From a bacterium (GTDB lineage: Bacteria > Patescibacteriota > CPR2 > UBA1875 > JAJYID01), in contig JAUSJO010000002.1 in assembly GCA_030647205.1 (NCBI GenBank), forward strand, positions 11,261 through 75,260: a stretch of 64,000 nt of DNA, in the 5' to 3' direction. The notes under the pieces were generated by a model. It was not told where the DNA came from and made no database searches. It was given only the letters and a program-made list of their open reading frames with translations. This document shows, in pieces, positions 1 through 64,000 of this stretch. Position numbers and translations under genes: made by a program. Numbering within the stretch: position 1 is the stretch's first letter; each line of letters opens with the position of its first letter.

Positions 1-856
1 TCTTTGCGAGAGTTATGTCAGGCTGTCTTTGTTTTGGATCATCTTGTGGTAACTCTTTATAAATAATTTTACTTTTACTCTCAGGGAGCATTTTTAGAAC
101 TTTCTCAGCCAACTCTTTTATAGTAAATTCATTTGGATTTCCAGTATTTACAGGGCCGGTAAATCCTTTTTCATTATTCATCATTCTCACCATAACTTCT
201 ACCAAATCATCAATGTACTGGAAACTTCTGGTTTGTGAACCATCACCATATATAGTGATATCTTTGTTCTGTAAGGCCTGGATAATGAAATTAGAGACCA
301 CTCTTCCATCATTTGGGTCCATATTAGGCCCATATGTGTTAAATATCCTGACTATCCGAATATCTACCTTATGTTGTCTATAATAATCGAAAAATAGTGT
401 TTCAGCGCATCTTTTTCCTTCGTCATAACATGACCTTATTCCATTTGGATTAACTTTTCCCCAGTAGCTTTCATTCTGCGGGTGGACTTCTGGATCTCCA
501 TAAACTTCAGACGTCGAAGCCTGTAAAATCCTAGCCCCAGTTCGTTTAGCAAGACCTAGCATGTTTATAGCGCCAAGGACACATGTTTTTGTTGTATGTA
601 TCGGGTCAAGCTGATAATACGGTGGCGAGGCAGGACAAGCAAGATTATATATCTGATCAACATCGCTGGAAAAAGAGTTTATTATATCATGCTCAATAAT
701 TTCAAATCTTTTATTCTTTAAGAGATCATGAACAGTTTCCTCCGAACTGGTAAGAAAATTATCTAAACATAAAACTTCATGTCCTTCATCAAGAAGACGC
801 TTACACAAATTTGAGCCAACAAACCCAGTTCCACCGGTCACTAAAATCTTTTTCAT
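1..856 (-). CDS. UDP-glucuronate decarboxylase-like NAD-dependent epimerase/dehydratase (partial; C-terminus lies beyond window start)
   Basis: Not in ORF track (runs off the edge). Minus-strand ATG at about 854-856 translates [36 protein letters not shown]... (GxxGxxG Rossmann, UXS/ArnA-type extended SDR) and stays open to position 1. Confidence 0.7.
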
Positions 857-1088
857 AAAACTCCTTCTTCAAATACTTCTAGTATCTTATCAATTATTAT
901 TCTTTTCCACAAATTATTCTATTTTATAGCATAAGTATTTTATGATATTATGAATAATAGAAATCAAGATGGAGCCAAAAGCTCTTTTTTGATTTGTTAT
1001 TTTTATTCCCTCTATCCAGAAAGGAGTAAAGCACTTTGAGAAGATAGGTTTGTGTTTTTGCGTGAAAATACAGAAAAGAGAGGAAAAG

Positions 1089-2480
1089 ATGCGAGCAAAA
1101 ATACATGTAGCATTCATTACACTGTTCCTGTGTGTGATAAGCTTGGTGACGACAGCACCGTTGGCACTTGCATATTCGCCAAATCCTTCAAAAATCCCGG
1201 GCGAATGTGTTTGGTGGGCGTGGGAAAGATGGCCCCAAGAAAACGGACCCCTACCAAAGGGTTCTGATTTTGGCATGACTGGTAGTGCATATCAATGGAT
1301 TTGGCTAGCTCAACACAGTGGGTTCCCCACAGGATCAGTCCCCCGAGTCGGTGCCGTTGCGGTATGGGATCAATGGTCCGCCGGCGCCAAAGGTGATGGA
1401 CACGTTGCCTACGTAGAGTCAATTAACGCTGATGGCAGATTTCTTGTCTCGGAATACAACTGGAATATTTTTCATCAAAAAGATATGCGCTGGGTGACGC
1501 CACAGGCAGGCATAAACTTCATTTCTCCAAAAGGCTCGCTTTCGCCCGTCCAACACAATCCAACAACAATCGGCCTCTATGATCCCACCACAGGCATATT
1601 CTATCTAAAAAGTAGCAATACCACAGGCAAAGCTGACACCACCTTCCAGTATGGAAACGGTGGGCGCTGGATGCCACTTAAGGGAGACTGGGATGGTGAC
1701 GGAACAACAACGATTGGGATCTATGACCCTGATACTGCTATTTTTTATCTGCGAAATAGTAACAGTTCCGGGAAAGCAGATCTCACTTTCCTTTATGGCG
1801 GTAACAGCAACTGGATACCTCTGGCCGGCGATTGGGATGGTGATGGGATAACAACCGTAGGTCTTTACGATCCTAATACTGCCACTTTCTACTTGAGAAA
1901 TAGCAATAACTCGGGAAAGGCTGATATTACATTCCTTTACGGTGGTAATAGTAACTGGATACCTCTAAATGGTGATTGGAACGGCGATGGGACAACAACG
2001 ATAGGTCTATATGACCCCGCTCAAGCCACTTTCTACCTGCGGAATAGCAACAATTCCGGGAAAGCAGAACTTACCTTTCTCTATGGTGGTAATAGTAACT
2101 GGATACCGACTAATACATTCACGCGACCCACACTGTCCCCAAGTATCCCACCCGCTCAACTAGACTTGCCCCTTTCACTAGAATTTGGCGGGGCTCGTTG
2201 GGCAAGCTACGCAGACTACCAAGCACGAGAGTTATCGGTAGATTATACTATAGCAAACGTCGGTGCGAATAATGCCTACGACGTAACGATAACCAGCAGT
2301 ACAAATACCGCTGGTGTCACCACTACCTCAACTCTACCCATGCTAGTCGGCGATATACTTCCAAACGAGGCAAAAGACATAAAACTGACGTATACCGTAC
2401 CACCTGGCATTTCCTACTTCCGCACTACACTTACTGCTAGTGCAAAGGATGCCAACAGAAACACTCACACGTACCCATAA
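1089..2480 (+). CDS. secreted CHAP-domain peptidoglycan hydrolase with four tandem FG-GAP/VCBS-like repeats
   Basis: AGGAAAAG RBS then ATG at 1089 (ORF track starts at 1050 in the same frame). Signal-peptide-like N-terminus MRAKIHVAFITLFLCVISLVTTAPLALA. CHAP-like Cys/His core (GECVWWAWERW ... GHVAYVESI ... SEYNW). Then 4 x ~48-aa repeats (GDWDGDGTTTIGIYDP..FYLRNSN.SGKAD.TFLYGGNSNWIPL). Locally GC-rich. Confidence 0.65.
   Translation: MRAKIHVAFITLFLCVISLVTTAPLALAYSPNPSKIPGECVWWAWERWPQENGPLPKGSDFGMTGSAYQWIWLAQHSGFPTGSVPRVGAVAVWDQWSAGAKGDGHVAYVESINADGRFLVSEYNWNIFHQKDMRWVTPQAGINFISPKGSLSPVQHNPTTIGLYDPTTGIFYLKSSNTTGKADTTFQYGNGGRWMPLKGDWDGDGTTTIGIYDPDTAIFYLRNSNSSGKADLTFLYGGNSNWIPLAGDWDGDGITTVGLYDPNTATFYLRNSNNSGKADITFLYGGNSNWIPLNGDWNGDGTTTIGLYDPAQATFYLRNSNNSGKAELTFLYGGNSNWIPTNTFTRPTLSPSIPPAQLDLPLSLEFGGARWASYADYQARELSVDYTIANVGANNAYDVTITSSTNTAGVTTTSTLPMLVGDILPNEAKDIKLTYTVPPGISYFRTTLTASAKDANRNTHTYP
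1560..2110 (+). repeat. four tandem ~144-bp coding repeats (FG-GAP-like units) inside the CHAP hydrolase gene
   Basis: Periodic recurrence of gatcc(c/t)a.ta.tgc... / ggtggtaatagtaactggatacc at ~144 bp spacing. The protein repeats are near-identical. Confidence 0.6.
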
Positions 2481-2540
2481 ACTCCACAAGATAAGGAGAA
2501 ACAATTTGGGCCAAGCCTCGCGGCTTGGCCCCTTTTCATT

Positions 2541-3386
2541 TTATTTATTTAAATAGTTTTTCAGAGATGAAGGCCAGTCACTTAAAGACAACCCTACTTC
2601 TTTGCTCTTTGTGAGATCTAGCGCCGAGTACGCTGGACGAGGGGCGATTTTTTTGTCTTTATTACCAGCAAAATACTCTTCTGTCGAAATCCCTGTAACT
2701 TTTGTGTTTTTACCGACAATTTTAAATATTTCTTCTGCAAAGTCAGCCCATGAGATAACATCACCGCCCCCAGTCACATTGTAAATGCCAACTTCCGGCT
2801 CTTTTTTAATGACATCATAAATCGCCTTTGCCAGATCGAGAGCATAGGTCGGTCTGCCAAACTGATCATTTACCACTTTTATCTCGTCCATTTTTCCCGA
2901 AAGGTTTAGCACCGCTTGAATAAAGTTGTTGCCCTCACCATAAACCCAAGCAGTCCGTAGGATATACCCGCCCAAAATCTCCTGAACCGCCTCTTCTCCT
3001 TCCAGCTTAGTCCTTCCATAAACGCTCTGCGGATTTGGCTCATCATCTTCTGTGTAGGGAGAGTCTTTTGTCCCGTCAAAAGTATAGTCAGTGCCTATAT
3101 AAATCATTTTCACGTCCGCTTTTTTGCACATTTGCGCCAATATCTTAGTTCCTAGGTGATTAACCTTGTCAGCGAGCTCCGGGCTTTCTTCACATCCATC
3201 AACATTTGTAAAAGCTGCCCCATGAACTAGCCAGTCGGGTTTAAAATCGTTAAATACTTTCCCAACCTGATCAACGTCAGTTATATCCATCGAGTCGGAG
3301 TCGGTCAAAAGCACTGCCTCGTCTTTTAGGACTTCTTTGAGAGCCGTTCCAAGCTGTCCATATCCGCCCGTTACAAGTATTCTCAT
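2541..3386 (-). CDS. rmlD: dTDP-4-dehydrorhamnose reductase
   Basis: MRILVTGGYGQLGTAL N-terminus, RmlD-like throughout. ATG at 3386 forms an ATGA overlap with the rmlC stop. The ORF track's GTG at 3404 is a less likely start. Confidence 0.85.
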   Translation of the reverse strand: MRILVTGGYGQLGTALKEVLKDEAVLLTDSDSMDITDVDQVGKVFNDFKPDWLVHGAAFTNVDGCEESPELADKVNHLGTKILAQMCKKADVKMIYIGTDYTFDGTKDSPYTEDDEPNPQSVYGRTKLEGEEAVQEILGGYILRTAWVYGEGNNFIQAVLNLSGKMDEIKVVNDQFGRPTYALDLAKAIYDVIKKEPEVGIYNVTGGGDVISWADFAEEIFKIVGKNTKVTGISTEEYFAGNKDKKIAPRPAYSALDLTKSKEVGLSLSDWPSSLKNYLNK

Positions 3387-3904
3387 CCGTTTTTTGGCTC
3401 CCACACTTCAGGAATAATGCAATCCCAGGTAAACTTAAGCTCATCTCCCGGATCATATACCTCAGTCTGAAAGTTTACGACAATAACTTCTGGCCGACTT
3501 AAAGCTTTCCAACCATGCATGATTCCATTTGGGATTTTTATTAACCGCGGCTGCCCCGTCCCAAGGATTATAGAGTTAACCTTGCCGAAAGTCGGCGAAT
3601 CTTTCCTGGTATCAACCATTACAACCTGCAGCTTGCCTCTTGTTACCGTGAACTGGTCGATATGAATTTCGTGTAGATGCCAGCATTTGGTCACACCATA
3701 GTCGGTTGCGCTCTGGTAGCAATGCTTGGGCACCATCAAGTTTTCATTTTCCACCCACGGCAGACTCCAGAGCTCGATGACATCGCCTCTTCCATCAATT
3801 ATCGACTTTAACTCCTTAACGATAACGCCGTCGATCAAATCTCTTGATACTTCAAATTTTTGTTCTTTTAGCCAGTCTTCTGTAACATGTCCGGTCAAAC
3901 TCAT
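3383..3904 (-). CDS. rmlC: dTDP-4-dehydrorhamnose 3,5-epimerase (cupin)
   Basis: Cupin-fold RmlC motifs (HLHEIHIDQFTVTRGKLQVVMVDTRKDSPTFGK). In the rml operon. Confidence 0.75.
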   Translation of the reverse strand: MSLTGHVTEDWLKEQKFEVSRDLIDGVIVKELKSIIDGRGDVIELWSLPWVENENLMVPKHCYQSATDYGVTKCWHLHEIHIDQFTVTRGKLQVVMVDTRKDSPTFGKVNSIILGTGQPRLIKIPNGIMHGWKALSRPEVIVVNFQTEVYDPGDELKFTWDCIIPEVWEPKNG

Positions 3905-4911
3905 AGTCTTTCTCCATATTGTTTTTCATAATATTTTTGGTACTCGCCGCTCAAAATATTTTGGATCCAGTCCGCATTGTCGAGATTCCACTTGATGGTT
4001 TTCTCAATGCCTTCGTCAAACGTAACTCTCGGTTTCCAACCAAGTTCTTTCGTAATTTTTGAGTGGTCAATCGCATATCTTCTATCGTGCCCCGGCCTAT
4101 CCTTCACAAATGTCATCAAGCTCTCCGGTTTTTCCAGTGATTTTAAGATTGTTTCCGCCATTTGGTTGATGCTTCTTTCACTGTCTCCGCCGACACAGTA
4201 TGTCTCTTGAGATTTTCCCTTTTCGAGAACCAGGGCGATAGCCTCACAATGGTCGTCAACATAGAGATAGTCTCGGATATACTCACCGTCTCCGTAAATT
4301 GGGAGGGGTTTATCTTCTCTGGCGTTGGCCACAAAAAGAGGGATCATTTTTTCCGGAAACTGATACGGGCCATAGTTGTTTGAACAGTTTGTAATCGTAT
4401 ATTCAAGGTCAAAAGTATCACCATACGCTCTAACAAGATGATCAGAAGACGCCTTTGAGGCAGAGTATGGACTGTGCGGATCATACGGAGTATTTTCATC
4501 GAATTTTTTGCCGCCGTCTAGGCCTAGAGCGCCGTAAACTTCGTCGGTTGAAACGTGGTGAAATCTTTTGATCTTGTTTTCAAGCGCCGCCTGAAGCATC
4601 ACTTGCGTGCCCACAACATTTGTTTGGATAAACACGCCGGGCTCAAGAACCGACCGGTCAACATGGGACTCAGCCGCAAAGTGAACAACATAGTCAACCT
4701 TACTCATTAAATCATTAACCAGTTTTGGGTCGCAAATATCGCCTTGAACAAACTCGTAACGAGAGTTGTCCTCTAGGCTTTTTAGACTCTCCAAATTACC
4801 GGCATAAGTCAGTTTGTCTAGATTTATAATATCCCAATCGCGGTTTTTCAAAACCCAATGTATAAAGTTCGCGCCTATAAACCCCGCGCCACCCGTAACT
4901 AACACTTTCAT
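3901..4911 (-). CDS. rmlB: dTDP-glucose 4,6-dehydratase
   Basis: MKVLVTGGAGFIGANF ... YxxxK SDR. Classic RfbB similarity. Confidence 0.9.
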   Translation of the reverse strand: MKVLVTGGAGFIGANFIHWVLKNRDWDIINLDKLTYAGNLESLKSLEDNSRYEFVQGDICDPKLVNDLMSKVDYVVHFAAESHVDRSVLEPGVFIQTNVVGTQVMLQAALENKIKRFHHVSTDEVYGALGLDGGKKFDENTPYDPHSPYSASKASSDHLVRAYGDTFDLEYTITNCSNNYGPYQFPEKMIPLFVANAREDKPLPIYGDGEYIRDYLYVDDHCEAIALVLEKGKSQETYCVGGDSERSINQMAETILKSLEKPESLMTFVKDRPGHDRRYAIDHSKITKELGWKPRVTFDEGIEKTIKWNLDNADWIQNILSGEYQKYYEKQYGERL

Positions 4912-4915
4912 AAAA

Positions 4916-5638
4916 CTATTTCCCTTTCTTTTTAGCTTTCTCGGCCATTAGATTAGCCGCTCTTAGCAAACTATCAAATGTCCCTGCGTCTTCCCAAATA
5001 CCCTCAATAACATCAACGCTTAGCTCGCCTTTCTTTAAATAAATGTTATTTAAGTCTGTTATCTCCAACTCTCCTCTCTCGGAACGTTTCTGATTTTCAA
5101 CAAACTTAACTACTCGATTATCATAAGTATAAAGCCCAACAACAGCATAGTTGCTCTTTGGTTTTTTGGGTTTTTCTTCTATTGATAATGCGTTCATTTT
5201 TTCATCAAACTCAACCACTCCATATCTCTCTGGATCGTGCACCTCTTTTGCATATATTTTTGCACCACCCTTAAAGTTTTTAATCTGGCTTGAGAAGTCA
5301 TGATCAAAGATATTATCACCCAAGATTAAGGTGACGTCATCATCGTCAACAAAGTCTTTCCCATAAAGAAAGGCTTCTGCCAGACCGCCGGGATTTGGCT
5401 GCACCACAAAACTAAAGTGCGCCCCAAAATCTTTTCCTGTACCCAGCAAATTTAAGTAATGGCCTGCAAACTCTGGCGAAACAATGACTAAAATTTCTGT
5501 AATTCCTGCTTTAACCAAGGTTTCAATGGGATAGTAAATCATTGGTTTGTTATAAACCGGTAAGAGCTGTTTGGAAGTTACCCAAGTAAGCGGTCTGAGC
5601 CTGGTTGCGCTTCCTCCGGCTAAAATTATCCCCTTCAT
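4916..5638 (-). CDS. rmlA: glucose-1-phosphate thymidylyltransferase, short form
   Basis: MKGIILAGGSATRLRPLT nucleotidyltransferase motif. 240 aa short-form enzyme at the head of rmlBCD. Confidence 0.7.
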   Translation of the reverse strand: MKGIILAGGSATRLRPLTWVTSKQLLPVYNKPMIYYPIETLVKAGITEILVIVSPEFAGHYLNLLGTGKDFGAHFSFVVQPNPGGLAEAFLYGKDFVDDDDVTLILGDNIFDHDFSSQIKNFKGGAKIYAKEVHDPERYGVVEFDEKMNALSIEEKPKKPKSNYAVVGLYTYDNRVVKFVENQKRSERGELEITDLNNIYLKKGELSVDVIEGIWEDAGTFDSLLRAANLMAEKAKKKGK

Positions 5639-5640
5639 TT

Positions 5641-6519
5641 TTATCTCCCTACTATCTCTTTTAAATACTCCTCAAACTCGCCGTTTAACTCTTCGTGTTT
5701 TAGCGCCATTTGGACTGTCGCTTTTAAAAAGCCGAGCTTGTCACCAGTGTCTAGCCACTCGCCTTCCAGCGTCTTACCATAAAGCGGTTTGCCACGCTCT
5801 AGCATAATCTCAAAAGCGTCTATGAGTCTTATCTCTCCGGATTTGCCCTCTTCCATATTCTCTAAGATAGTAAAGACATCTGGAGTAATAATATATTTCC
5901 CCACCGCAACCAGATTAGACGGCGCAACATCAGGTTCAGGTTTTTCAACTAACCCCTTAATCTCATATGCATCTTCGGCGACTTTTGTGCCATCAATAAC
6001 ACCAAACTTTTTTACTTCCTCTTTCGGAACCTCACTCAAACCGATGATTGGACCGTTATATTTTTTAAAGGCATCAATAAGCTGTTTTGAGGCCGGAACC
6101 TTACTGTCGTAGATACAGTCACCGAACATTACAAGAACAGGCTCATCATTAAAAAGATGTGCCGCCTGCAGGAGTGCGTGCCCATCTCCGAGTGGCATAG
6201 GCTGGCGAACGTAGGAAAACTTTGCTAGCTCCGAGATTCCCCGAACCGCCTCAAGCAGGTCTTTTTTGTTTTTCTCGACGAGAGTATCTTCTAGTTCATA
6301 TGACACGTCAAAGTGATCCTCGATGGCCCTTTTGCCCCGGCCCGTAACGAAAACTATCTCTTCGATGCCTGAGGCAACCGCCTCTTCCACAAGATACTGA
6401 ATGACCGGCTTATCAACGATTGGCATCATTTCTTTTGGCATAGATTTGGTTGCAGGAAGAAACCTGGTTCCAAAACCCGCCACCGGCAACACTGCTTTCT
6501 TGACAACCTTTCCGCTCAT
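5641..6519 (-). CDS. galU: UTP--glucose-1-phosphate uridylyltransferase
   Basis: KAVLPVAGFGTRFLPATKSMPKEMMPIVDKPVIQY is a GalU signature. Confidence 0.85.
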   Translation of the reverse strand: MSGKVVKKAVLPVAGFGTRFLPATKSMPKEMMPIVDKPVIQYLVEEAVASGIEEIVFVTGRGKRAIEDHFDVSYELEDTLVEKNKKDLLEAVRGISELAKFSYVRQPMPLGDGHALLQAAHLFNDEPVLVMFGDCIYDSKVPASKQLIDAFKKYNGPIIGLSEVPKEEVKKFGVIDGTKVAEDAYEIKGLVEKPEPDVAPSNLVAVGKYIITPDVFTILENMEEGKSGEIRLIDAFEIMLERGKPLYGKTLEGEWLDTGDKLGFLKATVQMALKHEELNGEFEEYLKEIVGR

Positions 6520-6990
6520 TTATTTTGCCGTCCCTTTTGTTATAAAAATTCTTCTCTCTGTTCCAACTCCTTCAGAATAACTGGTAACACCGCTTACTTC
6601 CGCCGCTCTTTGATGCGCCAGCATCCTTTCATATGGATTCATCGGCGGTAGCATTTCTTCCATCCCGGTTTCTTTAACCTTCTTGATAGCCGCATCTACC
6701 ATGCCTTCTATTCTTTTTTCTTTATCTTTTAAGTACCCACCAACATCAATGGTTAAAGATGTGTCCTCGGGTAAGTCCTCGCGGCAAACAAGAGCAAGCA
6801 CATATCTTAAGGCGAATAGATTTTCTCCTCTATACCCTATGAGTAGCGCCTTGTCGGAAGAGTCTATTGAGACAACTATCCTTCCCTCCTTCGCAGACAC
6901 ATTGGCTTTATGGTCCACGCTCAAAAGAGAGAGAACCTTATCAACTTTTTCTTTTACCTTTTTAATTGTACCTACACTTATACTAGCCAT
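6520..6990 (-). CDS. jag: Jag/KhpB-like R3H-domain RNA-binding protein
   Basis: KH/R3H-like C-terminus. Conserved position immediately downstream of yidC. Confidence 0.65.
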   Translation of the reverse strand: MASISVGTIKKVKEKVDKVLSLLSVDHKANVSAKEGRIVVSIDSSDKALLIGYRGENLFALRYVLALVCREDLPEDTSLTIDVGGYLKDKEKRIEGMVDAAIKKVKETGMEEMLPPMNPYERMLAHQRAAEVSGVTSYSEGVGTERRIFITKGTAK

Positions 6991-7765
6991 TTCTTTTTTT
7001 GATTTTTAAATGTTCAAGTAAACCAACTTCTTTATGCATTATCAACCACTGTTGGTATGCAGCTATTGCTGTAGATGCTGCCCAATAGAGAGGTAGGGCT
7101 GCGGGAAGGCTGACCGAAATAACAATTGTAATTAAGGGAAACAGGTAAACCATTTTTGCCATCATCTGTTGCTGCGAGTCTTGTGGCTTACTTGGTGTCA
7201 TCAACTTGGTCTGTATGAACTGAGTAGCACCGGCCAAAATTCCAAGGATTAGATTTGGCTTAGCCAAATCAACTATACCAAAGAGTGATGTGTTTAGTGA
7301 TCCTCCGGCACCGATAACGCTCTTTACTGTTGGGATTTTTTCAACGAACGAGTAGAGCTGGGTAAGGATACCCTTAGACGCGTCTGTAAGTTGAATAAAG
7401 TTAGGATCTTTGAATTTTATAAAAACATAATATAGACCAAAGAGAATTGGAAGCTGAAGCAAGGTCGGAAGACAGGAAGAAAACGGGTTTATCTCCTTCT
7501 CTTTATATAGCTCTGTCATGGCTTTTTGCAGAGCCTGGGGATTATTCTTGTTTTTGCTTTTGATCTTCTCTATTTCCGGCTGCAAAGCTTTCAGGGCTTT
7601 TTGGCTGTGAAGTGCCTTAGCAGAAAGAGGCCAGAGAATTCCTCGGACAACGACTGTAATAGCAATCACCGCCAAGCCAAAATCATGAGTAGGAATGATA
7701 CTATAAAGAACAATCAGCAGATTTAAAAGCGGTTGAATTATTATTGAGTTAAAAATATTACCCAT
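6983..7765 (-). CDS. yidC: membrane protein insertase YidC (short form)
   Basis: Multi-TM, with YidC/Oxa1 motifs. Conserved yidD-yidC-jag arrangement. Confidence 0.8.
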   Translation of the reverse strand: MGNIFNSIIIQPLLNLLIVLYSIIPTHDFGLAVIAITVVVRGILWPLSAKALHSQKALKALQPEIEKIKSKNKNNPQALQKAMTELYKEKEINPFSSCLPTLLQLPILFGLYYVFIKFKDPNFIQLTDASKGILTQLYSFVEKIPTVKSVIGAGGSLNTSLFGIVDLAKPNLILGILAGATQFIQTKLMTPSKPQDSQQQMMAKMVYLFPLITIVISVSLPAALPLYWAASTAIAAYQQWLIMHKEVGLLEHLKIKKRNG

Positions 7766-7790
7766 CTGTCTCCTTTGTTATAACCTTAAT

Positions 7791-8024
7791 TTATTTTACC
7801 GGATCGTCTCCACCCTTGTTGAATGGGTTACATCTCAAAATCCGCCACGTGCCCATTGCTCCGCCTTTTATAATACCGTATTTTTCGACTGCTTGGTAGG
7901 TGTATTCGGAGCAGGTCGGCTGAAAACGGCAGTATCCATACGGAAACTTTGCCTTTAGGGGACCATGGTCCGGCGAAAGCGTCTTTTGATAAAGTCGGAT
8001 TAGAAAAAGTGCCGGTTTTCTCAT
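7791..8024 (-). CDS. yidD: membrane protein insertion efficiency factor YidD
   Basis: [19 protein letters not shown]...CNPF signature. Confidence 0.85.
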
Positions 8025-8365
8025 TTTAATACTCCTGCTTTTTCTAGCGTTTTTTTCAGTTCAGCTTTAACAGCTTCTATCTTGGGCTCCTGAGTATTTG
8101 TTTTTTTCACAAATAGCACAATATCGAGCCCGGGGCAGATATCGTTATATATACCCCTTACGACTTCACGGAAAATACGTTTTGCGCGGTTTCTCTCAGT
8201 TGCTTTTTTTGAAAATTTCTTCCCAACAACAACCCCGATCTTTGTAATTTGAGATCTGTTTTGTACAAAGCTTATATTAAAAGATGCAGACGTTGCCCTT
8301 TTGCCCTTTTGATAGGCACGGTCAAAATCACGACTTTTTACTAAGCGTTTTTCCCGTGATAACAC
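8021..8365 (-). CDS. rnpA: ribonuclease P protein component
   Basis: Basic 114-aa protein between rpmH and yidD. RnpA-like. Confidence 0.8.
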
Positions 8366-8375
8366 GACTGGCCCC

Positions 8376-8510
8376 TTACGCCGTTAGTTTGGCTCTGCCT
8401 TTTTGCCGTCTTCTCGCCAAAACATTGCGCCCGGCCTTGGTCGCCATTCTTTTAAGAAATCCGTGTCTTTTTTGTCTTTTTGCCTTTTTCGGCTGGAATG
8501 TTCTTTTCAT
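8376..8510 (-). CDS. rpmH: 50S ribosomal protein L34
   Basis: Missed by the ORF track (44 aa). Minus-strand AAGGAGAGAG-ATG reads [44 protein letters not shown] then TAA. Confidence 0.85.
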
Positions 8511-8539
8511 CTCTCTCCTTTATTCTAGATTTTTCAGTC

Positions 8540-8789
8540 TCTTGACTTATCCAGTGTAGCTTAAAACTCACATTTAGTCAATTTTATAAGCACGCGCCTG
8601 GCCACTGCTGTGGAAAAATAAACCGCCCAAATTCCCCTTGTGTATAACTCTGTTTTCCGCTATACTCCCTTTATACGAAGCAGGTGGGTGAGCGCAAACT
8701 GATATAACTAAATATTTTAATTTACGGAGTGTTTATAACAAGCAGCCGTATTTATTTTCTTTACCAAAATTATTTAACGAAGGCATCAT
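8540..8789. promoter_or_regulatory. putative oriC segment / dnaA upstream region with DnaA-box-like 9-mers
   Basis: TGTGGAAAA (~8609), TGTGTATAA (~8639) and TTATCCAGT (~8549), each within 1-2 mismatches of TTATCCACA/TGTGGATAA. AT-rich. Sits between rpmH and dnaA. Confidence 0.4.
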
Positions 8790-10139
8790 ATGGATAATCA
8801 AAGTTTGTGGCAAGCAGCCTTAGGAGAACTCGAGTTAACTCTATCAAAAGCTAACTTTACAACGTGGTTTAGGGGAACCTCCATAATCTCTCAGGAAAGT
8901 GGCGAGATTATTATTAGTGTGCCCAATGTCTTTACCAAGGAGTGGCTGGAAAATAAATATAACTCTCAGATCAAAGAAACCCTGGAACATGTCACCGGAC
9001 CTATTTCAAAAATCATCTATAAAGTCGGCCAACCCGAAACCTTGAAAAAAGAGATTGTTGAGTCTGCAGCCGAGAGAGACATGGATATTGAAATAGAAGA
9101 CGCGCCCGAGGTTTTGGATAACTTAAATCCAAAGTATATCTTCGATGATTTCGTCGTTGGAGAAACCAACAAGCTTGCTTTTGCCGCCTGCCAGTCTGTG
9201 GCGAAAAAGCCCGGAACAGCCTATAACCCTCTTTTTGTTTATGGCGGGGTGGGCTTGGGAAAAACTCATCTTATCCAGGCCATAGGCAACCAAATGAAAA
9301 AGGCGGATCCCAAGAAAAAAGTAGAGTACGTAACAAGCGAGAAGTTTACTAGTGATTTTATTTCCTCTATTTCAGAAAAGAGAACCAACTCATTTAAAGA
9401 TAAGTATAGAAAGGTTGATATTTTAATAGTTGATGATATGCAGTTTTTGGCAGGGAAAGAGCAGACCCAGGAAGAGTTTTTCCATACCTTTAACGCTCTT
9501 CATCAGGCAAACAAGCAAGTTATTCTAGCTTCAGACCGTCCGCCAAAGGCCATCCCAACCCTTGAAGAAAGGCTACGTTCAAGGTTTGAATGGGGGCTAC
9601 TTGTAGACATACAGCCACCGGAAGTTGAAACCCGCATTGCTATCTTACAAAAGAAAGCGAGGCTTAAAGGCTATGAACTTCCTCTTGAAATTTATGATTA
9701 CATTGCCAGAAACATACAGCACAATGTCCGCGAGCTTGAAGGTGCCTTAAATAGAATTATTGCCTACTCCGAACTTAATAATAAAAAACCTGACATGGCT
9801 CTGGCTCAAAATATTTTAGGGAATCTTCTCTCAAATCCCAAAAGGAAAGCTCTGACGGGTAGGAAAATTATGGAGAAAGTAGCTGACTTTTTTGATATTT
9901 CTATGACCGACCTTACGAGCAAGAAAAGAGACAAGGAGATTGTTTTGCCTCGGCAGATTGCCATGTATTTAATGCGTGAAGAGCTAAGCCTATCCTATCC
10001 AAAAATATCCAAAGAAGCCGGGAAGAATGATCACACAACAGCTATGCACGCCTGTACAAAAATAGAAAAGGAAATGGATAAGGACGAGCCTTTAAGACAC
10101 AATATCAACTTAATCAAGGAGCGTCTGTATATTAACTAG
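8790..10139 (+). CDS. dnaA: chromosomal replication initiator DnaA
   Basis: Walker A GGVGLGKTHL, AAA+ domain, C-terminal DNA-binding helix-turn-helix. Confidence 0.95.
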   Translation: MDNQSLWQAALGELELTLSKANFTTWFRGTSIISQESGEIIISVPNVFTKEWLENKYNSQIKETLEHVTGPISKIIYKVGQPETLKKEIVESAAERDMDIEIEDAPEVLDNLNPKYIFDDFVVGETNKLAFAACQSVAKKPGTAYNPLFVYGGVGLGKTHLIQAIGNQMKKADPKKKVEYVTSEKFTSDFISSISEKRTNSFKDKYRKVDILIVDDMQFLAGKEQTQEEFFHTFNALHQANKQVILASDRPPKAIPTLEERLRSRFEWGLLVDIQPPEVETRIAILQKKARLKGYELPLEIYDYIARNIQHNVRELEGALNRIIAYSELNNKKPDMALAQNILGNLLSNPKRKALTGRKIMEKVADFFDISMTDLTSKKRDKEIVLPRQIAMYLMREELSLSYPKISKEAGKNDHTTAMHACTKIEKEMDKDEPLRHNINLIKERLYIN

Positions 10140-10425
10140 TGTGGAAAAGGGCGGTATTTCTGTGGAATACCTCTGTAAAGAAAGCGCATATAAAGAGTCT
10201 TATAAACAACCACTAGAATTTATTTAAACAGTTAAAACAACCTATACCCAAGAAACACTTAAAGATACTCAACCAAAAACACAAGCAAAAACCATGATTT
10301 TAAGATTAAAATAAGCGTTATGAACAGTTTACACAGGTATTACTACAACAAACATTAAGTATTAATAAAGAAAAACAATTATAATTAAGGGAGGGGTTGG
10401 GGATTAGTTAAAAAGGAGTAAAGAT
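10140..10425. promoter_or_regulatory. putative oriC (DnaA boxes plus AT-rich unwinding region) between dnaA and dnaN
   Basis: TGTGGAAAA at ~10140 (identical 9-mer to the one upstream of dnaA). TGTGGAATA at ~10161. Followed by a ~230-bp stretch of >75% AT. Confidence 0.45.
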
Positions 10426-11532
10426 ATGAAAATAATTATACTAAAAGAAAACCTATCAAAAGGTCTAAATATTATAAGTCGTATAGTTTCAACTAGAGGA
10501 AGTCTGGAAGTTCTAAGTAATATTCTTATTAAAACAGAAAAGGGTAGAGTTTGTTTATCAGCGACAAATCTTGAAGTTGGAATAAATTATATGGTTGGTG
10601 CTAAGGTTGAAGAAGGTGGAGCAATAACTATCCCTGCAAGACTTTTTTCAGAACTTGTGAACTCTCTTCCGGGGGAAAAAATTACATTAGAGTTAGAAGG
10701 AGATACCCTTCATATAAAATCAGATAATTATCAGTCAAACATTAAAGGTATTTCGGCTGACGAGTTCCCATTGATACCAGAAATAAAAACTAATCAAATT
10801 TTTGAAATCAAGTCATCGGAGCTAAAAGAAGCTATAAATCTTGTTGGATTTGCAGCGGCAGCAGATGATACTCGCCCGGTTCTCGCTGGAGTTTATATGA
10901 AGATTGATGGCTCAAAGATTACTCTAGCAACGACGGATAGTTATAGATTGGCTGAAAAAGTGATAAATATTAGTAATGGAAAAGCCAAAAAAACAGAGAT
11001 AATTATCCCAGCTAAAACACTTATGGAGCTTAGCCGGATACTGGGAGAGTTGGCGGAAGATTCTCTTGTTAAGGTATATCTATCAGATAGCCAGATACTT
11101 TTTGAAGCAGACGGACTTGATTTTATCTCACGACTCATAGAAGGACAATTCCCTAACTATACTCAGATTATTCCGGAAAGTTCAGATACCGTGGCGCGAG
11201 TGCCAAAGGATGAGCTTTTAAGCGCTGTAAAAATAGCCAGCCTTTTTGCTAGGGAAAATGCAAATAGTATAAAGATATCAGTTAAGGCAAAGGGATTTTT
11301 AGAAGTAGATTCCGGCGGATCTCAAATAGGTGATAATAAGGCAAAAATTAAGATTGATGTATCGGGTAAGGATGGCGAAGTGTCGTTTAATGGCAAATAT
11401 ATTATAGATGCCTTAAATGCGATTCGAGAAAATGAAGTATCTCTAGCTATTAGCGGTAAGCTAAATCCCGGTGTTATAAAAACCATTAAAGATAAAAACT
11501 ACATTTATATTATAATGCCGCTTCGAAACTAG
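10426..11532 (+). CDS. dnaN: DNA polymerase III beta sliding clamp
   Basis: 368 aa, three-domain clamp similarity. dnaA-dnaN-recF synteny. Confidence 0.9.
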   Translation: MKIIILKENLSKGLNIISRIVSTRGSLEVLSNILIKTEKGRVCLSATNLEVGINYMVGAKVEEGGAITIPARLFSELVNSLPGEKITLELEGDTLHIKSDNYQSNIKGISADEFPLIPEIKTNQIFEIKSSELKEAINLVGFAAAADDTRPVLAGVYMKIDGSKITLATTDSYRLAEKVINISNGKAKKTEIIIPAKTLMELSRILGELAEDSLVKVYLSDSQILFEADGLDFISRLIEGQFPNYTQIIPESSDTVARVPKDELLSAVKIASLFARENANSIKISVKAKGFLEVDSGGSQIGDNKAKIKIDVSGKDGEVSFNGKYIIDALNAIRENEVSLAISGKLNPGVIKTIKDKNYIYIIMPLRN

Positions 11533-11535
11533 AAT

Positions 11536-12678
11536 ATGAAAATTAAGAAAATAAAACTACAAAACTTCCGCTCGTATAAGAGTCTGGAGGTTTCTTTTGG
11601 CGAGAAAAACATAATAGTCGGTGAAAACACTCAAGGAAAAACAAACTTACTTGAGGCAATATATCTAACTTCTGTCGGTAAGTCATTTCGCTCAAAAGAG
11701 TCTGATATGGTTTTATGGGCATGCGACCATTTCAGAATAGAGAGCGATGTTCTTGATGGGCATCCTCAAAAAATAGAATATATATTTGAGAAAAATGTTG
11801 GAAGGAACGGAAGGAAAACCGTTAAGATAAACGGCGCCAAGAAGCCAGCGTCAGCCCTTTTGGGTGGCTTCCCTTGCGTTTTCTTTACGCCTGACGAGAT
11901 AGACATGTTCTTTAGTTTCCCGTCCCTTAGACGCCGGCATTTAAACATTTTATTGTCAAAAATAAATAAGGAATATTCGTCAGAGTTAATAAAATATGCC
12001 CGTGTTTTAGAGCAAAGAAATGCACAGCTTAAGGCAATACTAAAAGGCCGTGGCAAAGAAGGTGATTTGGAATTATGGGATGGAAAACTAGCCGAACATG
12101 GGGCCGAGATAGTAAAAGAAAGACTGGGTTTGGTGTCAAAAATAAATGCAAATCTTAGGGAGAATTATAAAAAAGTGGCTCATGACGAGAAAGAGCTGGA
12201 GATGAAATACGAGCCGAGTGTGGGCGCTTTCTCTGTCATTCCCTCGCAGGAGGGAAACCAAAAAAATCCCACAAAAGACGAGATATGGGCGGCGTTTTTG
12301 GGGAAACTTCTCGAGTCGCGCAGGCGGGATATGGCAACCGGCACAACAAATGTGGGGCCGCATCGTGATGACGTGAGGCTTTATCTTTCCGGTAGAGACA
12401 TAACATCCTTTGGTTCAAGAGGAGAACATAGGAGCGCGATAGTTGCGCTCAAACTCTCGGAGATTGATATAATAAAGGACAAAACAGGAGAAACACCGGT
12501 ACTTTTGATGGACGATGTTTTTAGCGAACTCGATGAGAAAAGGAGAGAAAATCTAGTAAAAGCCTTTGAGGGGCAGCAAACAATTGTAACAACAACAGAC
12601 CTAGACCATATAGACAAAGATTTGCGCGAGGGAGCGACAATTTATGAAGCGAAAAATAGTAAACTCACGGAAATATAA
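11536..12678 (+). CDS. recF: DNA replication/repair protein RecF
   Basis: Walker A GENTQGKTN, SMC-like signature, Walker B LLMDDVFSELD. Confidence 0.9.
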   Translation: MKIKKIKLQNFRSYKSLEVSFGEKNIIVGENTQGKTNLLEAIYLTSVGKSFRSKESDMVLWACDHFRIESDVLDGHPQKIEYIFEKNVGRNGRKTVKINGAKKPASALLGGFPCVFFTPDEIDMFFSFPSLRRRHLNILLSKINKEYSSELIKYARVLEQRNAQLKAILKGRGKEGDLELWDGKLAEHGAEIVKERLGLVSKINANLRENYKKVAHDEKELEMKYEPSVGAFSVIPSQEGNQKNPTKDEIWAAFLGKLLESRRRDMATGTTNVGPHRDDVRLYLSGRDITSFGSRGEHRSAIVALKLSEIDIIKDKTGETPVLLMDDVFSELDEKRRENLVKAFEGQQTIVTTTDLDHIDKDLREGATIYEAKNSKLTEI

Positions 12679-12959
12679 TGGGGAATCTTGGTGACATTTT
12701 TGAAAAGAGGCTAGCGCATCTTGGTATAAAAAAACAGGTTGATGCGGCAATGATTTGCGAAGCTTTTGATAAGGCTGTTTTTGAGGTCTTTAGCGAGTCA
12801 GGTGCAAAAAATGTCAGGGCAGTTTCCTTTCGAAGTGGAGTGCTGAAAGTAGGCGTTACCTCAAGCGCTTGGGCAAATGAAGTTTCGTTAAGACAAATAG
12901 ATCTTAGGTCCGGAGAGGTTATTAGGATTGTTTACGAGTCCAGGGTTGATATGCTTTAG
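12678..12959 (+). CDS. DUF721 (DciA-like) protein
   Basis: 93 aa. Conserved post-recF position. ...VLKVGVTSSAWANEVSL... resembles the DUF721 core. Confidence 0.5.
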   Translation: MGNLGDIFEKRLAHLGIKKQVDAAMICEAFDKAVFEVFSESGAKNVRAVSFRSGVLKVGVTSSAWANEVSLRQIDLRSGEVIRIVYESRVDML

Positions 12960-12994
12960 TCTACTTTACTCCTTGAAGGTAAAGGATTCGACAT

Positions 12995-13480
12995 CTATTT
13001 TGCATATATTCTTGCTTCAGATACCTTGAACTGCTTGCCATCCCTAACCCAGTGGACCACTGCTATAGAAGATTTTTCTTCGGTTTTGCCTGCCTTGGAA
13101 GTATAGGTCTTTACGGTCACTTCCATCGTATAAGAACTTTTTTCCGGTGTAAACTTAGTAATATCCCCGGCACTTTGTTTGAAAGAATAGGAATTTTTCT
13201 TTAAGTTTTTTGATCTTTTGCTTTGGATGTCCTCGCTTTGGACTAGTTGTTTGTAGTAAGAGTCTGTCACAAACCCCCTCAGCTTTTTATAATATTCATC
13301 GGGGTACGTATTGTAGTCGTATGTGCCCCAAGCAACAACAAAATCTTTGGTAAGGGGGGTCAGCTCTTTTTTTACTGAGGCATTTTTCCAACTAGTTATA
13401 ATCCTCGGGCCAAGAACAACCCCAAGAAGCACAAGGAAAAGGACAATAGAGAATATAATCAATCTTTTTAAGTTAAACAT
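12995..13480 (-). CDS. bitopic membrane protein, hypothetical (distal gene of the T4SS-like locus)
   Basis: N-terminal TM (LIIFSIVLFLVLLGVVLG). No recognisable domain. Confidence 0.45.
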   Translation of the reverse strand: MFNLKRLIIFSIVLFLVLLGVVLGPRIITSWKNASVKKELTPLTKDFVVAWGTYDYNTYPDEYYKKLRGFVTDSYYKQLVQSEDIQSKRSKNLKKNSYSFKQSAGDITKFTPEKSSYTMEVTVKTYTSKAGKTEEKSSIAVVHWVRDGKQFKVSEARIYAK

Positions 13481-13501
13481 TTTTTCTCCTAGATTTAGAT
13501 A

Positions 13502-14158
13502 TTAACACCGTAACCCCTCGTATCTTGACATAACTTCGTTTGCGTAATCTACAGTCTCGCCGCATCCGCATGTATAACAACACCCAGAACCCCCATTATA
13601 GCTGGCAGCAGCGTTAGTCATGTCGCTTGCCGCCCCCAGGCTGGCTAAATAGTTTGCCGCAGAAAAGGCCGCATCCCAGGGATTCGTTCGGTCGAGGACC
13701 CCATCGCCGTTACCGTCAACAGCGATTCCCGGCCAGGTCCCTGGCGTTATCTGAAATGGTCCATCTTCACCGCACCATTCGAAGCTACCATCTCGAGCAG
13801 TACATTCTTGCAGTTGGATTGATGCTAGAAAAGCCGGATCAAGCCCATATTGCTGAGCGGCCGCTAGAATAGCATCCTGCATCTCTTGCGGTATTTCGGG
13901 GGCATTTATGCAGCCGTCACCAGGAGTGGGTCCAGTTGGGCAGATTTGACTGCCATCAGGGAGAGTAATCAGATTGCCGCCACCACCACACCCGGGCCCC
14001 TTACACCCGCCCCAGACGGGGTCGTTGGGGGTTGCTCCGTTAAGATCGCTCCATTCTTCGGCTAAGCCTGTATTAAGAGGGATAAAAACAAAAGCTAAAA
14101 AAAGAGCAAGAGTGGTGGTTTTCAATGTAAGTGTCTTGTTAAATTTCTTTAAAAACAT
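13502..14158 (-). CDS. secreted lytic transglycosylase-like (SLT domain) protein
   Basis: Signal peptide. ...QLQECTARDGS...GPFQITPGTW... resembles the SLT catalytic Glu/GLMQ region. Cys-rich tail. Confidence 0.5.
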   Translation of the reverse strand: MFLKKFNKTLTLKTTTLALFLAFVFIPLNTGLAEEWSDLNGATPNDPVWGGCKGPGCGGGGNLITLPDGSQICPTGPTPGDGCINAPEIPQEMQDAILAAAQQYGLDPAFLASIQLQECTARDGSFEWCGEDGPFQITPGTWPGIAVDGNGDGVLDRTNPWDAAFSAANYLASLGAASDMTNAAASYNGGSGCCYTCGCGETVDYANEVMSRYEGLRC

Positions 14159-14167
14159 AGTTAAGAC

Positions 14168-14869
14168 TTAATATTTTATCGGCTTTAATATATCTTCTGA
14201 GGCAGAGATGCCTTTTGCGCTGTCTACTATTTCACTTGGGGCTCCTTGGCTTTTTAAGACATCAATGACTGATTTTTTCGCCTGAATATCTGGCAATATC
14301 TCTTTCCACTTACCGTTTTCTTTTTTCAAAAATCGTTTTTGCCCAAAAATATAACCACCAGGAAGGGTTATACTTACTGATGCCCAGTCGCCGACGATTT
14401 TTTGATTTGTAACGATTGCTTTCGACTCATCGTTTATTCCTAAAATTTTTCTTATGTCAGACAGATCTTTTTCGGAGCTTTTTTTGTAGCTTTCGATCGA
14501 TGCATTAACTTTATCAATGCTTTTTTGGATTAGTTCAAGAGAATTTTCGTATTTTTTCTTTGACACTTTCTTGGAGACTTCATCGAAGTCTTTGTCGAGA
14601 GTGTTTTTGTCATAACCGGTAATAGAAGCCTTCAAAAGGAGAGCATTTTTCACCAGCCCGATGGATTTTTTGATGTTTTCGTCGGCATCTTTGTCGTTTG
14701 ACTCTTTTTTAAAATCAGAGTCTTTAGCTAGCTGGTTCTCGGTTGCTATTCGCTTATAGTTTCTAGAATAGTTCATTGCCGATCCTCCCAATGAAAAGAT
14801 TAACATGAAAATGACAAAGAGTATTGCTAGCAAGATAACTATTATTACTAAAATCTTTTTGTTTATCAT
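14168..14869 (-). CDS. bitopic membrane protein, hypothetical (VirB8-like position)
   Basis: Single N-terminal TM plus ~200-aa extracytoplasmic Lys/Asp-rich domain. Confidence 0.4.
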   Translation of the reverse strand: MINKKILVIIVILLAILFVIFMLIFSLGGSAMNYSRNYKRIATENQLAKDSDFKKESNDKDADENIKKSIGLVKNALLLKASITGYDKNTLDKDFDEVSKKVSKKKYENSLELIQKSIDKVNASIESYKKSSEKDLSDIRKILGINDESKAIVTNQKIVGDWASVSITLPGGYIFGQKRFLKKENGKWKEILPDIQAKKSVIDVLKSQGAPSEIVDSAKGISASEDILKPIKY

Positions 14870-14889
14870 AATTTTCTAATCCTAACCTG

Positions 14890-15603
14890 TTATTTAGCGG
14901 GTCTAAATACTCTGTCAGGCGGGCACTCGCCGACATCAAAGAATGTACTGTAGTGAACATCCGGGTAGTTGCCACCCTCTTGTATTAGATTAAATCCCCC
15001 TAAAGATAATGCTGAGTGGGCCCCGTTAACATAACCGCAGAAGGGGTCGCTCCAGTAAAGAATATCACCCAACTTAATAGATCCATCTTTTACTTCTATG
15101 GCAGTACTTGGGCCAGTATTCTTGGGCAGATTTTTTATCCCCGCCCAGTAGTATGACCAAGTAACAAGCCCCCAGCAGTCATAGTTAGCCGCTCCCTCTG
15201 GCGGTGGCCACTGGTCATAGGGGATAGCAGGAGCATACAGAAGATAGGGTTTGCCAAGTTGACTCTTTGCATAACAAACAGCTTTTTCCGGTATGGTTGG
15301 TTGCTTATCGCATTCGGTAGAAGGGGGCGGTTCCTGGGGAGGGGTCGGTGTGTCGCAAACATTGCACTGATCGTTGCCATTACAATATTTGCAATATTCA
15401 GCGACGGCTGCATCATCATTTGGATCGGGACAATAGCAAGTATCGCAGCGCTTTGATTTCTCGAGTGAACATGCAGCATATGCGTTTCCCGGTGTTATAA
15501 ATGATGAGATAAAAACAAAGACAAGGAAAAAAGTTAAAATAATTACTGAAGAAAAGAATTCCCTCATATCGTTGTCTAAATTAAGTTTCTTGAATTTGCT
15601 CAT
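14890..15603 (-). CDS. secreted NlpC/P60-family cysteine peptidase-like protein
   Basis: N-terminal TM/signal. Cys-rich linker. AKSQLGKPYLLY...YDCWGLVTWSYYWAG...LGDILYW...GAHSALSLGG (Cys-His-polar NlpC/P60 order). Confidence 0.55.
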   Translation of the reverse strand: MSKFKKLNLDNDMREFFSSVIILTFFLVFVFISSFITPGNAYAACSLEKSKRCDTCYCPDPNDDAAVAEYCKYCNGNDQCNVCDTPTPPQEPPPSTECDKQPTIPEKAVCYAKSQLGKPYLLYAPAIPYDQWPPPEGAANYDCWGLVTWSYYWAGIKNLPKNTGPSTAIEVKDGSIKLGDILYWSDPFCGYVNGAHSALSLGGFNLIQEGGNYPDVHYSTFFDVGECPPDRVFRPAK

Positions 15604-15688
15604 TTGTTTAGTCTTGGTTTAATATCCCTCTCAGATATAATAGCATATGTATTTTTAATAATAAATTCGGTATAGGTAGGCGGCCCTT

Positions 15689-16294
15689 TTATCTATATTG
15701 CCATATGATAGTCAAATTCTTTTCCGGATGGGGGACTCCGTTTGCGTCAAACCACTCAAGAACCCGCCTTTTGGCTTCCTCGGGATTTTCCTTGGAAACA
15801 TAAACAAAGAATTTATCATCATATGTCGGCTTGTTTATGTAGTAATATTTGGAGTCATCCTTGAAGGGCAGCTTATAGTAGAAGGGATATTTGTTCCTTA
15901 CAGACTCTAGTTTTGCTTGCCAGCTTGGGTCTGGTCTTCCACCGCCAAAGTTTGACTCTAGCGCCTTTTGTGATGGCCGATGCGGGCTCCTCTTTAAAGT
16001 ATATGAGAGCTTGATATTTTTGTCGGATGAACTCACTTTAAAATCGGCTTCTTGGTCTTGGTAGCCGTCTTTTGAGAGTTTTATTTTATAGTTTCCGGGC
16101 TTGATCTTAATCTCAGAAGGGGTTTTGCCTTCCTCGGACCCAACCTTAAAAGATGCTTCGTTCGGGATTGTGCTGATTGATACCGTTAATTTTTTGTTTT
16201 TGGGTATTAAAATAAGAGCGCCCACTAGAAAGGCCAACAAGATCACCGAAAGTAGGGCCACTCCTATGATTGTCTTTTTATTATTATTCACCAT
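15689..16294 (-). CDS. membrane-anchored PEGA-domain protein
   Basis: N-terminal TM, then ...GKTPSEIKIKPGNYKIKLSKDGYQDQEADFKV (PEGA-like beta-sandwich motif). Confidence 0.45.
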   Translation of the reverse strand: MVNNNKKTIIGVALLSVILLAFLVGALILIPKNKKLTVSISTIPNEASFKVGSEEGKTPSEIKIKPGNYKIKLSKDGYQDQEADFKVSSSDKNIKLSYTLKRSPHRPSQKALESNFGGGRPDPSWQAKLESVRNKYPFYYKLPFKDDSKYYYINKPTYDDKFFVYVSKENPEEAKRRVLEWFDANGVPHPEKNLTIIWQYR

Positions 16295-16305
16295 ATATTA
16301 AAACC

Positions 16306-18003
16306 TCATTTATAAAAAGAAATATTTGTTCCACCCATCATTCCCTCGAACTCACCTTGTGACACAATATAGACATCCCCACAACACCCCGGATCATAAA
16401 CGTAATAATTTGAACCGTCAAACCCCGCAACCGCCACAAAGTGTCCGCCAGAGTAAGTACCGCAAATATTTCCACTGACACCAACAACCATCGGTTCATG
16501 AGTTGAGGTTAAGAAGTCTCTTACGGCTTGTGCTCCCGGCTGTTGTTGATAGGAGAGGCCGCACGTGCTTGCTGCGGTATCCCAGACCGCACCTTCGTTT
16601 CCGCTAGTGCCCACGGCAGCGTTTAAGCTTCCCGGATCAATACTACAGCCATACCAGGCGGCAACTATTGCAGCTGAAGTTAAGCCACACCCACAATCTT
16701 GCATGTTGCATCCCCACCAAGTTGGATCATTCCACCAGGGTGCACCACCGCACCAGTTGCCTTGTTTCCAATTGTTAAGAACAGGAATGTTGTTTGGGTC
16801 TCGCTGGCCAGGGGTGCCGATGCCTCCCATACCCCCACCACCGGTACCCCCACCCCCGCCTCCACCGCCTTTTCCACTTTTCATGCCGATGGCTTCGCAG
16901 TTTTGCATCAGATAATTATAGAAAGAAAGAGCCCCGGTATTTTTCCAGTTGGCGGTTCCGGTGATTGCCATACTGGGAACCAGTGAATTTTTAGATATCC
17001 ATGGATCTTTTAGGACCTCGCTTAGCTGGTCATTAGTTTCACATTTATAGCAACCCAGGAGATTTTGCAGATTTTCACCTGTGTATTTCCCGTCGGTAAG
17101 ATACATGCATTCATAGTGCCTTAAGATAACGGCAACATTTAGAAAATCCTGAGGATCACTGTATGATTTTTTCACGCTAATGCCCTGGTCAGGCTTGCCG
17201 TCAGTACCATACCAGATATCTCCTGTAATCGGGTCGCGTCGGTAGTTTGCTTTTTGGATTTCCCAACCTAGTTGGATGAGAGCCTGCTCGTTAGTCAAGC
17301 CACGCTCATCAGCTGCCCCCTGATTCCAAACCTTGAAATCTACAGCTGCGATGACTTGCCAAGGGGTTTCTGTTTCTTTCTCGGCTTTCCTAAGAGCATC
17401 GTAATAGCAGGGATCAAGTGTTGGGCTCTTTGCTTTGTTCGCAAAGCATGAGAGGTCGCCGGTAATGGAGTTGCAATAGCCCGTGGTCATTGTCTCTTGC
17501 TGGGATCCTTGTATGAGGGCTATTATCAAAAAGCCAATAAATATAAAACCGATTATAAGAAGCACGGTGGAGCCACCGACCCAGCCACCCACCAACCATA
17601 TGATACGTTTCTTTATTTGTTGCTTTAAGAAGTTCTCAGCCGTGCCTTTTGGATCTTGGGCGGCTCCTTTAAGTTGCCTCCCCTTGTTTCTAAGTGCATT
17701 TGCTCTGTCCTTGGTAGCGCTAGACCCCTTATCCCCTGCAGCTGCACCGGTCTTTTCTCCGGCGCCCTTATCTCCTTTTCCGCTGCCTTTTTTGTCCGAG
17801 CCGTCACCCTTTTTATCAGTGTTGCTACCTGTATTTTCTCCCGAAGAGCTCCCAGTGTCTGTTCCCTTTGATCCTTTACCATAGTCTTCTAGACTCTTGC
17901 CTGATCGGTGACTGTCGTCATAGCTTCCCAAAGAGGAGCCGCCGCCCTCTCCCTGTTCCATTTCTTCCGGTTCTATTTCTTCATTTTCTTCTTCCGGATC
18001 CAT
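16306..18003 (-). CDS. PrgK/VirB1-like multidomain cell-wall hydrolase (acidic disordered N-tail, TM, transglycosylase-like middle, Gly run, C-terminal papain-like C39/CHAP-type peptidase)
   Basis: Translationally coupled to the VirB4 stop. ~135-aa low-complexity cytoplasmic tail, one TM. GGGGGGGTGGGGMGG linker. C-terminal QDCGCGLTSAAIVAAWYG ... GHFVAV ... DP is a C39-like Cys/His/Asp arrangement. Confidence 0.5.
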   Translation of the reverse strand: MDPEEENEEIEPEEMEQGEGGGSSLGSYDDSHRSGKSLEDYGKGSKGTDTGSSSGENTGSNTDKKGDGSDKKGSGKGDKGAGEKTGAAAGDKGSSATKDRANALRNKGRQLKGAAQDPKGTAENFLKQQIKKRIIWLVGGWVGGSTVLLIIGFIFIGFLIIALIQGSQQETMTTGYCNSITGDLSCFANKAKSPTLDPCYYDALRKAEKETETPWQVIAAVDFKVWNQGAADERGLTNEQALIQLGWEIQKANYRRDPITGDIWYGTDGKPDQGISVKKSYSDPQDFLNVAVILRHYECMYLTDGKYTGENLQNLLGCYKCETNDQLSEVLKDPWISKNSLVPSMAITGTANWKNTGALSFYNYLMQNCEAIGMKSGKGGGGGGGGTGGGGMGGIGTPGQRDPNNIPVLNNWKQGNWCGGAPWWNDPTWWGCNMQDCGCGLTSAAIVAAWYGCSIDPGSLNAAVGTSGNEGAVWDTAASTCGLSYQQQPGAQAVRDFLTSTHEPMVVGVSGNICGTYSGGHFVAVAGFDGSNYYVYDPGCCGDVYIVSQGEFEGMMGGTNISFYK

Positions 18004-19821
18004 CTAGGCCTCCTCATTTTCCGCTTTTTGTTCAGCCATTCTTTTTAGCTGTTCAGGGTTGGTTGTCACTAGGGAATCTTCTTTCATAGAGCAGATTATT
18101 TGGACGATAGCATGATTCATGCCAGCAATAAATATTCCTTCACCCGTGGAGCACTGAAGCAGGAAGTTTTTCTCGGGGGCAGTCAGGTCAAACACTTCTT
18201 GCATCAAATCAACTTGGGATGGATGTTGTTTTAAGAGTAGGGCCAGTGCCGCATTTGAAATCAAAGGTTTCCCGTATTCGCTTTTTAAGAAGTCGCCAAT
18301 ATCTTGTCCTATAGTGGTTAGGCCGAGGTAATATTTTCTGCCTCTTTTGGCTATAGAATATAAGAACTGTGCCGAATCTTCGTATTTCATCAAAACCCAG
18401 GCTTCATCCACAACCAGAATTCTCTTTTTCCTCTCACTTTTTACTTTGTTCCAAATAAAGTTAAGTACGCTATACATGGCAATGGGACGCAAGTCCTCTT
18501 CCAGATCTCTTATGCAGAAGCAGACAAAACGATTGGCAAGAGAAATGTTTGAGTAGTCATTGAATAGTCCTGAAAAGGTTCCCTCAGTAAACTTCTGAAG
18601 CCTGAGGGCCATGCTTTCTCCGCCGGGGATACTTTCAAGGACATGTTGAAGGTCAGACATTAGTGGTGGCGCCAAGCGGTGAGTTTTCGGGTCTTCTGTA
18701 ATTCCTTTTACTGCGTATGTTTCGGCTAAGGCCTTGTCCAAAACATTGCTCTCTTCATCCGAAAGTTTCCCCATCATTGTCCTTAGAAGGCCGGTAAGAG
18801 CGATAACATTACTTCTGAGGGAGTCCCTTTGTTCGGTATAGTCTGTAAGGTTTTGCGGAAGGTCAAAAGGATTGATAACGTCTTTAGAGTTTAAGTGGAT
18901 ATTTGCATAAGTTCCGCCAACTGCCTCACAAAGAGACTGAAATTCTTTTTCCGGGTCGATCACTATAATGTCTGCGTCAAACATCAGTTGCCGTAAAAGC
19001 TCAAGCTTTGTGGCATACGATTTACCACCACCGGATACCCCCAGTACGACCGAGTTATAGTTTTGGAGCTTAAATCGGTCAAAGATTATTAAACTGTTGT
19101 TAACTTTGTTAGCGCCGTATAAGATGCCTTCATTGTTGGTAAGTGTTGAGGATACAAACGGGAAGGATGCGGACACAGCCTCCGTATCCATATTTCTGGA
19201 GACGGTGAGCTCGTCTTTGCCCATTGGCAGGGTAGAGTTTAGCCCTTGTTCCATTTGTAGGTTGGCATGTTTTGTGAATACCAGTTGCGTTCCGAACATG
19301 TTCTCCACTATCTTGGTGCACTCGTTTAGCTTATCAAGAGACTCTTCATAGAGAGTGATGTACATGCCTTGCTTAAACATCTTTGACTGTCCGGTGACGA
19401 GGTTATCGCGAAGATTTTCTATATCGGAGTATGTTGCTTCAAGAAATGGATTTCTCGTTAGGCCTTTTTCGGCCTCCATAACCATTGATGACTCTATCTG
19501 GGTTGACTTGGCTCGTAGCTTTTTCGCAACTTCTTCTGTGTTTTGAGGGTATATAAAGATAGACAGATCAAGCATTATGTCTATATTTACAACAGGTGAA
19601 AGCCAGCTAGAGTCTAGAAATCTGGGATATTCATAGACAAAAAGGGTTCTTGTAAAAGTATCCCCGATTTTAAGATGGTCAAAAGCTAGCTCAAAGCTGG
19701 ATGGCGCTATCATGTCGCGAATAGAGGACATACCCTCCTGAAAGGACTGCTGCCTCTGCATTTCCTGAAGCTCCGCCGCTGTTGGTGGCTTCTGTTTTCC
19801 TAAAAGTTTGTCTAAAAACAT
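18004..19821 (-). CDS. virB4: VirB4/TrbE/CagE-family type IV secretion ATPase
   Basis: Walker A VLGVSGGGKSYAT, Walker B ILVVDEAW. ~600 aa conjugative ATPase similarity. Confidence 0.85.
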   Translation of the reverse strand: MFLDKLLGKQKPPTAAELQEMQRQQSFQEGMSSIRDMIAPSSFELAFDHLKIGDTFTRTLFVYEYPRFLDSSWLSPVVNIDIMLDLSIFIYPQNTEEVAKKLRAKSTQIESSMVMEAEKGLTRNPFLEATYSDIENLRDNLVTGQSKMFKQGMYITLYEESLDKLNECTKIVENMFGTQLVFTKHANLQMEQGLNSTLPMGKDELTVSRNMDTEAVSASFPFVSSTLTNNEGILYGANKVNNSLIIFDRFKLQNYNSVVLGVSGGGKSYATKLELLRQLMFDADIIVIDPEKEFQSLCEAVGGTYANIHLNSKDVINPFDLPQNLTDYTEQRDSLRSNVIALTGLLRTMMGKLSDEESNVLDKALAETYAVKGITEDPKTHRLAPPLMSDLQHVLESIPGGESMALRLQKFTEGTFSGLFNDYSNISLANRFVCFCIRDLEEDLRPIAMYSVLNFIWNKVKSERKKRILVVDEAWVLMKYEDSAQFLYSIAKRGRKYYLGLTTIGQDIGDFLKSEYGKPLISNAALALLLKQHPSQVDLMQEVFDLTAPEKNFLLQCSTGEGIFIAGMNHAIVQIICSMKEDSLVTTNPEQLKRMAEQKAENEEA

Positions 19822-19852
19822 ATTTTAAATCCTTAAGCTTACAGCTCTTATT

Positions 19853-20593
19853 TTATAATCCACTATCAATATTGTCTTCCGCAGACTGTCTGGTAGTAAT
19901 GTAGTTTGCTCCCAGTGTGTCCAGTCCCTTTATGTGTTCATGTCCAGCTGTCTCCGGGTTGTAGCAAGCATAGAAGAGCTCAACCAAAGCTTCTGTAGGG
20001 AGCGGTGTTAGCGCCAGTCCGATATCGGAAAAAAGGCCGGAAACTATTTGCGATCGTCTTTGGAGCTGTTGCCTGTTTTGAAGGTAGTTTTCATTCTCTC
20101 CTTCTTGAGTCTGCCCCTGTTTCTTTATACCAAACATAGCCATGATGCCCTTAGAGCTCTCGGCGACGACATTTGGATAGTATGGTATGATAACGAAAAA
20201 TCGCTTATCCATAACATTTACATTTGAGAGAATGTCTCTCAAGAAGAGAATGTACTCACTGGTTTGCTCTCTAAGTAGTGGTATGGGCTGATTTTGTGCG
20301 GATGTTTCTAGGAGCCCCAGGTAGTTTGTCAGGTCAAGTTTTCTCGACTGAACTAAGAACTGAACCGGAAACTCTAGGGAGTTTAGAGCGCTCTGGTATG
20401 CGGAAATAATAGACATTTTTTCCTCTTCGGCGCGAAGCTCCATATTGATACTGGAAACCATCATCACGGCTCTCATAGAACTATCCTTGAAAAGCAAAAG
20501 ATCGTCCTTTATCTGGTCAATTTCTAAAAACTTTTGAGTGCTCTCAAACGTTTGATGAATATTTTGCTGTGGATCTTTTTTGCTAAAAAACAT
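19853..20593 (-). CDS. hypothetical protein, possibly a separately encoded VirB4 N-terminal-like domain
   Basis: 246 aa, no TM. Lies 31 nt upstream of the virB4 ATPase ORF. Weak resemblance to the CagE/TrbE N-terminal region. Confidence 0.3.
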   Translation of the reverse strand: MFFSKKDPQQNIHQTFESTQKFLEIDQIKDDLLLFKDSSMRAVMMVSSINMELRAEEEKMSIISAYQSALNSLEFPVQFLVQSRKLDLTNYLGLLETSAQNQPIPLLREQTSEYILFLRDILSNVNVMDKRFFVIIPYYPNVVAESSKGIMAMFGIKKQGQTQEGENENYLQNRQQLQRRSQIVSGLFSDIGLALTPLPTEALVELFYACYNPETAGHEHIKGLDTLGANYITTRQSAEDNIDSGL

Positions 20594-20649
20594 GTTTTGT
20601 ATAAATTTAACTAGTAGTGCTTAAATTTTCTTTCATTCTCAGTCCGGGT

Positions 20650-21321
20650 TCAAGCCCCTTGTTTAGGAGGTTCTTTTCCTATCGCCTCATCTACTTTGTA
20701 GTATCCTTTTGTATCTGGTTGCTCATAGGTAAACTTTTTTCCCGGATCTACCGAGGCAAGGTCAGATATTGACGGCTCGGGATTGGTTTTAACTTTCCCC
20801 TCGGTTTCTTCTAGGGCTTTTTCCACAGCTACATTGCTTTTATCCATGAATGTTTCCGGTTCATCGGTTGGTGGCTTCTTTTGCATGGAACTGTATGCTC
20901 CACCGGTATCTACCATGAGTGAGAGCTCTTCAATCTGTTTTTCTGCGTCTAGCAGAGATGCTTTCTGGGGAGGTCCCTCTACAACCACTACCGTCTCTTC
21001 TTCCTTGGGCTTCAGGCTGACCGGCTCGACATACTTTTTCCAAACCCTCTTCCTCGGCTTAAAGAGATAGGTGACAAAATGACCCGAATATGTATAGATT
21101 GGTTTGCCATTGTAGGGGACGAAGCCGGCAACTAGTGCGGGGGAACCAATGATGCTTCCGACAATGATGGAGCCCATCAAGGAAATCCCGGCCCCTGTAA
21201 AAATAACCACGAAAACAGCCATAATAACGAAGAAAGCGAAAACAAAGCCGAAGCTTTTTAAGGTAAATGGGCCAACGACTTTATCTTCAACATTGATTTC
21301 CTGTGGTATTTTAAATTGCAT
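20650..21321 (-). CDS. VirB3/PrgI-like small membrane protein (two TM hairpin plus charged tail)
   Basis: N-terminal two hydrophobic helices (FGFVFAFFVIMAVFVVIF / LMGSIIVGSIIGSPALVAGF). Position between VirB6-like and VirB4. Confidence 0.35.
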   Translation of the reverse strand: MQFKIPQEINVEDKVVGPFTLKSFGFVFAFFVIMAVFVVIFTGAGISLMGSIIVGSIIGSPALVAGFVPYNGKPIYTYSGHFVTYLFKPRKRVWKKYVEPVSLKPKEEETVVVVEGPPQKASLLDAEKQIEELSLMVDTGGAYSSMQKKPPTDEPETFMDKSNVAVEKALEETEGKVKTNPEPSISDLASVDPGKKFTYEQPDTKGYYKVDEAIGKEPPKQGA

Positions 21322-21359
21322 ATTTCTTTATGTTCATTATTCTCAGTTTGCATCTCTTA

Positions 21360-23162
21360 TTATGTCAATAGTGTTGCTTTCCTGTGAAGCTCTGCTGCCT
21401 CAGCGCGAGTAGTACCGCTATGTCCATTTCTATTGTTTGCCATATCCAGCATCTGCTCTCTTAGGTCTGAGGCTTGCTGTGCCTTTTTGGAGTCAGCCTT
21501 AAGACTTGTAAGCATTGAGTCTGTGATACTTGTGCCCCCAATGAGCTGATGCTTTAAAAGTCCAGGGTTGCTCCCTCCGTCACCTTTTATATCAGGCGTA
21601 ATCATATCTCCAACTGAGTGGCCAATTGTGGAAAAATCTTTACTGCGCAGCTGGTGTAGATTTGACTTCTTCAGGGCCTCGTCGTAGTTACCAGTTTGCA
21701 TGATGTGAGCTTTGACACTGTGATCAGTGGCTGCCTCGTAGTCCAGGGCGCCCTCTTTCACAAGGTGGTCGATAGCGGTTCCCTTGTTGCCTCCTCGTTT
21801 TTCCCAATCTTTCAGGCTTTTCTGTACATCGTCGCCGAGTTTGGAGCGGTCCAGGGTTCCTCGCGCATACTTACGCCTGTCGCTATTTGACATCCCGAGA
21901 TTACCAAACTTGTCTGCCAGGTCTCTGTTTAGGTTGATTTGATCCTGCGCGCTCTCACCAATTATTCTACCGCCAACTCCGGGTATTCGCCCAAAACTTT
22001 TTCTCATTTGTCCACCAAGCTTTTCCTGTTTTCTGGCAGCAATATTGCTACTTCTTTGTTTCGCCCAACCCTGCCAAGCTTTTGGATTTACAGTTGCCGG
22101 CAAGAGATTCACGCCGGCTTTTCCTGTTTTCTTTGCCATACTGCTAATGTGTGAGCCTACTGCGCCCAAGAAACCAAGCGGCAGGAAGACTGCCATGGGG
22201 ATGGATACTGCTCCGAGTAGGAATGCATCAAGTGCCTGGATTACCTCTTCGCCCTTTCCTTCGTCGTCATGAATGGCTTGAGCAAATGGAGTTTTGGCCT
22301 CTTCACTTGTAAAAATTGAGTTGGATGCCGCCATAAAACCAAGACCAATTGATAAGACAAAAAAGCATATGGGTAAGAAGATGGTCCACTTGATAAACAT
22401 GTCCCAAAACTTTTTAAATAATGGCTGAGTGGCCGGAAGGGCAATCAGCCCAAATGCAAGCGGGGAGATAACGATAAGCATTCCTAGTATAAAGCCTCTG
22501 ACGAAGAGTATTGCTGCCAAAAGCAAGAGCATCAAGAATGTCAAGACTGCGATAAGGAAAATGCCCACAGACACGGGCAGGCTAGGGACATCTCCTTTAG
22601 ACATTGCTAAGCCGATATTGTTCATGTAAATATCAAATTGATCTAAATTTTTTTTCGCTAGTGTTTTTGTTAGGGCTACACTTAAGTTAATAATGGAGCT
22701 ACAGATGAACTTACTGAAATAGACGAAAAATGCGGTCATGACAAGTTTTGGTATGAGTCTTTGAAAACCCCACTCTTCTATCTTAAATTTCATCATATTC
22801 ATAAAGGCGATAGCAATGACGGCAAGACCAAAGAGATCTAGTGTGGCTGCCTTGGTGTTTTGCCACTCGGTGGTGATTGCGGGGTTTGACACCAGATTCA
22901 TAGATGCATTAGCCCCTGATACCACAAGGTGGTAGCCCAAGCTTATAAGGTCGTAACCCGTTGCATAAAAAAACTCAGATATTCTCTCAAGTATCCACTT
23001 TATCCAGTTGGCTGGGTCTATAAAATCGAGTGATTGCGCATATGTGGGATGAGGTGTTAAGGTAAGGACCAGAGAAAAAATAAAAAGCGGGACCAAAAAC
23101 ATTAAAACATGTTTCGGTTTCGCTTCTTTAGAACTGAATATCTTTGATAAAAACACCCTCAT
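21360..23162 (-). CDS. VirB6/TrbL-like polytopic membrane protein with long hydrophilic C-terminal extension
   Basis: Signal/TM N-terminus, 5-6 TMs in the middle, ~250-aa charged C-terminus. Gene order pilin-VirB6-VirB3-VirB4. Confidence 0.45.
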   Translation of the reverse strand: MRVFLSKIFSSKEAKPKHVLMFLVPLFIFSLVLTLTPHPTYAQSLDFIDPANWIKWILERISEFFYATGYDLISLGYHLVVSGANASMNLVSNPAITTEWQNTKAATLDLFGLAVIAIAFMNMMKFKIEEWGFQRLIPKLVMTAFFVYFSKFICSSIINLSVALTKTLAKKNLDQFDIYMNNIGLAMSKGDVPSLPVSVGIFLIAVLTFLMLLLLAAILFVRGFILGMLIVISPLAFGLIALPATQPLFKKFWDMFIKWTIFLPICFFVLSIGLGFMAASNSIFTSEEAKTPFAQAIHDDEGKGEEVIQALDAFLLGAVSIPMAVFLPLGFLGAVGSHISSMAKKTGKAGVNLLPATVNPKAWQGWAKQRSSNIAARKQEKLGGQMRKSFGRIPGVGGRIIGESAQDQINLNRDLADKFGNLGMSNSDRRKYARGTLDRSKLGDDVQKSLKDWEKRGGNKGTAIDHLVKEGALDYEAATDHSVKAHIMQTGNYDEALKKSNLHQLRSKDFSTIGHSVGDMITPDIKGDGGSNPGLLKHQLIGGTSITDSMLTSLKADSKKAQQASDLREQMLDMANNRNGHSGTTRAEAAELHRKATLLT

Positions 23163-23217
23163 ACTGAAATTATAGCATGAGGGTGTTTCTAAACAATAGT
23201 TTTATTCTAAGATTAGT

Positions 23218-23562
23218 CTATTTGTTGAGAACGCCTAGAACAACATTGATCAGGACTAAGGACAGAACGATTATCGCCAAGCCAACAAGTGCGAAAATGA
23301 TAGTTTTCTTTGCCCCTTCCGTCTGAGTCGGGTTGCCGGCAGAAACGATATATCTGATACCGCCGATAACAAGGAAAACAACCGCTACAAGTCCTGCGAT
23401 ACCGAGCAGCCAGTTTCCAATGGCCTTAATAGTGTCTGATAAGCAAGTTTCGCTTGAACAGTCCTTGATCGTGACGTCTACGTTTTGTACATCGGCGAAA
23501 GCACCGGCTGGCAGAAGAACATGAGCTATAAAGACCGACGTTGTTAAAATTTTCTTTTTCAT
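23218..23562 (-). CDS. VirB2/TrbC-like pilin (paralog 1, minimal form)
   Basis: Signal peptide, short Cys-containing segment, then two hydrophobic helices split by a short loop: LVAVVFLVIGGIRYIVSAGNPTQTEGAKKTIIFALVGLAIIVL. Confidence 0.5.
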   Translation of the reverse strand: MKKKILTTSVFIAHVLLPAGAFADVQNVDVTIKDCSSETCLSDTIKAIGNWLLGIAGLVAVVFLVIGGIRYIVSAGNPTQTEGAKKTIIFALVGLAIIVLSLVLINVVLGVLNK

Positions 23563-23690
23563 TTTTTTTGCTCCTTTTTTAAGTAGGATTTTATTTTTAT
23601 AAATTTATTCTAATGCTTTTTTATTTTGTTTGCAAGCTATTTAATATATTACCACATTGGACACTAAATTTAACAAACTTGTCCACTTAT

Positions 23691-24233
23691 TTATTTAAAA
23701 AGACCGGCTAAAAGCGAAATTACTAAGTATGACGATATGATTATTATAAGGCCTATGATGGAGCCGACAATAGTTTTCTTTGCCAGCCCGGTTGCAGTCG
23801 GGTTCCCTGCAGATACTATATACATAACCCCGCCGATAAGAACCATAATCAAAAGTATGATGCCGGCAAACCCCATGACTTTATTTAAGGCGCTTTTTAT
23901 AACCTTTCCAAGCTCATCTTTGCCCGGATCATCCTTTCCTTCCTTGAAAACACTGTCGTTGCTACGGTCACCAGTGGTGCCCGTCGTCCCCCCGGTTGTG
24001 CTGGTACTATTGCTTGCTGCGCTGCCCGGGGCCGTTGATGTGCCTGTGCTTGTGTTTTCTACAGAACCTTGCGCTTGGGCGTCGCCTTGATATCTTTGTT
24101 CGATCGCGTGAGTGTGCGGATTCAAGCCAGTAGCTGCCTGGAAAAAACTAATTGCAAGAAAAACAAATGCAGTTAGGCAGGGGATAAGCAAAAATTCTTT
24201 TTGGAAATGTCTAAATTTTCTCATTTTTTGCAT
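23691..24233 (-). CDS. VirB2-like pilin paralog 2 with Gly/Thr/Ser-rich N-terminal extension
   Basis: N-terminal TM, GTSTAPGSAASNSTSTTGGTTGTTG low-complexity region, C-terminal hairpin IGGVMYIVSAGNPTATGLAKKTIVGSIIGLIIII. Confidence 0.45.
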   Translation of the reverse strand: MQKMRKFRHFQKEFLLIPCLTAFVFLAISFFQAATGLNPHTHAIEQRYQGDAQAQGSVENTSTGTSTAPGSAASNSTSTTGGTTGTTGDRSNDSVFKEGKDDPGKDELGKVIKSALNKVMGFAGIILLIMVLIGGVMYIVSAGNPTATGLAKKTIVGSIIGLIIIISSYLVISLLAGLFK

Positions 24234-24238
24234 TTAAT

Positions 24239-25384
24239 TTAATAAGGAGAAGCTCCTAAGAGGGCTAGAAATATATTCATGCCAAGTATCAGAGTAATGC
24301 CGATAAGCGCGTACTTAATATGTTCTTTAGCAGTTGATATTTGTCCAGGGTTACCGGCGGCTGTGGCATAAAGTACCCCGCCGAATATAATCTTTAGCAT
24401 CGCAAGGCCGCCAAAGACGATGCTAGCGATACTCATAACGTCTCTAGCAAAAGTCTTAACATCCCCGTCTCCGCAGAATGACTTGTCTTTATTTACACAT
24501 TTCATATTATTGACCAGACCTGATAAGGTGTCGTTGCCAGGAAGCCAGCTTCCTAGCTCTAGCTTATTCATAAACTGTTGTATTTCTTTCTGATAAGAAT
24601 CATTTACATTATCGGCTGTTGCTCCACAGTTTTGCAGGTAGGTAGTAGCGTCTGCTATTTGTGTTGATTGTTTACATGCATTAAGGTCACATCCTTGATG
24701 GCGGGAACTACCTATTTCGCATAACCTGTTAATAGTTCCTCTGACATCAACTATTGGTACTCTACTGGTTTGGGTCCAAGCACCTATCCATTCGTCTGTT
24801 GCGCAAGGGCGGTCGCCATGGGCCGGGATATATGTTCTGCATGCGCCTTGTCCGTCATTGTGTATGCCTTCCTGTTGGCATTGCCCTTCGCTAATTGTTC
24901 CCGCACTCATGAAAGCAGCGTACCAGCAGTTGTCCAGACAGTTATCACACTGGCTTCTGTAGTTACTCTCTGCTGTTGTTACCCAAAACTGACTGTAGTA
25001 GTCTTCGAAAGCAAGACAGTAATCACCTCCGGCGCAATCTTCCGCACTTGTCTCCCCGCCTCCAAGGGAGTAACACCTAAAAACACATTCGTCATTCCAC
25101 TCTCCGGTCATACATTCTCCATTGGAAAACAAATCGGTACCCCCTACACCACTGTCGCCTTCCGGGCACGTTTTGGTCATGCCCAGTGTATTTTTTGCCC
25201 ACTCATCTATGCAAGCTCTATAGTCACTAGCGGAATTCCAAAACCTACTACAATCGTGTCCAGGAGTACTGGCATGGGCGATCAAAGAGTTTTGTGTGGG
25301 CCCACCGATAAAGGAGATAATATTAAAAAGAACAAATACCGCAACAAATATTGTTATTAAAGAAAGTAGCTTTCTAACCCTCAT
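24239..25384 (-). CDS. VirB2-like pilin paralog 3 fused to a ~300-aa Cys-rich extracellular domain
   Basis: Start taken at the internal ATG (MRVRKLLSLITIFVAVFV). More than 30 Cys in the ectodomain. C-terminal IFGGVLYATAAGNPGQISTAKEHIKYALIGITLILG hairpin. Confidence 0.45.
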   Translation of the reverse strand: MRVRKLLSLITIFVAVFVLFNIISFIGGPTQNSLIAHASTPGHDCSRFWNSASDYRACIDEWAKNTLGMTKTCPEGDSGVGGTDLFSNGECMTGEWNDECVFRCYSLGGGETSAEDCAGGDYCLAFEDYYSQFWVTTAESNYRSQCDNCLDNCWYAAFMSAGTISEGQCQQEGIHNDGQGACRTYIPAHGDRPCATDEWIGAWTQTSRVPIVDVRGTINRLCEIGSSRHQGCDLNACKQSTQIADATTYLQNCGATADNVNDSYQKEIQQFMNKLELGSWLPGNDTLSGLVNNMKCVNKDKSFCGDGDVKTFARDVMSIASIVFGGLAMLKIIFGGVLYATAAGNPGQISTAKEHIKYALIGITLILGMNIFLALLGASPY

Positions 25385-25470
25385 GCCTTTATTATAGTTA
25401 TGTTCTGGGAAGCGTGTAAAGAAGAAAATTATTTTTAGAGCCACTCTTGGGGTGCAAAGAGGTTCAAAAA

Positions 25471-25530
25471 GAAAAAGGCCCGCGGTAGTTTAGAAAACAA
25501 ATGTTTTCAAACTAAGCGGGCCTTTGGGGC
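25471..25530. terminator. bidirectional hairpin terminator
   Basis: AAAAAGGCCCGC...GCGGGCCTTT. GC stem flanked by A-run and T-run, between two minus-strand units. Confidence 0.5.
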
Positions 25531-25536
25531 ATTTTC

Positions 25537-25911
25537 CTAAGGGAGGGGGTGCCTGCGGAGGGCTTCTCTGCGAGCTTCATCGTCTCCGAAGTACTTGGGG
25601 TCGAGCGCTGCCTGGTTTTTCTCTGCTGCCTTCTTCTCATCATTGTCTTCCTCGTTAGAGTCAGAAGAGAACCGCGGTTTAATGAGATGAATCCAGGCCG
25701 GCTTGACTACAAGTCGCCAGATGGCATAGAAGACGCTGATGCGTACCAGGTTCCAGAAGACTGCTCCCGGCTGCGGTTTATAACATATGACGACGAGGAT
25801 CACGATGGGGATTATAACCGATGGTTTTAATCCCTTCTTGTACCAGCTGGCCCAGCCGGACCAGTCCGGTTTGCCTTTCTTGTTGCTCTTCGTATTGTCA
25901 GCCATCTCCAC
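25537..25911 (-). CDS. small membrane protein, hypothetical (GC-rich mini-island)
   Basis: One or two TM helices, basic N-terminus, acidic tail. ~50% GC. Confidence 0.4.
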   Translation of the reverse strand: MEMADNTKSNKKGKPDWSGWASWYKKGLKPSVIIPIVILVVICYKPQPGAVFWNLVRISVFYAIWRLVVKPAWIHLIKPRFSSDSNEEDNDEKKAAEKNQAALDPKYFGDDEARREALRRHPLP

Positions 25912-26050
25912 TCCTTGGATAGGTTTGAATGCTTAGGTGCTTCTAACCAAACTTTCTCTTTTTGATTAGAATATAACATTATACATCAAATATATTATTT
26001 GTCAATGGTTTTCTTTTGATGGCAAACTGGTTTGAGAAAACCAAGAAATG

Positions 26051-26078
26051 AAAAAGGCACCGATCGCTCGGTGCCTTT
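26051..26078. terminator. rho-independent terminator
   Basis: AAAAAGGCACCGA-TCGC-TCGGTGCCTTT, perfect 8-bp stem. Just downstream of the 26102 stop on the minus strand. Confidence 0.55.
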
Positions 26079-26101
26079 AAGGGTGGCTATGAAAGTATAG
26101 C

Positions 26102-26536
26102 TTACTTTCTTTGGAAGCTTACCCCTCTTTGTGTATCATAGAGGGTGTTGCCAACAACCTCGAGCTTACAGATGGACTCTAGCTCTAGTGTTATAGTGTT
26201 TCCGTTCATCGACCACTCTCCGAAGTTGGGGTTCATGAGTTTCCATGACCAGCCACCTTGCTGGCTGTAGTGTAGCCTGGTACTTATTCGGCCATTCTCA
26301 AGAAGCTCTATGCAGGGATCTTCGGTTTTCTCTCCTGCCAGTTTTGCGTCTGTACAGTACTTCCCGGCCATTTCCGCATAGTAGGCCGGCGCTGCATTGC
26401 GCTCCATGTATGACGTGATCGCCAGGTAAGATACGGCTACGGTGATGACACTCCCCAGGGCAAATGCCAGGAAGATGAGCCACTTCTTACTTACCTTGTT
26501 TCCAAAAACTGATGTTTGTGATGCTGCCTGCGGCAT
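26102..26536 (-). CDS. membrane-anchored hypothetical protein (GC-rich mini-island)
   Basis: N-terminal TM KKWLIFLAFALGSVITVAVSYLAI. No known domain. Confidence 0.4.
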   Translation of the reverse strand: MPQAASQTSVFGNKVSKKWLIFLAFALGSVITVAVSYLAITSYMERNAAPAYYAEMAGKYCTDAKLAGEKTEDPCIELLENGRISTRLHYSQQGGWSWKLMNPNFGEWSMNGNTITLELESICKLEVVGNTLYDTQRGVSFQRK

Positions 26537-26720
26537 CGCGGATCATCTCCTTTCGAGAGAAACAGACTTGGATTTTTAAGTGCGTCTTAAAGAAGTATTC
26601 TCATATTTCAATAAGATGTATGATTTACAAGATACCATAAAAGTTATGTTTAGTCAAGTGTTTTTTTGACAAGACGAGTATAACGCAAATTTGTCCTCCG
26701 GGAAAACAAAACATGAAATA

Positions 26721-26751
26721 AAAAACTGCCTTGGTTTTCATGGCAGTTTTT
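26721..26751. terminator. rho-independent terminator downstream of hsp20
   Basis: AAAAAACTGCC...GGCAGTTTTT. Confidence 0.5.
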
Positions 26752-26770
26752 AAAGAGTGTATTTTTTTGT

Positions 26771-27181
26771 TTAGTTTGCTCTGACTTTAACCTTTTTGGA
26801 GGTCTGTTTTTTCAGTTTTGGTATTCTGACGGTCAGGATGCCATTTTTGAAAGTTGCTTCTGCTTTGTCGGCGTCACACTCTACGGGTAGCATAACCTGT
26901 CTTGCAAATGATCCCCAGTAGCATTCCTGAAAATGGTAGCCTTCCTGGTCAACTTCCTTTTCGTCATATCTTTCCCCGCGAACCGCTACAGACTCATTTG
27001 TTACGTCTATATCTATGCCTTCAGGATCAACACCGGCAACAGGTGCTTTAACCACTACCTCGTTTTTTGTCTGATATACATCAACAGCCAGCTGGCCCTC
27101 AACATCATCTGCCGCCCAGTCAGATCCTGCCAAACCGCCTGCGAAAAATCCCTCATCAGTAAGAGAACTGTCTTTTTTCAT
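26771..27181 (-). CDS. Hsp20/alpha-crystallin small heat-shock protein
   Basis: ACD-domain motifs ...VDVYQTKNEVVVKAPVAGV...GILTVRIPK. Confidence 0.85.
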   Translation of the reverse strand: MKKDSSLTDEGFFAGGLAGSDWAADDVEGQLAVDVYQTKNEVVVKAPVAGVDPEGIDIDVTNESVAVRGERYDEKEVDQEGYHFQECYWGSFARQVMLPVECDADKAEATFKNGILTVRIPKLKKQTSKKVKVRAN

Positions 27182-27272
27182 TATACCCCTCCTTGATCTT
27201 TAAAATCCTATAATTTGCTGATATTATAGTAGCCGAAATGTATGAGAAAAGCAAGTGTAATTTTTTACAAAA

Positions 27273-27968
27273 ATGAGCATTTTAACGAAAAATATCGGTG
27301 ATTTTTTGCTTGATGTGGTATTTCCGAAAAAGTGTGCTTCTTGTAGCAAGCTGGACACTCTTTTTTGCGAGAAATGCCGCTCAAAAATAATCTTTTTAAA
27401 AACCCAAAACTGTCCGTTTTGTCTCAAAATCACAACCAGAGGGCGGGTTTGCCCAAGCTGTAAAAGTAAAAGCGCTTTAACGGGTGTTTATGTGATCGCT
27501 CATTTTGATGGGCCGCTGAAAGAAGTTATCCATCAGTATAAATATGAGTTCGTAAAAGCGCTGAAAGATGATCTGGCAGACGTTGCCTGGCCGTACCTCG
27601 AGGATTTCCCTAAAAATGCCGTTTTGACCTGCGTGCCCTCAAGCCCTAAAAGACTAGCTTGGCGCGGTTACAACCAGGCGGAGGAAATAGCGAAGATTTT
27701 GGCTCAAAAGACCGGTATGCGTTTTTATCCTAGTCTGCTGAAACGCACGGAGTATAAAATTCCTCAGACGCAGCTTCGGCGCAAGGAAAGGTTTGAAAAT
27801 GTCAAAAACGCCTTCAAGATCGACAGAAAAATAGACCTAGAAGGAAAACAGGTGGTGATATTTGACGACCTGGTTACAAGCGGAGCCACGCTTGATGCTT
27901 GCGCCGGAGAAATCCGCAAAATGGGAGCTACGAGAGTGTGGGGTTTTGTGCTGGCGAGGAATAAGTAA
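27273..27968 (+). CDS. comFC: ComF/ComFC-family phosphoribosyltransferase (competence protein)
   Basis: N-terminal 4-Cys zinc ribbon (CASCSK...CEKCRSK...CPFC...CPSCKSK). C-terminal PRTase motif VVIFDDLVTSGATL. Confidence 0.8.
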   Translation: MSILTKNIGDFLLDVVFPKKCASCSKLDTLFCEKCRSKIIFLKTQNCPFCLKITTRGRVCPSCKSKSALTGVYVIAHFDGPLKEVIHQYKYEFVKALKDDLADVAWPYLEDFPKNAVLTCVPSSPKRLAWRGYNQAEEIAKILAQKTGMRFYPSLLKRTEYKIPQTQLRRKERFENVKNAFKIDRKIDLEGKQVVIFDDLVTSGATLDACAGEIRKMGATRVWGFVLARNK

Positions 27969-28320
27969 AAATGGTTCACTCAAACTCACATTTGTCATCC
28001 TGAGGTACGGAGGATCTCATCTTGTTATTCCGGACTTCCTGCCCGACTGAATAGTCGTTCGGGCGGGGATCCGGAATCCAGACCGATTAAATCTGCTATC
28101 ACAGTTATTATCATTTATCTACTTTTTGATAGCAAAAAGTAGCAAAAACTACCGGCTAACGATTATTTTCAAAGTGTCGGATATCTCCTCGTCTCAGGTT
28201 TAAAAAAATTAACTCGTTATCACTCAGACAAAATTATTTTTAAAATCTTCACTCGGCTCATCCTCTTTTTGAAAAAATCATGCCGAACGAGAGGGAGAGA
28301 TAGACCTAAAGATGCAGGTG

Positions 28321-29937
28321 CTACTCTTTAATAACTTTCAGAACCTCAACAATGTTGACTATTCCTTCGATTGCCTTTAGGAAACCATCTTGCTCCATAG
28401 TCAGCATGCCGTCTTTTATGGCGATTTCCTTGAGTTCGTGTAAAGTATTGTTTTCTACAACTGCTTTTTGAAAAGCAGGCGAGACACTAAGGAACTCATA
28501 AATACCGAGACGGCCTTTGTATCCAATATTATTACACTCTTTGCATCCTATACCCTGGAAGAACTCAGGTGTTTTTTCCGGTTTGTGTTCGATAGGGAGA
28601 GAGTCAATGATCTTGTTTATCTCGACCATTTCGTGATCGTTTGGCTTGTATTCCTCGATACAATGCGGGCAAATTCTTCGTACCAGACGCTGAGCGATAA
28701 TGATATTTACAGCGTCAAGAAAGGATGAAGCGTCATTCACAAGACCGATAATTCTCGGAACAGCTGTGACAGCGTCATTTGCATGCAAAGTTGTTATGAG
28801 AAGATGACCGGTGATTGCTGCCTGAAGTGCAGTTTTTGCAGTTTCGGCGTCACGTATTTCACCAAGCATTATGATGTCCGGGTCTTCACGAAGGACGGCC
28901 TTTAGTCTATCAGCGAAACCTTCCCCTTCGTTAATCTGGGACTGAGTAGCGCCGGGAAGAGTGTACTCTATAGGATCTTCTAGGGTGATAAGCTTGATTT
29001 CCGGTGCATTTAATTTGTTTAAAATAGAATAAATACTGGTTGTTTTACCAGAACCGGTTGGACCGACGACGAGGATCATCCCGTGTGGGCGAATAAGTGC
29101 AGAGTCCAGTATTGGGCGCTGAATATCACGGACGCCTAGTTTGTCCATATCCAGTAGCTCTGCCTGAACGTTGAAAAGACGGATAACGATATCGTCGCCG
29201 TAAAGTGAAGGCATAACTTCTATTCTTACACTAAGCTCGTTGTCAGAAAACTTAACCTTGAAACGGCCGTTTTGCGGATAGTTTACGTTAAGTTTCAAGC
29301 CCGAACGCAACTCTACTTGCGATCGAACGAACTTGTATTGCTCGTGGCTCAAAATGGTTGCCAAATGCAGGACACCATCAAGTCGAAACCTCAGTTTCAC
29401 GTCATCGTTTGCCGGTTCAATATGAATGTCCGATGCGCCCATTGCGAAAGCCTCTATAATAATAAACTTTAGAAGCTCTTGTATAGGTGCAGTCTTAATC
29501 TTCTCTTGAAACTCATCAAAAGATATCTCGGAAATGTCCATCTCAGAAACATCTACCTCTCCCGGTGTTTCTGCCGGCGGAAGCTGGACAATGTCTCTTA
29601 AGAGTTCCTCGTTATCCTTGAAGCTTTCAGTAGATATAATAGCAACAGACGTCTTGGGATAGGTTTTTTTGTATTTCTCCTTAAATTCATTGATCTTTTC
29701 AGACTTAGGATTAGGAGAAACAATAACGAGAGTATCTTGATCCATTTTTAATGGGATTACAGAGCACTCAAAAAAGTCCTTGTTATTAAAATTTTCAAGA
29801 ATATCTTTTTCCAGGCGTGCAGCACGTAAGTCAAAATAAGGTATGCCGAGCCTTTCAGCCTCCTCTTGGATTTTTTCTTCAAGGGCATTCCTGTTGACAA
29901 GCTTTGCCTTGGCTACGACATCTAAAGTATCACTCAT
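28321..29937 (-). CDS. pilB: type IV pilus / type II secretion assembly ATPase
   Basis: GspE_N-like N-domain. Walker A VVGPTGSGKTTS. His and Asp boxes. Tetracysteine motif CPHC...CKEC. Start taken at the MSDTLD ATG. Confidence 0.85.
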   Translation of the reverse strand: MSDTLDVVAKAKLVNRNALEEKIQEEAERLGIPYFDLRAARLEKDILENFNNKDFFECSVIPLKMDQDTLVIVSPNPKSEKINEFKEKYKKTYPKTSVAIISTESFKDNEELLRDIVQLPPAETPGEVDVSEMDISEISFDEFQEKIKTAPIQELLKFIIIEAFAMGASDIHIEPANDDVKLRFRLDGVLHLATILSHEQYKFVRSQVELRSGLKLNVNYPQNGRFKVKFSDNELSVRIEVMPSLYGDDIVIRLFNVQAELLDMDKLGVRDIQRPILDSALIRPHGMILVVGPTGSGKTTSIYSILNKLNAPEIKLITLEDPIEYTLPGATQSQINEGEGFADRLKAVLREDPDIIMLGEIRDAETAKTALQAAITGHLLITTLHANDAVTAVPRIIGLVNDASSFLDAVNIIIAQRLVRRICPHCIEEYKPNDHEMVEINKIIDSLPIEHKPEKTPEFFQGIGCKECNNIGYKGRLGIYEFLSVSPAFQKAVVENNTLHELKEIAIKDGMLTMEQDGFLKAIEGIVNIVEVLKVIKE

Positions 29938-29961
29938 AGCTTGTATGATAGCATAATGTGA

Positions 29962-29990
29962 TTGAAAAAACACGAAATTTTAGCTATAAT
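29962..29990 (+). promoter_or_regulatory. sigma70-type promoter for the tandem tRNA-Ser genes
   Basis: TTGAAA-17 nt-TATAAT about 25 nt upstream of tRNA position 1. Confidence 0.5.
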
Positions 29991-30014
29991 ACATGGGTTA
30001 GAAACACATATTTT

Positions 30015-30104
30015 GGTGAGGTGGCCGAGTGGTTGAAGGCAGCAGTCTTGAAAACTGCCGTGCCGGCAACGGTACCGTGGGTTCGAATCCCACCCTCACC
30101 GCCA
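30015..30104 (+). tRNA. tRNA-Ser (anticodon TGA)
   Basis: GGTGAGG acceptor, D-arm GCC/GGC, anticodon loop CTTGAAA, long variable arm, GGTTCGAATCC T-loop, G73, encoded CCA. 90 nt. Confidence 0.85.
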
Positions 30105-30122
30105 TGATACAATTCAAATAGT

Positions 30123-30215
30123 GGAGAGGTACCCAAGTGGCTCAAGGGGCGGGTTTGCTAAACCTGTAGGTTGGGGTAACCCGGCGCGGGGGTTCGAATC
30201 CCCCCCTCTCCGCCA
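30123..30215 (+). tRNA. tRNA-Ser (anticodon GCT)
   Basis: GGAGAGG acceptor, anticodon loop TTGCTAA, long variable arm, T-loop TTCGAAT, encoded CCA. 93 nt. Confidence 0.85.
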
Positions 30216-30293
30216 GAAGAAAACAGGTCTGCATTTTTGTAGGTCTGTTTTCTTATTTGGCGGTAAGCAGTAAATCGTCAAGACATAAGTATA

Positions 30294-30322
30294 TTGTTTT
30301 TTAATTTTTTGAAAGTTATAAT
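30294..30322 (+). promoter_or_regulatory. promoter giving a leaderless/near-leaderless transcript for pilin paralog 4
   Basis: TTGTTT-17-TATAAT. The -10 ends 8 nt before the ATG at 30331, with no Shine-Dalgarno. Confidence 0.35.
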
Positions 30323-30330
30323 CTAAACAA

Positions 30331-30960
30331 ATGAAGACAAAGCTTACAAAAGTGAAAAAAGGAATGTTCCTACTTTGTGTATTTCTGCAAAGCTTGTTTA
30401 CTATCGGGGTTAGTACAGTGTATGCCCAAGGCGGTGATGTGCCGATACCAAATATTCCGCCGCCACCAAATGTGGAACTTTATAAGGTTCTTACTAATCT
30501 TGCGAATCTCATTCTTACGATCGCCGGGGCTCTGGTCGTAGTAATGGTAATAATAGGCGGAATCCGTTATATAATATCGGCAGGAAATCCGCAAATGGTC
30601 GAGGGAGCTAAGAAGACCATTATTTATGCACTTGTTGGTCTGGCGGTAATCATCCTATCAGCAGCAATACTTAATACAGTTAACTTTGTTCTAAATAAAA
30701 ATGGGGCCAGTGGTTCTACTACTGGTACTGGAACCGGCAATACTACCGGGACCGGCACACAGGCTCTCCCGGAAGACTCCTGTAGTACAGACTCGGACTG
30801 TGCATGCGGGATACACAAGATTGATAAGAATTGTTTCTTTGGCAACGAACAGTACGTTAACACCGATCCTGCACTTGCCTGTCCTGACTTTTGTTCAGGA
30901 GTAGGCGGGAACCTTACAGTTAAGTGTGTTAGCGATAAATGTGCTCAGGTTGCAAAATAA
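30331..30960 (+). CDS. VirB2-like pilin paralog 4 with Gly/Thr linker and C-terminal 8-Cys domain
   Basis: Signal peptide. IGGIRYIISAGNPQMVEGAKKTIIYALVGLAVIIL hairpin. GSTTGTGTGNTTGTGT linker. C-terminal Cys-rich knot (CSTDSDCACG...CPDFC...CVSDKC). Confidence 0.5.
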   Translation: MKTKLTKVKKGMFLLCVFLQSLFTIGVSTVYAQGGDVPIPNIPPPPNVELYKVLTNLANLILTIAGALVVVMVIIGGIRYIISAGNPQMVEGAKKTIIYALVGLAVIILSAAILNTVNFVLNKNGASGSTTGTGTGNTTGTGTQALPEDSCSTDSDCACGIHKIDKNCFFGNEQYVNTDPALACPDFCSGVGGNLTVKCVSDKCAQVAK

Positions 30961-31061
30961 AGTAAGTTATTTGGCCGTAAATTTCTCCTAAACATCTATA
31001 AACCCTTTTACTTTTTGTAGAGGGTTATATAATCCTTGTAGGAACAAGGATTCATTTTATT

Positions 31062-32252
31062 ATGGCAAATCAAACAAAGACTTTAGGGAAAGTAAAAAAG
31101 GCGGATATAGAAAACCAGGCAGTTGAGGAAATCAATCAACTGAAAGATAAAAAAGGTTTTCTTAAGGCCGGTCAGCCGGTTTTCAACCGTCTTTTTGGAC
31201 GTGACTCCTTGATCGCTGCATGGCAACTTCTAGATTGGGACCCAAAAGTCGCAAAAGCAACTTTGGATATTTTATCTCAGCTGCAGGGGACGAAAGTTGA
31301 CCAACTCAGAGAGGAAGAACCGGGAAAAATCATTCATGAGACCGACTTAGATCTCAAAGAGCACCCCGATATTAAAGGATTCCCCTTCCCATACTATGGA
31401 TCGGTTGACTCTACTCCCCTCTATCTAATCGTCTTTGGATTTTATTTTCGAAAAACGCATGATGAGAAGTTTCTTGCCAAACACTGGACCAATATTTTGT
31501 CAGCTACTGACTGGATGGAAAAGTATGGCGACTTGGATGGGGATTTATTTTTGGAGTACACCCAGCATAACAAAAACGCCCTTGTAAACCAGTGCTGGAA
31601 AGACTCTGATGAATACAGGATTGAAATGCCCATTGCTATTGTTGAGGCCCAAGGCTATCAGTATTTGGCACTTAAAGAAACCTCCAGGCTAGCCCGAATG
31701 AGAGATGACTCGTTGCTTGCCAAGAGGTTGGAAGAAAGATCACAAAACCTAAAGAAGGTCTTTAATGAAAAGTTTTGGATGAAAGATGAGAAGTTCTTTG
31801 CTCTTGCGCTAAACGGCAAAAAAGAACAAAAGAAAGTCATCGCCTCCAACGTTGGACACCTACTTTTTACGGGGATTATTGATGAAAAGAAGCTGAATAT
31901 GGTCGTAAGGAGGCTTTTTAAGAAGGACCTTTTTACCCCGCGCGGTATACGTACTCACTCGGCTTTTGAGCCAGACTTTCATCCCGAGAGTTATCATCTT
32001 GGTGCAGTTTGGCCTCATGATAACTGGATTATTGCGCAAGGTTTAAAAAAACTGGGTTATAAAAAAGAATATCGGGCACTTAAGCTTGCCATAATGAAAG
32101 CTCATGAAGAAATCGGATACCTACCTGAGTTTTATCGTGTCAAAAGTCATACAGCAGAGCTGGAATCAGAAGACCCAGAGTACGCAAACCTGCCATGCTA
32201 TCCTCAAGCATGGTCCTCCGGGACCCTTCTCAATTTTCTTGAGGAAAAGTAA
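31062..32252 (+). CDS. (alpha/alpha)6-barrel glycoside hydrolase, glycogen-debranching-enzyme C-terminal (GDE_C)-like
   Basis: FGRDSLIAAWQLL..., YGSVDSTPLYLIVFGFYFRKTHDEKFL, GAVWPHDNWI resemble amylo-alpha-1,6-glucosidase family motifs. Confidence 0.55.
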   Translation: MANQTKTLGKVKKADIENQAVEEINQLKDKKGFLKAGQPVFNRLFGRDSLIAAWQLLDWDPKVAKATLDILSQLQGTKVDQLREEEPGKIIHETDLDLKEHPDIKGFPFPYYGSVDSTPLYLIVFGFYFRKTHDEKFLAKHWTNILSATDWMEKYGDLDGDLFLEYTQHNKNALVNQCWKDSDEYRIEMPIAIVEAQGYQYLALKETSRLARMRDDSLLAKRLEERSQNLKKVFNEKFWMKDEKFFALALNGKKEQKKVIASNVGHLLFTGIIDEKKLNMVVRRLFKKDLFTPRGIRTHSAFEPDFHPESYHLGAVWPHDNWIIAQGLKKLGYKKEYRALKLAIMKAHEEIGYLPEFYRVKSHTAELESEDPEYANLPCYPQAWSSGTLLNFLEEK

Positions 32253-32285
32253 AATAACTAGTAATATAGCCAAGAAAGGGAAAAA

Positions 32286-32864
32286 ATGGACTCAAAATAT
32301 GGATTTCAGCAATATTTAATTCGCAGGAAGGTTCTTACTTTTTTAGGAGCCAAGTTCCATATTTATGGACCGGACGGAAGCTTGGTTTTTTTCTCAAAAC
32401 AGAAGGCATTTAAGATAAGGGAAGATATAAGAGTTTATACTGATGAAAGTATGCAAACAGAAGCACTGAGCATCAAAGCGCGCCAAATTATGGATTTCTC
32501 GGCAGCGTATGATGTTATTGATACGGCTGATGGTACAAAGGTAGGAGCGGTAAAAAGAAAAGGGTTTAATGCCATGATCCAGGACAAATGGATTATTATG
32601 GATGCAGATGACAATGAGATTGGGTCGGTGAACGAGGATAATCTCACAATGGCCCTTTTGCGAAGGTTTGCTACAAACCTTATCCCCCAGAATTTTACGG
32701 GCGAAGTTGGTGGCGCACCGGTTTTTACTTTTAAACAAATGTTCAACCCCTTCATTCAGAAGATAGGTTTGGATTTTTCTCCTGATCAGAGGGGTCTTCT
32801 TGATAGAAGGTTGGGGATAGCAATAGCCATACTGCTTTGTGCGGTTGAGGGTAGGCAGAGCTAA
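32286..32864 (+). CDS. hypothetical protein, possibly LOR/tubby C-terminal-like (DUF567) fold
   Basis: Alternating beta-strand pattern. Weak resemblance to LURP-one-related proteins. Low confidence. Confidence 0.3.
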   Translation: MDSKYGFQQYLIRRKVLTFLGAKFHIYGPDGSLVFFSKQKAFKIREDIRVYTDESMQTEALSIKARQIMDFSAAYDVIDTADGTKVGAVKRKGFNAMIQDKWIIMDADDNEIGSVNEDNLTMALLRRFATNLIPQNFTGEVGGAPVFTFKQMFNPFIQKIGLDFSPDQRGLLDRRLGIAIAILLCAVEGRQS

Positions 32865-32910
32865 CACACTCTTTAATAAGTGGCTCCAAAATGGTAAAAT
32901 ACCTTTGTTT

Positions 32911-33000
32911 GGAGAGGTCGCATAGTGGTCTAGTGCGCCGCCTTGGAAAGGCGGTATATCTGAAAGGGTATCGAGGGTTCGAATCCCTCCCTCTCCGCCA
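32911..33000 (+). tRNA. tRNA-Ser (anticodon GGA)
   Basis: GGAGAGG acceptor, anticodon stem CCGCC/GGCGG with loop TTGGAAA, long variable arm, encoded CCA. Confidence 0.85.
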
Positions 33001-33129
33001 AGAAAAGGAGCTCGATTTTTTGAGGTTCTTTTTTTGTTCGTAGCGCCTATTTTTACTTCACAAAGAGCATTTTTTAATGTATAATAACCCTTACGTAACT
33101 TGACAATCCGGGACTTTAAGGAGGTGACG

Positions 33130-34239
33130 ATGGAACCATGTGTGCCAACACAAGCTGTTGTCGAACTGACAAAACAGTGCAATCTCTGCTGTCAGCATTG
33201 CGGTTCGGGCTGTACTTCCAAGGCAGATCCGAAAGAAATGAATGTTGAGGAGTGGAAGGATTGTATCGATCAGTTAGCTGCACTGGGAACCGAGAAAGTT
33301 ATTTTCTCCGGTGGTGAGCCCACGCTAAAAGATCAGTTTGACGAGCTAATAGTTCATGTAGGAAAACGGGGGCTTAAGTACGCCTTTATTACAAATGGCT
33401 ATGAACTTCCCGATACGATTGCCTCGACCATAAGTAAGCACAGACCATATGCTGTTGGTGTAAGCATCGACGGTATGGAAGGGGTTCATAATCAGATAAG
33501 ACGCAAAAAGGATAGTTGGTCTCGAGCCCTGGAAACTATCAGGGGAGTTAAAAACCTCGGGATCCAGGTCTGCGTTGTTACTACTGTCAGCAGGCACAAT
33601 TTGTCTGAGCTGGACTTGCTTGCGGATTTTCTTTCAAAAGAAGTAGATTCGTGGCAGATTCAGTTGGCAACTCCTTTCGGGAGGATGGCCAAACGAGAAG
33701 ACGCCTTACTTAGTGAAGATGAGTTTACTGCGCTTTGTCGTAGAATAATCATTTACAGACATGTCTACCCCGAACTTAATATACAAGCGGCTGACTGCTT
33801 TGGGATGGCGCCGGCCGGCACAGTCCGGTCTGGTTTCTGGGGTGGTTGTAGTGCAGGGGTCACATCGCTTGGAATTGATGCTTGTGGTTCGATACTCCCC
33901 TGTCTTTCTTTACAGTCAGGTGCAACCTGCGGGAATCTTCGTGAGAGGAGTCTGGAGGAGATATGGAAGAACTCTGAGGGCTTTGCACTTAACCGCAGAT
34001 TTCATGAGAAAGACGCGAACGGGGGAAAGTGTGAAGGATGCGAGGAGCTAGATCTATGTAGGGGCGGCTGTGCTAGCCAATCATATGCCTACTACGGCAG
34101 GTTCCATAGTTCGCCATTTTGTTATGAAAGGACGTTTCATCTCAAACATTCGGAAGGAGGTGTTCAAGATGCAGAATATTCTCAGTGTGATCCTCAAAGA
34201 CATGGAACAGCACATTGTTCCAGTAAAGCTGCCGGGTGA
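33130..34239 (+). CDS. radical SAM enzyme with C-terminal SPASM/twitch domain
   Basis: GGAGGTGA RBS then ATG at 33130. CNLCCQHC (CxxxCxxC). GGEPTL. C-terminal auxiliary-cluster Cys motifs (CGSILPC, CxxC...C...GGC). ~50% GC. Confidence 0.75.
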   Translation: MEPCVPTQAVVELTKQCNLCCQHCGSGCTSKADPKEMNVEEWKDCIDQLAALGTEKVIFSGGEPTLKDQFDELIVHVGKRGLKYAFITNGYELPDTIASTISKHRPYAVGVSIDGMEGVHNQIRRKKDSWSRALETIRGVKNLGIQVCVVTTVSRHNLSELDLLADFLSKEVDSWQIQLATPFGRMAKREDALLSEDEFTALCRRIIIYRHVYPELNIQAADCFGMAPAGTVRSGFWGGCSAGVTSLGIDACGSILPCLSLQSGATCGNLRERSLEEIWKNSEGFALNRRFHEKDANGGKCEGCEELDLCRGGCASQSYAYYGRFHSSPFCYERTFHLKHSEGGVQDAEYSQCDPQRHGTAHCSSKAAG

Positions 34240-34657
34240 CAAGAAGCTGGTTAAGCGGGCACTTGTTGAGGTTGGCGCCAAAGCAAGCATGATTGAGATC
34301 TTGGCTTCTACTTATGGAGAGACCTTTGGCGGTCTTCACCGGAAGCTGGCCGAGAAGCTCTATGGCGAAGCCGAGATCGATCTGGTTTTCGGGGTTTTCT
34401 ACGAGGAAGACAAGATGGTCTTTGCTTTTTGTCGGGATGTTGCTGACTACAACAAAAAAACCAAGAGAGTCGAATGTAGAGATCTCGACGAGATTCTGGT
34501 TGAAAAAGTCACTCCGATCGAGGGTATTCCTGTCAGGCCGCCGATTAAGTTTCCGGGAGCGGACATGCCATCCAAGCCGCCAGGCTCTATGCCTGACGTG
34601 GTGGTGCGTTACGCTCTCGTTGAAAAACCGGAGCCGGAGGAGGCGCAAGCGTCTTAG
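34169..34657 (+). CDS. hypothetical protein co-transcribed with the radical SAM/SPASM enzyme
   Basis: AAGGAGGTG RBS. 162 aa, Pro-rich C-terminus. Overlaps the rSAM 3' end in another frame. No recognisable domain. Confidence 0.45.
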   Translation: MQNILSVILKDMEQHIVPVKLPGDKKLVKRALVEVGAKASMIEILASTYGETFGGLHRKLAEKLYGEAEIDLVFGVFYEEDKMVFAFCRDVADYNKKTKRVECRDLDEILVEKVTPIEGIPVRPPIKFPGADMPSKPPGSMPDVVVRYALVEKPEPEEAQAS

Positions 34658-34672
34658 CGCCATTCAAACACT

Positions 34673-34702
34673 AGCGGGCTTACACAATAAGCCCGCTTTT
34701 TC
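34673..34702 (+). terminator. rho-independent terminator of the rSAM operon
   Basis: AGCGGGCTT-acacaat-AAGCCCGCT then TTTTT. Confidence 0.6.
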
Positions 34703-34715
34703 TTTGTTTAAACCA

Positions 34716-34753
34716 AAAAGAAAAAAGCCCCAGTTCGGTTGAACTGGGGCTTT
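34716..34753. terminator. bidirectional terminator serving the convergent minus-strand operon
   Basis: A-run, GCCCCAGTTC-ggtt-GAACTGGGGC, then TTT. Overlaps the stop of the PurA-like gene. Confidence 0.6.
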
Positions 34754-36176
34754 ATGTATCCAGAAGGTGCAGTTTATCGTCGGATTTATTTCCGACAGAA
34801 GCGATTGCTACAGGTATTCCGAGGCCCTTATCGGACTCAAGGAACTTAAGGAATGCCTTAGCATTTGGATGAAGAGTATTTTTTTGCCTTGCTTGCGGCC
34901 ATCCCTCGAACTCTTGAAAGTCCAGAGGCTTGCACTCAAGAAGCATTTTTGTACGCTCTTCACTTTGCTTTTGTGTGATTCCGGGGAGGTGTTTAATACC
35001 GGTTATTTCCACTCGGCCATTACTGACGCAACAACTGAAGTAATGGTTGAGCTTGTCTTTTTCCTCGCCGCAATATTCATAAGAGCGACAGACCTTGAGG
35101 TTGTTCTGCCCGTCGAAACGATCAAGGCAAGTGACCGAAAGGAAAACGGGCTCACCGGATGATTTGACCGAATAACGTGATGTAATGAGGTCAAAGTAAC
35201 CGTAGCGGAAGCTGTCTTGCCAACGGTTTTGTTGGTTGTGTTCTCCAGCTTCAAGGTGTGGTAAGTTCTCGGAAGTGACAAAGGGTCCCGCTCCATGTCT
35301 TGTAGCAAAGCAGCGGGTGACACCAATGTTTACGACCGAGTCTAGGCCTCCAAGCGACTCGATTATCTTGTTAGCGGTGCTCGGTAGTACTCTCGTTTTG
35401 GTTACGTATGGAGTAAAACCGATAATCGGGTCAAGGAGGACTCCTTGGGCTCCTTCTAAAACGATCGTCTTATCTTTTGCCAATCGGTCAAAGATAATCT
35501 CGTCTGACTGAAAGGCTCCGTTAAGCGCTCCTGCGAACTCAAGATATTCCCGAAACAACTTGACCGGTGAAGTGCCTCTCAAGAACGTTTGGAATATTGA
35601 GATGACCTCTTCTGATTGGCTGGTTTCAAGGATGACTTGCGCGACCGCGAGCTTTTGCCTGTAATGTTCTTGGATCTTGGTCCAAAGAGCAGATGAAGAG
35701 GAGAGATCGCGGATAGTTAGAGATGAATCGGGCTGTTCGGTTCTATCGAATGATGCTTGCCCTACTCCCATTCCGACACTTCCGTGCTTCAGAGATCCCC
35801 GAGCTGCCTCAAGCATTTGACCAATCATGGCATGCCAAGGCGTCACTATGTAGCAGTTGGGGGAGATGGTAATTCTTGAGAGCGCATCTGAAACGCCGAT
35901 CCTTTGTAGCTGTTCGGCCTCGATTAAGAGGTTTGAGGGCTTGACTAGCATTCCTTCTGTCAGATGTGTTTTGACTCCAGGGACAAGTGTTCCTGATCCA
36001 AACTGGCTAAAGCAATGGAAGTGGCCGTTTTCTACGACATGATGAGCTGCTTGCGGCCCGCCATTATAACGGATAACAGCAGTTGCATCATATTTTTTTA
36101 CCAGCGACTCTACAGTAGTTCCTTTGCCCTCATCTCCATAACTAAGACCAAAGATGTTGTATACTCTGGCGGTCAT
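34752..36176 (-). CDS. adenylosuccinate synthetase (PurA)-family GTP-dependent ligase, divergent
   Basis: AAGGAG RBS then ATG (MTARVYNIFGLSYGDEGKGTTVE). NGGPQAAHHV in place of NGGNNAGHT. C-terminal GW...PPNAKAFLKFLE...GIPVAIASVGNKSD matches the PurA C-terminus. ~50% GC. Confidence 0.7.
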   Translation of the reverse strand: MTARVYNIFGLSYGDEGKGTTVESLVKKYDATAVIRYNGGPQAAHHVVENGHFHCFSQFGSGTLVPGVKTHLTEGMLVKPSNLLIEAEQLQRIGVSDALSRITISPNCYIVTPWHAMIGQMLEAARGSLKHGSVGMGVGQASFDRTEQPDSSLTIRDLSSSSALWTKIQEHYRQKLAVAQVILETSQSEEVISIFQTFLRGTSPVKLFREYLEFAGALNGAFQSDEIIFDRLAKDKTIVLEGAQGVLLDPIIGFTPYVTKTRVLPSTANKIIESLGGLDSVVNIGVTRCFATRHGAGPFVTSENLPHLEAGEHNQQNRWQDSFRYGYFDLITSRYSVKSSGEPVFLSVTCLDRFDGQNNLKVCRSYEYCGEEKDKLNHYFSCCVSNGRVEITGIKHLPGITQKQSEERTKMLLECKPLDFQEFEGWPQARQKNTLHPNAKAFLKFLESDKGLGIPVAIASVGNKSDDKLHLLDT

Positions 36177-37077
36177 GGTGGCTCCTTGACTCGTAGTGCT
36201 CGATAAGGCTGATAGCTTCACCAAAAGCATAACGGTCCCTGCAGATCCAGTCGCTTAGCATGAATCTGCTGTAGCCCATTAGATGGAGAAGGTGAAAATC
36301 CGAAATGTCGCTAAGCGAGACTTCTTCGGAACTTTCGAGAGACGTGAGGATTCGGGAAGCTGCATAAGCAAACGGGTCGTACTGGATAATTGTTGCTTCG
36401 GCAGCGATGATATCCTCTTTTTGATTGCCCAAGTTGATATAGAGGTCGTCGCGAGCGGCCATAAGACGAACGTCATTGACGAACGGACCGTACTCTTTTA
36501 CAACAAACTCAATGCCCCGCTTGGACTCGATCTTGGCCACGATTTTCGCATCAGGATCAAGGGCCACAACTTCGCTGATGTCAGATGTTTTTTCAACGAA
36601 CGACAACATGTAGTTATGGACGCCTAACTTTTTAGCGGCCTCAATATACTGGTAGTCGCTCTCGGTCAGATATCCTTCAATCACGAGTGACGGATCGAGA
36701 ATATTGACTGCTTCACCGGCGCCAACAGGTCTTTTGGGCTCGTTCTGAAGTATCAGTTTGTTGCCGTCCACTATATCTACAATCTTGGACTTATGGTCCT
36801 TGAAGTAGAGAGTGGTTGGCAAGTTAACAGATATCTTGTGACTGAGCTCCACTGTCGTAAAGGTTGGGTCGGCCCATTTTGTGACTCGAAGCTGTCTTGA
36901 TTTTAAGTCAATCCAGAGCGGCTTTTCTCCGCAGAGGTCGACTAAGTCTTTCAAAATTTCTTCTTTATCTTTGCCTCCCGTAGGAGTGACCGTATTGAAC
37001 CGCAACGCTTCTATGGTCGGGTGAGACACGACCATCTTCCGGAAACTGATATAGGGTGAAAGGGTTGCGAGTAACAT
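36142..37077 (-). CDS. pyruvate-kinase-like / HpcH-CitE-like TIM-barrel enzyme
   Basis: GAAGGGAG RBS. IVAKIESKRGIEFV...MAARDDLYINLG...EDIIAAEATII aligns with the PK barrel (KIEnxeG...ARGDLGIEIP). Barrel only, 311 aa. Confidence 0.5.
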   Translation of the reverse strand: MLLATLSPYISFRKMVVSHPTIEALRFNTVTPTGGKDKEEILKDLVDLCGEKPLWIDLKSRQLRVTKWADPTFTTVELSHKISVNLPTTLYFKDHKSKIVDIVDGNKLILQNEPKRPVGAGEAVNILDPSLVIEGYLTESDYQYIEAAKKLGVHNYMLSFVEKTSDISEVVALDPDAKIVAKIESKRGIEFVVKEYGPFVNDVRLMAARDDLYINLGNQKEDIIAAEATIIQYDPFAYAASRILTSLESSEEVSLSDISDFHLLHLMGYSRFMLSDWICRDRYAFGEAISLIEHYESRSHHDRQSIQHLWS

Positions 37078-37139
37078 CGCGTGCTCCCTTCGTTTTGAGG
37101 CAGGAAGCGGGCTTATGCACCCGCTTCCTGCCGATTGGT

Positions 37140-38102
37140 TTACAGCCGTTTTGTTTTTGTTTTCCGATTAGCACCAGGCTCATCAGGCAGCTGGTCGGTA
37201 GTGTCTACCTTGACCAGCGCGGTTCCGACAGCGCTAAGCGTTTCTGAGACCTCAGATATCCGCTTTGCATCCTGTCCTCTGTTTTTCATGTCGACTAGAT
37301 AGCCGGCAAGATCCCGAGAACCGCTTGTCATGGCGATTGCTCCCAGCATGACATCTACGACCGCCTTCGGATCTTGCATGATCAGTACATGGTCAGATCC
37401 TAAGAGGTCTTCCCATTGGGCGACAATCCGCTTATTTGTAGAGGAGTTGGCGTCTCCGCTATAGTGTTTGTGAATTAGGAAGACGTTTCCCTTGAACTTC
37501 TTCTTGAGCGCCGTAAAGACTTTCTTGGTGCTCACATTCTGCTTGATGGATTTCCCGAAAAGAGCACTTACATGGTTGGTCTTGACTTCTTCGTATGCTC
37601 CCTCATCGGCGAGGAAAAAGAAGTAAGGGGCTGAGTCTTCAGGAATCTTACAGAAGTGGGCATAGTAATATGCCATTAGCTCATAGGTTTCTCTGGCGCC
37701 ACCGCCACCGCCACCCTCGAGCCATATTTTGGCAAGGTCTGCATCGAGTGCAGTGCCTTCGGCGAAATCGCAAACCTGAATCGGGCAATCGTCGCCGTTA
37801 GCATCACCATTAGCGGCAAACGATATAGACAGATCGGGCAGATAGTTCTGCTGGACAATCTGGCCGAAGAACATCGGCATCTTGTCATAGATTGTGCGAG
37901 CCCAGTTACCCATAGATCCCGTTACATCAAGGTCGATGACAACCGGGTTTTTGTGGGTGCACTCGATGTGTCGACCCTTGGGCATTAGCGCGCTATCAGC
38001 GTAGTCTGAACCGACTGCGCTAGCAGAATCATCACTGAAACTGAATCCTCCGCTGCTTTTACTGCTTCGGTAAACATCACGATCATAACTTCCTCCGCCC
38101 AT
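37140..38102 (-). CDS. cytoplasmic von Willebrand factor A (vWA) domain protein
   Basis: AAGGAG RBS. MIDAS-like DLDVTGSMGN. GGGGGG loop. No signal peptide. Confidence 0.7.
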   Translation of the reverse strand: MGGGSYDRDVYRSSKSSGGFSFSDDSASAVGSDYADSALMPKGRHIECTHKNPVVIDLDVTGSMGNWARTIYDKMPMFFGQIVQQNYLPDLSISFAANGDANGDDCPIQVCDFAEGTALDADLAKIWLEGGGGGGARETYELMAYYYAHFCKIPEDSAPYFFFLADEGAYEEVKTNHVSALFGKSIKQNVSTKKVFTALKKKFKGNVFLIHKHYSGDANSSTNKRIVAQWEDLLGSDHVLIMQDPKAVVDVMLGAIAMTSGSRDLAGYLVDMKNRGQDAKRISEVSETLSAVGTALVKVDTTDQLPDEPGANRKTKTKRL

Positions 38103-38116
38103 GACAGGCTCCTTTC

Positions 38117-39217
38117 CTAGATGTGAAGCGCCTTGAAGCGCTCTTTGCCGAATACCTCCGTACGGAGGTCTACCAGTTCTTCGTGCAGTTCCCAGGCATC
38201 TCGTGGCCGCGTTTTGTAATCCGGGTCGATGAGACGTTCCAGGAACTGCGCTATCCGGTGGTCAACATGAGCAGGGATTGCTCCAGTATCTACATTGCCG
38301 CCAACCAGGTAAATCATGCACTTGCCGAGAGCGTAAATGTCGGCCGTTGGAAGTGGCTGAACTTTCTTTGCAACCTCGGGCGCGCTGTATCCGGGAGTGA
38401 CGCACTTGATATAGTCTCCATCTTTCGGATTTGAAACCGAAAACGTGAAGTCGGTCAAGAATGCGTTGTGGTCCGAGGGCCGGGCGATGATATTCCCCGG
38501 TTCGATATTTTCGTGGATTACTAGGTTTGAGTGTGCGAATCCAAGGACGCTCAGTTGGCGCTCGAAAATCCAGCACATATGCTCTGCAGGTACCCCGTCT
38601 TTATACATGGGGTTTTCCCGGAGCGCATATAAATCATAGCCGTCTATGTAGCGGAGAACTGATGCATCCTTTCCTTCTGTAGTTGTAAAGCTCTCCACCA
38701 AGGTTGGCATTGACTTATGACGTACGCTTCGAAGTATCTGTTGTTCATTTCGGATCAGGTCGTTGTCGTCTGTGTCGCTTACAACCTTGATGACAACTCG
38801 TTCAGTTGATCCATCTTCGGTATAGTCGGCAAGAAAAACATCAGCCAACGATCCGGTAGCAATTTTAGAGTATATGTCATACTCACGAGTTGCCGTCTTG
38901 ATCGTAGTTCTTGGAGTACCGGTTGTCCGAAACGACTTTCTGTCCCAGTACACACCGGTGGTGATGCTTGTTAGGGCATCAACGTAGAACTTGTTAACAA
39001 GAGAGGTAGACTCAGTAGATATATGAACCACTCTTGCTTCCTCGTTTTGGTACCTATCCGGATGACACATCTGAAGAAATTCTTTACGGAGTTTCCTTAG
39101 TGCATCTTTGGCCTCATCTTTATCTTTGTCTTCCGACAAAGGTCCGAAAAGGTCAATCGGATGTTGGCAATCTACGAGGCGTTCATAGAAGCGTTCAAGC
39201 TCGTTCACTGAAAGCAT
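38117..39217 (-). CDS. Hanks-type Ser/Thr protein kinase with N-terminal J-domain-like (HPD) segment
   Basis: N-terminus ...ALRKLRKEFLQMCHPDRY... (J-domain helix II/HPD-like). Kinase subdomains GSLADVF, VIKVV, HENIEPGNI (catalytic loop), TDFTFS (DFG-like), YSAPE. Confidence 0.65.
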   Translation of the reverse strand: MLSVNELERFYERLVDCQHPIDLFGPLSEDKDKDEAKDALRKLRKEFLQMCHPDRYQNEEARVVHISTESTSLVNKFYVDALTSITTGVYWDRKSFRTTGTPRTTIKTATREYDIYSKIATGSLADVFLADYTEDGSTERVVIKVVSDTDDNDLIRNEQQILRSVRHKSMPTLVESFTTTEGKDASVLRYIDGYDLYALRENPMYKDGVPAEHMCWIFERQLSVLGFAHSNLVIHENIEPGNIIARPSDHNAFLTDFTFSVSNPKDGDYIKCVTPGYSAPEVAKKVQPLPTADIYALGKCMIYLVGGNVDTGAIPAHVDHRIAQFLERLIDPDYKTRPRDAWELHEELVDLRTEVFGKERFKALHI

Positions 39218-39232
39218 TTTTTCACCTCACTC

Positions 39233-39892
39233 TCATGTTTTGATGATAAGATCTGCGAACTTTCTTTGGGGTTCGATGAACTCTTGATGTGCCGGCTCAA
39301 TTTGATCCCAAAAAACATCGGTTATTATGTCGGGAGAAATATTAAACATCTCCGCATCCCTGTTGATCCTTCTTTTTAGTCTCAACAGGCCCGAGGCATC
39401 AAGAAATACATATCGGCTAGGCACACCTGTTGACCGAACGATGTCGATAGCAAAAAGACCATCAACAATAATCACCTCTGATGGATTTTTGCTTACCGTT
39501 TCTTTGTGAGATCTTTTATTTCTAGTCAGATCATAGACGGGACATTCGACAGTTTTGTTCGAAACAAGTGCGAGCAAGTGTTCTTTGATCTCTGCTTCCT
39601 GATAAGAACCGGGAGAATCGAACAATGGCAAACCGCCGCTTCCGACCGGAAGTTGCGGATCACTAATGTCGCGAAAATAGTCATCGAGCATAAGTTTTGT
39701 CTGTGAGATGTTAAGTGCCGTTAAGGCCCCTACCAGTTTTTCACAGAAATAACTTTTGCCTGAGCAACTTCCTCCGGCAACAGCAACAACTAGATTTATG
39801 TTTCTTGCGATTCTTTTCGATCTGCCCTTTAATATTGTGTCTGCGATAGCATGCAGACCGTCATTGAACTCATATACAGTTGGTCCGCACAC
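39233..39892 (-). CDS. uridine kinase/phosphoribulokinase-family P-loop nucleoside kinase
   Basis: AGGAGGG RBS then GTG start. Walker A VAGGSCSGKS. LDDYF. RLKRRINRDAE (Udk-like). Confidence 0.65.
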   Translation of the reverse strand: MCGPTVYEFNDGLHAIADTILKGRSKRIARNINLVVAVAGGSCSGKSYFCEKLVGALTALNISQTKLMLDDYFRDISDPQLPVGSGGLPLFDSPGSYQEAEIKEHLLALVSNKTVECPVYDLTRNKRSHKETVSKNPSEVIIVDGLFAIDIVRSTGVPSRYVFLDASGLLRLKRRINRDAEMFNISPDIITDVFWDQIEPAHQEFIEPQRKFADLIIKT

Positions 39893-40113
39893 TGGTTTTC
39901 CCTCCTAAGATTTGACAACAAATTTATAGACTAAAAATTGTGCTGCTTTGTCAAGGGACTCAACTTAACCTCCTTTCGAAAAGAAAGTAGTCTGCCTTGG
40001 TAAGTGGACGTTAATTATAACAGGAAATATAAGGATAGGCAACCATTTAATCCTTAGGTTAAAACAAATTATTTAATCTTTTAGTTTCTTTTCAAAGGAA
40101 TATAATTAGAACG

Positions 40114-40635
40114 ATGATAAAAACACTCAAAGAAATTGATGATTTTAGGAAGAAAGGCCTCCGGCCGCAAGTGGCTGGCTGTTTTTTAAATAACAGAAAG
40201 GTTCTACTCTGTTACAAAAAAGAACATGATCTATGGCAGCTTCCCCAAGGTGGGATTAGAAATCTTGAGCTGATAGAAGATGCATTTCTCCGGGAGATGA
40301 CGGAGGAGTTGGGCCAAAGTTTTGTCAGGCAGTTTGGTGCTGACTTGAAGCCGGTTACTGAAGCCAAGGTTGAGTTTCCGCTGAAAAAACATGCGGCTAG
40401 AAACCTGGAAACAGACGCGGGAGAACCTATAACAATGAGGGGGAAAAAGTACTTCTTTTTGGCTGTTTTATCCTCAAGCGTAGAGACTCGGCCCGAAAAA
40501 ACAGAGTTTGATGATTGCAAGTGGTCTTCATATGAAGAGGCGATGAAGTCTGCCGAAAAAATTTACCAAAAAGGCAAGAAGCGTATCACGACCAAGGCGC
40601 TAAAGGAGCTAAAGTCTCTAGGGCTTATTACATAA
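40114..40635 (+). CDS. NUDIX hydrolase
   Basis: Nudix box GGIRNLELIEDAFLREMTEELG (Gx5Ex7REUxEExGU). Confidence 0.85.
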   Translation: MIKTLKEIDDFRKKGLRPQVAGCFLNNRKVLLCYKKEHDLWQLPQGGIRNLELIEDAFLREMTEELGQSFVRQFGADLKPVTEAKVEFPLKKHAARNLETDAGEPITMRGKKYFFLAVLSSSVETRPEKTEFDDCKWSSYEEAMKSAEKIYQKGKKRITTKALKELKSLGLIT

Positions 40636-40674
40636 ACCCTTTAAGTTTATTCTAGGAAAGGATATACTGTTTTT

Positions 40675-41208
40675 ATGGAAAAGGCAGAAAATAATAATCA
40701 AAAGGCCGAATCTGAAAAGATAGGGAAAAGCGCTGAAGAGAACTCTCCCAAAGTGCTTTTTCAAACGGATATTAGAAGCAATATCGTACCTAAAAGAGGA
40801 ATATGGTGGCATGTGATCTTTACTTTAATTTTTGTGGTTGTAAACGGAGTGGTTATCTATTTCAACGATTGGGCTCTGCTCTTTTTTATAGTTGTTGCAG
40901 CCGGATACTCTTTGTGGCGGGGCCATGAAGGGCACCAAATGACGCTGGTTATAGATGCTGATGGGGTTATGGTTAACACAAGAAAATTTAAATTCGATGC
41001 TATCGAAAGCTATTATTTCGGTCTTTTCGGAGACAATGTTACATTTAACTTTTTTCTAATGAAAAAGTATGTCCCCCGCCTTACATACTTGCTACTTGAC
41101 GAGGGAGATGCTGACAAGATCAGAAAAGTGATGCAGGAAAAAGTGCCGGAAACAGAACCGATGGACGAAAGGATCACAGACTTTATCGTTAGAAAGCTAA
41201 AAATGTAA
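40675..41208 (+). CDS. membrane protein, hypothetical (two TM plus possible bacterial PH-like domain)
   Basis: WWHVIFTLIFVVVNGVVIYF / ALLFFIVVAAGYSLW, then a ~90-aa soluble region. Confidence 0.4.
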   Translation: MEKAENNNQKAESEKIGKSAEENSPKVLFQTDIRSNIVPKRGIWWHVIFTLIFVVVNGVVIYFNDWALLFFIVVAAGYSLWRGHEGHQMTLVIDADGVMVNTRKFKFDAIESYYFGLFGDNVTFNFFLMKKYVPRLTYLLLDEGDADKIRKVMQEKVPETEPMDERITDFIVRKLKM

Positions 41209-41363
41209 AATATAACATCAAAGAGCCGTGTGAACAGGCTGCCTAAAAGGCAGTTTTTATGTTAAAATAAAGGGCATAATCCTGTGTTAGCTCCTAGGCT
41301 CGGATATGAAAAGGACTGTTTTTGATATCTCTTACCCTACATTGCGAGTAGCCATGATTTTAA

Positions 41364-41439
41364 GCGCCCGTAGCTCAGGGGATAGAGCGTATGGTTGCGG
41401 TCCATAAGGCCGGAGGTTCGAATCCTCCCGGGCGCACCA
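41364..41439 (+). tRNA. tRNA-Arg (anticodon GCG as read)
   Basis: GCGCCCG acceptor, D-arm GCTCAGGGGATAGAGC, anticodon stem TATGG/CCATA with loop TTGCGGT, GGTTCGAATCC, A73, encoded CCA. Backbone closely resembles bacterial tRNA-Arg(ACG). Confidence 0.75.
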
Positions 41440-41485
41440 AAGAATTATTCGGTAAAATTATTATTACCCCCAACCTGTTTAAGAG

Positions 41486-42964
41486 ATGAAAAAAAAGCTT
41501 ATAAAAAAACCAATCTATACCAAAGTCCTGTTGGTTGTTTTCTTGATGCTTATTGTTAACTTTTTCAACAATTTTTTCAACATCGCTGATCCGGACTATT
41601 TTTGGCATTATAAAGCAGGCGAATATATCGCAGAAAACAAGGTAGTGCCGGCGCATGATATCTTCTCTTTCACAATGCCCAGCTTTGCTTGGGTTGACCA
41701 TGAGTGGTTAAGTGATACTGGGCTTTATGCAATCGAGAAAAACTTTGGCGAAGTTTCCTTAAGTTTCTTTTATCTTCTTCTGTTCGGCGGGATAATCTTC
41801 TTCTCTCTTAATAAAAAGAAGTTAAATATACTAGACGGAGTTATTGCGATAGTTGGAGTGGGCGCGATAGCGGGATACCTCGGCGTGAGGCAGCAGATGT
41901 ATAGCTTTCTTTTCTTTGCTATTACACTTTTTATCTTAAAACTCAAAAATGAGAAGCTCCTGTGGTTTTTACCCATTGTCTTTTTAGCATGGGCCAACTT
42001 GCATGGCGGCTTTGTTATAGGTCTTTTTGCGTTGGTGGTGATATTTGGAGAAAAAATTTATCGGCTAGTAAGAGAAAAGAAAAACCCGTATAAACTTATA
42101 GCTATTTTTTCACTTTCTCTTTTGGCTACCTTTGCCAATCCTTATGGGACTCGGATATATGAGGAAGTGTTTAGAACGGTTGGCGACAACTATCTGTCGT
42201 CTCATATTAGGGAGTGGCTGCCATTTTTTGATTTTATACAGGTTAGGTTTCTGATATTTATAGCGATTTTTCTCAGCTTTCTTCCCGAAATCAAAAAAAG
42301 AATGCCTTTCGGCCACCTTATTTTATTGGCTGTCCTTTTTGTTCTTTCTCTAAAGTCGGTTAAGTATATACCTTTTTTTGTAATCGCCTCAATCCCTGCT
42401 CTACTAGACCTGACTTCCGTATACCTTGATGAAGCTCACAGGAAGTTTTATAGAAAAGTTGTTTTAAAGCCTGCTTTTTATCCGATTATGGCAGCATCCT
42501 TTCTGGTTTTGTTCTTTTTTGTTTTTCCCGGAGGCATCTCCAAGGAAAGTATAGCAATAAAATATCCCAACAAGGCTATCCCTTTCTTAGAAAAAAGAAC
42601 GGAGAAAAACGTCTTTGCTTTTTATGGTTGGGCCGGATTTTTGATCAAAAACCTTCCTGAGAAAAAATATTTTATAGATGGTCGGATGCCAAGCTGGAAA
42701 CAAGGTCAGGTTTATGCTTTTAAGGATTATATTGATGCGACTGCTTGCAAAAGGACCGAAGAAATTTTAGATGAGAATAATGTTGGCTTGATAGTTTGGC
42801 CGGCGCGAGAAGAAAAAACATCTGGTACGGTTAGTATAAAAAATATTTTTGGGTATTTCCAAAGAAAGAATAATGAACGGGGTTGCTCTTTTAAGGAAGA
42901 AATTAGCAAAAATAGTTGGAAAATAATATATAATGACGGAGATACTTTAGTGTTTAAAAAATAA
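41486..42964 (+). CDS. polytopic membrane protein, GT-C fold (ArnT/PMT-like) glycosyltransferase candidate
   Basis: ~11 TMs. First extracytoplasmic loop ADPDYFWHYKAGEYI..VVP resembles the GT-C DxD loop. C-terminal soluble domain. Confidence 0.4.
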   Translation: MKKKLIKKPIYTKVLLVVFLMLIVNFFNNFFNIADPDYFWHYKAGEYIAENKVVPAHDIFSFTMPSFAWVDHEWLSDTGLYAIEKNFGEVSLSFFYLLLFGGIIFFSLNKKKLNILDGVIAIVGVGAIAGYLGVRQQMYSFLFFAITLFILKLKNEKLLWFLPIVFLAWANLHGGFVIGLFALVVIFGEKIYRLVREKKNPYKLIAIFSLSLLATFANPYGTRIYEEVFRTVGDNYLSSHIREWLPFFDFIQVRFLIFIAIFLSFLPEIKKRMPFGHLILLAVLFVLSLKSVKYIPFFVIASIPALLDLTSVYLDEAHRKFYRKVVLKPAFYPIMAASFLVLFFFVFPGGISKESIAIKYPNKAIPFLEKRTEKNVFAFYGWAGFLIKNLPEKKYFIDGRMPSWKQGQVYAFKDYIDATACKRTEEILDENNVGLIVWPAREEKTSGTVSIKNIFGYFQRKNNERGCSFKEEISKNSWKIIYNDGDTLVFKK

Positions 42965-42966
42965 TC

Positions 42967-43515
42967 ATGTTTGTTGAAATACTTTTTCTTGTAATTATAT
43001 TCTTGGTTGCTGCCACAACACACTCAATGTTTTTCTACATTGTTTTGGCGGTTGCCTTCTTCCTGTGTCTGCCGGGGATCGTCGCCCTAAACTCTGCGCC
43101 ATATGTGCCGACTTTAAAGAAAAATGCTGAAACGATGATAAGGCTGGCGGACATCAAGCCGGGGATGAAAGTTTATGATCTTGGTGCGGGAGATGGTAGG
43201 CTTGTAGAGAGAGCAGCCAAAAAAGGAGCAAATGCAGTTGGGTATGAGATATCTTTTGCTCTTTTTGTCTTCTTCTGGCTTAGAAAGGTCATTCTTATGA
43301 GGAAGGGAAGGGTTTATTGGGGAAGTATTTGGACAAAAGATATATCTGATGCTGATGTGGTAACGTGCTTTTTGATGCCAAACGCAATGGAAAGATTCGA
43401 AAAGAAAAAGTTTGCTACCATGAAGAAAGGTGCGCGTCTTGTGTCAAATATCTTCCCACTGCCAAATACGAAGGAGGCCAAAAAAGAAAATAATGTCTAT
43501 TTGTACATAAAGTAA
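42967..43515 (+). CDS. class I SAM-dependent methyltransferase with N-terminal TM helix
   Basis: Motif I VYDLGAGDGRLV. Acidic motif II ..YEIS. Confidence 0.65.
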   Translation: MFVEILFLVIIFLVAATTHSMFFYIVLAVAFFLCLPGIVALNSAPYVPTLKKNAETMIRLADIKPGMKVYDLGAGDGRLVERAAKKGANAVGYEISFALFVFFWLRKVILMRKGRVYWGSIWTKDISDADVVTCFLMPNAMERFEKKKFATMKKGARLVSNIFPLPNTKEAKKENNVYLYIK

Positions 43516-43530
43516 TGCGAGGGAAGAAAA

Positions 43531-44076
43531 ATGAAGCCAGTCGAAGTCATTGATAAATATTATAAGAAAGGATCAATATCTCGCCGATTCTTGGTCGAGC
43601 ACAGTAAGTCAGTGGCGAAAAAAGCCTTAGAAGTGGCAAAAAATGTGCCGGAGATGAAACCGGACTTACGGTTTATTGAAGAGGCCTCAATGTTGCATGA
43701 TATTGGAATTTTTCTTACAAATGCCCCGGTTATTGGCTGCTCTGGCGATAAAGAATATATCTGCCATGGCTATTTAGGAAGAAAAATACTAGAGAAAGAG
43801 GGGTATCCAAAACATGGACTTGTTTGCGAAAGACATTTGGGTGTTGGTATATCACTTGAGGAGATTGAGGTTCGAAACTTACCGCTTCCAAAAAGAAATA
43901 TGCTGCCGATATCGCTCGAGGAAGAAATTATTTGTTTTGCCGATAAGTTTTTTTCAAAAGGTGAAGGATTATTAAAAAAGGAGAAATCACTTGAAGATAT
44001 CAGAAAAAGATTGCCGGATTTTGGAAACAGCCAAGAAATATTTGAAGGTTGGATGGTAAAATTTAAGTGTAACTAA
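43531..44076 (+). CDS. HD-domain metal-dependent phosphohydrolase
   Basis: ...MLHDIGIF... (H..HD) and downstream His/Asp residues. Confidence 0.65.
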   Translation: MKPVEVIDKYYKKGSISRRFLVEHSKSVAKKALEVAKNVPEMKPDLRFIEEASMLHDIGIFLTNAPVIGCSGDKEYICHGYLGRKILEKEGYPKHGLVCERHLGVGISLEEIEVRNLPLPKRNMLPISLEEEIICFADKFFSKGEGLLKKEKSLEDIRKRLPDFGNSQEIFEGWMVKFKCN

Positions 44077-44090
44077 CAAGTAGTCAGAGT

Positions 44091-44106
44091 GGAGAGGTGC
44101 CAGAGT
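44091..44106 (+). other. orphan tRNA-like 5' half (acceptor strand plus start of D arm)
   Basis: GGAGAGGTGCCAGAGT matches the 5' ends of the Ser tRNAs in this window. Followed by a 17-bp-arm hairpin, not by a D/anticodon arm. Confidence 0.4.
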
Positions 44107-44172
44107 CCCCGCATTCGCAGGGCAGGAGTCGAATGAGGCGCGCCCCGCGAATGCGGGGGGCGAAAAGGGTTT

Positions 44173-44424
44173 ATGGGATATAATATGTATTACGTTTACA
44201 TTTTAAAAAGCAAAACAGATGGCAAATATTATTTTGGCTCAACCGCTGATTTGAAAAATAGATTCAAAGAGCATAATGCAGGCAAAGTAAAGTCGACAAA
44301 AAATAGGGTGCCATTTGAGTTAGTGTGCTATGAAGCCTATTTGACAAAAACTATTGCTTTAAATAGAGAAAAATACTTAAAATCTAGTGATGGCCATAAA
44401 GATATAAATCGAAGATTTAAATAA
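44173..44424 (+). CDS. GIY-YIG nuclease-superfamily small protein (YhbQ/UPF0213-like)
   Basis: MYYVYILKSKTDGKYYFGSTADLKNRFKEHN (GIY-x10-YIG, Arg, Glu). 83 aa. Stops 5 nt before the tRNA. Confidence 0.65.
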   Translation: MGYNMYYVYILKSKTDGKYYFGSTADLKNRFKEHNAGKVKSTKNRVPFELVCYEAYLTKTIALNREKYLKSSDGHKDINRRFK

Positions 44425-44429
44425 TTTAC

Positions 44430-44521
44430 GGAAGGGTGCCGGAGTGGTTGAACGGGGCAGTCTCGAAAACTGTTGTCCTGCTTACGCGGGACCGAGAGTT
44501 CGAATCTCTCCCCTTCCGCCA
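44430..44521 (+). tRNA. tRNA-Ser (anticodon CGA)
   Basis: GGAAGGG acceptor, anticodon stem GCAGT/ACTGT with loop CTCGAAA, long variable arm, GAGAGTTCGAATCTCTC, G73, encoded CCA. Confidence 0.85.
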
Positions 44522-44577
44522 GATAGCTTTGAGAGGTTCGCCCTAAATCCTCAGGGCGCCCCGCGAATGCTGGGGCG

Positions 44578-44596
44578 AATCCCACCCTCTCCGCCA
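44578..44596 (+). other. orphan tRNA-like 3' end (degenerate T arm plus acceptor strand plus GCCA)
   Basis: ...TGGGGCGAATCCCACCCTCTCCGCCA parallels TGGGTTCGAATCCCACCCTCACCGCCA of tRNA-Ser(TGA), with a 1-nt deletion in the T loop. Confidence 0.4.
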
Positions 44597-44610
44597 AATG
44601 AGAAAATGTA

Positions 44611-45342
44611 ATGTTTGATACAAAACTAAAAACATCTGAATATATAAACTTAACGGTTACACACGATTGTACCCGCCGGTGCTTATTTTGTGTGGATCGT
44701 TATCGTGGAAGCGGGGAAATGGTTAGTCTTGACGCCGTCCATCGTGTAGCGGCATTTGCTTCGAGAAGAGGGATTAAGGACATACTTATTACTGGCGGGG
44801 AGCCAACTCTTCATCCCGATATAGTGGAGATTGTGAAAATAGTTAAAAAATATGGACTTCGCGTCATTATGACGACTAACTATGACCGGCCGAACGTATT
44901 TGAGAAACTTGATGGGATCGTTGATTGCTTCAATATTTCTTTCTATAATCAAGCCCTTTTGCCAAAACAAAAAGAAACAAGGTCCGATATTACTATCCAT
45001 GCATTGATTTATGATGAACAACTGGAGACACAAGAAAAACTGGATCGGTTTATTGATAGATATCATCACTACGGGCATTTGAAATTTTCAACTTTAACTC
45101 CCTGCAATGCATGGACGACCGAACACCAGCACGTCTCATACTTAGACGATCTTGAGTGTGAATGGATAGTTCTATTTAATGAGATGCTAGCCCAAGTCTA
45201 TCGTGGAGTAGTTATAAAAAGGTATGATAGGATTATTAGCAGAAACGCGTCCCAGTCTTATAAGGCTCACGTTGATGGGACTATTACTAAGTCGTGGGAC
45301 AGGGAGAGAACCTCCACTCTCTCCGCCAAGGCAAAAGTTTGA
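44611..45342 (+). CDS. small radical SAM enzyme (no SPASM domain)
   Basis: CTRRCLFC (CxxxCxxC) and GGEPTLHPD. 243 aa. Confidence 0.7.
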   Translation: MFDTKLKTSEYINLTVTHDCTRRCLFCVDRYRGSGEMVSLDAVHRVAAFASRRGIKDILITGGEPTLHPDIVEIVKIVKKYGLRVIMTTNYDRPNVFEKLDGIVDCFNISFYNQALLPKQKETRSDITIHALIYDEQLETQEKLDRFIDRYHHYGHLKFSTLTPCNAWTTEHQHVSYLDDLECEWIVLFNEMLAQVYRGVVIKRYDRIISRNASQSYKAHVDGTITKSWDRERTSTLSAKAKV

Positions 45343-45388
45343 AAAATTTTATGTTACTACCACTGTATTAAAACATTAACTAAAAAAC

Positions 45389-46264
45389 ATGCTAGAAATT
45401 TCACACGAGGAACCACAACACAACAATATCACAGATGGATCTGTTGAATCTTTCGGCGGGGAGTCCAAATTTGTAGATATTCAGCCTTCTTTAGAATCTC
45501 AGATATCTAACATTCCGGTTATTGTTGCCGGAGGTTGGTCTGAAACTCCCAAAAGCCTGCAGGATGTAGGTGAAGAAATAACTTCAAAAGGACGAAGGAC
45601 AATACTAGTTGAACATGCACGCTCCGGCGGCAAGGATAAAGACCAAACAGATTATCCGCCAGAAACACAACAAAGAGCCAATACACTGCTTGTCACCTTA
45701 GATAAACTAAATATAGATAAAGCGGATATTATAGCTCATTCAGAAGGTGCCTTAGATGCTGTGTTTGCTGCTATGCAATCGCCTGAAAGATTTAGGAGCT
45801 TGATTTTAGTGGCCCCTGCAGGGATGATAGGCGAAGATTCTATCCCGGCATTGAGCGCCAGGTTCTCAAAAAAGATCGTGAGAGGATGGACAAAAGATGC
45901 TCGTGAAAATCCTAAAGCAGCATATAGATTAAATACTGGTACGCCTCAGTATGTAGCCAAGAATCCGGTAAAAGCTATCAGAGAAATAAAGGATATTTCC
46001 AGTATAACTATTGAAGAGGCTTTAACAGATATTAAAGAGTCAGGTGTTAACGTCTCAATAATACAATCGCAATCTGATCAAGTTTTCCCTAGTGAAAGAA
46101 TCAATAAAAATGTAGTTTTAGGTGAGAATGTTGATAGACATGCCTCAGTGGTAAGTGAGGATGCGGGTCACGATGATTTAATAGTCCACCCCGAGAGATC
46201 TACTCGCGCAGCCCTCCAGATGATCGATCAATTTGAAGAGGATAGACAAGTATCCTCCGAGTAG
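45389..46264 (+). CDS. alpha/beta-hydrolase-fold esterase/lipase
   Basis: Nucleophile elbow IIAHSEGA. Predicted Asp/His further downstream. Confidence 0.55.
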   Translation: MLEISHEEPQHNNITDGSVESFGGESKFVDIQPSLESQISNIPVIVAGGWSETPKSLQDVGEEITSKGRRTILVEHARSGGKDKDQTDYPPETQQRANTLLVTLDKLNIDKADIIAHSEGALDAVFAAMQSPERFRSLILVAPAGMIGEDSIPALSARFSKKIVRGWTKDARENPKAAYRLNTGTPQYVAKNPVKAIREIKDISSITIEEALTDIKESGVNVSIIQSQSDQVFPSERINKNVVLGENVDRHASVVSEDAGHDDLIVHPERSTRAALQMIDQFEEDRQVSSE

Positions 46265-46393
46265 TCGTTTGCTAAATCCCAGGCATAAATGTTTTCTCAA
46301 TCGTATTATTTCAATATTATACGTAATTATTCAAAAGAAAAAGAGCCCGACTACTTAAGTCGGGCCCTTTGATCCCATTTAAGGGAAAAGGTA

Positions 46394-46654
46394 CTACCCC
46401 TTGCGACCGGAGGCCTTAACAAACTCGACCTGGTCTCCCTTTTTGAGGGTCTTGTTCCAGTCCGTGACCTGGTTTCCGTTCACGAAGGCGTTCGGCTTTG
46501 ACCGAAGTCTGCCACCGGCGCCCATGATCTTTGCCGCTTCCTTGAGAGTCTTGTTCGGTGCGATTTCTCTTGTGTCGCTGCCGTACCTTACTGTGGTCAT
46601 CAAGGACTCGCCCTTGTCGTCTGACCGGTAACTGTTCTCAGTTTCTGCTGACAT
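46394..46654 (-). CDS. ubiquitin-like beta-grasp protein (ThiS/MoaD/Ubl-like) with C-terminal ...GRKG
   Basis: AAGGGGGTGG RBS then ATG (MSAETEN...). C-terminal half ...FVNGNQVTDWNKTLKKGDQVEFVKASGRKG fits the ThiS/Ubl pattern. GC-rich island. Confidence 0.5.
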   Translation of the reverse strand: MSAETENSYRSDDKGESLMTTVRYGSDTREIAPNKTLKEAAKIMGAGGRLRSKPNAFVNGNQVTDWNKTLKKGDQVEFVKASGRKG

Positions 46655-47321
46655 GTTTCCACCCCCTTTCCTGAGGTAGAATTTTTCTTTGCATTTCCGG
46701 CTCGATACTGACATAAATCTCCATAGTGGGGTTACCGGAGACGATGTCGGCGTAAGCTTCTATCATGGCGAGACCAACCATTCGGTTTGTCTCCGCGATT
46801 TGGGGATGCGAGCGTGATAACGCAAGGCATCCTTGTTCGAAAGGCCCCTTGTCTGTGGGGCTTGCGATCTCGGGATGGAAGTGGGCCAACGGCGGAGTTA
46901 TCGAAACTCCATCTTTCCGCCAGAAAACCGATACATTTCCATCTTTGAGCTCATTACCTCCGGATACGAGGAGGATGTCGCTCAGGTTCCTTTCGCAATG
47001 GGTGTCCACGATATTTCTTGTCTTGTGGTTGTCCACTGCCAGAAAGACCGTGTCGCCAGGGCCAACCAGAACTCCGACATTCTCAGGAGTTATGTAGCTG
47101 GGTATCCCTGTTGCCTCTACCCCTTGGGCAGAAAGCGCGCTTGCGGTAACGATCGCCTTGTTCGCACCAACCTGAGCAAACGGCTGCCTCTCTTTGTTCT
47201 TCTTTTCGTACTTGTCTCCGTCTATGAGGATCAGCTTTGCTTCAGGATATTTCTCGATCAGATACGGCAGCATTTGGTTAGTAATGCCGCCAACACCGAC
47301 TATCTTGATGACTTCTTTCAT
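46638..47321 (-). CDS. E1-like ThiF/MoeB-family adenylyltransferase (short form)
   Basis: Rossmann IVGVGGITNQMLPYL. LAVDNHKTR (ThiF/E1 ATP-binding arginine region). Confidence 0.7.
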   Translation of the reverse strand: MKEVIKIVGVGGITNQMLPYLIEKYPEAKLILIDGDKYEKKNKERQPFAQVGANKAIVTASALSAQGVEATGIPSYITPENVGVLVGPGDTVFLAVDNHKTRNIVDTHCERNLSDILLVSGGNELKDGNVSVFWRKDGVSITPPLAHFHPEIASPTDKGPFEQGCLALSRSHPQIAETNRMVGLAMIEAYADIVSGNPTMEIYVSIEPEMQRKILPQERGWKHVSRN

Positions 47322-47983
47322 GCATTCTCACCGCCTTTTAGGTATCTCCAGATCCGGGACAGATAAAAGCGCATGAGGACGCGGAAGCCTCGGGACTTAT
47401 GAACTTGTGGAATTTTGACAGAGGTAAGCTCCTCCAGTTCCACTTCTTCCAGTGCCGGGGGCGGTTCGAAGATGTCTTCAGGATAGAAAAATACCCTTTT
47501 ATCCCCGACGATCACTGAACAGCTGATCGAAGGAAAAACGCTTGTGAGCAAATTCCCAATGGTGATATGAATGCCTGGCATACCCAGCTCGTCCTGATCA
47601 TCAAACTGTGAGTGTCCGGCAGGTTCGTCGACATGCGAGTGTAAGTCGCCTATCTGGTTGTACCCGGGCGGGCTTGGAGGCAGGTCGCTATGAATGACGA
47701 AAACTCCAACAGCAGTCTGATCTGGGATGACGAAGCGATATTCCTGCTCATCGTGAGAGTAATACATCGCGATGTAGAGCTCAGCATTCTGGTTCTTGGC
47801 GACATACCTCATTTGCTCAACGATTTCGTTGAACCTTGAGTAGGGTATCCGCGGTACTTTCAGCGAAACTCCTTCTTTGATGTCAGGCATCTTCCATAGC
47901 GGTATAGACTCAGCCGTTGCGCTGTAGAAGTCATTGCTCTCGACCGCAAAAATGCCTTTTTTACCGGTTTCGTTGCTCAGCAT
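47318..47983 (-). CDS. JAB/MPN (JAMM) metalloprotease
   Basis: JAMM motif HSHVDEPAGHSQFD (HxH-x7-S-xx-D) with an upstream Glu. Overlaps its neighbours by 4 nt. Confidence 0.65.
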   Translation of the reverse strand: MLSNETGKKGIFAVESNDFYSATAESIPLWKMPDIKEGVSLKVPRIPYSRFNEIVEQMRYVAKNQNAELYIAMYYSHDEQEYRFVIPDQTAVGVFVIHSDLPPSPPGYNQIGDLHSHVDEPAGHSQFDDQDELGMPGIHITIGNLLTSVFPSISCSVIVGDKRVFFYPEDIFEPPPALEEVELEELTSVKIPQVHKSRGFRVLMRFYLSRIWRYLKGGENA

Positions 47984-47984
47984 A

Positions 47985-48599
47985 TTACACCTCTTTCAAG
48001 CTCTCGTAGAAGTCAGTAGGTAGATACAAGTCACCACTTTTGAGTCTATGGCTTCCGGCACTGGCGAAGTAACGCATTTCTAGTTCAAGGACTGACTGTG
48101 GGGTCATTCTTGAAAGAAGAGCCCATCTGTAAGGATTCCTTACCCGCCAATCTGAGGCCATGAGAAGATCCAGTTTGTTATGCATGATGCCGAAACCTTC
48201 ACTCCAGAAATGGTTCACGATGCCTACAGCCCCTTGAAGGGGTGAAGTCGGCGTATAGAGGGAAAGAGTGTCGGCGCAGAGCTCTCCTTTGGTAGTGAAA
48301 TGAGGAAGGAAGGGTACGTACAAGTTATCGTTGGGACTTTCAAGTGGCTTTCTTGCGAAAAACACACTAATCCCCGAATTCACGTATCCACCCTGATCCT
48401 TTTCCCCATACATTCTTACAAAGAAGTAGGTGTAAGGCATGATAAGCTTAAGCGTAAAGGGAAGATTCCAGACTTTCAGTGATCTGAAAGCCGGAGGATA
48501 TTCCAGTACTTCCCAATATACGTGACCTCCTTGGGAGATCTCTGCTACCCTTGTATACCCCTCCCCTCCGACGAGAAGAGGATATTTTACGTCTGTCAT
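47985..48599 (-). CDS. E2-like (UBC-fold) candidate
   Basis: PHFTTKGELCADTLSL resembles HPN...G.ICLDIL around the E2 catalytic Cys. GAGGAG RBS before the internal ATG, which is taken as the start. Confidence 0.4.
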   Translation of the reverse strand: MTDVKYPLLVGGEGYTRVAEISQGGHVYWEVLEYPPAFRSLKVWNLPFTLKLIMPYTYFFVRMYGEKDQGGYVNSGISVFFARKPLESPNDNLYVPFLPHFTTKGELCADTLSLYTPTSPLQGAVGIVNHFWSEGFGIMHNKLDLLMASDWRVRNPYRWALLSRMTPQSVLELEMRYFASAGSHRLKSGDLYLPTDFYESLKEV

Positions 48600-48600
48600 C

Positions 48601-48999
48601 TTACTCCTCATTTCTGTCGATTTGGACGGGGCAGTTTTTGCTGTTTTTTGCTGTTTCTTGGATCAAAACGTTGATTATCTTGTTAGCTCTTTCCACTACA
48701 GGGCGAAGACTTTGATACAGTTTTTCTTTCTGTTCTGCTTGGTATGCTTCCTTGGCTTCAACCTCAGTTACTGCGGTTGAGTAAAAGGATGCAAACAAAA
48801 GAACAAAAACAGAAAGAGCCACGATAGTTCCCCAACCTCTAAGGAAGCGGGGATATCGGTTCAGCTTTACTCTGACGGGGGTTAATACTAACATTCTGAA
48901 GAACCCGTAGAGCAGTCCGGTGACTACAAATGCTATGGAGGCCTCTACTATGACAATCCAGATTCGGGCATCACCTGCCGCAAATGAAGGTGTGAACAT
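48601..48999 (-). CDS. two-TM membrane protein heading the E2-JAB-E1-Ubl operon
   Basis: IWIVIVEASIAFVVTGLLYGF and TIVALSVFVLLFASFY helices plus a coiled-coil-like tail. Stop overlaps the next gene. Confidence 0.4.
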   Translation of the reverse strand: MFTPSFAAGDARIWIVIVEASIAFVVTGLLYGFFRMLVLTPVRVKLNRYPRFLRGWGTIVALSVFVLLFASFYSTAVTEVEAKEAYQAEQKEKLYQSLRPVVERANKIINVLIQETAKNSKNCPVQIDRNEE

Positions 49000-49050
49000 T
49001 TATATCACTATTCCTTTCGTATATTTATGTGTAAAGGTGCGCAATAGAAA

Positions 49051-49079
49051 ATTATACTGTACTTATGCTATATTGTCAA
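49051..49079 (-). promoter_or_regulatory. consensus sigma70 promoter (TTGACA-17-TATAAT) driving the Ubl-system operon
   Basis: Minus strand reads TTGACAatatagcataagtacagTATAAT, about 50 nt upstream of the 48999 start. Confidence 0.6.
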
Positions 49080-49123
49080 CCCTTTTTGTAGTGGCGCAAA
49101 GCTATTGAACCATTACTATCTCC

Positions 49124-49152
49124 TTGACTTATCTTTTTTCTTGTGTTATAGT
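49124..49152 (+). promoter_or_regulatory. divergent promoter TTGACT-17-TATAGT for the 49224 gene
   Basis: Good -35/-10 spacing. AGGAGG RBS then GTG downstream. Confidence 0.5.
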
Positions 49153-49223
49153 ATTATCTCTGAAAAATCATTAGCTTCAATTCTATAAGCGATGAGTGAA
49201 CCTTAGAGAGGTAGGAGGCACGA

Positions 49224-49607
49224 GTGAACGATTCACAGAAAATTGCTGAATTAGTGAAGCGGTGTGGAAAGTCGGTTCAGATCCTTGAGAAAAAGCGGAT
49301 GTTAGGCTTTATCCCTGTTACTCACTCTCGCGGATGGCTCTGGATCGATGATGCTAACGATCATTGGTCTGTAACCCTTGCCAATGGCAAGACGTCCCAT
49401 CAGGCCCTTGGTAGTAAGGCTTTCGCCGCAGACTTTCGAAAGGCCAATGGTGAGCGCAAAATAGGGCCGTCTGATCTGACCGGCGTATGGAAGTCAGCAC
49501 TTTCTATGTGGCCGATCAGAGACGAAGAGGAAGCCGTTCGGGTCTTTGATCTTATTGTATCAAGGATTGATCTGGCTTACAGCTATCACTGTACGGCACA
49601 GGCATGA
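49224..49607 (+). CDS. hypothetical soluble protein (GC-rich, divergent from the Ubl operon)
   Basis: GTG start with AGGAGG RBS. 127 aa. No recognisable domain. Confidence 0.4.
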   Translation: MNDSQKIAELVKRCGKSVQILEKKRMLGFIPVTHSRGWLWIDDANDHWSVTLANGKTSHQALGSKAFAADFRKANGERKIGPSDLTGVWKSALSMWPIRDEEEAVRVFDLIVSRIDLAYSYHCTAQA

Positions 49608-49625
49608 TGTATGTACTTCTAACAG

Positions 49626-49660
49626 CGGGGTATCGGACTCTAGTCCGATACCCCGTTTTT
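49626..49660 (+). terminator. rho-independent terminator
   Basis: CGGGGTATCGGAC-tcta-GTCCGATACCCCG then TTTTT. Confidence 0.65.
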
Positions 49661-49681
49661 CTTTATAGTAGAAAAATCCGT

Positions 49682-50497
49682 TTATTTAGTTTGAGTGAGG
49701 GGATCTATTTGGAGGGCTTTTTGTTTGTGCTCGTTTGCTTTAGTCTGATCCCCCATTTTATCGTAAATCTTTGAGGCCATGATATGGGCATCGCGGTAAT
49801 TATCTTTTTCCTTTAATATAGTTAGAATGTCTTTTTCTGCTAAGTTCAAATAATTTTCAGAGTAGTACTTATTTGTCGCTTCTAACTTAAGGTAAAGTGG
49901 ATTTTGAGCTTCCTTATAGGTTGCGAAGTACTTATCTAAATCATATAAATTACATTGTTTTGCTTTTGTGAAGCTATTTTTTGCCTTATTAAAGTCATTT
50001 AAGTTTACAAATGCACCATAACAGCTAGATGAAGTTGGGTCTAAATCGGAAAGTTGGTTCAAGTAGTTTTCGGCCACTCCCCTATCGCCCTTTTTAAGCT
50101 CAACGAGAATCAGTCCTTTTAGTGAGTCAGAATTCGACTTTTTATTTTTTGCTTTTGTAAAAGTATTTTCTGCCTCTTTCACTTTATTTTCACTCAGATA
50201 CAAATTTCCAAGTTTATTCAAAATATCGACCTCTCCCCTACCCACCATGATTTTCTCTGCAGAATCATTCTTACCAATAGCAATATAGAGGTCGACAAGG
50301 GGCAGAATATTATCCGGTTTTCCTCGTAAGGTCAGTGACTTTTCAAGCGCTAGTATTTTCCCCTGTATATCCGTTGTTTCACGTGAAACTTTTATATAGT
50401 CACTTGCTTTACTATCAGCCCAAAACATATAGCCAGTCAAAATAATGATTGAGGCTGCTGCAATTATGATTAAGATTATTGTCTTTTTCTTGTTCAT
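49682..50497 (-). CDS. membrane-anchored TPR-repeat protein
   Basis: N-terminal TM. Repeated 34-aa helical units (W/LG/Y/A/F/A/P pattern). Low GC. Confidence 0.55.
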   Translation of the reverse strand: MNKKKTIILIIIAAASIIILTGYMFWADSKASDYIKVSRETTDIQGKILALEKSLTLRGKPDNILPLVDLYIAIGKNDSAEKIMVGRGEVDILNKLGNLYLSENKVKEAENTFTKAKNKKSNSDSLKGLILVELKKGDRGVAENYLNQLSDLDPTSSSCYGAFVNLNDFNKAKNSFTKAKQCNLYDLDKYFATYKEAQNPLYLKLEATNKYYSENYLNLAEKDILTILKEKDNYRDAHIMASKIYDKMGDQTKANEHKQKALQIDPLTQTK

Positions 50498-50650
50498 GGA
50501 TTTATTATCATATACTTTCAGGAAAAAAGCGAATAAGTTGTGTAAAACTGTGGATCTGGTAGCAGGAGATTTTTTAAAAGGTCAATCTTGAGCACGAATT
50601 TGGTTAAAAAAAGTTCATGCTTACTTTTCCACATGTTTGTCTGCGCTAGC

Positions 50651-52828
50651 TTAGAATTCAATCTTTTCCGGCCATTTAGAGATAATCAGGGGTTCTTTTT
50701 CATCTAGATTTTCCCAAATTGACTCAGTAACAAATGGCATAATAGGATGAAGTAGTTTTAATGAATTTTTCAGAACAACATCAAGAGTATATTGAGCGGC
50801 AAGTTTACTCTTGTCGTTTTCGCGGATACGAACTTTTGTATCTTCTATACAGTTATCGCAGAAATCATGCCAGAAAAAGTCATATATTACTTCGATCGCG
50901 TGTTGAAAGTCGTATTTACCTAGGTAGTTATTGGTAGTTTCGATAGTCTGATTTAGTTTTTTGAGTATTTCTTTGTCATTTTTAGTTAGACTTGGCTTTA
51001 TTTCCTTCTCAAATGTTTCACGTGAAACATCTTTATAGTCTTCCAAATTCATCAAAGTAAATCTGGTAGCATTCCAGACCTTATTAGCAAACCTTTTTCC
51101 ATTCAAGATAGCGTCTTCAGAGAACTTTATATCCTGTCCCTGCCCAATCTGCCATAAAAGGCCAAATCTGGTAGCATCCGTGCCATATTTTTCTATCAAT
51201 TCCAGCGGATCAACCCCTGTTCCAAGTGATTTAGACATTCTTCTGCCTTCACTGTTAAAAACTGTGGGGTTAATATATACGTCCTTAAACGGAACTTCTC
51301 CCATGAACTCGATGCCAGACATTATTATGCGTGCTACCCATAGATAAAGTATGTCTCTGGCTGTGGCGAGAAAAGTTGTAGGGTAAAAATAATCCAAATC
51401 TTTCGTTTTTTCCGGCCAACCAAAGGTTGCAAACGGCCAAAGCGCACTTGAAAACCATGTATCAAGTACATCCTCATCTCTTTTTAGCTTCGATGATTTA
51501 CATTTTGGACATTTACGTTCAGATTTCTTGCTTTCTACATCTTCCATGGCCCACTTTTCGGAAACGATGATTTCTCCGCATTCGCAGTACCATACCGGTA
51601 TTTGATGCCCCCACCATATTTGCCTGGATATGCACCAGTCATTTATATTGTTCATCCAGTCTAGGTAAACCTTTTTCCATTTTTTAGGATGAAACTCAAC
51701 TTCCCCGTCTTTAACGGCCTTAATGGCCGGCTTTGCCAACTCTTTCATGCTTACGTACCATTGCAAGGTCAGAGAAGGCTCCATAATGGTATTGCATCGA
51801 TAACAATGCCCTACATTATGGATGTATGGTTTGGCTTGACTAAGCCATTTACCCTCTTTTAGCATCTCGATAACTACATCTCGAGCTTCAAATCTATCAA
51901 GTCCTGCGAACTCTTCTCCTGCCTCAGGTGTCATCTTGCCTTCAAGGTCGATAACGATTATTTTGTCTAGCTTGTGCCTTTTGGCTATCTCAAAGTCGTT
52001 AGGATCGTGAGCAGGCGTAACCTTAACTGCTCCTGTACCAAACTCCATGTCTACGATATCATCTGTGATAATCGGTATTTTTCGGCCTTGTATAGGTAAA
52101 ATCACATTTTTCCCAATCAAGTCTGTATATCTTTTATCTTTTGGATTTACGGCAACGGCCGTGTCTCCAAGCATGGTTTCCGGCCGGGTTGTTGCTACTG
52201 TAAGCTCTCCCCCGCCTTCTATCTCATATTTAATGTACCAGAGGAAACTCTCATGTTCTTCGTGCTCAACCTCAAGATCAGAGAGAGAAGTTCCGCATCT
52301 TGGACACCAGTTGGTTATGCGATAATCACGATAAATATAACCCTTGTCATAGTAATGAGTGAAGGCTTTTAAAATTGCCTTTGTATAGCCTTCATCCATA
52401 GTAAAGCGGGTTCTGGACCAGTCGCACGAGCAACCTAGGGTTTTTAGTTGTCCCAAGATTCTTGCTTCATACTCATCCTTCCATTTCCAAACCTCTTTCT
52501 CAAAATTGGCTCTGCCAAGGTCAAATCTCGTTTTTCCCTCTTTGGCGAGTTTCTTTTCTACCACAGACTGAGTAGCAATGCCGGCGTGATCTGTGCCGGG
52601 GAGCCACTCTGCAGGGATTCCTTTCATCCTATTCCATCTTACAAGCGTATCTTGAATGGTATTATTTAGTGCGTGTCCCATATGCAAAGAACCTGTGACG
52701 TTTGGAGGGGGGATAACCACTGTGAAGGGCTTTTTGCCACCTTCAAGTTTAGGGGTGAAATATCCGCCTTTTTCCCATTTTTCATATATATTTTTTTCGT
52801 TTTCTTCCGGTTTGTATGACTTGTCCAT
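50651..52828 (-). CDS. valS: valyl-tRNA synthetase (compact, 725 aa)
   Basis: PPPNVTGSLHMGHAL (HMGH), KMSKS as RMSKSLGT. CP1 editing and anticodon-binding regions present. Lacks the long C-terminal coiled coil. Confidence 0.85.
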   Translation of the reverse strand: MDKSYKPEENEKNIYEKWEKGGYFTPKLEGGKKPFTVVIPPPNVTGSLHMGHALNNTIQDTLVRWNRMKGIPAEWLPGTDHAGIATQSVVEKKLAKEGKTRFDLGRANFEKEVWKWKDEYEARILGQLKTLGCSCDWSRTRFTMDEGYTKAILKAFTHYYDKGYIYRDYRITNWCPRCGTSLSDLEVEHEEHESFLWYIKYEIEGGGELTVATTRPETMLGDTAVAVNPKDKRYTDLIGKNVILPIQGRKIPIITDDIVDMEFGTGAVKVTPAHDPNDFEIAKRHKLDKIIVIDLEGKMTPEAGEEFAGLDRFEARDVVIEMLKEGKWLSQAKPYIHNVGHCYRCNTIMEPSLTLQWYVSMKELAKPAIKAVKDGEVEFHPKKWKKVYLDWMNNINDWCISRQIWWGHQIPVWYCECGEIIVSEKWAMEDVESKKSERKCPKCKSSKLKRDEDVLDTWFSSALWPFATFGWPEKTKDLDYFYPTTFLATARDILYLWVARIIMSGIEFMGEVPFKDVYINPTVFNSEGRRMSKSLGTGVDPLELIEKYGTDATRFGLLWQIGQGQDIKFSEDAILNGKRFANKVWNATRFTLMNLEDYKDVSRETFEKEIKPSLTKNDKEILKKLNQTIETTNNYLGKYDFQHAIEVIYDFFWHDFCDNCIEDTKVRIRENDKSKLAAQYTLDVVLKNSLKLLHPIMPFVTESIWENLDEKEPLIISKWPEKIEF

Positions 52829-53040
52829 CTTTTGCCTTTCTTAAAATAAAAAAACCCGCTTCTTGGGGGTCCGATTACTCGGATGGTACCACCCCAATTC
52901 CACGTGGCGCTTCATCTTAGCTTTTACGGAGCTACCGGTGAGTTCTAATTTTCAGCGATTGCCAAATTTCTTCTCACAGCTCACAGGATGACATTAGGTC
53001 CTGTTCGAATGCTTTTATCAAATTGTTATGAAAGTTTACA
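52829..53040 (-). promoter_or_regulatory. candidate T-box leader upstream of valS
   Basis: Minus-strand leader contains AAUUGGGGUGGUACCAUCCG (T-box core AAUUAGGGUGGUACC, 1 mismatch, UGGU bulge compatible with discriminator A). Then a GC hairpin and U7 run before the RBS. Possible GUC-A specifier in a CAGGA/UCCUG stem further upstream. Confidence 0.45.
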
Positions 53041-53158
53041 TCAAAAACGCCAAGAAGTCAAAGAGGATTGAAAAAATAAGCATTTTATAGTAAAATGTGG
53101 TCTCTTGGGTAATCCCAACGAATTATTGATAGAAAAATATAGATACTGGAGGTAACAA

Positions 53159-54637
53159 ATGATCGGATTGCTTGGGCGGAAAATCAAGAAAGTCGTTATC
53201 ATAGAGCCGAAATCGGCGGATAGGCAAGTTTATGGACTGTTCAAAATACCGCGCGGGGTTGTCCTTTTAGCAACCATTTTGAAGACGCTGGGGTACGAAG
53301 TGAAGGTCTATTGTGAGGATTTTGCCCAGATAGACTGGGACGATGTTCTGAGCGCCGACGTGGTTTGCCTCTCGTTGCTTACAGCTACAGCCAAGAGAGG
53401 ATATGCTGTAGCCAAGGAGGTTCGTGTGCGAGAGATTCGTGCTGGTGCGCCGTATAAACCAATCATCATGGGTGGTGTCCACCCAACATTTGCTACCGAA
53501 GAGGCGCTCGTAAATAGTGCTGACTTTGTGGTAAGGCATGAGGGAGATAAGACACTGCCTGAGCTTCTGGAGGCTATCGAGGGCAAGCGCGAACTTGAAA
53601 GTGTACTCGGTATTGCGTTTTTCCGCGATAATCAGGTTATAAAAACCGCGGAGAGGCCGTTTCTCACCAACGAGGAGCTCGATGAACTTCCTTTTCCCGA
53701 CAAGACCCTTGTTGTGAACTGGGAAGAAATCACAACCGATCTGGTCATCACGTCTAGAGGATGCCCATTCAACTGTAATTTCTGTTCGGTGACTGCTATG
53801 TTTGGGAGAAAGTTCCGGATCAGAAGCGTCAAGAGGGTCCTCGATGAGCTGGAAGTACTGTCGGTAAATGCCGGCGGCAAAAGGATAGTTGTTTTTATCG
53901 GCGACGACAACTTCACCGCGAAAGAAAAACGCGCGGTTGAAATCGGTGATGGTATCATCGAGAGGGGACTAAACCTCTCTATGATCATTCAGGCGAGAAC
54001 CAATACGTCGGAAGCGACTCTTGCTGCGCTGAAAAGGGCAGGAGTAGGTCGTGTCTGCGTAGGTCTTGAGTCGGTAAGCGACGAGGCGCTCAAGGAGAGC
54101 AACAAGCGCCAGGAAGTCAAAGACATCATCAACTTCATCGAAAGATGCGACAGGGTCGGGGTCAAGATCCATGGTATGTTTGTGTCGGGCTTTGATAATG
54201 ATACGCCCAGAACGATACGGGGTATCGTCAAGTTCGCTAAGAAGTACCGCAGGATTCTGGAAACAATCCAAATAACAATCCTGACGCCGTTTCCGGGGAC
54301 GATTCTCTACGATCTCATGGTTAGTGGTGGTGACATAGTCTTCCATGATTGGGATCTCTACAATACCCACACCGTGGTACACTTGCCCAAGAAAATGAAG
54401 CCCTCAGAACTTCAGAGGGAAACGTACTTGGCAATGAAGCGCTTCTACTCCGTGTACGGTATCTTCATCTCACTCCTCAAGCTCAACAAAACCTCAATCG
54501 TTATCAGTCTTTTCGGCTGGACAGAGGCAAGGCGGTGGCGCTGGGGAAAAGGGTTTAGATCCCATATGCGCATTCTGCGCAGGATGGAACGTCGCGGTTT
54601 ATTTACGCAAAACGTCTTACCGGACACCACTTCCTAA
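53159..54637 (+). CDS. cobalamin(B12)-binding-domain radical SAM enzyme (class B)
   Basis: N-terminal Rossmann-like B12-binding region. GCPFNCNFC (CxxxCxxC). 492 aa. ~52% GC. Confidence 0.7.
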   Translation: MIGLLGRKIKKVVIIEPKSADRQVYGLFKIPRGVVLLATILKTLGYEVKVYCEDFAQIDWDDVLSADVVCLSLLTATAKRGYAVAKEVRVREIRAGAPYKPIIMGGVHPTFATEEALVNSADFVVRHEGDKTLPELLEAIEGKRELESVLGIAFFRDNQVIKTAERPFLTNEELDELPFPDKTLVVNWEEITTDLVITSRGCPFNCNFCSVTAMFGRKFRIRSVKRVLDELEVLSVNAGGKRIVVFIGDDNFTAKEKRAVEIGDGIIERGLNLSMIIQARTNTSEATLAALKRAGVGRVCVGLESVSDEALKESNKRQEVKDIINFIERCDRVGVKIHGMFVSGFDNDTPRTIRGIVKFAKKYRRILETIQITILTPFPGTILYDLMVSGGDIVFHDWDLYNTHTVVHLPKKMKPSELQRETYLAMKRFYSVYGIFISLLKLNKTSIVISLFGWTEARRWRWGKGFRSHMRILRRMERRGLFTQNVLPDTTS

Positions 54638-54852
54638 TAGCAGAATAGTATCTATCCATTGTCCCCTTAAGTCATCGTACTTGAGGGGACTCTTTTTTTA
54701 GACTAATTTTAAACTCGGACTTGCCATATAAAATCAAAATTAGACTTGCGAAAAGTCAGTGTTTATGGTATGATAGCAGTCCTTAGAGCATTATCTCTAA
54801 AGCAAATTGAAAAAAAGAGTTCATTTCAAAATCCTAGAGAAAGGTGATCCAA

Positions 54853-55233
54853 ATGAGCACTAATGCAGTTGATGTTATCCAGATAATACTGTTGGTCGCA
54901 GGGCTATCGCTTATGGTAAGCATGCGTAATTTGCTGAAAAATGCTATGGCACCCGGCAAAAGAGTATCGGTTGCGGAAAAGCCCCAAGATATAAACATGA
55001 AAGACCTGTTCTTCCTAAAAATGGTATACAAGAGGTTGGGCAGGATCGTGGTAGCTAAAATAACCGTACTTATTGTCATAGCGGTGACGCTCTTCTTCCA
55101 ATGGAATGCTCTATTCTTCATCGCCGCGGTAGGCTATGCGGTTTTTCTGTATATTTACTTGAAGCTATCTGTCAACAAATGTCGCCGTAACGTGGAGACA
55201 TTGATCGGGCAAGTTTCTGCTGCGAAAGGGTGA
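54853..55233 (+). CDS. small membrane protein, hypothetical
   Basis: GAAAGGTGA RBS, 3 predicted TMs. Confidence 0.4.
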   Translation: MSTNAVDVIQIILLVAGLSLMVSMRNLLKNAMAPGKRVSVAEKPQDINMKDLFFLKMVYKRLGRIVVAKITVLIVIAVTLFFQWNALFFIAAVGYAVFLYIYLKLSVNKCRRNVETLIGQVSAAKG

Positions 55234-55238
55234 GTGCG

Positions 55239-55637
55239 ATGGATAGTCTTGTTCTTTTAGGAGGATTTGCTCTTGCTGCGTCAGGATTATCCTCGGTCAT
55301 AAAAGCCTTCAACTGTAATAATCAATGGAGATCAAGGTTGATGTGGTTTCGGGCTTGTATTTCGATCGGGGTTCTTAGCTGCATTGCGGCAGGGATTTTA
55401 ATGTCGTCTGCCTTTGCGTCTAGGATTCAAGGCGGGGAAGGACCTCCGGGAACGAATGCTGTTGGAATAGGCTTTATTGTTGTAACTTGGTTGCTAGCCA
55501 TTGCCGGTTCATTCATGTTTATAAGAGACCGGAATCTGCTAAAAAAGCAGATGGTGGTCAAGGGTCAAAGGTTAGATCAGGTCGAAGCAGAAGAAGACGC
55601 TAAGTGGGCGAAGTCCCTACAATCCGAGAAAGGATGA
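55239..55637 (+). CDS. small membrane protein, hypothetical
   Basis: AAAGGGTGAG RBS, 3-4 TMs. Confidence 0.4.
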   Translation: MDSLVLLGGFALAASGLSSVIKAFNCNNQWRSRLMWFRACISIGVLSCIAAGILMSSAFASRIQGGEGPPGTNAVGIGFIVVTWLLAIAGSFMFIRDRNLLKKQMVVKGQRLDQVEAEEDAKWAKSLQSEKG

Positions 55638-55642
55638 GCTAA

Positions 55643-56011
55643 ATGATCGCGGGCATGATTGTTCTGGGATTTCTTGTAGTGAACTACTATCTTCATCGCA
55701 AAAACGGCCGCATCTTTTCCAAACAATTAGAATTCATCAAGACGAATGGTGATGTTGAAAAGTGGGCCGATGATGAAGAGAAATGTTTGACCTATCTGGC
55801 GTTCTTTAAGAGTCAACGAAAGGTTGATGTGCTCCAGATGATAATCTGTCTTGTAGTGGCAATGGTGTTGTATTTCAGCAATATCGTGGAAGTAGGCATT
55901 CTTTATCTGCTCGCTTCTCTGTTTTACTACGGTCATTATGTGGTAGACGGTTGGGGCAGGTCAGTGGCAGTAGAGAAGATTAAAAAGGCGGGTGGACTGC
56001 AAGCGGAATGA
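55643..56011 (+). CDS. small membrane protein, hypothetical
   Basis: GAAAGGATGAG RBS, 3 TMs. Confidence 0.4.
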   Translation: MIAGMIVLGFLVVNYYLHRKNGRIFSKQLEFIKTNGDVEKWADDEEKCLTYLAFFKSQRKVDVLQMIICLVVAMVLYFSNIVEVGILYLLASLFYYGHYVVDGWGRSVAVEKIKKAGGLQAE

Positions 56012-56058
56012 TGTTACTTTTTAGAAGGCCGCGGTGCTTTAAGCACTGCGGCCTTTTC

Positions 56059-57105
56059 TTATGCTAATTTTAGATTCGGGTTTGGTGTGAGCGATTTTGG
56101 CTCAGTGAAGTCAAACTCTTTTTGTTTATAATATGCAGCGGCGCCGATCATTACCGCGTTATCGGTGCAATATTTAAGATCAGGCATATAAAAATTTACA
56201 TTTAATTCCTTGCACATTTCCTGTAGTTTTTCTCTTAATTTCTGATTTGCAGCTACACCACCGGAGAGGATGAATGATTTTGGTGCGTATTTTTCTATAG
56301 CTCGCTGACTATTTTGGGACAGGGTATCAACTAGCGTTTTTTGAAATGAGGCGGCAATATTCGCCTTATCTTGTTCTGATAGCGATTTCGACTGTTTCAC
56401 TACATTTAAAACAGCAGTTTTTAGCCCTGATAAGCTAAAATCGAGACTAGGATCAGGATACTCCAGAAATCCCTCAGAGTTTCTTTTTGGTTCCGGTGTG
56501 AGATCAACTACCGGAAATTTGTACTTGTTTACATCTCCTTTTTTAGCCAAATTCGAAATATTTGGGCCGCCGGGATAGGGGAGAGCAAGCAGTGCTGCGA
56601 CCTTGTCAAATGCTTCGCCGGCAGCATCATCTCTGGTTTGGCCCACAATTTTGAAGTTATAATGGTTTTCAACTTCGATTAACATTGTGTGACCACCTGA
56701 AACAAGTAAAGTAACAAGAGGGAACTGAGGTTGTTTGGTGCTTACCCAGTTTGCATAAATATGTCCTTCAAGATGATTGACGGCAATCAACGGTTTATTT
56801 TTTAGGATTGAGAGTGTTCTGGCGGTTTCTGTACCGACTATTAAGCTTCCGACGAGTCCGGGACCTTGGGTTACGGCTATAGCGTCAATGTCTTCCCATG
56901 ACATTTTTGCTTCGGAAAGGGATTCTTTAACAGCTGGGATTATCGTTTGTACATGAGCGCGAGCAGCTACCTCAGGCACGACACCGCCATATTTGGCATG
57001 GATGTCTATTTGTGAAGCGACTACGTTCGATAAAACTTCACGGCCGTCTTTCACGATTGCTGCCGCCGTTTCATCACAACTTGTTTCGATGGCTAATATA
57101 TTCAT
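56059..57105 (-). CDS. tsaD: tRNA N6-adenosine threonylcarbamoyltransferase
   Basis: MNILAIETSCDETAAAIV... Kae1/TsaD signature. His-His metal site HLEGH. Confidence 0.9.
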   Translation of the reverse strand: MNILAIETSCDETAAAIVKDGREVLSNVVASQIDIHAKYGGVVPEVAARAHVQTIIPAVKESLSEAKMSWEDIDAIAVTQGPGLVGSLIVGTETARTLSILKNKPLIAVNHLEGHIYANWVSTKQPQFPLVTLLVSGGHTMLIEVENHYNFKIVGQTRDDAAGEAFDKVAALLALPYPGGPNISNLAKKGDVNKYKFPVVDLTPEPKRNSEGFLEYPDPSLDFSLSGLKTAVLNVVKQSKSLSEQDKANIAASFQKTLVDTLSQNSQRAIEKYAPKSFILSGGVAANQKLREKLQEMCKELNVNFYMPDLKYCTDNAVMIGAAAYYKQKEFDFTEPKSLTPNPNLKLA

Positions 57106-57205
57106 AACAAGAGATATTATACCTTATTTGAAGCTAAAAGTCTTGAAAGAAATCATTTTTTTGGTTATAATCACCATAATCAACTCCCACTCAAGGAGGA
57201 GCACT

Positions 57206-57556
57206 TTGCAAAAGCTTGGTAAACTCAGGTTCTTCATGCCTGTCATAATGCAGTTATTTGTCTGGACCTCTCCATTTGCTCTTTATTTTGCAATCAGGCT
57301 TCTGGGAGATGGTGATCTTTTCAATATGGTTGCTACAGGATACATGATGTTCCTAGTCGTGTCGTGTTGGATATTCTCTCTCAAAGACAGGTTGATGGAG
57401 AGGCATTATTTAACAGCTTTTACTCTTGCTTCATTATTCGGCCTTTTCACGGGCCATTTGATCCTTTTCATCGGGATGTGGCTGCTTCTCATGTGCGCAT
57501 CCGGGATAAAAATGATTGTTGAAGCAGAAAAAGAGACCCGAGTTCGTGGATTTTAA
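57206..57556 (+). CDS. small membrane protein, hypothetical
   Basis: AAGGAGGAG RBS then TTG start. 3 TMs. Confidence 0.35.
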   Translation: MQKLGKLRFFMPVIMQLFVWTSPFALYFAIRLLGDGDLFNMVATGYMMFLVVSCWIFSLKDRLMERHYLTAFTLASLFGLFTGHLILFIGMWLLLMCASGIKMIVEAEKETRVRGF

Positions 57557-57708
57557 TAATATTTGAGGCCGTTGCTTTATGCAGCGGCCTTTTCCATTGG
57601 GCTATAAATATACTTGACAAAACATGTATCTTGTGGTATATTATCGAGCATTGTCAATATAGCGAACAATCCAAAAATCGCTAAGCAACCTTGAAAAGGG
57701 AGAGAGAA

Positions 57709-57903
57709 ATGACTCAAGTTAAAATTTTTCAGGGACTGGGTTATGAAGTCGAAGAGAAACTCAATGGATGGCTGGATGAGGAAGGTGCAGGGATTGAAAT
57801 CACCCACGTTGCTCAGTCGGCTTCTGTTTCAAGTCTCGATGGCCAAATCGCCACAACTGTCTTCTACGAGAAAAAGAAAGACCAAAAAGCCCGCAAGAAG
57901 TAA
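57709..57903 (+). CDS. small soluble protein, hypothetical
   Basis: AAAGGGAGAGAGAA RBS then ATG. 64 aa with a Lys-rich tail. Confidence 0.35.
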   Translation: MTQVKIFQGLGYEVEEKLNGWLDEEGAGIEITHVAQSASVSSLDGQIATTVFYEKKKDQKARKK

Positions 57904-57941
57904 AAAATTGCGAAGGTAAACAACGACCTAAGGGAGAGACA

Positions 57942-58325
57942 ATGGAAGCGTCACAGGCAATGGAAATGAACAAACCTGAAGACATCAGTCTTGAGGGAAT
58001 GCTCATAAGATGGCTCAGTCATCTTCGGCATGATGAATGGTCCAAAGTGCCCTACTATCTGGCCATGGCCGGTATCGGAGCCGTATGGAGCATGTTTGTA
58101 GGCATTATGATAGTGCTAAGCTGGGTATGGCTGCCCGGCGAGATGGCATCAACAACTACCCTTCTGATGGTTATGTTGGGAGTGGCGGTATTAACTCATC
58201 TTCTCTTTTCCCTTGGCAGAGATGTCAAGCGGTATAAAAAGGATGAGGAGGGTGCAGTGGGTGAATATGATAATCTGGAGCATCTCTTTGCCGATGACAA
58301 AGAAGATAAGTCTCCCCTCTGGTAA
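57942..58325 (+). CDS. small membrane protein, hypothetical
   Basis: TAAGGGAGAGACA RBS. 3 TMs. Confidence 0.4.
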   Translation: MEASQAMEMNKPEDISLEGMLIRWLSHLRHDEWSKVPYYLAMAGIGAVWSMFVGIMIVLSWVWLPGEMASTTTLLMVMLGVAVLTHLLFSLGRDVKRYKKDEEGAVGEYDNLEHLFADDKEDKSPLW

Positions 58326-58335
58326 GGAGCCATAC

Positions 58336-58509
58336 ATGCATAAAATGATTTGGGCCGCGGTAATACTTCTGGTAAGTGGTGCGCTGGTCGGGATTGTTGG
58401 CCGGTTTCTAGGCGTCCATTTCGACTCCCGTTTGGGAGGCATCTTGTTTATTATCATTGCCTACGTAGCCGGAGCTATCGCTGTCAAAACGATAGAACGG
58501 ATTTCCTAA
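58336..58509 (+). CDS. very small two-TM membrane protein, hypothetical
   Basis: AAGGAG RBS 6 nt upstream. 57 aa. Confidence 0.35.
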   Translation: MHKMIWAAVILLVSGALVGIVGRFLGVHFDSRLGGILFIIIAYVAGAIAVKTIERIS

Positions 58510-58596
58510 ATAGGCATTGACGAACCTCCAAAATGGCGGTGCTAAGGCACCGCCATTTTTTCTTTTCTCTATATTTTTGCCTTAAAATGTGCTTAA

Positions 58597-59586
58597 ATGG
58601 GGGACATGGAAACATTAAAAATCCTCTCTCAAAAGACAAACAACCTTTTTCAGTCCGGCTCTTGGGCTGATTTTCAGGCAGGGCTAAAGCGTAAATCCTG
58701 GGTAGTGAAAGGGGACAACGTACAAGGATTAGTCCTAAAATACCCTTTATATAAAGACAAACATTATTTTTATTCTCCCCGCGGCCCTATCATGACTAAA
58801 GGTGCAAAGCTGCAGGATTTAAAGCTATTCTTAAGAAAAGTCGAGGTTTTGGCAAAAGAAGAAAATGCTGTTTTTTACCGTATCGAGCCGTACCAAGTAG
58901 ATCAAACTGATATATATAAGTTTGGATTCAGAAAAATGGCAAAGCATGCACCGTTATCCTCACAGTTTTCGCCTGAAAATACTCGTGTTTTAGATATTTC
59001 AAGGCCGGAAGAAAAAATCTTGGCCGAGATGAAGCCAAAATGGAGATACAATATAAATCTTGCGAACCGAAAGGGGATCAAAGTTAGAGAAGGTAGAGAC
59101 TCAAAAGACATCAAGATTTTCTATGAACTAACTAAGGAAATGGAAAAACGGGGTGGGTATCAGGGTCATGAGTATGATTACTACCAAAAGATGTATGAAG
59201 CACTGGCAAAAGAGGATATTCTAAAAGTTTTCATAGCTGAGTATAATGGCGAACCTTTGGCGGCAATCTTAGTATCATACTTTGGCCAGGTTGCGACCTA
59301 TCTTCATGGTGCTTCAGGTAATGAGCATAGGGAGCTGATGCCGACTTATGCACTCCAATGGGTGGCAATTTGCGAGGCAAAGAAGCGAAATTGCCGGATT
59401 TATGACTTCTGGGGGATAGCACCGGAAGGAGCCAAAAATCACTCTTGGGCCGGTGTCACACGTTTTAAAAAAGGATTTGGAGGAGAAGAAATATCTTTTG
59501 GCGGCGCATATGACATTGCATTTGACAGAAAATATTATAATCTTTTATCTACGGTCAACCGATTTAGAAAGTTAATTAAAAAATAA
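58597..59586 (+). CDS. FemAB-family peptidoglycan interpeptide-bridge aminoacyltransferase
   Basis: GNAT-like tandem fold. ...RELMPTYALQWVAICEAKKRNCRIYDFWGI... FemX/FemAB similarity. Confidence 0.7.
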   Translation: MGDMETLKILSQKTNNLFQSGSWADFQAGLKRKSWVVKGDNVQGLVLKYPLYKDKHYFYSPRGPIMTKGAKLQDLKLFLRKVEVLAKEENAVFYRIEPYQVDQTDIYKFGFRKMAKHAPLSSQFSPENTRVLDISRPEEKILAEMKPKWRYNINLANRKGIKVREGRDSKDIKIFYELTKEMEKRGGYQGHEYDYYQKMYEALAKEDILKVFIAEYNGEPLAAILVSYFGQVATYLHGASGNEHRELMPTYALQWVAICEAKKRNCRIYDFWGIAPEGAKNHSWAGVTRFKKGFGGEEISFGGAYDIAFDRKYYNLLSTVNRFRKLIKK

Positions 59587-59613
59587 TTGAGATAGATTCC
59601 TGCTTTTGCGGGG

Positions 59614-60954
59614 ATGACAAAGGCGGAAATGTTAGAAACAGCTTTAAGACTTTTAAAGAAAATTATTCCAAAACCGGTATTTCGGGCATTTCAGCCTATT
59701 TATCACTTTTTTCTGGCGGTAACCGGAAACATTTTTCATAGATTTCCCGGCTATAAAATTACTGTTATTGGGGTTACGGGTACAAACGGGAAAAGCACAA
59801 CATCTGAAATTTTGTGCGAGGTTTTAAAAGCGAGCGGTGAAAAAGTAGGCATGATTTCTACTGTAAGCATAGAAATAGCGGGATTGAGGATTGACAACAA
59901 GACGAACCGGACAACACTTGGGCGTTGGAAAACCCATCATCTTATGCGAGAAATGGTCAGACGAGGGTGTAAATATGCGGTTATCGAAGTAGCGAGCGAG
60001 GGGATAGCGTGGCATAGGGTGTGGGGGATCCCTTTTGACGGGGCAATATTCACAAATCTTGCGCCGGAACACCTGAACTTCCACAAAACCATGGAAAACT
60101 ATCGCAATACGAAAGGCAAACTCTTCAAAAAGCTCTCAAGCCTCTACAACTGGAAGAAAACGAAAAGAGTTAGCGTGGTCAATGCGGATGACAAAGAGTC
60201 TAGTTACTTTTTGTCATTTAAAGCCGATGAAAAATATACATTTGGTATTAAAAAAGGCGATGTAAAAGCAAAAAACATCAAGCTAAGAGTAAATGGCGCT
60301 GATTATGATATCTCAGTTCAGGACAAAACATATTCTGTCACAACAGGTGCAGTAGGGGAGTTCAATATATATAACGAACTTGCCGCATTTTGCATGGGAC
60401 TTGGATATGGCGTAAAACCTGAGGAAATGGTAAAAGTGCTCGCAAAGTTTAGTGGGACAAAAGGCCGGGTTGAGCATATTGACGAGGGGCAAGACTTTAG
60501 CGTTATTGTCGACTATGCTCATACGCCGGATGCTCAAGAACAAGTGTATAAAGAGCTAAACAGATTTAAAAAAGGGAGACTGATCAGTGTTTTTGGTGCG
60601 ACAGGCGACAAAGACAGGGGGAAGCGGCCAAAGATGGGCAGAGTTGCAGCAGAACTGACAGATGCCATAATCCTTACAGATGATGAGACGTATAACGAAG
60701 ATTCGAGCCAAATCATAAAGGAAATATATGCAGGCGTGCCAAAGAAGCTGCAGAAAAAGGTAACGATAGTTCCGGATAGGTTTACAGCGATCAAAAAGGC
60801 TTTAGCGGTTGCAAAAAAAGATGATATTGTGGTCATAACTGGTGTTGGTCATCAAAAATACAGAAATCAAGGCGGGAGAAAAGTCGTCTGGGATGAGCGT
60901 CAGATAGTCTCGGATTTATTAAAAGATTTAAAAAGGAGCAAAAATGCCAAATAA
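59614..60954 (+). CDS. murE: Mur ligase (UDP-MurNAc-tripeptide synthetase, MurE-like)
   Basis: VIGVTGTNGKSTTSEIL P-loop. DYAHTPDA. Mur ligase C-domain. Confidence 0.8.
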   Translation: MTKAEMLETALRLLKKIIPKPVFRAFQPIYHFFLAVTGNIFHRFPGYKITVIGVTGTNGKSTTSEILCEVLKASGEKVGMISTVSIEIAGLRIDNKTNRTTLGRWKTHHLMREMVRRGCKYAVIEVASEGIAWHRVWGIPFDGAIFTNLAPEHLNFHKTMENYRNTKGKLFKKLSSLYNWKKTKRVSVVNADDKESSYFLSFKADEKYTFGIKKGDVKAKNIKLRVNGADYDISVQDKTYSVTTGAVGEFNIYNELAAFCMGLGYGVKPEEMVKVLAKFSGTKGRVEHIDEGQDFSVIVDYAHTPDAQEQVYKELNRFKKGRLISVFGATGDKDRGKRPKMGRVAAELTDAIILTDDETYNEDSSQIIKEIYAGVPKKLQKKVTIVPDRFTAIKKALAVAKKDDIVVITGVGHQKYRNQGGRKVVWDERQIVSDLLKDLKRSKNAK

Positions 60955-62305
60955 GTTGGCCATAAATCTAGAAAAAATATTCAAGGCTTATGATATACGT
61001 GGCGTTTATCCTGAAGAGATAAACGAAGAGACGGCATATTTGACCGCCAAAGCTTATGCTGAGTGGCTAAAACCAAAGAAAGTTGCCCTTGGAAGAGACG
61101 TGAGAAACTCTGGTGATGCGCTTCTTAAAGAAGCAAAGCGCGGTCTTATTGAGATGGGAGTGGATGTTTATGAGATCGGGGTTGCAACGACAGATATGTT
61201 ATCATTTGCTGTTGCAGAGTTTGATCTTGATGGCGGCATTATCGTGACGGCTTCGCATAATGAAGCCAAATATAATGGACTGAAGATCTATCGTGAAAAA
61301 GCAATTCCTGTCTCAAGCGATAGTGGTCTGTTAGAAATACGTGAGATAGCCAAAAATGGTGATTTTACAAAATGCGAAAAAGAAGGGAAGTCCGAAAATT
61401 TGGATTTTCTGAATAAATACATTCAAAAAGTACTCTCATTTATTGATGTAGAGAAAATAAAGCCTATGAAGGTTGTCGTAAATCCGAACTTCGGGGCGGC
61501 AGGTAAGGCGGTTGATAAGCTGGCTGAGGTTTTACCTCTTGAGCTTGTCAAAATAAATTATGAAGAAGACGGCAGTTTTCCAAAGGGCAAGCCCGACCCA
61601 TCCTCACCGGAGAATAGGGCGGAAACAGTTGAGTTAGTAAAAAAATCAGGTGCAGACTTCGCAGCGATTTGGGATGCTGACGCGGATAGATGCGTTTTCC
61701 TGGACGAAAATGGCGAGTATGTTCAAGGTACTTACATGACGGCGATTATAGCCGAGATGATGCTACAGAAAAATCCCGGTTGTGCGATAGTTTCCGATAT
61801 CAGCCTAACTTGGCCGGTTATCGGTCTCGTAAAAAATGCCGGCGGAAAACCTGTTATTTGCAAAGTTGGTACATCATTTATCATTGAAAAAATGGTTAAG
61901 GAAAAAGCGGTGTTTGCAGGCGAGATCTCGGGGCACATGTATTTCCGGGACTGTTGGAATGCTGATAACGGCATGATCCCTTTCCTTCTTATTCTTGAGA
62001 GATTGAGTGCTTCGGGGGAGAAACTGTCGGAAATCGCAAATCCGTTGAGAGAAAAGTTCCCGAATGCGATGGGGCTAAACTTCCCTGTTTCAGATACAGA
62101 TGAGAAGATCAAGGAACTAGCCGAGGCGTATAATGATGCGAATATTGACTATATGGATGGTATTTCTATTGAATACCCCGGAGAATACCGATTTAATGTG
62201 AGAGCTTCAAACACCGAACCTCTTTTAAGGCTTCATATAGAAGGTAAATCTCAAGATATTGTTGATGAAAAAATTAAAGAGATAACGAAGCTTGTAGAGG
62301 CATAA
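60944..62305 (+). CDS. phosphohexomutase (phosphoglucosamine/phosphomannomutase family), paralog 1
   Basis: Active-site TASHNEAKYNGLK. Four-domain PGM/PMM architecture. Confidence 0.75.
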   Translation: MPNKLAINLEKIFKAYDIRGVYPEEINEETAYLTAKAYAEWLKPKKVALGRDVRNSGDALLKEAKRGLIEMGVDVYEIGVATTDMLSFAVAEFDLDGGIIVTASHNEAKYNGLKIYREKAIPVSSDSGLLEIREIAKNGDFTKCEKEGKSENLDFLNKYIQKVLSFIDVEKIKPMKVVVNPNFGAAGKAVDKLAEVLPLELVKINYEEDGSFPKGKPDPSSPENRAETVELVKKSGADFAAIWDADADRCVFLDENGEYVQGTYMTAIIAEMMLQKNPGCAIVSDISLTWPVIGLVKNAGGKPVICKVGTSFIIEKMVKEKAVFAGEISGHMYFRDCWNADNGMIPFLLILERLSASGEKLSEIANPLREKFPNAMGLNFPVSDTDEKIKELAEAYNDANIDYMDGISIEYPGEYRFNVRASNTEPLLRLHIEGKSQDIVDEKIKEITKLVEA

Positions 62306-62337
62306 ACTATTTAAGATAAGAAGGGAGAGCAAAAAGC

Positions 62338-63762
62338 ATGAAAGTTAATCCTAGCATGTTTCGCGGATATGACCTTAGGGGCATAGTTGACAAAGATCTA
62401 ACGCCTGAAATTGTAGAAAATCTTGGGAGGGCACATGGTACTTATATGAAGCGCCGGGGCATAACAAGGGCAGTTGTCGGATATGATTGTCGTGCAACTA
62501 GCGAGGAATATAGTGAAGCCTTAACTCGAGGTTATAGTTGGGCGGGCATCGACGTAGTAAATATCGGGATGAATCTAGTAGGAACATTCTACTGGGCTCA
62601 ATATTATCTGGACGCTAAAGGCGGGGCCTTCGTTACAGCCTCACACAATGTAGCTGCATATAATGGTCTAAAGTTTGCTATCGATTTTTCAGAAACGCTT
62701 GTCAGTGACGGGATACAAGAAATTCGAAGGATGGTTGAGGAAGAGGATTATGAAGAAGGTGAAAAGCCCGGTAAAGTCGAAAAACAAGATATAAGACAGG
62801 CATATTTTGACGATGTTATAAAAAGGCTTCCAATAAGCAAAAAGTTTAAAATAGTTATTGACCCAAGCTGTTCTACGGCGGGCGCGATTGTGCCTGATGC
62901 TTTAAGAAAAGCCGGCTGCGAGGTTATAGAGAAAAATTGCGAGATTGACCCGACTTTCCCTCTCGGGACACCAGATCCAACGGAAAACGCTGTGGCAAAA
63001 AGAGTGAGCAAAGAAGTGCTTGAAGAAAAAGCGGATATCGGTTTTTCATATGATGCCGATGGGGACAGGATTGGTATAGTGGACGAGAAAGGCGGGATTA
63101 TTTGGAACGATGTTCTTCTGGCGCTTTTTGCCTCCGATGTTCTCGGCGGCCATCCGGGGGCAAAGATAATGTACAACACTCTTTGCTCAAAAGTTGTAGA
63201 AGATACGATAAAAGAAAAGGGAGGGGTTCCCTTCATGTGGCGGACAGGACACTCATTCCTAAAAAAGAAAAATCAGGAGGTGAAAGCGGCATTTATCGGT
63301 GAACTTTCGGGCCACTTCTTCTTTTCAGCTGACTTTTATAACCATGATGATGGTATATATTCAACGCTTCGCCTGCTCCATTACCTCTCTGAAACAAACC
63401 AATCTCTTTCAGAAGCAGTCGAAAAGCTACCTAAATATATTTCTAGCCCTGAGGTAAAAATAACCTGTCCTGACGACAAGAAAGTCCCTCTGATAGGTAA
63501 AATTAGCAAAGTTTTAGAAAATGATTTCCCGGATGCTGAGGTTATTAGTGACGAGCGTGCTGGAGACGGGGTGCGTCTTAACATGGATGACTCAATGTTT
63601 GTAGTTCGCTACTCTCAAAATGGCCCATATGTGACAGTAAAGTTTGAGGCGAATACTCAAAAAAAGTATGATCTTCTTAAAGACTACTTAAATAAGCTCT
63701 TGCACAGTTATGAAGAGATAGACTGGGAAAAGGATGCGGTGAATGCGGAGGCATTAGGGTAA
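62338..63762 (+). CDS. phosphohexomutase, paralog 2
   Basis: TASHNVAAYNGLKF and metal loop DADGDR. Confidence 0.75.
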   Translation: MKVNPSMFRGYDLRGIVDKDLTPEIVENLGRAHGTYMKRRGITRAVVGYDCRATSEEYSEALTRGYSWAGIDVVNIGMNLVGTFYWAQYYLDAKGGAFVTASHNVAAYNGLKFAIDFSETLVSDGIQEIRRMVEEEDYEEGEKPGKVEKQDIRQAYFDDVIKRLPISKKFKIVIDPSCSTAGAIVPDALRKAGCEVIEKNCEIDPTFPLGTPDPTENAVAKRVSKEVLEEKADIGFSYDADGDRIGIVDEKGGIIWNDVLLALFASDVLGGHPGAKIMYNTLCSKVVEDTIKEKGGVPFMWRTGHSFLKKKNQEVKAAFIGELSGHFFFSADFYNHDDGIYSTLRLLHYLSETNQSLSEAVEKLPKYISSPEVKITCPDDKKVPLIGKISKVLENDFPDAEVISDERAGDGVRLNMDDSMFVVRYSQNGPYVTVKFEANTQKKYDLLKDYLNKLLHSYEEIDWEKDAVNAEALG

Positions 63763-63896
63763 AGAAAAATTACCTTAGGCGGTTGCAGAAAATTAGTATT
63801 TATGTTATACTAAAAATATTATCAAAGAGATTTACCGGGGGGTAGGTTTCTTTTTTTGCTCATTGAAATTTTCCAACTTACTTCAAGGAGGACTAG

Positions 63897-64000
63897 ATGG
63901 ACTGGACGGGAGGATATGTATTCTTTCTAATGAAGGTAGCGGCTTTTCTTTTGGTCATGTTTGGTATTGTATGGGTTGCATTTTACTTTCGCGATAAAGG
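63897..64000 (+). CDS. membrane protein, partial (runs off window end)
   Basis: AAGGAGGACTAG RBS then ATG. MDWTGGYVFFLMKVAAFLLVMFGIVWVAFYF. Confidence 0.3.
   Translation, partial: MDWTGGYVFFLMKVAAFLLVMFGIVWVAFYFRDK

Follow-up and report, generated by a model that had tools for sequence, protein, structure and literature searches.

A thirteen-gene type IV secretion operon of patescibacterial type beside replication-origin genes, with a predicted VirB8-like last gene

Positions 12995-25444 of the window (the whole 64-kb stretch of DNA that was analysed, part of a ~428-kb contig) are filled on the minus strand by 13 co-oriented ORFs with gaps of 0-128 nt, and this locus is a genuine thirteen-gene type IV secretion system (T4SS) operon (Table 1). 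Profile searches gave a family match for 11 of the 13 genes, in agreement with the initial annotation, which had proposed thirteen co-oriented T4SS genes here; its list described only 12 of them and omitted the last gene, whose product appears VirB8-like by predicted structure. The locus is very probably a chromosomal, vertically inherited T4SS typical of Patescibacteria (CPR), derived from MPF-FATA conjugation systems and no longer tied to DNA-processing genes, an assignment to the clade that is drawn from best hits and synteny rather than from a formal VirB4 tree. Patescibacteria are ultrasmall, host-dependent bacteria whose T4SS was reported between 2023 and 2025 (PMC10633639, PMC12102498, PMC12857230). 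The kind of T4SS is thus already known (Wang et al. 2023, PMC10633639; Quinonero-Coronel et al. 2025, PMC12102498), which the initial annotation had missed, and the VirB8-like last gene is the sole fresh detail.

Table 1. Genes of the operon, in order of transcription, and signals near its 5' end
Feature	Position	Strand	Evidence
Pilin 1, VirB2-like	24239..25444	-	PF18895, 34.6 bits
Pilin 2	23691..24233	-	PF18895, 29.8 bits; signal peptide, Ser/Thr/Gly-rich linker, VirB2-like hairpin
Pilin 3, minimal VirB2-like, 114 aa	23218..23562	-	PF18895, 51.5 bits
VirB6-like polytopic membrane protein	21360..23162	-	PF04610 (TrbL), 26.4 bits; cut-off 25.9 (marginal)
PrgI family (VirB3-like) protein	20650..21321	-	PF12666, 34.2 bits
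TrsD-like soluble protein	19853..20593	-	NCBIfam TrsD/TraD, 1.5e-4; VirB4_plasma positions 87-193, 7e-6
VirB4 ATPase	18004..19821	-	NF045971 (CD1110 family), 378 bits; cut-off 325
Membrane-anchored wall hydrolase candidate, 565 aa	16306..18003	-	Peptidase_C39_2, 28 bits
Bitopic PEGA-domain protein	15689..16294	-	PF08308, 48.4 bits
Secreted Cys-rich NlpC/P60 peptidase	14890..15603	-	PF00877, 24.7 bits; cut-off 23
Bitopic Lys-rich coiled-coil protein	14168..14869	-	one N-terminal hydrophobic helix
Secreted Cys/Gly-rich SLT lytic transglycosylase, putative VirB1-like role	13502..14158	-	PF01464, 32 bits; PF13406, 32.4 bits
Predicted VirB8-like bitopic protein	12995..13480	-	predicted structure
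Promoter-like TTTACA-18-TATAAT	25391..25420	-	11 of 12 consensus positions; consensus match only
Intrinsic-terminator-like hairpin and T run	25466..25525	-	-30.6 kcal/mol; z = -6.25

Pilins, membrane components and ATPase

The T4SS_pilin profile PF18895 (cut-off, 26.6 bits) matched the C-termini of all three proposed VirB2-like pilins. Pilin 1 consists of a signal peptide, a ~300-aa Cys-rich domain (20 Cys), and a two-helix hairpin at residues ~328-392, and its alignment with relatives is restricted to residues 312-401. Pilin 3, the best conserved of the three, shares 50-56% identity with the VirB6-adjoining pilin in three related loci (L001, L003, and L006) and is likely the major pilin. Pilin-domain identity is 29-45% inside the array and 57% to a fourth pilin gene; the three tandem genes thereby form an array of divergent VirB2-like PF18895 genes, which is a feature of the Patescibacteria clade. 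The fourth gene lies outside the operon and encodes a C-terminal Cys-rich domain.

The VirB6-like protein has at least six hydrophobic segments and a ~270-aa hydrophilic C-terminal extension, and the TrbL/VirB6 profile that it matches marginally is also matched by three of its four orthologues. The PrgI/VirB3 protein contains two membrane helices, followed by a ~130-aa hydrophilic tail. The initial annotation had let its reading depend on VirB2 and VirB6 profile matches; both were obtained, as was the PrgI match for the VirB3-like protein, and both membrane components lie near virB4, as is characteristic of Patescibacteria T4SSs.

The TrsD-like protein resembles the N-terminal part of full-length VirB4, as had been proposed, and its gene is directly upstream of virB4 in nine of nine related loci, another trait of the clade. 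The VirB4 ATPase itself, also named correctly at the outset, covers positions 178-729 of the 752-position model (the N-terminal ~180 model positions are missing) and retains intact Walker A (GVSGGGKS) and Walker B (ILVVDEAW) motifs. Its sole solved relative by sequence is Thermoanaerobacter VirB4 (PDB 4ag5, 3e-39). The best NCBIfam models are those of Firmicutes CD1110 (378 bits) and the Mycoplasma ICE (270 bits), with Gram-negative VirB4 models far lower, and all nine genomic relatives are Patescibacteria (CPR) MAGs, at 47-79% identity. These best hits are those of a Patescibacteria-type VirB4 with MPF-FATA affinity.

The product of the last gene combines an N-terminal membrane helix with an NTF2-like domain of the VirB8 type, a fold that was predicted with confidence, while sequence searches of Pfam, NCBIfam, and the PDB returned no VirB8 match. 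Together with the gene context, this predicted fold argues for a VirB8-like protein. The family is also present in two related loci and has ~15 distant relatives among 1.8 billion representative proteins.

Wall hydrolases, base composition and operon start

The 565-aa protein comprises (i) a disordered cytoplasmic tail (residues 1-140), (ii) a membrane helix (146-164), (iii) a mostly helical domain (~170-390), (iv) a Gly run, and (v) at the C-terminus, a Cys peptidase of papain-like type (Peptidase_C39_2, 435-538), in which the motifs GCG, HFVAVAG, and DPG are conserved. Its initial description as a PrgK-like multidomain hydrolase fits the architecture, an N-terminal anchor with several domains, and does not fit the domains themselves, since the peptidase is of the C39_2 family and Pfam gave no SLT or CHAP match. 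Peptidase_C39_2 and CHAP both belong to the papain-like clan of Pfam. The middle domain is without a family match; compared with the operon's own SLT domain, it gave an hhalign probability of 1%, and its AF2 model was poor (pLDDT 51). An orthologue of this gene is the first after virB4 in L001, L002, and L006, with C39_2 scores of 51-55 bits in L001 and L002, and weaker sequence or domain relatives of the PEGA protein also lie downstream of virB4 in these three loci. In Southlakia epibionticum, SEML1_0005 likewise encodes a PEGA protein, and the Tn-seq table lists it as GD/ES/ES (PMC10633639).

The Pfam matches bear out the PEGA, NlpC/P60, and SLT assignments made earlier. The NlpC/P60 gene and the coiled-coil gene next to it, whose product had no family match above threshold, have no orthologue in nine related loci and may therefore be accessory. 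An orthologue of the SLT gene directly follows virB4 in the Saccharibacteria locus L005. From these sequence comparisons, the conserved core would extend from the pilins to VirB4, joined by the C39-like peptidase and PEGA protein in close relatives, whereas the glycan- and peptide-cleaving hydrolases would be swapped between lineages.

The hydrolase genes had been described as GC-shifted, a claim that does not survive. Although GC is high in the C39-like peptidase gene (0.486) and the SLT gene (0.514), it is average in the NlpC/P60 gene (0.447), and third-position GC of the 13 operon genes (0.38-0.48) stays within that of the 50 other genes taken as background (0.442, sd 0.077). The differences track whether a protein is rich in Gly or in Lys and thus carry no signal of foreign origin.

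At the 5' end of the operon, the GTG at 25444 is probably over-extended and the true first start is probably the ATG at 25384, because the signal peptide begins there, with a strong terminator hairpin and then a promoter-like site immediately before it. The hairpin, which none of 200 shuffles matched in folding, sits between an upstream small-protein gene (25537-25911) and the operon. As the promoter-like site ends 6 nt before the ATG, the transcript may be leaderless or carry a very short leader.

Chromosomal setting and proposed function

The locus borders directly on genes of the replication-origin region, rnpA-yidC-jag and dnaA-dnaN-recF, with recF, dnaN, and dnaA 0.3-4 kb from the last operon gene. 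The gene order from pilins to hydrolases is shared with related loci from several Patescibacteria lineages, a comparison that the initial annotation had proposed: pilins-VirB6-PrgI-TrsD-VirB4-hydrolases-DciA-recF-dnaN-dnaA recurs in L001, L002, L005, and L006, and L004 and L007 share part of it. Our mobility-gene scan covered every non-nested ORF of at least 200 aa and ten smaller ones, with several ORFs of 100-135 aa outside it, and found no T4CP (VirD4), relaxase, or integrase among the scanned ORFs of the window. Among these ORFs, the locus therefore shows the clade's combination of a cluster free of relaxase and coupling protein with a chromosomal position near dnaA/dnaN, and lacks the linked relaxase, T4CP, and integrase/replication module of a conjugative element. 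The earlier argument that the system is non-conjugative for want of VirD4 and relaxase holds in its observation and its reading, but 64 kb without VirD4 is weak evidence, because most Patescibacteria T4CP genes are distant from virB4 (Quinonero-Coronel et al., PMC12102498); in S. epibionticum, the VirD4-like SEML1_0142 lies ~137 kb away from the T4SS (PMC10633639). Taken together, gene content, origin-side position, synteny, the lack of mobility genes in the scan, and the literature agree with a compact, monoderm-style, non-conjugative T4SS with its own wall hydrolases, probably serving in uptake, effector delivery, or attachment, and published work on Patescibacteria T4SSs reached the same non-conjugative conclusion (PMC10633639, PMC12102498, PMC12857230).

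In the working that we propose, PrgI/VirB3, VirB6, and the VirB8-like protein would form a membrane translocon powered by a split VirB4 (the TrsD-like protein plus the ATPase), and the papain-like peptidase, NlpC/P60 protein, and SLT transglycosylase would breach the wall of the cell itself and perhaps that of the host. The three pilins would build a VirB2-type pilus with the minimal pilin as major subunit, and the two pilins extended at the N-terminus would act as minor subunits, exposed on the surface for host contact. By analogy with S. epibionticum, whose Tn-seq data are the only ones to report a requirement for epibiotic growth (PMC10633639), we infer that the machine would serve an epibiotic lifestyle, passing proteins to the host or taking macromolecules from it, and not conjugation. 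A tentative extension is that the family of the last gene is the 'missing' VirB8 of Saccharimonadia-related Patescibacteria T4SSs, and that the operon builds a pilus-tipped conduit, in which Cys-rich pilins recognise the host, interchangeable wall hydrolases breach its envelope, and host macromolecules are imported.

A dedicated DNA or nucleic-acid importer, similar to Helicobacter pylori ComB or archaeal Ced and feeding a nucleotide-auxotrophic cell, is an unlikely alternative, though one to which several observations lend themselves: neither coupling protein nor relaxase was found among the scanned window ORFs, nucleotide acquisition through a T4SS has been proposed in the literature, tubular structures reported at the parasite-host interface have been suggested as possible T4SS pili, and ComFC and PilB adjoin the operon, as they also do in L001 and L003. 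The initial annotation had placed comFC and pilB just downstream and taken them to favor DNA uptake; in the sense of transcription, both are upstream of the operon's 5' end, and this conserved synteny is poor evidence for uptake, because the ComFC neighbor is non-essential in S. epibionticum whereas the T4SS genes are essential (Tn-seq, PMC10633639), and because deletion of comEC abolishes competence and leaves viability unaffected. Moreover, none of the components of the locus was recognised as DNA-binding, and the CedB model scored VirB4 at 43.5 bits, far below its cut-off of 700, a match through general VirB4 homology that gives no profile-level equivalence to the ComB/Ced import systems.

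Unlikely, too, is a mainly adhesive organelle, whose pilus and domain-bearing pilins would attach to the host, with hydrolases that merely permit assembly and nothing translocated. The divergence of the pilin paralogues (29-57% pilin-domain identity), the large non-conserved Cys-rich domain of pilin 1, and the Cys-rich fourth pilin outside the operon would all suit such an organelle; however, VirB6, VirB3, VirB8-like, and VirB4 components are kept, with ATPase motifs intact, type IV pili already give Saccharibacteria adhesion and motility, and adhesion and transport are not mutually exclusive. An origin as an integrative conjugative element or its decayed remnant, with DNA-processing genes outside the window or recently lost, is very improbable: VirB4 does pass the cut-off of a conjugative-transposon NCBIfam family, the gene order resembles monoderm conjugation operons, and T4CP genes are often distant from virB4, but the same locus occupies the same chromosomal position in distant Patescibacteria, housekeeping genes flank both sides, third-position GC equals the genome background, VirB2 pilins are generally missing from monoderm conjugative systems, and the scan found no mobility gene.

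Under the preferred reading of a vertically inherited, epibiosis-related T4SS, the locus leaves the present picture of these systems unchanged. The Patescibacteria T4SS is described as the first one proven essential to the bacterium that bears it (PMC12857230), and well-annotated examples beyond Saccharibacteria have comparative value. This one adds a confidently predicted VirB8-like gene within the operon, in a lineage where sequence surveys seldom found one, together with a conserved core set against lineage-swapped hydrolases and pilins fused to large variable domains.

Comparison with known systems

With H. pylori ComB and archaeal Ced, the locus shares a T4SS core without relaxase or adjacent coupling protein, in an organism with natural competence or a need for nucleotides, but ComB is of the diderm type and includes VirB7, VirB9, and VirB10. 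Closer are the monoderm conjugative T4SSs (pCF10 prg, pIP501 tra, and pGO1/pSK41 trs), which likewise have VirB1-, VirB3-, VirB4-, VirB6-, and VirB8-like parts; TrsD precedes VirB4 as in pGO1/pSK41, and a multidomain wall hydrolase is membrane-anchored in the manner of PrgK/TraG, although it carries a C39-like instead of a CHAP domain and no recognisable SLT. The operon further differs from them in its VirB2-like pilins, in its chromosomal, origin-proximal position, and in showing no relaxase or coupling protein among the scanned ORFs and no oriT or PrgB-type adhesin.

A survey of 2,425 VirB4 proteins in the Patescibacteria clade described TrsD, PrgI, VirB6, pilin arrays, dnaA proximity, and few relaxases (PMC12102498). 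Our locus agrees in its MPF-FATA-affine VirB4, adjoining TrsD, PrgI-type VirB3, VirB6, low-identity PF18895 array, proximity to dnaA/dnaN, and lack of a relaxase. VirB8 homologues turned up in very few genomes of that survey, almost all from class ABY1 (PMC12102498), whereas here a VirB8-like fold is predicted within the operon and its family is shared by two related loci.

The essential cluster of S. epibionticum ML1 (SEML1_0006-0019; Wang et al. 2023, PMC10633639) was compared by gene content, and the ~57% identity of our VirB4 to that of a Saccharibacteria MAG is not a figure for this species. Both clusters directly follow dnaA-dnaN-recF and contain PEGA, wall hydrolases, VirB4, a gene at the TrsD position, PrgI, VirB6, and a VirB2-like array, with Hsp20, ComFC, and tRNA-Ser next to the cluster and no relaxase or coupling protein within it. 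The S. epibionticum cluster differs in having six pilins on the opposite strand (here three co-oriented and one outside the operon), two VirB6-like genes that are much larger than our single one, and lysozyme-like/glucosaminidase hydrolases in place of SLT, NlpC/P60, and C39-like enzymes. Its non-essential NTF2-like gene, SEML1_0012, lies between the VirB6-like genes, whereas the VirB8-like gene here is the last in the operon.

Operon content and boundaries

Thirteen minus-strand ORFs fill 12995-25444 with intergenic gaps of 0-128 nt, and Pfam and NCBIfam scans identified most of them (table), which bears out, with corrections, the co-oriented type IV secretion system (T4SS) locus described in the initial annotation. 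Twelve of the thirteen genes it counted were listed there. The profile matches agree with its VirB2-like and VirB6-like assignments, the pilins matching PF18895 and the VirB6-like protein TrbL; the latter score is marginal, three of the four orthologues match as well, and at least six hydrophobic segments were counted in the sequence. VirB4, in which Walker A and Walker B are intact, matches the Thermoanaerobacter VirB4 structure 4ag5 (3e-39). Its N-terminal part is missing, and the preceding TrsD/TraD ORF resembles that part; the earlier reading of a separate N-domain-like ORF is therefore correct. PDB sequence searches with profiles of the TrsD-like and VirB6-like families returned nothing meaningful, and a comparison of the unassigned genes with PHROGs was likewise uninformative.

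Coordinates, strands and profile evidence for features of the operon and its surroundings
Feature	Position	Strand	Evidence
Pilin 1, 401 aa	24239-25444	-	PF18895 T4SS pilin domain, C-terminus, 34.6 bits (cut-off 26.6)
Pilin 2, 180 aa	23691-24233	-	PF18895, C-terminus, 29.8 bits
Pilin 3, 114 aa	23218-23562	-	PF18895, C-terminus, 51.5 bits
TrbL/VirB6, 600 aa	21360-23162	-	26.4 bits (cut-off 25.9)
PrgI family (VirB3-like), 223 aa	20650-21321	-	34.2 bits
TrsD/TraD, 246 aa	19853-20593	-	TrsD/TraD, 1.5e-4; full-length VirB4 model positions 87-193, 7e-6
VirB4, CD1110 family, 605 aa	18004-19821	-	378 bits (cut-off 325); model positions 178-729/752
Peptidase_C39_2 (residues 435-538), 565 aa	16306-18003	-	28.2 bits
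PEGA, 201 aa	15689-16294	-	48.4 bits
NlpC/P60, 237 aa	14890-15603	-	24.7 bits (cut-off 23)
Bitopic protein without family, 233 aa	14168-14869	-	no score
SLT, 218 aa	13502-14158	-	32 bits
Last gene, bitopic protein without sequence family, 161 aa	12995-13480	-	no score
Small membrane protein, 124 aa	25537-25911	-	
Small ORF	26102-26536		
Orphan PilB/GspE-type ATPase	28321-29973	-	T2SSE, 349 bits; MshEN domain
Fourth VirB2-like pilin	30331-30960	+	PF18895, 46 bits; TrbC match
CHAP-domain protein, 476 aa	1050-2480	+	60 bits
GC-richer block	34752-39892	-	GC 0.47-0.51 vs 0.43
ThiF-JAB cluster, four genes	46638-48999	-	

For pilin 1, GTG 25444 is probably too early a start. The small membrane-protein gene upstream is followed by a strong terminator hairpin (-30.6 kcal/mol, z -6.25), then by a TTTACA-18-TATAAT site, and then by ATG 25384, which opens a signal peptide. 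The small gene carries an exact match to the TTGACA-16-TATAAT promoter and is bracketed by terminator-like hairpins (associated sites, 25978-26005 and 26053-26078); it matches no family, and the related loci contain no orthologue of it. Because terminators separate them from the operon and they are not conserved in relatives, both small ORFs were rejected as additional operon members.

Related loci, wall enzymes and the last gene

A VirB4 scan of species-representative genomes found nine loci, all in Patescibacteria MAGs, with VirB4 identities of 75-79% in unclassified bins, 56-57% in Howlettbacteria and Saccharibacteria, and ~51% in Berkelbacteria and Nomurabacteria. In tblastn and phmmer mapping, the order pilins-VirB6-PrgI-TrsD-VirB4-hydrolases-DciA-recF-dnaN-dnaA-yidC recurred in the related loci L001, L002, L005, and L006 and partially in L004 and L007. 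Across the related loci, the stretch from the pilins to VirB4 forms a conserved core, and the operon tail is variable. A large C39-like peptidase directly follows virB4 in close relatives, and the glycan cleaver differs by locus, being (i) a GH73 glucosaminidase downstream of virB4 in L001 (14255-15526) and L006 (10986-11654), (ii) SLT together with a CHAP protein, likewise downstream (3884-5044), in L005, and (iii) SLT together with NlpC/P60 in the window. Wall enzymes with the same presumed job are replaced by non-orthologous ones between T4SS loci. Neither the NlpC/P60 gene nor the 233-aa bitopic gene has an orthologue in the nine related loci, and of the pilins that bear a Cys-rich domain or a Ser/Thr linker only the hairpins are conserved in relatives. 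Encoded far from the operon, the 476-aa CHAP protein is another wall hydrolase, and its purpose could be the same or a different one.

In the 565-aa protein, a disordered cytoplasmic tail precedes a single membrane helix and an unassigned helical domain; a glycine run then leads into a papain-like cysteine peptidase, in which GCG, HFVAVAG, and DPG motifs are conserved. The PrgK-like domain content first ascribed to it is not demonstrable: the Pfam and NCBIfam scans found C39_2 and no SLT or CHAP match, and when its middle domain was compared, profile to profile, with the SLT domain of the operon, the probability was 1%. A PDB sequence search returned nothing meaningful, and the AF2 model was poor (pLDDT 51), which did not justify a fold search. 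That model rests on two word-index searches (the first swamped by low-complexity words), which recovered only three close relatives and one protein at 39% identity.

HMMER, run exhaustively against 1.84 billion representative proteins, finds fifteen relatives of the last gene, 150-186 aa long (22-81% identity). An AlphaFold2 model from their alignment is confident (pLDDT 93.9, pTM 0.82), predicting a long N-terminal helix, three short helices, and a four-stranded antiparallel sheet. The family profile also hits two related loci: at 9e-16 the final gene ahead of DciA in L001, and at 1e-31 the gene that follows SLT in the Saccharibacteria locus L005. By predicted fold and gene context, the last gene is therefore a VirB8-like component, although sequence profiles do not recognise it; a PDB sequence search gave nothing meaningful.

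Chromosomal setting and base composition

On one side, the operon is flanked by rnpA, yidC, jag/KhpB, dnaA, dnaN, recF, and a DciA-like gene, the classical setting of a replication origin. The opposite flank carries the two small unconserved genes, Hsp20, ComFC, the orphan PilB, two tRNA-Ser genes, and the fourth VirB2-like pilin gene, which encodes, in this order, a pilin hairpin, a Thr/Gly linker, and a Cys-rich C-terminal domain; its pilin domain is 57% identical to that of the operon's minimal pilin. PilB-ComFC-Hsp20 also stand upstream in L001 and L003, where PilB adjoins the T4SS; no other type IV pilus genes accompany PilB in the window.

Consistent with the initial annotation, which reported no VirD4 or relaxase, no coupling protein, relaxase, or integrase occurs among all non-nested window ORFs of at least 200 aa and ten of the smaller ones that were scanned or read. 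Nor do T4SS or mobility genes occur in about 3.4 kb added to the right of the window from short Logan contigs. The T4SS, with this gene content and operon layout, is chromosomally fixed and conserved.

The GC shift previously attributed to the hydrolase genes cannot be upheld in that form. Measured over whole genes, GC is high in those for the Gly-rich peptidase (0.486) and SLT (0.514), low in those for the Lys-rich bitopic proteins (0.353 and 0.387), and average in the one for NlpC/P60 (0.447). Third-position GC of all thirteen genes (0.38-0.48) falls within the background set by fifty further genes (0.442, sd 0.077). Foreign origin was rejected as the meaning of the shift.

Elsewhere, the products of the GC-richer block are a long protein (492 aa) resembling adenylosuccinate synthetase, one resembling the pyruvate-kinase barrel, a 320-aa protein without family, a Ser/Thr kinase, and a uridine-kinase-like protein. 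The ThiF-JAB cluster encodes a ThiF-like E1 protein, a protein with a JAB domain, and two proteins of 208 and 132 aa that match no family. It could be a module for defence or for ubiquitin-like conjugation; PADLOC gave no match to it.

Proposed function and comparison with described systems

We propose that PrgI, VirB6, and the VirB8-like protein would form a membrane translocon energised by TrsD and VirB4, and that the anchored peptidase, NlpC/P60, and SLT would breach the wall. The pilus would be of VirB2 type, with the conserved minimal pilin 3 as its putative major subunit and the pilins bearing a Cys-rich domain or a Ser/Thr linker as candidate minor, host-contacting subunits. Most likely, the machine serves the host-dependent lifestyle; judged by sequence, effector export, import of host macromolecules, and a mainly adhesive role are all candidate functions. 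The neighbouring comFC and pilB, earlier taken as a pointer to DNA uptake, are conserved synteny and do not discriminate, and in Southlakia epibionticum the competence genes are dispensable but the T4SS is not (2025 review; PMC10633639 tables).

A 2025 review treats the Patescibacteria T4SS as a new branch of the T4SS superfamily and speculates that its pilus is a conduit for exchange or uptake, a 2024 perspective calls its function completely unknown and names nucleotide acquisition as a candidate role, and a 2026 preprint describes tubular structures at a parasite-host interface that may be T4SS pili.

The T4SS of the window is an already described system. In S. epibionticum, SEML1_0006-0019, an "apparent T4SS" resembling Gram-positive conjugative systems, is essential for growth on the host by Tn-seq, as is its pilin array, and has no recognisable coupling or relaxase proteins (Wang et al. 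2023, PMC10633639). Its gene neighbourhood is the same as that of the window, with recF, a hypothetical gene, PEGA, a lysozyme-like hydrolase, a large protein, VirB4, a gene at the TrsD position, PrgI, two VirB6-like genes with a non-essential NTF2-like gene between them, six pilins, Hsp20, ComFC (non-essential), and tRNA-Ser, and a VirD4-like gene lies ~137 kb away (PMC10633639 tables). A survey of 3,035 genomes assigned 2,425 VirB4 proteins to a Patescibacteria clade that is nested within MPF-FATA, with TrsD, PrgI, VirB6, and PF18895 pilin arrays near virB4, dnaA/dnaN often near, T4CP genes mostly distant, few relaxases, and very few VirB8 homologues (Quinonero-Coronel et al. 2025, PMC12102498). 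The initial interpretation, namely a DNA-uptake or effector/attachment apparatus rather than a conjugative element, is supported and agrees with these published conclusions. To this known system, our analysis makes modest additions: a last gene that is VirB8-like by predicted fold, wall hydrolases that are exchanged in a lineage-specific way, and the fusion of pilins to variable domains.

Follow-up and report, generated by a model that had tools for sequence, protein, structure and literature searches.

Four paralogous proteins (p1-p4) encoded in the window, the whole 64-kb stretch of DNA, are best explained, with a probability of roughly 60%, as the VirB2-like pilin set of the chromosomal type IV secretion system (T4SS) of a member of the Patescibacteria (CPR), a group of ultra-small parasitic bacteria, in which p2, p3 and p4 would act as head-bearing minor subunits (Table 1). 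Pilin arrays themselves are already known; what seems to be new here is the prevalence of domain fusions, a rule that places the largest gene first, and the behaviour of the p3 head as an exchangeable cassette. No description of these three features was found in the literature searched.

All four open reading frames are intact as first described, and their proposed identity as paralogous VirB2-like T4SS pilin-family proteins is supported by sequence comparison. Each exceeds the Pfam T4SS_pilin (PF18895) cutoff of 26.6 bits, the six pairwise BLASTP comparisons are all significant (E 2.6e-25 to 7e-10), and the full 64 kb, translated in six frames, contain the motif GG[IV]xY[IA]x[SA]AGNP four times and no more. 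The shared two-helix hairpin of the preliminary description stands, with 13 invariant columns in the alignment, while its length of ~45 aa was too short for a common module of ~72 aa (71 Pfam positions). Hydropathy and AF2 (hairpin pLDDT ~80) give two transmembrane helices separated by a short, basic loop (AGNP....AKK), and a Sec signal peptide is predicted in each protein; class III signal peptides and LPXTG motifs are absent from all four. Both hairpin termini lie outside the cell and the extra domains, which precede the hairpin in p2 and p3 and follow it in p4, are therefore extracytoplasmic, in agreement with the even Cys counts of p3 and p4 (20 and 8). More distant profiles gave a mixed outcome: TrbC (PF04956) scores 24.8 bits against p4 (E 2.6e-5; cutoff 27.9) and TrbC/VirB2 profiles match 7 of 74 long relatives (best E 2.3e-10), while a sequence-profile search of the PDB found no pilin. 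All four fall short of the 40-bit cutoff of NF045849 (pilin-like conjugal transfer protein), p1 (39.6 bits) and p2 (38.4 bits) only just. NCBI already names p1 (MDO8507010.1), p3 (MDO8507012.1) and p4 (MDO8507018.1) "pilin".

Table 1. Features of the pilin-T4SS region, with positions in the window.
Feature	Position	Strand	Description	Evidence
SLT transglycosylase	13502-14158	-	distal operon (13502-18003)	Pfam
ORF without assigned family	14168-14869	-	distal operon	
NlpC/P60	14890-15603	-	distal operon; 43% identical in L001	Pfam
PEGA protein	15689-16294	-	distal operon; 54% identical in L001	Pfam
C39-like peptidase protein	16306-18003	-	distal operon; 64% identical in L001	Pfam
VirB4-type ATPase	18004-19821	-		P-loop_TraG 89.9 bits, AAA_10 47.2 bits
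TrsD/TraC-like	19853-20593	-		NF041427 TrsD, weak match (E 1.5e-4)
PrgI (VirB3-like)	20650-21321	-		PF12666 34.2 bits
VirB6/TrbL-like	21360-23162	-	polytopic membrane protein; next gene downstream of p1	PF04610 26.4 bits
p1	23218-23562	-	114 aa; minimal T4SS_pilin	PF18895 51.5 bits
p2	23691-24233	-	180 aa; G/S/T stalk + hairpin	PF18895 29.8 bits
p3	24239-25384	-	381 aa; Cys-rich ectodomain + hairpin	PF18895 34.6 bits
p3 C-terminal hairpin	24242-24463	-		
p3 ectodomain	24464-25258	-	~265 aa, 20 Cys	
m124	25537-25911	-	small membrane protein upstream of p3; 42% identical in L001	
Promoter-like site	26005-25978	-	perfect TTGACA-16-TATAAT	consensus scan
Terminator-like hairpin	26078-26053	-		pattern scan
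m144	26102-26536	-	small membrane protein upstream of p3; 50% identical in L001	
HSP20	26771-27181	-		Pfam
ComF-like	27273-27968	+		Pfam
PilB-type ATPase	28321-29973	-		Pfam
tRNA-Ser	30015-30104	+		ARAGORN
tRNA-Ser	30123-30215	+		ARAGORN
p4	30331-30960	+	209 aa; hairpin + G/T linker + Cys domain	PF18895 46.3 bits
p4 hairpin	30478-30696	+	aa 50-122	
p4 C-terminal domain	30769-30957	+	63 aa, 8 Cys	

The candidate major pilin, p1, is minimal as first described: its predicted signal peptide (ending AFA, before D) is followed by a brief, exposed N-terminal segment that has two paired cysteines (C35, C40) and then by the hairpin (aa 41-114). In p2 the hairpin (aa 106-180) is C-terminal to the expected Gly/Thr/Ser-rich stalk, a low-complexity stretch of 62 aa (about aa 44-105) with 49% G+S+T. 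The predicted signal peptide of p4 ends at VYA, before Q, its hairpin is modelled by AF2 as H49-82/H87-125 (pLDDT ~80), and a 24-aa linker (aa 123-146; 62% G+T) leads to the Cys domain, whose motif is kept in the relatives P0010-P0012; its AF2 model has pLDDT <55, and the "knot" first described there is at most putative. The longest p3 ORF begins at GTG 25444, while ATG 25384, as called by NCBI, is most likely the true start; a promoter-like site with an 11/12 match (consensus scan) lies upstream of it at 25420-25391. Behind a predicted signal peptide that covers about aa 1-42 and ends at AHA, before S, p3 does carry the ectodomain claimed for it, which is smaller than the ~300 aa and poorer in cysteine than the >30 residues first given. 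Full-length p3 homologues number only about five among 5.8 billion proteins. Among p3-type proteins the hairpins are 64-86% identical and the heads 15-31%, except in P0002, a close allele with 85% identity in the head.

That the system is polymorphic, as proposed, is strongly supported for p3 by two related loci. L001 has the same synteny across the pilin-T4SS operon and a backbone 93-96% identical at the nucleotide level; VirB4 is 100% identical, p1 98% and p2 86% (its hairpin less variable than its N-terminal half), whereas p3 is only 35% identical. The p3 ectodomain shares no DNA similarity with L001 save for 43 matching nt on its signal-peptide side, and continuous similarity is back at nt 24436, the start of the hairpin. 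L084 has the opposite pattern: p3 codons 1-270 are ~90% identical in nucleotides and codons 271-382 ~70% (third positions 40-50%), with a breakpoint near codon 270. The breakpoints sit at the ectodomain-hairpin junction. These comparisons, drawn from short-read metagenome contigs in which chimeric assembly of co-occurring strains is possible, show an apparent exchange of the p3 head among close relatives through recombination at that junction. Swapping of a Cys-rich domain among near-identical strains is what one would expect if that part makes contact with the host. At 0.22, the dN/dS of the ectodomain speaks against an arms race by point mutation. Two further genes, m124 and m144, share the hypervariable block of p3 (~56-66% nucleotide identity vs L001); their products match no family in Pfam and NCBIfam-type profile scans.

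The array lies directly upstream of the VirB6-like gene in the order p3-p2-p1-VirB6-PrgI-TrsD-VirB4. The L001 orthologue of the VirB6-like protein, only 67% identical, matches TrbL_3, and that of the TrsD-like protein, 99% identical, carries PF26593 TraC-like. The promoter-like site after the terminator-like hairpin, both called by pattern match only, is the probable start of a transcription unit running from m124 through p3-p2-p1-VirB6 and onward. The dnaA, dnaN, rnpA and yidC families are all present in the window, and T4SS placement near dnaA has been reported (PMC12102498). The region is the T4SS locus already known from Patescibacteria, whose chromosomal T4SS is related to monoderm conjugation machines. 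Scanned individually, the window ORFs gave no recognisable relaxase, coupling protein, VirB5 tip protein or TraF-type cyclase. The start of p4 is 4.9 kb from the array, in line with the 5 kb first noted, but "next to pilB" was loose: the two genes are divergent with two tRNA-Ser genes in between, and in L083 the gene upstream of the p4 counterpart is GIY-YIG instead. The L082 contig ends at this point and is uninformative about pilB, while the glycoside-hydrolase gene downstream of p4 is kept in both L082 and L083. The p4-pilB adjacency is incidental and carries no signal.

Extensions or more than one hairpin occur in 34% of 357 hairpin proteins from 82 loci. Clustering of 66 extension regions gave 51 groups without relation to one another, and the median Cys content of these regions is 5.7% (background 0.59%, about 10-fold enrichment). 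Domain fusions are common within PF18895 and not peculiar to this locus. In 31 of 41 arrays the first gene is also the largest (9.3 expected by chance), and L086/L087 and L089, whose first gene has a p3-type hairpin, keep the large-medium-minimal order of the window. Linkage to T4SS genes in other genomes, whose absence had been named beforehand as grounds for rejecting the proposal, is present in 32 of the 82 loci and in 1135 of 1948 published assemblies (PMC12102498).

As the preferred reading has it, the hairpin would be the module recognised by the VirB6/VirB4 machinery. Because it is minimal, highly conserved and adjoins VirB6, p1 could make up the bulk of a short pilus or of a tube through the wall, with p3, p2 and p4 as low-copy subunits that use the shared hairpin to co-assemble, either at the tip or scattered over the shaft. 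A 265-aa head on every subunit could hardly be packed on a VirB2-type filament, so that p3 would be only a minor or terminal subunit. Displayed towards the surface of the host bacterium would be the Cys-rich head of p3, the flexible G/S/T spacer of p2 and the small disulfide-rich knob of p4, and exchange of the p3 head might redirect host contact without altering the part that faces the machine. From this architecture we infer pilus assembly and adhesion, and the words "adhesin" and "pilus tip" went further than the data: the extra domains of p2-p4 match no adhesin family in Pfam and both AF2 models of extra domains are low-confidence. These two points count against the pilus reading, as do the packing limit on large heads, the PDB result, the p3 dN/dS value, the possibly chimeric L001 and L084 assemblies, the loci without a T4SS gene discussed below, and the facts that no pilus has been observed for any Patescibacteria T4SS and that pili are mostly missing from its nearest monoderm counterparts (PMC10633639).

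The hairpin proteins could instead be integral-membrane channel components or accessories of the T4SS, the hairpin anchoring and docking while the fused domains are shown around the secretion site at host contact; small two-TM proteins may have such a role in conjugation systems of wall-less or monoderm cells. We consider this rather unlikely. The closest Gram-positive-type (monoderm) T4SSs are generally without pili (PMC10633639), NF045849, which p1 and p2 nearly reach, derives from Mycoplasma ICEs, large heads would be sterically awkward in a filament, and concatenated relatives with 6-11 hairpins resemble polytopic membrane proteins more than polymerising subunits; similarity to TrbC/VirB2, arrays of 3-6 divergent minimal copies, typical of pilin sets, and the published structure-based annotation as pilins all speak for pilins. 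It is improbable that the large paralogues are cargo, with the hairpin as an export handle by which the T4SS delivers wall-degrading enzymes, proteases or Cys-rich binders to the surface or the interior of the host envelope. Some long relatives do have SLT (two), SLT_3 (two), Peptidase_M23 (one) or Peptidase_S8 (one) domains beside the hairpin, and a separate VirB1 is usually not linked to these T4SSs (PMC12102498), but the fusions with SLT and M23 might just as well be VirB1 analogues, anchored and acting on the cell's own wall, a Sec signal peptide and two transmembrane helices suffice for outside placement without a T4SS, and the Pfam scan of p2, p3 and p4 recognised no enzymatic domain.

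It is very improbable that the family has nothing to do with T4SS function and serves as a general membrane anchor for secreted Cys-rich proteins or in an uptake device, with only a historical adjacency to VirB6. At 50 of the 82 loci no T4SS gene is detectable within 10 kb, and at 20 of these 50 an orphan SBP_bac_1-type solute-binding-protein gene lies directly upstream of the array. Against this stand the tight operonic linkage in the window and 32 loci, the published linkage, the TrbC homology within the family, and Southlakia epibionticum, in which the array SEML1_0014-0019 is essential, as are the T4SS genes.

Tandem arrays of VirB2-like pilins at the Patescibacteria T4SS locus have been published (PMC10633639, PMC12102498, PMC12857230) and, like that of the window, are chromosomal, stand beside VirB6/PrgI/TrsD/VirB4 and have a distal extra pilin; the lack of a recognised relaxase or coupling protein, in the window among the individually scanned ORFs, is a further likeness. 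The S. epibionticum array and the "Sec secreted array" of TM7x belong to the same Pfam family as p1-p4, and SEML1_0019-0024 keeps the window's order of array, Hsp20, ComF, tRNA-Ser and, further on, a pilin (SEML1_0024), there non-essential. In the literature the pilins of these arrays are small, alike in structure and divergent in sequence, with genes of 312-558 nt in S. epibionticum, whereas the first gene of the window adds its large 20-Cys head and p4 a C-terminal Cys domain. The VirB2 paralogue arrays of Bartonella and Anaplasma, interpreted as surface variation or broadened host interaction in work as summarised in PMC12102498, likewise combine tandem amplification with divergence. They differ in that short exposed segments vary in minimal pilins, with no grafting or swapping of whole domains. 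Classical VirB2, TrbC and TraA (PF04956 and relatives) share with p1-p4 a long signal peptide, two hydrophobic helices, a short basic loop and a gene beside VirB3/VirB4/VirB6 homologues; the profile similarity is weak but real, p4 alone among the four reaching the E-value given above, and the host here is a monoderm, unlike the classical setting. To our knowledge, and as the preliminary description held, no classical VirB2/TrbC pilin carries a large fused domain. The Mbov_0395 family of Mycoplasma ICEs (NF045849), also a component of a monoderm T4SS, aligns with the hairpin over 71 of 80 profile positions; we know of no Mbov_0395 protein that is arrayed or domain-fused, nor of conjugative pili made by Mycoplasma. 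Alike in design are modular type IV pilins (for example PilB/PilC of Streptococcus sanguinis) and two-domain tip adhesins such as FimH of chaperone-usher pili, in which a conserved polymerisation module bears a grafted low-copy head. Neither their pilin fold nor their assembly machine is related to that of p1-p4, and the design principle shared with p2-p4 is one of analogy only.

All four pilin genes p1 to p4 encode proteins that pass the gathering cutoff of the T4SS_pilin family (PF18895, 26.6 bits), with scores of 51.5, 29.8, 34.6 and 46.3 bits, respectively. Every one of the six pairwise BLASTP comparisons is significant (E 2.6e-25 to 7e-10), p1 and p4 being the closest pair (63% over the hairpin), and a six-frame translation of the window has exactly four copies of the core motif GG[IV]xY[IA]x[SA]AGNP. 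The common module comprises ~72 aa with 13 invariant positions. What is added to it differs: a Cys pair in a short exposed N-segment in p1, a 62-aa stretch that is 49% G+S+T in p2, and a 24-aa linker of 62% G+T followed by eight Cys within the last 63 residues in p4. The p3 product had been credited with more than 30 cysteines in the preliminary description; the actual count is 20, all within residues 65-324 of the long ORF. We took the shorter ORF for p3 because the NCBI start is the ATG at 25384 and an 11/12 promoter-like site lies just 5′ of it. The four genes bear no mark of recent gene conversion, DNA similarity being only 70-75% over 73-110 nt, and slippage-driven length variation of the G/T/S linkers was rejected since Tandem Repeats Finder reported no repeats encoding them. 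Compared with the hairpins of p1, p2 and p4, the p3-type hairpin (nt 24242-24463 in p3) has four inserted residues (FGGL) in helix 1. It defines a separate, well-conserved subfamily (LKIIFGGVLYATAAGNP...AKEHIKYALIG) whose members all carry large Cys-rich heads.

Hydropathy windows give each of the four proteins an N-terminal hydrophobic segment and two C-proximal segments, the latter forming two long hydrophobic helices joined by an AGNPxxxxxAKK loop. AXA-like sites, called by eye as signal-peptidase sites, follow the N-terminal segment in p1 (AFA↓D), p3 (AHA↓S) and p4 (VYA↓Q). A cleaved signal peptide together with a basic loop inside the cell would place both hairpin ends on the extracytoplasmic side. 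The segments added at the N terminus (p2, p3) or the C terminus (p4) would thus all lie outside the cell, which fits their even cysteine counts. AlphaFold2 (AF2) resolved only the hairpin of p4 (H49-82/H87-125, pLDDT ~80) and reached a pLDDT of 50 for p3 from an 8-sequence alignment; a sequence-profile search of the PDB gave no match.

The p3-p2-p1 array is physically tied to a type IV secretion system (T4SS). A VirB6 gene lies 55 nt downstream of the array, PrgI/VirB3, TrsD/TraC-like and VirB4-type genes continue on the same strand, and after VirB4 come genes for a C39-like peptidase protein, a PEGA protein, an NlpC/P60 protein and an SLT transglycosylase; p4 is 7 kb from VirB6. The same array layout is found in L001, a Logan contig (SRR22388055) collinear with the window. 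Ahead of m124, a small membrane-protein gene upstream of p3, a strong terminator-like hairpin is directly followed by a perfect sigma-70 consensus (TTGACA-16-TATAAT), both pattern matches only. As read from the sequence, this arrangement suggests a transcription unit running from m124 through p3, p2, p1 and VirB6 onward. The reading of these genes as VirB2-like pilins of a T4SS is correct, but it was already known and annotated, NCBI naming p1, p3 and p4 "pilin". A CHAP-domain protein of 476 aa, of the cell-wall amidase/peptidase type, is encoded elsewhere in the window as an additional wall-active protein beyond the SLT, NlpC/P60 and C39-like genes of the operon.

Features of the pilin locus and its surroundings, with protein identity to the collinear contig L001
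Feature	Position (nt)	Strand	Identity to L001 (%)	Remark
CHAP-domain protein	1050-2477	+		476 aa
dnaA, dnaN, rnpA, yidC	about 6500-11600			family-level matches
NlpC/P60			43	
PEGA			54	
C39-like			64	
VirB4-type ATPase	18004-19821	-	100	same strand as array
TrsD/TraC-like protein	19853-20593	-	99	same strand as array
PrgI/VirB3	20650-21321	-	92	same strand as array
VirB6/TrbL-like protein	21360-23162	-	67	downstream of p3-p2-p1
p1	23218-23562	-	98	intact ORF, 114 aa
p2	23691-24233	-	86	intact ORF, 180 aa
p3	24239-25384	-	35	381 aa (NCBI); longest ORF 24239-25444, 401 aa
Promoter-like site	25420-25391			5′ of the p3 ATG, 11/12
m144			50	small membrane protein
m124			42	small membrane protein
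Sigma-70 consensus	26005-25978	-		pattern match only
Terminator-like hairpin	26078-26053	-		5′ of m124, pattern match only
HSP20			98	
ComF			95	
p4	30331-30960	+		intact ORF, 209 aa
Four tRNA-Ser genes	30015-30215, 32911-33000, 44430-44521			anticodons tga, gct, gga, cga

Between the array and p4 lie HSP20, a ComF-like gene, a PilB-type ATPase gene and two tRNA-Ser genes. The position of p4 next to pilB had been remarked upon, yet the adjacency appears incidental: the two genes are divergent with the tRNA genes between them, and the gene upstream of p4 in the related contig L083 encodes a GIY-YIG protein (the L082 contig ends before that point). A functional link between p4 and pilB was rejected on these grounds. 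The neighbor of p4 that is conserved in related contigs is the downstream glycoside hydrolase gene. The window holds four tRNA-Ser genes in a 15-kb span, including the pair just ahead of p4. Family-level matches to dnaA, dnaN, rnpA and yidC, together with a minimum of the cumulative GC skew at ~8-10 kb of the window, put the T4SS cluster close to the replication origin, which would lie ~3-15 kb from the operon. With an origin at about 8-10 kb, transcription of the operon would run towards it, head-on with replication.

The p3 head, the cysteine-rich ectodomain that precedes the hairpin, behaves as an exchangeable cassette; only ~5 full-length homologues of it were found among 5.8 billion proteins. 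The backbone DNA of the window and L001 is 93-96% identical, while the stretch from ~26400 to 24440 is essentially unalignable; blastn similarity restarts at nt 24436, the start of the p3 hairpin. A second relative, L084 (SRR22388082), has the opposite pattern in p3: codons 1-270 are ~90% identical (third positions ~85%), and codons 271-382 are ~70% identical (third positions 40-50%) with a hairpin protein that is 86% identical. These two independent comparisons locate the recombination breakpoints where head and hairpin meet, in the interval from codon ~270 to codon ~316. Since both relatives are short-read metagenome contigs, chimeric joins between co-occurring strains are possible, which would weaken the claim of a same backbone but would not remove the divergent alleles. 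Among p3-type proteins in general, hairpins are 64-86% identical and heads 15-31%, except for the close allele P0002 at 85%. Pervasive positive selection on the head was rejected, with dN/dS of 0.22 against an 86%-identical allele; the head is thus under purifying selection within an allele class, and its diversity comes from allele replacement and not from rapid point substitution. The window and L001 also form a wider mosaic with boundaries that are sharp at the DNA level, divergent at 14890-18003, 21360-23162 and 25537-26536, with VirB4, TrsD, PrgI and p1 in between at 92-100%. The p4 protein is mildly variable (90.5% identical to its L082 counterpart vs 96% for neighbors), with changes mostly in the linker.

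The fusions are not peculiar to this genome. A profile of the four hairpins matched 51,956 representative clusters at E <= 1e-3 (1.84 billion proteins). A hairpin HMM was run on the ORFs of 80 loci retrieved from one-genome-per-species contigs, and results were compiled over 82 loci. Most loci have 3-6 hairpin genes, and the 357 hairpin proteins have a median length of 134 aa; 66% are minimal and the other 34% are extended or multi-hairpin (N-extension >70 aa, C-extension >30 aa, or more than one hairpin). BLAST clustering splits the 66 longer extension regions into 51 groups, which makes them largely unrelated in sequence; their median Cys content is 5.7% vs 0.59% in other long ORFs. Few are recognized by Pfam: SLT (two), SLT_3 (two), Peptidase_M23 and Peptidase_S8 (one each), and the Cys-rich modules DUF7107 (two), Dickkopf_N and EB. 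The SLT, SLT_3, M23 and S8 fusions may act as VirB1 analogues anchored in the membrane or as heads that breach the wall. In arrays of at least three genes with one member >200 aa, the longest gene comes first in 31 of 41, where 9.3 are expected by chance. The window array obeys this order (p3, p2, p1), as do L086/L087 and L089, whose first gene has a p3-type hairpin and in which a large Cys-rich protein is followed by a medium one and then a minimal pilin of ~115 aa; L089 has a VirB4 gene downstream of its array. A metagenome scan for p3-type hairpins returned seven loci only. The earlier characterization of these genes as modular, polymorphic fusions was sound, and it now extends to a family-wide pattern and to cassette exchange in p3. 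No description of the fusion prevalence, of the first-gene rule or of the exchange of the p3 head was found in the literature searched, to which the fusion pattern and the exchange are additions as far as its incomplete coverage goes.

Some ORFs carry several hairpins. Two-hairpin ORFs number 24 in the fetched loci, and pilin concatemers have 2-11 tandem hairpins in one uninterrupted frame, for example P0032 (552 aa), P0034 (820 aa), P0058 (1147 aa, with a Cys pair ahead of each hairpin copy) and L063 10765-12150 (three hairpins). As every hairpin is predicted to begin and end outside the cell, concatemers would be membrane proteins with 4-22 TM segments or covalently linked, "pre-assembled" pilin chains. 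We found no description of them in the literature searched.

In our preferred model, to which we assign a probability of roughly 0.6, the VirB6/VirB4 machinery would act on the hairpin, and p1 would make up the bulk of a short pilus or of a tube through the wall. The p3, p2 and p4 proteins would join the assembly as low-copy subunits, exposing a head (p3), a spacer (p2) or a knob (p4) towards the host, and head exchange would re-target host contact. A VirB2-type filament would not accommodate a 265-aa head on each of its subunits, and the model thus requires p3 to be terminal or sparsely placed. It is also conceivable, though rather unlikely, that the hairpins belong to channel-associated membrane proteins that never polymerize, with the heads displayed around the secretion site. 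The SLT, M23 and S8 fusions elsewhere in the family would be in keeping with a hairpin that serves as a delivery handle for payloads, which we consider improbable.

More improbable still is a role of the family as an anchor or uptake device independent of the T4SS, a reading suggested by loci that have no T4SS gene within 10 kb and by an association with solute-binding-protein (SBP) genes. Our own HMMs for VirB4, VirB6 and PrgI matched in only 32 of the 82 loci, leaving 50 without a T4SS gene within 10 kb. In these, Pfam searches of large same-strand ORFs matched 80 families; the 25 most frequent include no T4SS family and are led by SBP families. An orphan SBP_bac_1/SBP_bac_8 gene (~430-500 aa) sits directly upstream of the array (gap <300 nt) in 20 loci without a T4SS within 10 kb (including L015, L027, L030, L036, L040, L043, L047, L049, L059, L064, L069, L074, L075, L078 and L081), and an SBP gene lies downstream of the array in six T4SS-linked Saccharibacteria loci (L009, L012, L016, L021, L023 and L046). 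No ABC permease or ATPase gene was seen among the flanking ORFs scanned in four SBP loci; the SBP gene is absent from the window and is not mentioned in PMC12102498. Five loci with typical pilin arrays are labeled as predatory bacteria (L030, L049 and L059 as Bdellovibrionales/Pseudobdellovibrionaceae, L058 and L074 as Micavibrio). Spread to such bacteria was rejected: their ORFs of at least 350 aa are 47-90% (mostly 59-80%) identical to loci of Moraniibacteriota or other CPR, and the labels are probably binning or labeling errors.

A conserved machine-facing hairpin combined with hypervariable, exchangeable and, by prediction, disulfide-rich outward heads is what one would expect of a determinant of host specificity. 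Beyond the pilus model, we tentatively raise a broader possibility: the PF18895 hairpin may be a transferable element that lets a protein be built into the T4SS, the first array gene across Patescibacteria supplying a strain-specific cysteine-rich or enzymatic head that caps or decorates a T4SS pilus, with heads swapped by recombination at the head-hairpin junction setting which host bacteria an epibiont attaches to and feeds on. If so, the essential and functionally unexplained Patescibacteria T4SS would be an organelle of host recognition and wall breaching. If the heads are plain surface decoration, the finding shrinks to a family-level annotation note. "Adhesin" and "pilus tip" are still hypotheses.

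The locus is a Patescibacteria (CPR) T4SS locus, and its pilin array is of a kind already known. Quinonero-Coronel et al. (2025; PMC12102498) described 441 arrays of VirB2-like pilin genes (2-11 genes each) across 383 assemblies, with within-array identity averaging 25%, a pilin gene near virB4 in 1135 of 1948 assemblies and T4SS genes often near dnaA; their survey of 3,035 genomes reported "No adhesins" associated with the T4SS. A 2025 review restates these array findings and speculates on a pilus conduit (PMC12857230), and the T4SS has a "completely unknown" role according to a 2024 perspective (PMC11665869). By sequence criteria, p1 to p4 are PF18895 members, and membership of the type IV pilus (T4P) and sortase pilins is excluded: none of the four has the T4P class III signal peptide (G↓F/M-T-L-I-E, cleaved by prepilin peptidase) or an LPX[TSA]G sorting motif. 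The PF04956 (TrbC/VirB2) cutoff of 27.9 bits was not reached, the sole match being p4 (24.8 bits, E 2.6e-5, profile positions 5-97 of 98). TrbC matches at E <= 1e-3 were obtained for 7 of 74 long family members from other loci (best 2.3e-10). This indicates homology to VirB2/TrbC at the superfamily level, outside PF04956 itself. The curated 40-bit cutoff of NF045849, the Mbov_0395 family pilin-like conjugal transfer protein of Mycoplasma ICEs, was missed by p1 (39.6, short by 0.4), p2 (38.4, short by 1.6), p3 (24.9) and p4 (23.6 bits). Classical VirB2/TrbC pilins polymerize into an extracellular, lipid-containing conjugative pilus alongside a VirB5-type tip protein and, in the P and T types, a cyclizing peptidase. 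Neither of these partners was recognized among the operon genes scanned here; the operon does encode the C39-like peptidase protein. The closest parallel is with the cultivated Southlakia epibionticum, the sole Patescibacteria species tested genetically, in which the T4SS and pilin array are essential. Its gene order (pilins 0014-0019, Hsp20, ComF, tRNA-Ser, an STT3-like glycosyltransferase and pilin 0024; Wang et al., supplementary tables) matches the window in having the array, HSP20, ComF, tRNA-Ser and then a distal pilin. The p4 gene thus corresponds to a dispersed pilin that was already known, and in S. epibionticum pilins 0014-0019 are essential and pilin 0024 is not (Wang et al., supplementary tables).

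Follow-up and report, generated by a model that had tools for sequence, protein, structure and literature searches.

We identified a two-gene unit, in a 64,000-nucleotide stretch of patescibacterial DNA (the window), that likely encodes a radical SAM/SPASM enzyme and its own protein substrate, which we will call the partner. By analogy to the spliceases, we propose that the enzyme is a divergent, splicease-like protein that acts on the tail of the partner, with the excision of tyramine as the most likely chemistry. We put the probability of this explanation as a whole, including that the pair is an operon in its own right, at roughly 55%.

All of the features of the unit lie on the forward strand. 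The gene for the putative modifying enzyme (33130..34239; ATG at 33130 and TGA at 34237-34239) encodes 369 amino acids. It is preceded by a ribosome-binding site, AAGGAGGTG, at 33118..33126 and by a promoter-like site, TTCACA-17-TATAAT, at 33057..33085, which is a consensus match only (11 of 12 positions). The partner gene (34169..34657; ATG at 34169 and TAG at 34655-34657) encodes 162 amino acids. An earlier note on this DNA had described a partner that overlaps the enzyme by about 70 nt in another frame and that has its own ribosome-binding site. Both points hold: the overlap is 71 nt, in different frames, and the site (AAGGAGGTG, at 34154..34162) lies within the coding sequence of the enzyme, 6 nt before the ATG. 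The unit ends with an intrinsic-terminator-like hairpin and T-run (34673..34706). The overlap is due to a lineage-specific and non-conserved C-terminal tail of the enzyme (34138..34236): its homologs have 337 to 350 amino acids and end at about residue 336 to 345 (alignment A1), and the extra length corresponds to the last ~33 residues. The overlap itself is not conserved, as elsewhere the two genes abut or share few bases (16 nt or less).

The partner is a real protein that is translationally coupled to the enzyme. A contig that is 92% identical to the window (L001) retains the partner's start codon and ribosome-binding site, and between these two sequences, both the partner (dN/dS = 0.14) and the enzyme (dN/dS = 0.09) are under purifying selection. 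The start at 34169 is also supported because the homologs of the partner share its N terminus, MxNxLxLxxxDxxRH. A word-indexed protein search with the partner identified 1 homolog, and a search with a profile identified 10; an exhaustive HMMER search identified 84 representative homologs or clusters. Given these relatives, the partner is not an orphan, and together with the dN/dS ratio, they rule out an antisense or shadow open reading frame as well as a degenerate fragment. The gene seems to be uncalled in the public NCBI record, as its nearest cluster contains Logan assemblies only. A protein that is 100% identical to the enzyme (P0002) is present in an NCBI metagenome-assembled genome.

The enzyme is a genuine member of the SPASM subgroup of the radical SAM superfamily, of the type that modifies peptides or proteins, as the earlier note had proposed. 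It matches both Radical_SAM (PF04055, E = 2.8e-21) and SPASM (PF13186, E = 5.6e-9) in Pfam. The CxxxCxxC motif (33178..33201) provides the site for the SAM-cleaving [4Fe-4S] cluster; C24 is invariant, and conservation is at least 90% at both C17 and C21. In the SPASM region (33847..34122), where the auxiliary Fe-S clusters would bind, seven cysteines (C240, C258, C301, C304, C310, C314, and C331) are invariant. We found about 90 relatives of the enzyme at 40 to 60% identity, two of which are labeled as Patescibacteria by their source.

None of the NCBIfam results that we examined places the enzyme in a housekeeping family: among the best 25 of its 87 NCBIfam matches, all scores are far below the cutoffs, and no model for QueE appears. 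For anaerobic sulfatase-maturating enzymes (anSME), the score was 74.6 bits versus a cutoff of 349, and the match to an anSME in the PDB was only E = 1e-7. PqqE (124.6 versus 381 bits) and MftC (122.6 versus 265 bits) were rejected as well. PADLOC reported a match to pVip, the prokaryotic viperin, that covers residues 13 to 204 only, which is the N-terminal radical SAM core; this candidate was also rejected, as the viperin model in NCBIfam scored 68.8 bits versus a cutoff of 180 and the enzyme contains a SPASM domain. The best match was to TIGR04103, at 186.7 bits versus a cutoff of 725, for which we found no mention in the literature that we searched. For comparison, a Nostoc enzyme scores 802 bits with this model, which passes the cutoff. 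A homolog of RhaX/RasX from Rheinheimera aquimaris KCTC 12840 (locus L044) scores 626 bits; RhaX/RasX were studied in R. aquimaris strain B26 (PMC11414181, PMC11626197). Other members of the enzyme's clade score about equally with TIGR04133, NirJ2, and TIGR03913.

We also built a neighbor-joining tree from a small sample of sequences, with PqqE, MftC, NirJ, TIGR04053, and TIGR04347 as outgroups and with TIGR03913, TIGR04133, and AhbD left out. In this tree, the clade from the Candidate Phyla Radiation (CPR, that is, Patescibacteria) joins the spliceases and the archaeal groups with X-Y-G neighbors with 79% bootstrap support. The CPR clade falls outside the splicease clade, which has 100% support, and the deeper branching order is not settled.

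The enzyme and the partner occur together. We located 12 metagenome loci via the partner alone, and in all nine that have upstream sequence, a member of the enzyme's clade lies directly upstream on the same strand. Across loci, the pairwise identities of one protein are correlated with those of the other (r = 0.80, Mantel p = 2e-4). No other neighbor of the pair was conserved across these loci, and neither was any further small open reading frame. Nor was a protease or an exporter conserved beside the pair in the loci that we compared.

The strict pairing bears on another proposal of the earlier note, which is that the substrate of the enzyme might be a nucleoside-type metabolite from the pathway of the neighboring PurA-like, kinase, and NUDIX genes. 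These genes are adjacent to the pair, in a region of raised GC content beside a tRNA-Ser gene, and the arrangement is the same in L001. However, the nucleotide-enzyme operon is convergent with the pair, on the other strand, and behind a terminator of its own. The window and L001 are the only places where we found this operon with the pair, and L001 is not independent evidence because it is 92% identical to the window. At every other locus, unrelated genes flank the pair. As no neighbor is conserved besides the enzyme and the partner, the link to the operon is unsupported, and the relatives of the enzyme appear to be maturases of peptides or proteins, with X-Y-G/A motifs in adjacent genes. We consider this proposal very improbable.

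The earlier note also stated that there was no obvious precursor-peptide gene nearby. Instead, the partner itself has a likely core motif, with an invariant tyrosine in its disordered C-terminal tail. The partner begins with a domain of 115 residues (34169..34513) whose fold is predicted with confidence and which may act as a leader-like docking or carrier domain. This domain does not match any solved structure that we compared it to. The partner has no family match in Pfam or NCBIfam, and hence no Nif11 or NHLP leader domain, and we found no signal peptide. Next is a Pro-rich, disordered, and poorly conserved linker (34514..34597), which does hold a conserved P-x-x-P-G-[GS] (PPGS at 34577-34588). 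The putative modification site, VVVRYALVEKP, is at 34598..34630, and Tyr148 is encoded by TAC at 34610-34612.

Across the family, 80 of 89 sequences end with the motif Φ-[RK]-Y-[SA]-[LIV]-x-[EG]-[KP]. The tyrosine is invariant. The preceding position (-1) is Arg or Lys in 68 of the 80 (85%) and is Ser, Leu, Met, Glu, or Val in the other ~15%. Ser or Ala follows the tyrosine (+1) in 78 of the 80, and position +2 is a conserved Leu, Ile, or Val. In the window, the site is R147-Y148-A149. A version with Y-G is found in the partner at one locus (L094) and in fused enzymes: three homologs of the enzyme (P0055, P0057, and P0062) have two to three C-terminal copies of Φ-K-Y-G-L-P-[ED] (such as KYGLPE), and two others (P0069 and P0079) have one copy. 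We found no gene for the N-terminal domain of the partner near these fused homologs. In an AF2 model of one natural fusion (P0057), the pLDDT of the tail was at most about 61; because of this low confidence, the model gives no structural support for docking and no evidence against it. Some members of the partner family, of about 275 to 376 amino acids, contain both the domain and the tail motif twice.

These observations also speak to whether the partner is a substrate at all. Conceivably, it is an accessory protein (a recognition element, an activator, or a chaperone), and the true substrate is a peptide or small molecule that is encoded elsewhere. The N-terminal domain is well folded and is conserved beyond what is typical of leader peptides, type I spliceases require a small helper (Y) protein (PMC11414181), and no protease that would release a product is linked to the pair. 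However, the single most conserved residue is in the disordered tail, the fused enzymes retain just the tail motif and not the domain, and the tandem members duplicate the domain and the tail together. Also, a search for an RRE or PqqD-like winged helix in the partner, which the earlier note had suggested, found none by either fold or sequence, and there is no other conserved small open reading frame. An accessory role for the partner is therefore unlikely, and we infer that Tyr148 is the target of modification.

More distant relatives of the enzyme are also found beside genes with similar motifs. We scanned contigs for the pattern CNLxCxHCGS, which is too generic, and among the matches listed were relatives at 30 to 38% identity and no members of the CPR clade. 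Related radical SAM/SPASM genes that are 34 to 38% identical to the enzyme are found in Thorarchaeota, Thermoplasmatota, Helarchaeota, Elusimicrobiota, Syntrophus, Aureibacter, and Ralstonia. The adjacent proteins contain PGxxY[GA]SISPxDF in Thorarchaeota, one to three repeats of GPPGYPGxxYGT[IV]S..DF in Thermoplasmatota, and PPxYGVYK in Helarchaeota. In Aureibacter and Ralstonia, the precursors are paralogous DUF1843-type proteins with Y-G and Y-A alternating. The cyanobacterial relatives have Nif11-like precursors, with xYG in both of the examples that we read, and at 21 cyanobacterial loci there is a small conserved neighboring gene, probably for a Y protein; such a gene was seen only there. 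Overall, the endings of the archaeal and bacterial proteins, P-G-x-x-Y-[GA]-[ST]-[IV]-..-[DE], are close to the P-G-G-x-x-[RK]-Y-[SA]-[LI]-x-[ED] of the CPR partners. In contrast to the CPR partners, these precursors have a transmembrane helix or a short leader, and none of them has the N-terminal domain. We did not find any characterization of these archaeal and bacterial pairs in the literature that we searched.

Spliceases cut tyramine out of their substrates at XYG, which yields ketoamides that inhibit proteases, and binary systems (enzyme X and precursor A) with no Y protein exist (PMC11414181, PMC11626197, PMC9811515). Like the spliceotide systems PlpX(Y)/PlpA, PcpXY/PcpA, and the binary RhaX/RhaA and RasX/RasA, the CPR unit combines a radical SAM enzyme that has a SPASM domain with an adjoining gene for the likely precursor, and its putative target tyrosine has a small residue at +1 and a hydrophobic residue at +2. 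The known systems also include binary layouts and precursors that are sometimes protein sized, with several sites (PMC11414181, PMC11626197, PMC9811515). There are differences, however. The spliceases are only ~32% identical to the enzyme, which lacks the C-terminal extension of ~80 to 130 amino acids that the cyanobacterial and Rheinheimera enzymes have. In the window, R-Y-A (X-Y-S/A across the family) takes the place of the canonical X-Y-G, and the leader is a folded domain of 115 residues instead of a Nif11, NHLP, or helical leader. The CPR unit includes no Y protein, exporter, or peptidase. In particular, the PqqD-like Y protein gene that marks type I (ternary) systems is absent beside the enzyme, as only two genes are conserved. 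Among the literature that we searched, which was covered in part, we found no report of splicing at XYA or XYS, and we found no link between spliceases and Patescibacteria. PqqE/PqqA and MftC/MftA offer another comparison, as these SPASM enzymes act on a conserved, near-C-terminal tyrosine of a small, co-encoded precursor. However, the CPR unit has no PqqD or MftB chaperone and no cognate PqqA or MftA peptide, the tyrosine of the partner is not C-terminal, the partner has no E-x3-Y arrangement, and both enzyme families are outgroups in our tree.

If the enzyme is splicease-like, then the folded domain would dock the partner onto the enzyme, as a leader peptide does, and the flexible Pro-rich tail, which ends with VVV-R147-Y148-A149-L-V-E-K-P, would thread into the active site. 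The 5'-deoxyadenosyl radical from SAM would attack the invariant tyrosine. By analogy to PlpX and to RhaX/RasX, which act at X-Y-G, the equivalent of tyramine would be excised, and Arg147-Tyr148 would be converted to a backbone alpha-keto-beta-arginine (a ketoamide). The partner would thereby carry an electrophilic warhead that is suited to inhibiting Arg- or Lys-specific serine or cysteine proteases.

The same pair might instead carry out another reaction at or around the tyrosine, such as a C-C or C-O cross-link (a cyclophane or a ryptide-like Arg-Tyr link), beta-hydroxylation, or epimerization, which would yield a modified protein or a released peptide but no ketoamide. SPASM enzymes, including PqqE, MftC, and the three-residue cyclophane enzymes, make many cross-links that are centered on tyrosine or other aromatic residues. 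An invariant tyrosine between a conserved Arg or Lys and, at +2, a conserved aliphatic residue would suit such chemistry, as would Ser or Ala instead of Gly at +1, and the enzyme's clade lies outside the characterized spliceases and below the cutoff of every family. However, the residue at -1 is not invariant, which disfavors an obligatory Arg-Tyr link. Furthermore, the motif is continuous with the X-Y-G/A motifs beside the relatives of the enzyme, which include proven spliceases, and no characterized family is closer to the enzyme than the spliceases are. We view a different reaction as possible though doubtful, and tyramine excision remains our preferred explanation.

More broadly and quite tentatively, we suggest that Patescibacteria contain a widespread and unannotated class of two-gene systems in which a divergent splicease installs an Arg- or Lys-derived alpha-ketoamide warhead in the tail of a dedicated 115-residue carrier. 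Such a carrier would be a genetically encoded protein that inhibits Arg/Lys-specific proteases covalently, possibly within an episymbiont-host relationship. Alternatively, X-Y-Ser/Ala might be the site of a new tyrosine-directed radical reaction that is unlike tyramine excision. If the proposed chemistry is correct, then the range of backbone tyramine splicing would grow to include the Candidate Phyla Radiation, X-Y-Ser/Ala sites, and a protein-sized substrate with a domain that matches no solved structure. To our knowledge, beta-amino acids and ketoamide warheads can so far be reached by only a few ribosomal routes, of which splicing is one. The partner family, which lacks a model in Pfam or NCBIfam and comprises at least 84 sequence clusters, would gain a function. 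Compact binary spliceases are also wanted as tools for protein engineering (PMC11414181). Because a basic residue precedes the tyrosine that would be excised, inhibition of trypsin-like or Arg-specific proteases is predicted. This testable prediction would hint at how ultra-small episymbionts cope with the proteases of their hosts or with their own.

The gene for the 369-aa radical SAM/SPASM enzyme (33130-34239, plus strand, ATG to TGA) and the gene for its 162-aa partner (34169-34657, plus strand, ATG to TAG) overlap by 71 nt in different frames, exactly where the earlier note had placed them. Each has a ribosome-binding site, AAGGAGGTG, at 33118-33126 for the enzyme and at 34154-34162 for the partner, which the earlier note had also credited with its own. 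The pair lies between a promoter-like site (33057-33085, 11 of 12 matches) and a hairpin with a T-run (34673-34706); the convergent minus-strand operon is served by a separate, second terminator. Relative to L001, a contig that is 92% identical to the window, dN/dS is 0.09 for the enzyme and 0.14 for the partner, so both genes are real. About 90 relatives of the enzyme at 40-60% identity are 337-350 aa long (organism names are informative for two, both Patescibacteria). Aligned with the window's enzyme, they end at about residue 336-345, and its final ~33 residues are a lineage-specific extension. Elsewhere, the partner's start codon lies either a few bases past the enzyme's stop codon or as much as 16 nt upstream of it. 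Across these loci, tight translational coupling is the conserved feature, and the 71-nt overlap is incidental.

The enzyme matches Radical_SAM (E = 2.8e-21) and, as the earlier note expected, SPASM (E = 5.6e-9); it has the CxxxCxxC motif (C17, C21, and C24) and seven invariant SPASM cysteines. There was no close solved structure among its PDB matches: the top ones were SkfB (E = 5e-19), restricted to the N-terminal half, and PqqE (E = 1.5e-14).

Using the partner alone, we retrieved 12 metagenome loci. A member of the enzyme's clade is directly upstream, on the same strand, in all nine that have upstream sequence; the other three begin at a contig edge. When we compared all neighbors against each other, the enzyme and the partner were the only recurring genes. 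Other apparent clusters were antisense shadows of these two, and the neighbors vary by locus (PurL-like, patatin, S8 peptidase, PspC, and others). Pairwise identities of the enzyme and the partner also co-vary (r = 0.80, Mantel P = 2e-4). One subclade of the enzyme (P0011 and P0015) lacks the partner; upstream of P0011 is a 224-aa membrane-anchored protein with SSYGKGGYGQYF (L085:5203-5877), which may be an alternative Y-G substrate.

The earlier note also raised a metabolic link to the adjacent minus-strand operon (within 34752-40635, a range that also spans a plus-strand NUDIX gene). Its products are a 492-aa PurA-like protein that scores far below the cutoffs for PurA and PurZ, a pyruvate-kinase-barrel-like protein, a 320-aa protein without a family, a Ser/Thr kinase with PD-T4-6/MAD6-like PADLOC matches, and a uridine-kinase-like protein. 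Apart from the window, the operon lies beside the pair only in L001, which represents almost the same stretch of genome. Therefore, the link is not supported, and the enzyme is unlikely to act on a nucleotide metabolite. By co-occurrence, the operon is unrelated to the pair; together with the NUDIX gene that follows on the plus strand, it is possibly a nucleotide-modifying or defense-type cassette.

As for the surroundings, the final 22 nt of tRNA-Ser(gga) (32980-33001) are repeated, with 21 of 22 matching, just past tRNA-Ser(cga) (44576-44597); a 20-nt repeat (44140-44159 and 44556-44575) precedes this copy. Synteny with L001 begins exactly at 33003, the left flank of L001 differs, and the GC content is 0.46-0.51 at 33-39 kb versus about 0.42 nearby. 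Together, these features (at 32911-33001 and 44430-44597) look like an ~11.6-kb island or a tRNA-remnant junction; no integrase was seen in this putative island. The stretch 44611-47321 encodes another radical SAM protein, which is small (243 aa) and lacks SPASM, followed by an alpha/beta hydrolase, and a ThiF-like E1 enzyme (46638-47321, minus strand) whose gene overlaps a weakly ThiS-like 106-aa gene (46394-46714). The content of 28321-30960 fits a Patescibacteria-type genome: two tRNA-Ser genes stand side by side, and the encoded proteins include a PilB-like ATPase and a T4SS-pilin (PF18895) protein whose C-terminal domain is rich in Cys.

The partner had no matches in Pfam, NCBIfam, or PADLOC, and 25 of its homologs had no family match either. 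A word-indexed search found one relative; an exhaustive search with HMMER raised this to 84 cluster representatives, of which 45 had E ≤ 1e-10. Most homologs are 150-175 aa, and a subgroup of about 275-376 aa has the same unit twice. This is a genuine family without a curated model. The partner seems to be unannotated in the NCBI record, because its closest protein cluster contains only Logan assemblies, while the enzyme's cluster has an NCBI entry. Given a 25-sequence alignment, AlphaFold2 predicts residues 1-115 as a confident α/β domain (pLDDT above 95) and residues 120-162 as a disordered tail. Foldseek found no solved relative of the domain (best E = 0.43), and a profile search of PDB sequences found nothing. 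Family and fold searches led us to reject Nif11, NHLP, and the PqqD/RRE-like domain that the earlier note had proposed to look for. Within the folded domain, a beta-strand (around residues 72-76; 34382-34396) bears a conserved x-Y-G-[VIL] as well, with G75 invariant. Since Phe replaces Tyr in the window's partner and its closest relatives, this element probably has a structural role rather than being another site of modification.

A C-terminal motif with an invariant Tyr is present in 80 of 89 family members; the other nine are mostly truncated. The linker before it is rich in Pro and variable, apart from a conserved P-x-x-P-G-G element. Relative to the Tyr (Y in all 80), position -2 is I, M, or F; -1 is R (51) or K (17); +1 is S (40), A (38), G (1), or C (1); +2 is L, I, or V; +4 is G, E, or D; and +5 is K or P. 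A median of 8 residues lie beyond the Tyr. The window's version is VVV-R147-Y148-A149-LVEKP, with the Tyr148 codon (TAC) at 34610-34612. Two-domain proteins have a copy after each domain.

Some enzyme homologs carry such motifs themselves. P0055, P0057, and P0062 (429-447 aa, 57-60% identical to each other) contain Φ-K-Y-G-L-P-[ED] two or three times in a tail beyond the SPASM domain, and P0069 and P0079 have a single copy, RVLKYGSIDP. No gene for the partner's N-terminal domain was found near these fusions. The motif travels with the enzyme, in some cases as part of a separate docking protein and in others as a direct fusion. This provides the best argument for the motif as the substrate and the N-terminal domain as its recruiter; an accessory role for the partner is unlikely. 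Several independent observations indicate that these are an enzyme and its substrate (with a probability of roughly 85%).

Spliceases are radical SAM "X proteins" that cut out a tyramine equivalent at XYG; type I spliceases require a PqqD-like Y protein and other types are binary, and what they produce acts as inhibitors of serine and cysteine proteases (PMC11414181, PMC11626197, PMC10533398, PMC9811515). Spliceotides are known and reported to be widespread; in the literature consulted, we found no link between them and Patescibacteria. The corresponding NCBIfam model is TIGR04103 (cutoff 725), on which a Nostoc enzyme scores 802 and that of Rheinheimera aquimaris KCTC 12840 (L044; RhaX/RasX were characterized in strain B26) scores 626. 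TIGR04103 is also the top NCBIfam match of the window's enzyme, at 187 bits versus the cutoff of 725 (TIGR03913, 169; NirJ2, 158). Other members of its Candidate Phyla Radiation (CPR) clade score about equally on TIGR04133 and NirJ2. A neighbor-joining tree of 74 sequences, with PqqE, MftC, NirJ, TIGR04053, and TIGR04347 as named outgroups, united the CPR clade (73% support), the TIGR04103-like spliceases (100%), and archaeal X-Y-G groups with 79% bootstrap and no branching order among them.

Among the matches listed, small proteins adjoining relatives at 30-38% identity carry the same kind of Tyr site: PGxxY[GA]SISPxDF past a transmembrane helix in Thorarchaeota, GPPGYPGxxYGT[IV]SxxDF in 1-3 repeats in Thermoplasmatota, PPxYGVYK in Helarchaeota, YG[VA]FTKRR in Hodarchaeota, SKYGGVSIRDF in Syntrophus, and IAYGAGD in Clostridium. 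At least 24 cyanobacterial loci have Nif11-like precursors (both of the examples read carry xYG); 21 of 24 among the matches listed have a conserved small neighbor gene, probably the Y protein. Near the top plasmid-borne relatives, Aureibacter has three DUF1843 peptides with L-Y-A-A, M-Y-A-A, and P-Y-G-A, and Ralstonia has two ~200-aa proteins with L-Y-G-P and M-Y-A-V. Thus, the residue that follows the Tyr alternates between Gly and Ala among paralogous precursors. In many archaeal precursors, a further conserved element, G-Y-P-[FGY], lies a few residues ahead of the Y-G site, as in GPPGYPGSFYGT; it occurs at archaeal and Elusimicrobiota loci (L002, L003, L008, and L037), and precursors at L005, L010, L014, and L015 carry the G-Y-P-F type alone.

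Compared to the characterized systems, what differs here is a distinct, divergent enzyme clade, an X-Y-S/A site instead of XYG, and a docking domain, without a solved structural relative, that replaces the leader peptide. By analogy, the enzyme might excise tyramine at R147-Y148 to give alpha-keto-beta-arginine, which we consider an even bet. The main alternative is a different Tyr-centered radical reaction on the same substrate: the separateness of the clade and the Y-A/S site count against tyramine excision, as does the AlphaFold2 model of the natural fusion P0057, in which docking was not confident. If tyramine excision does take place, the alpha-keto-beta-arginine would be a classical warhead against Arg/Lys-specific proteases.
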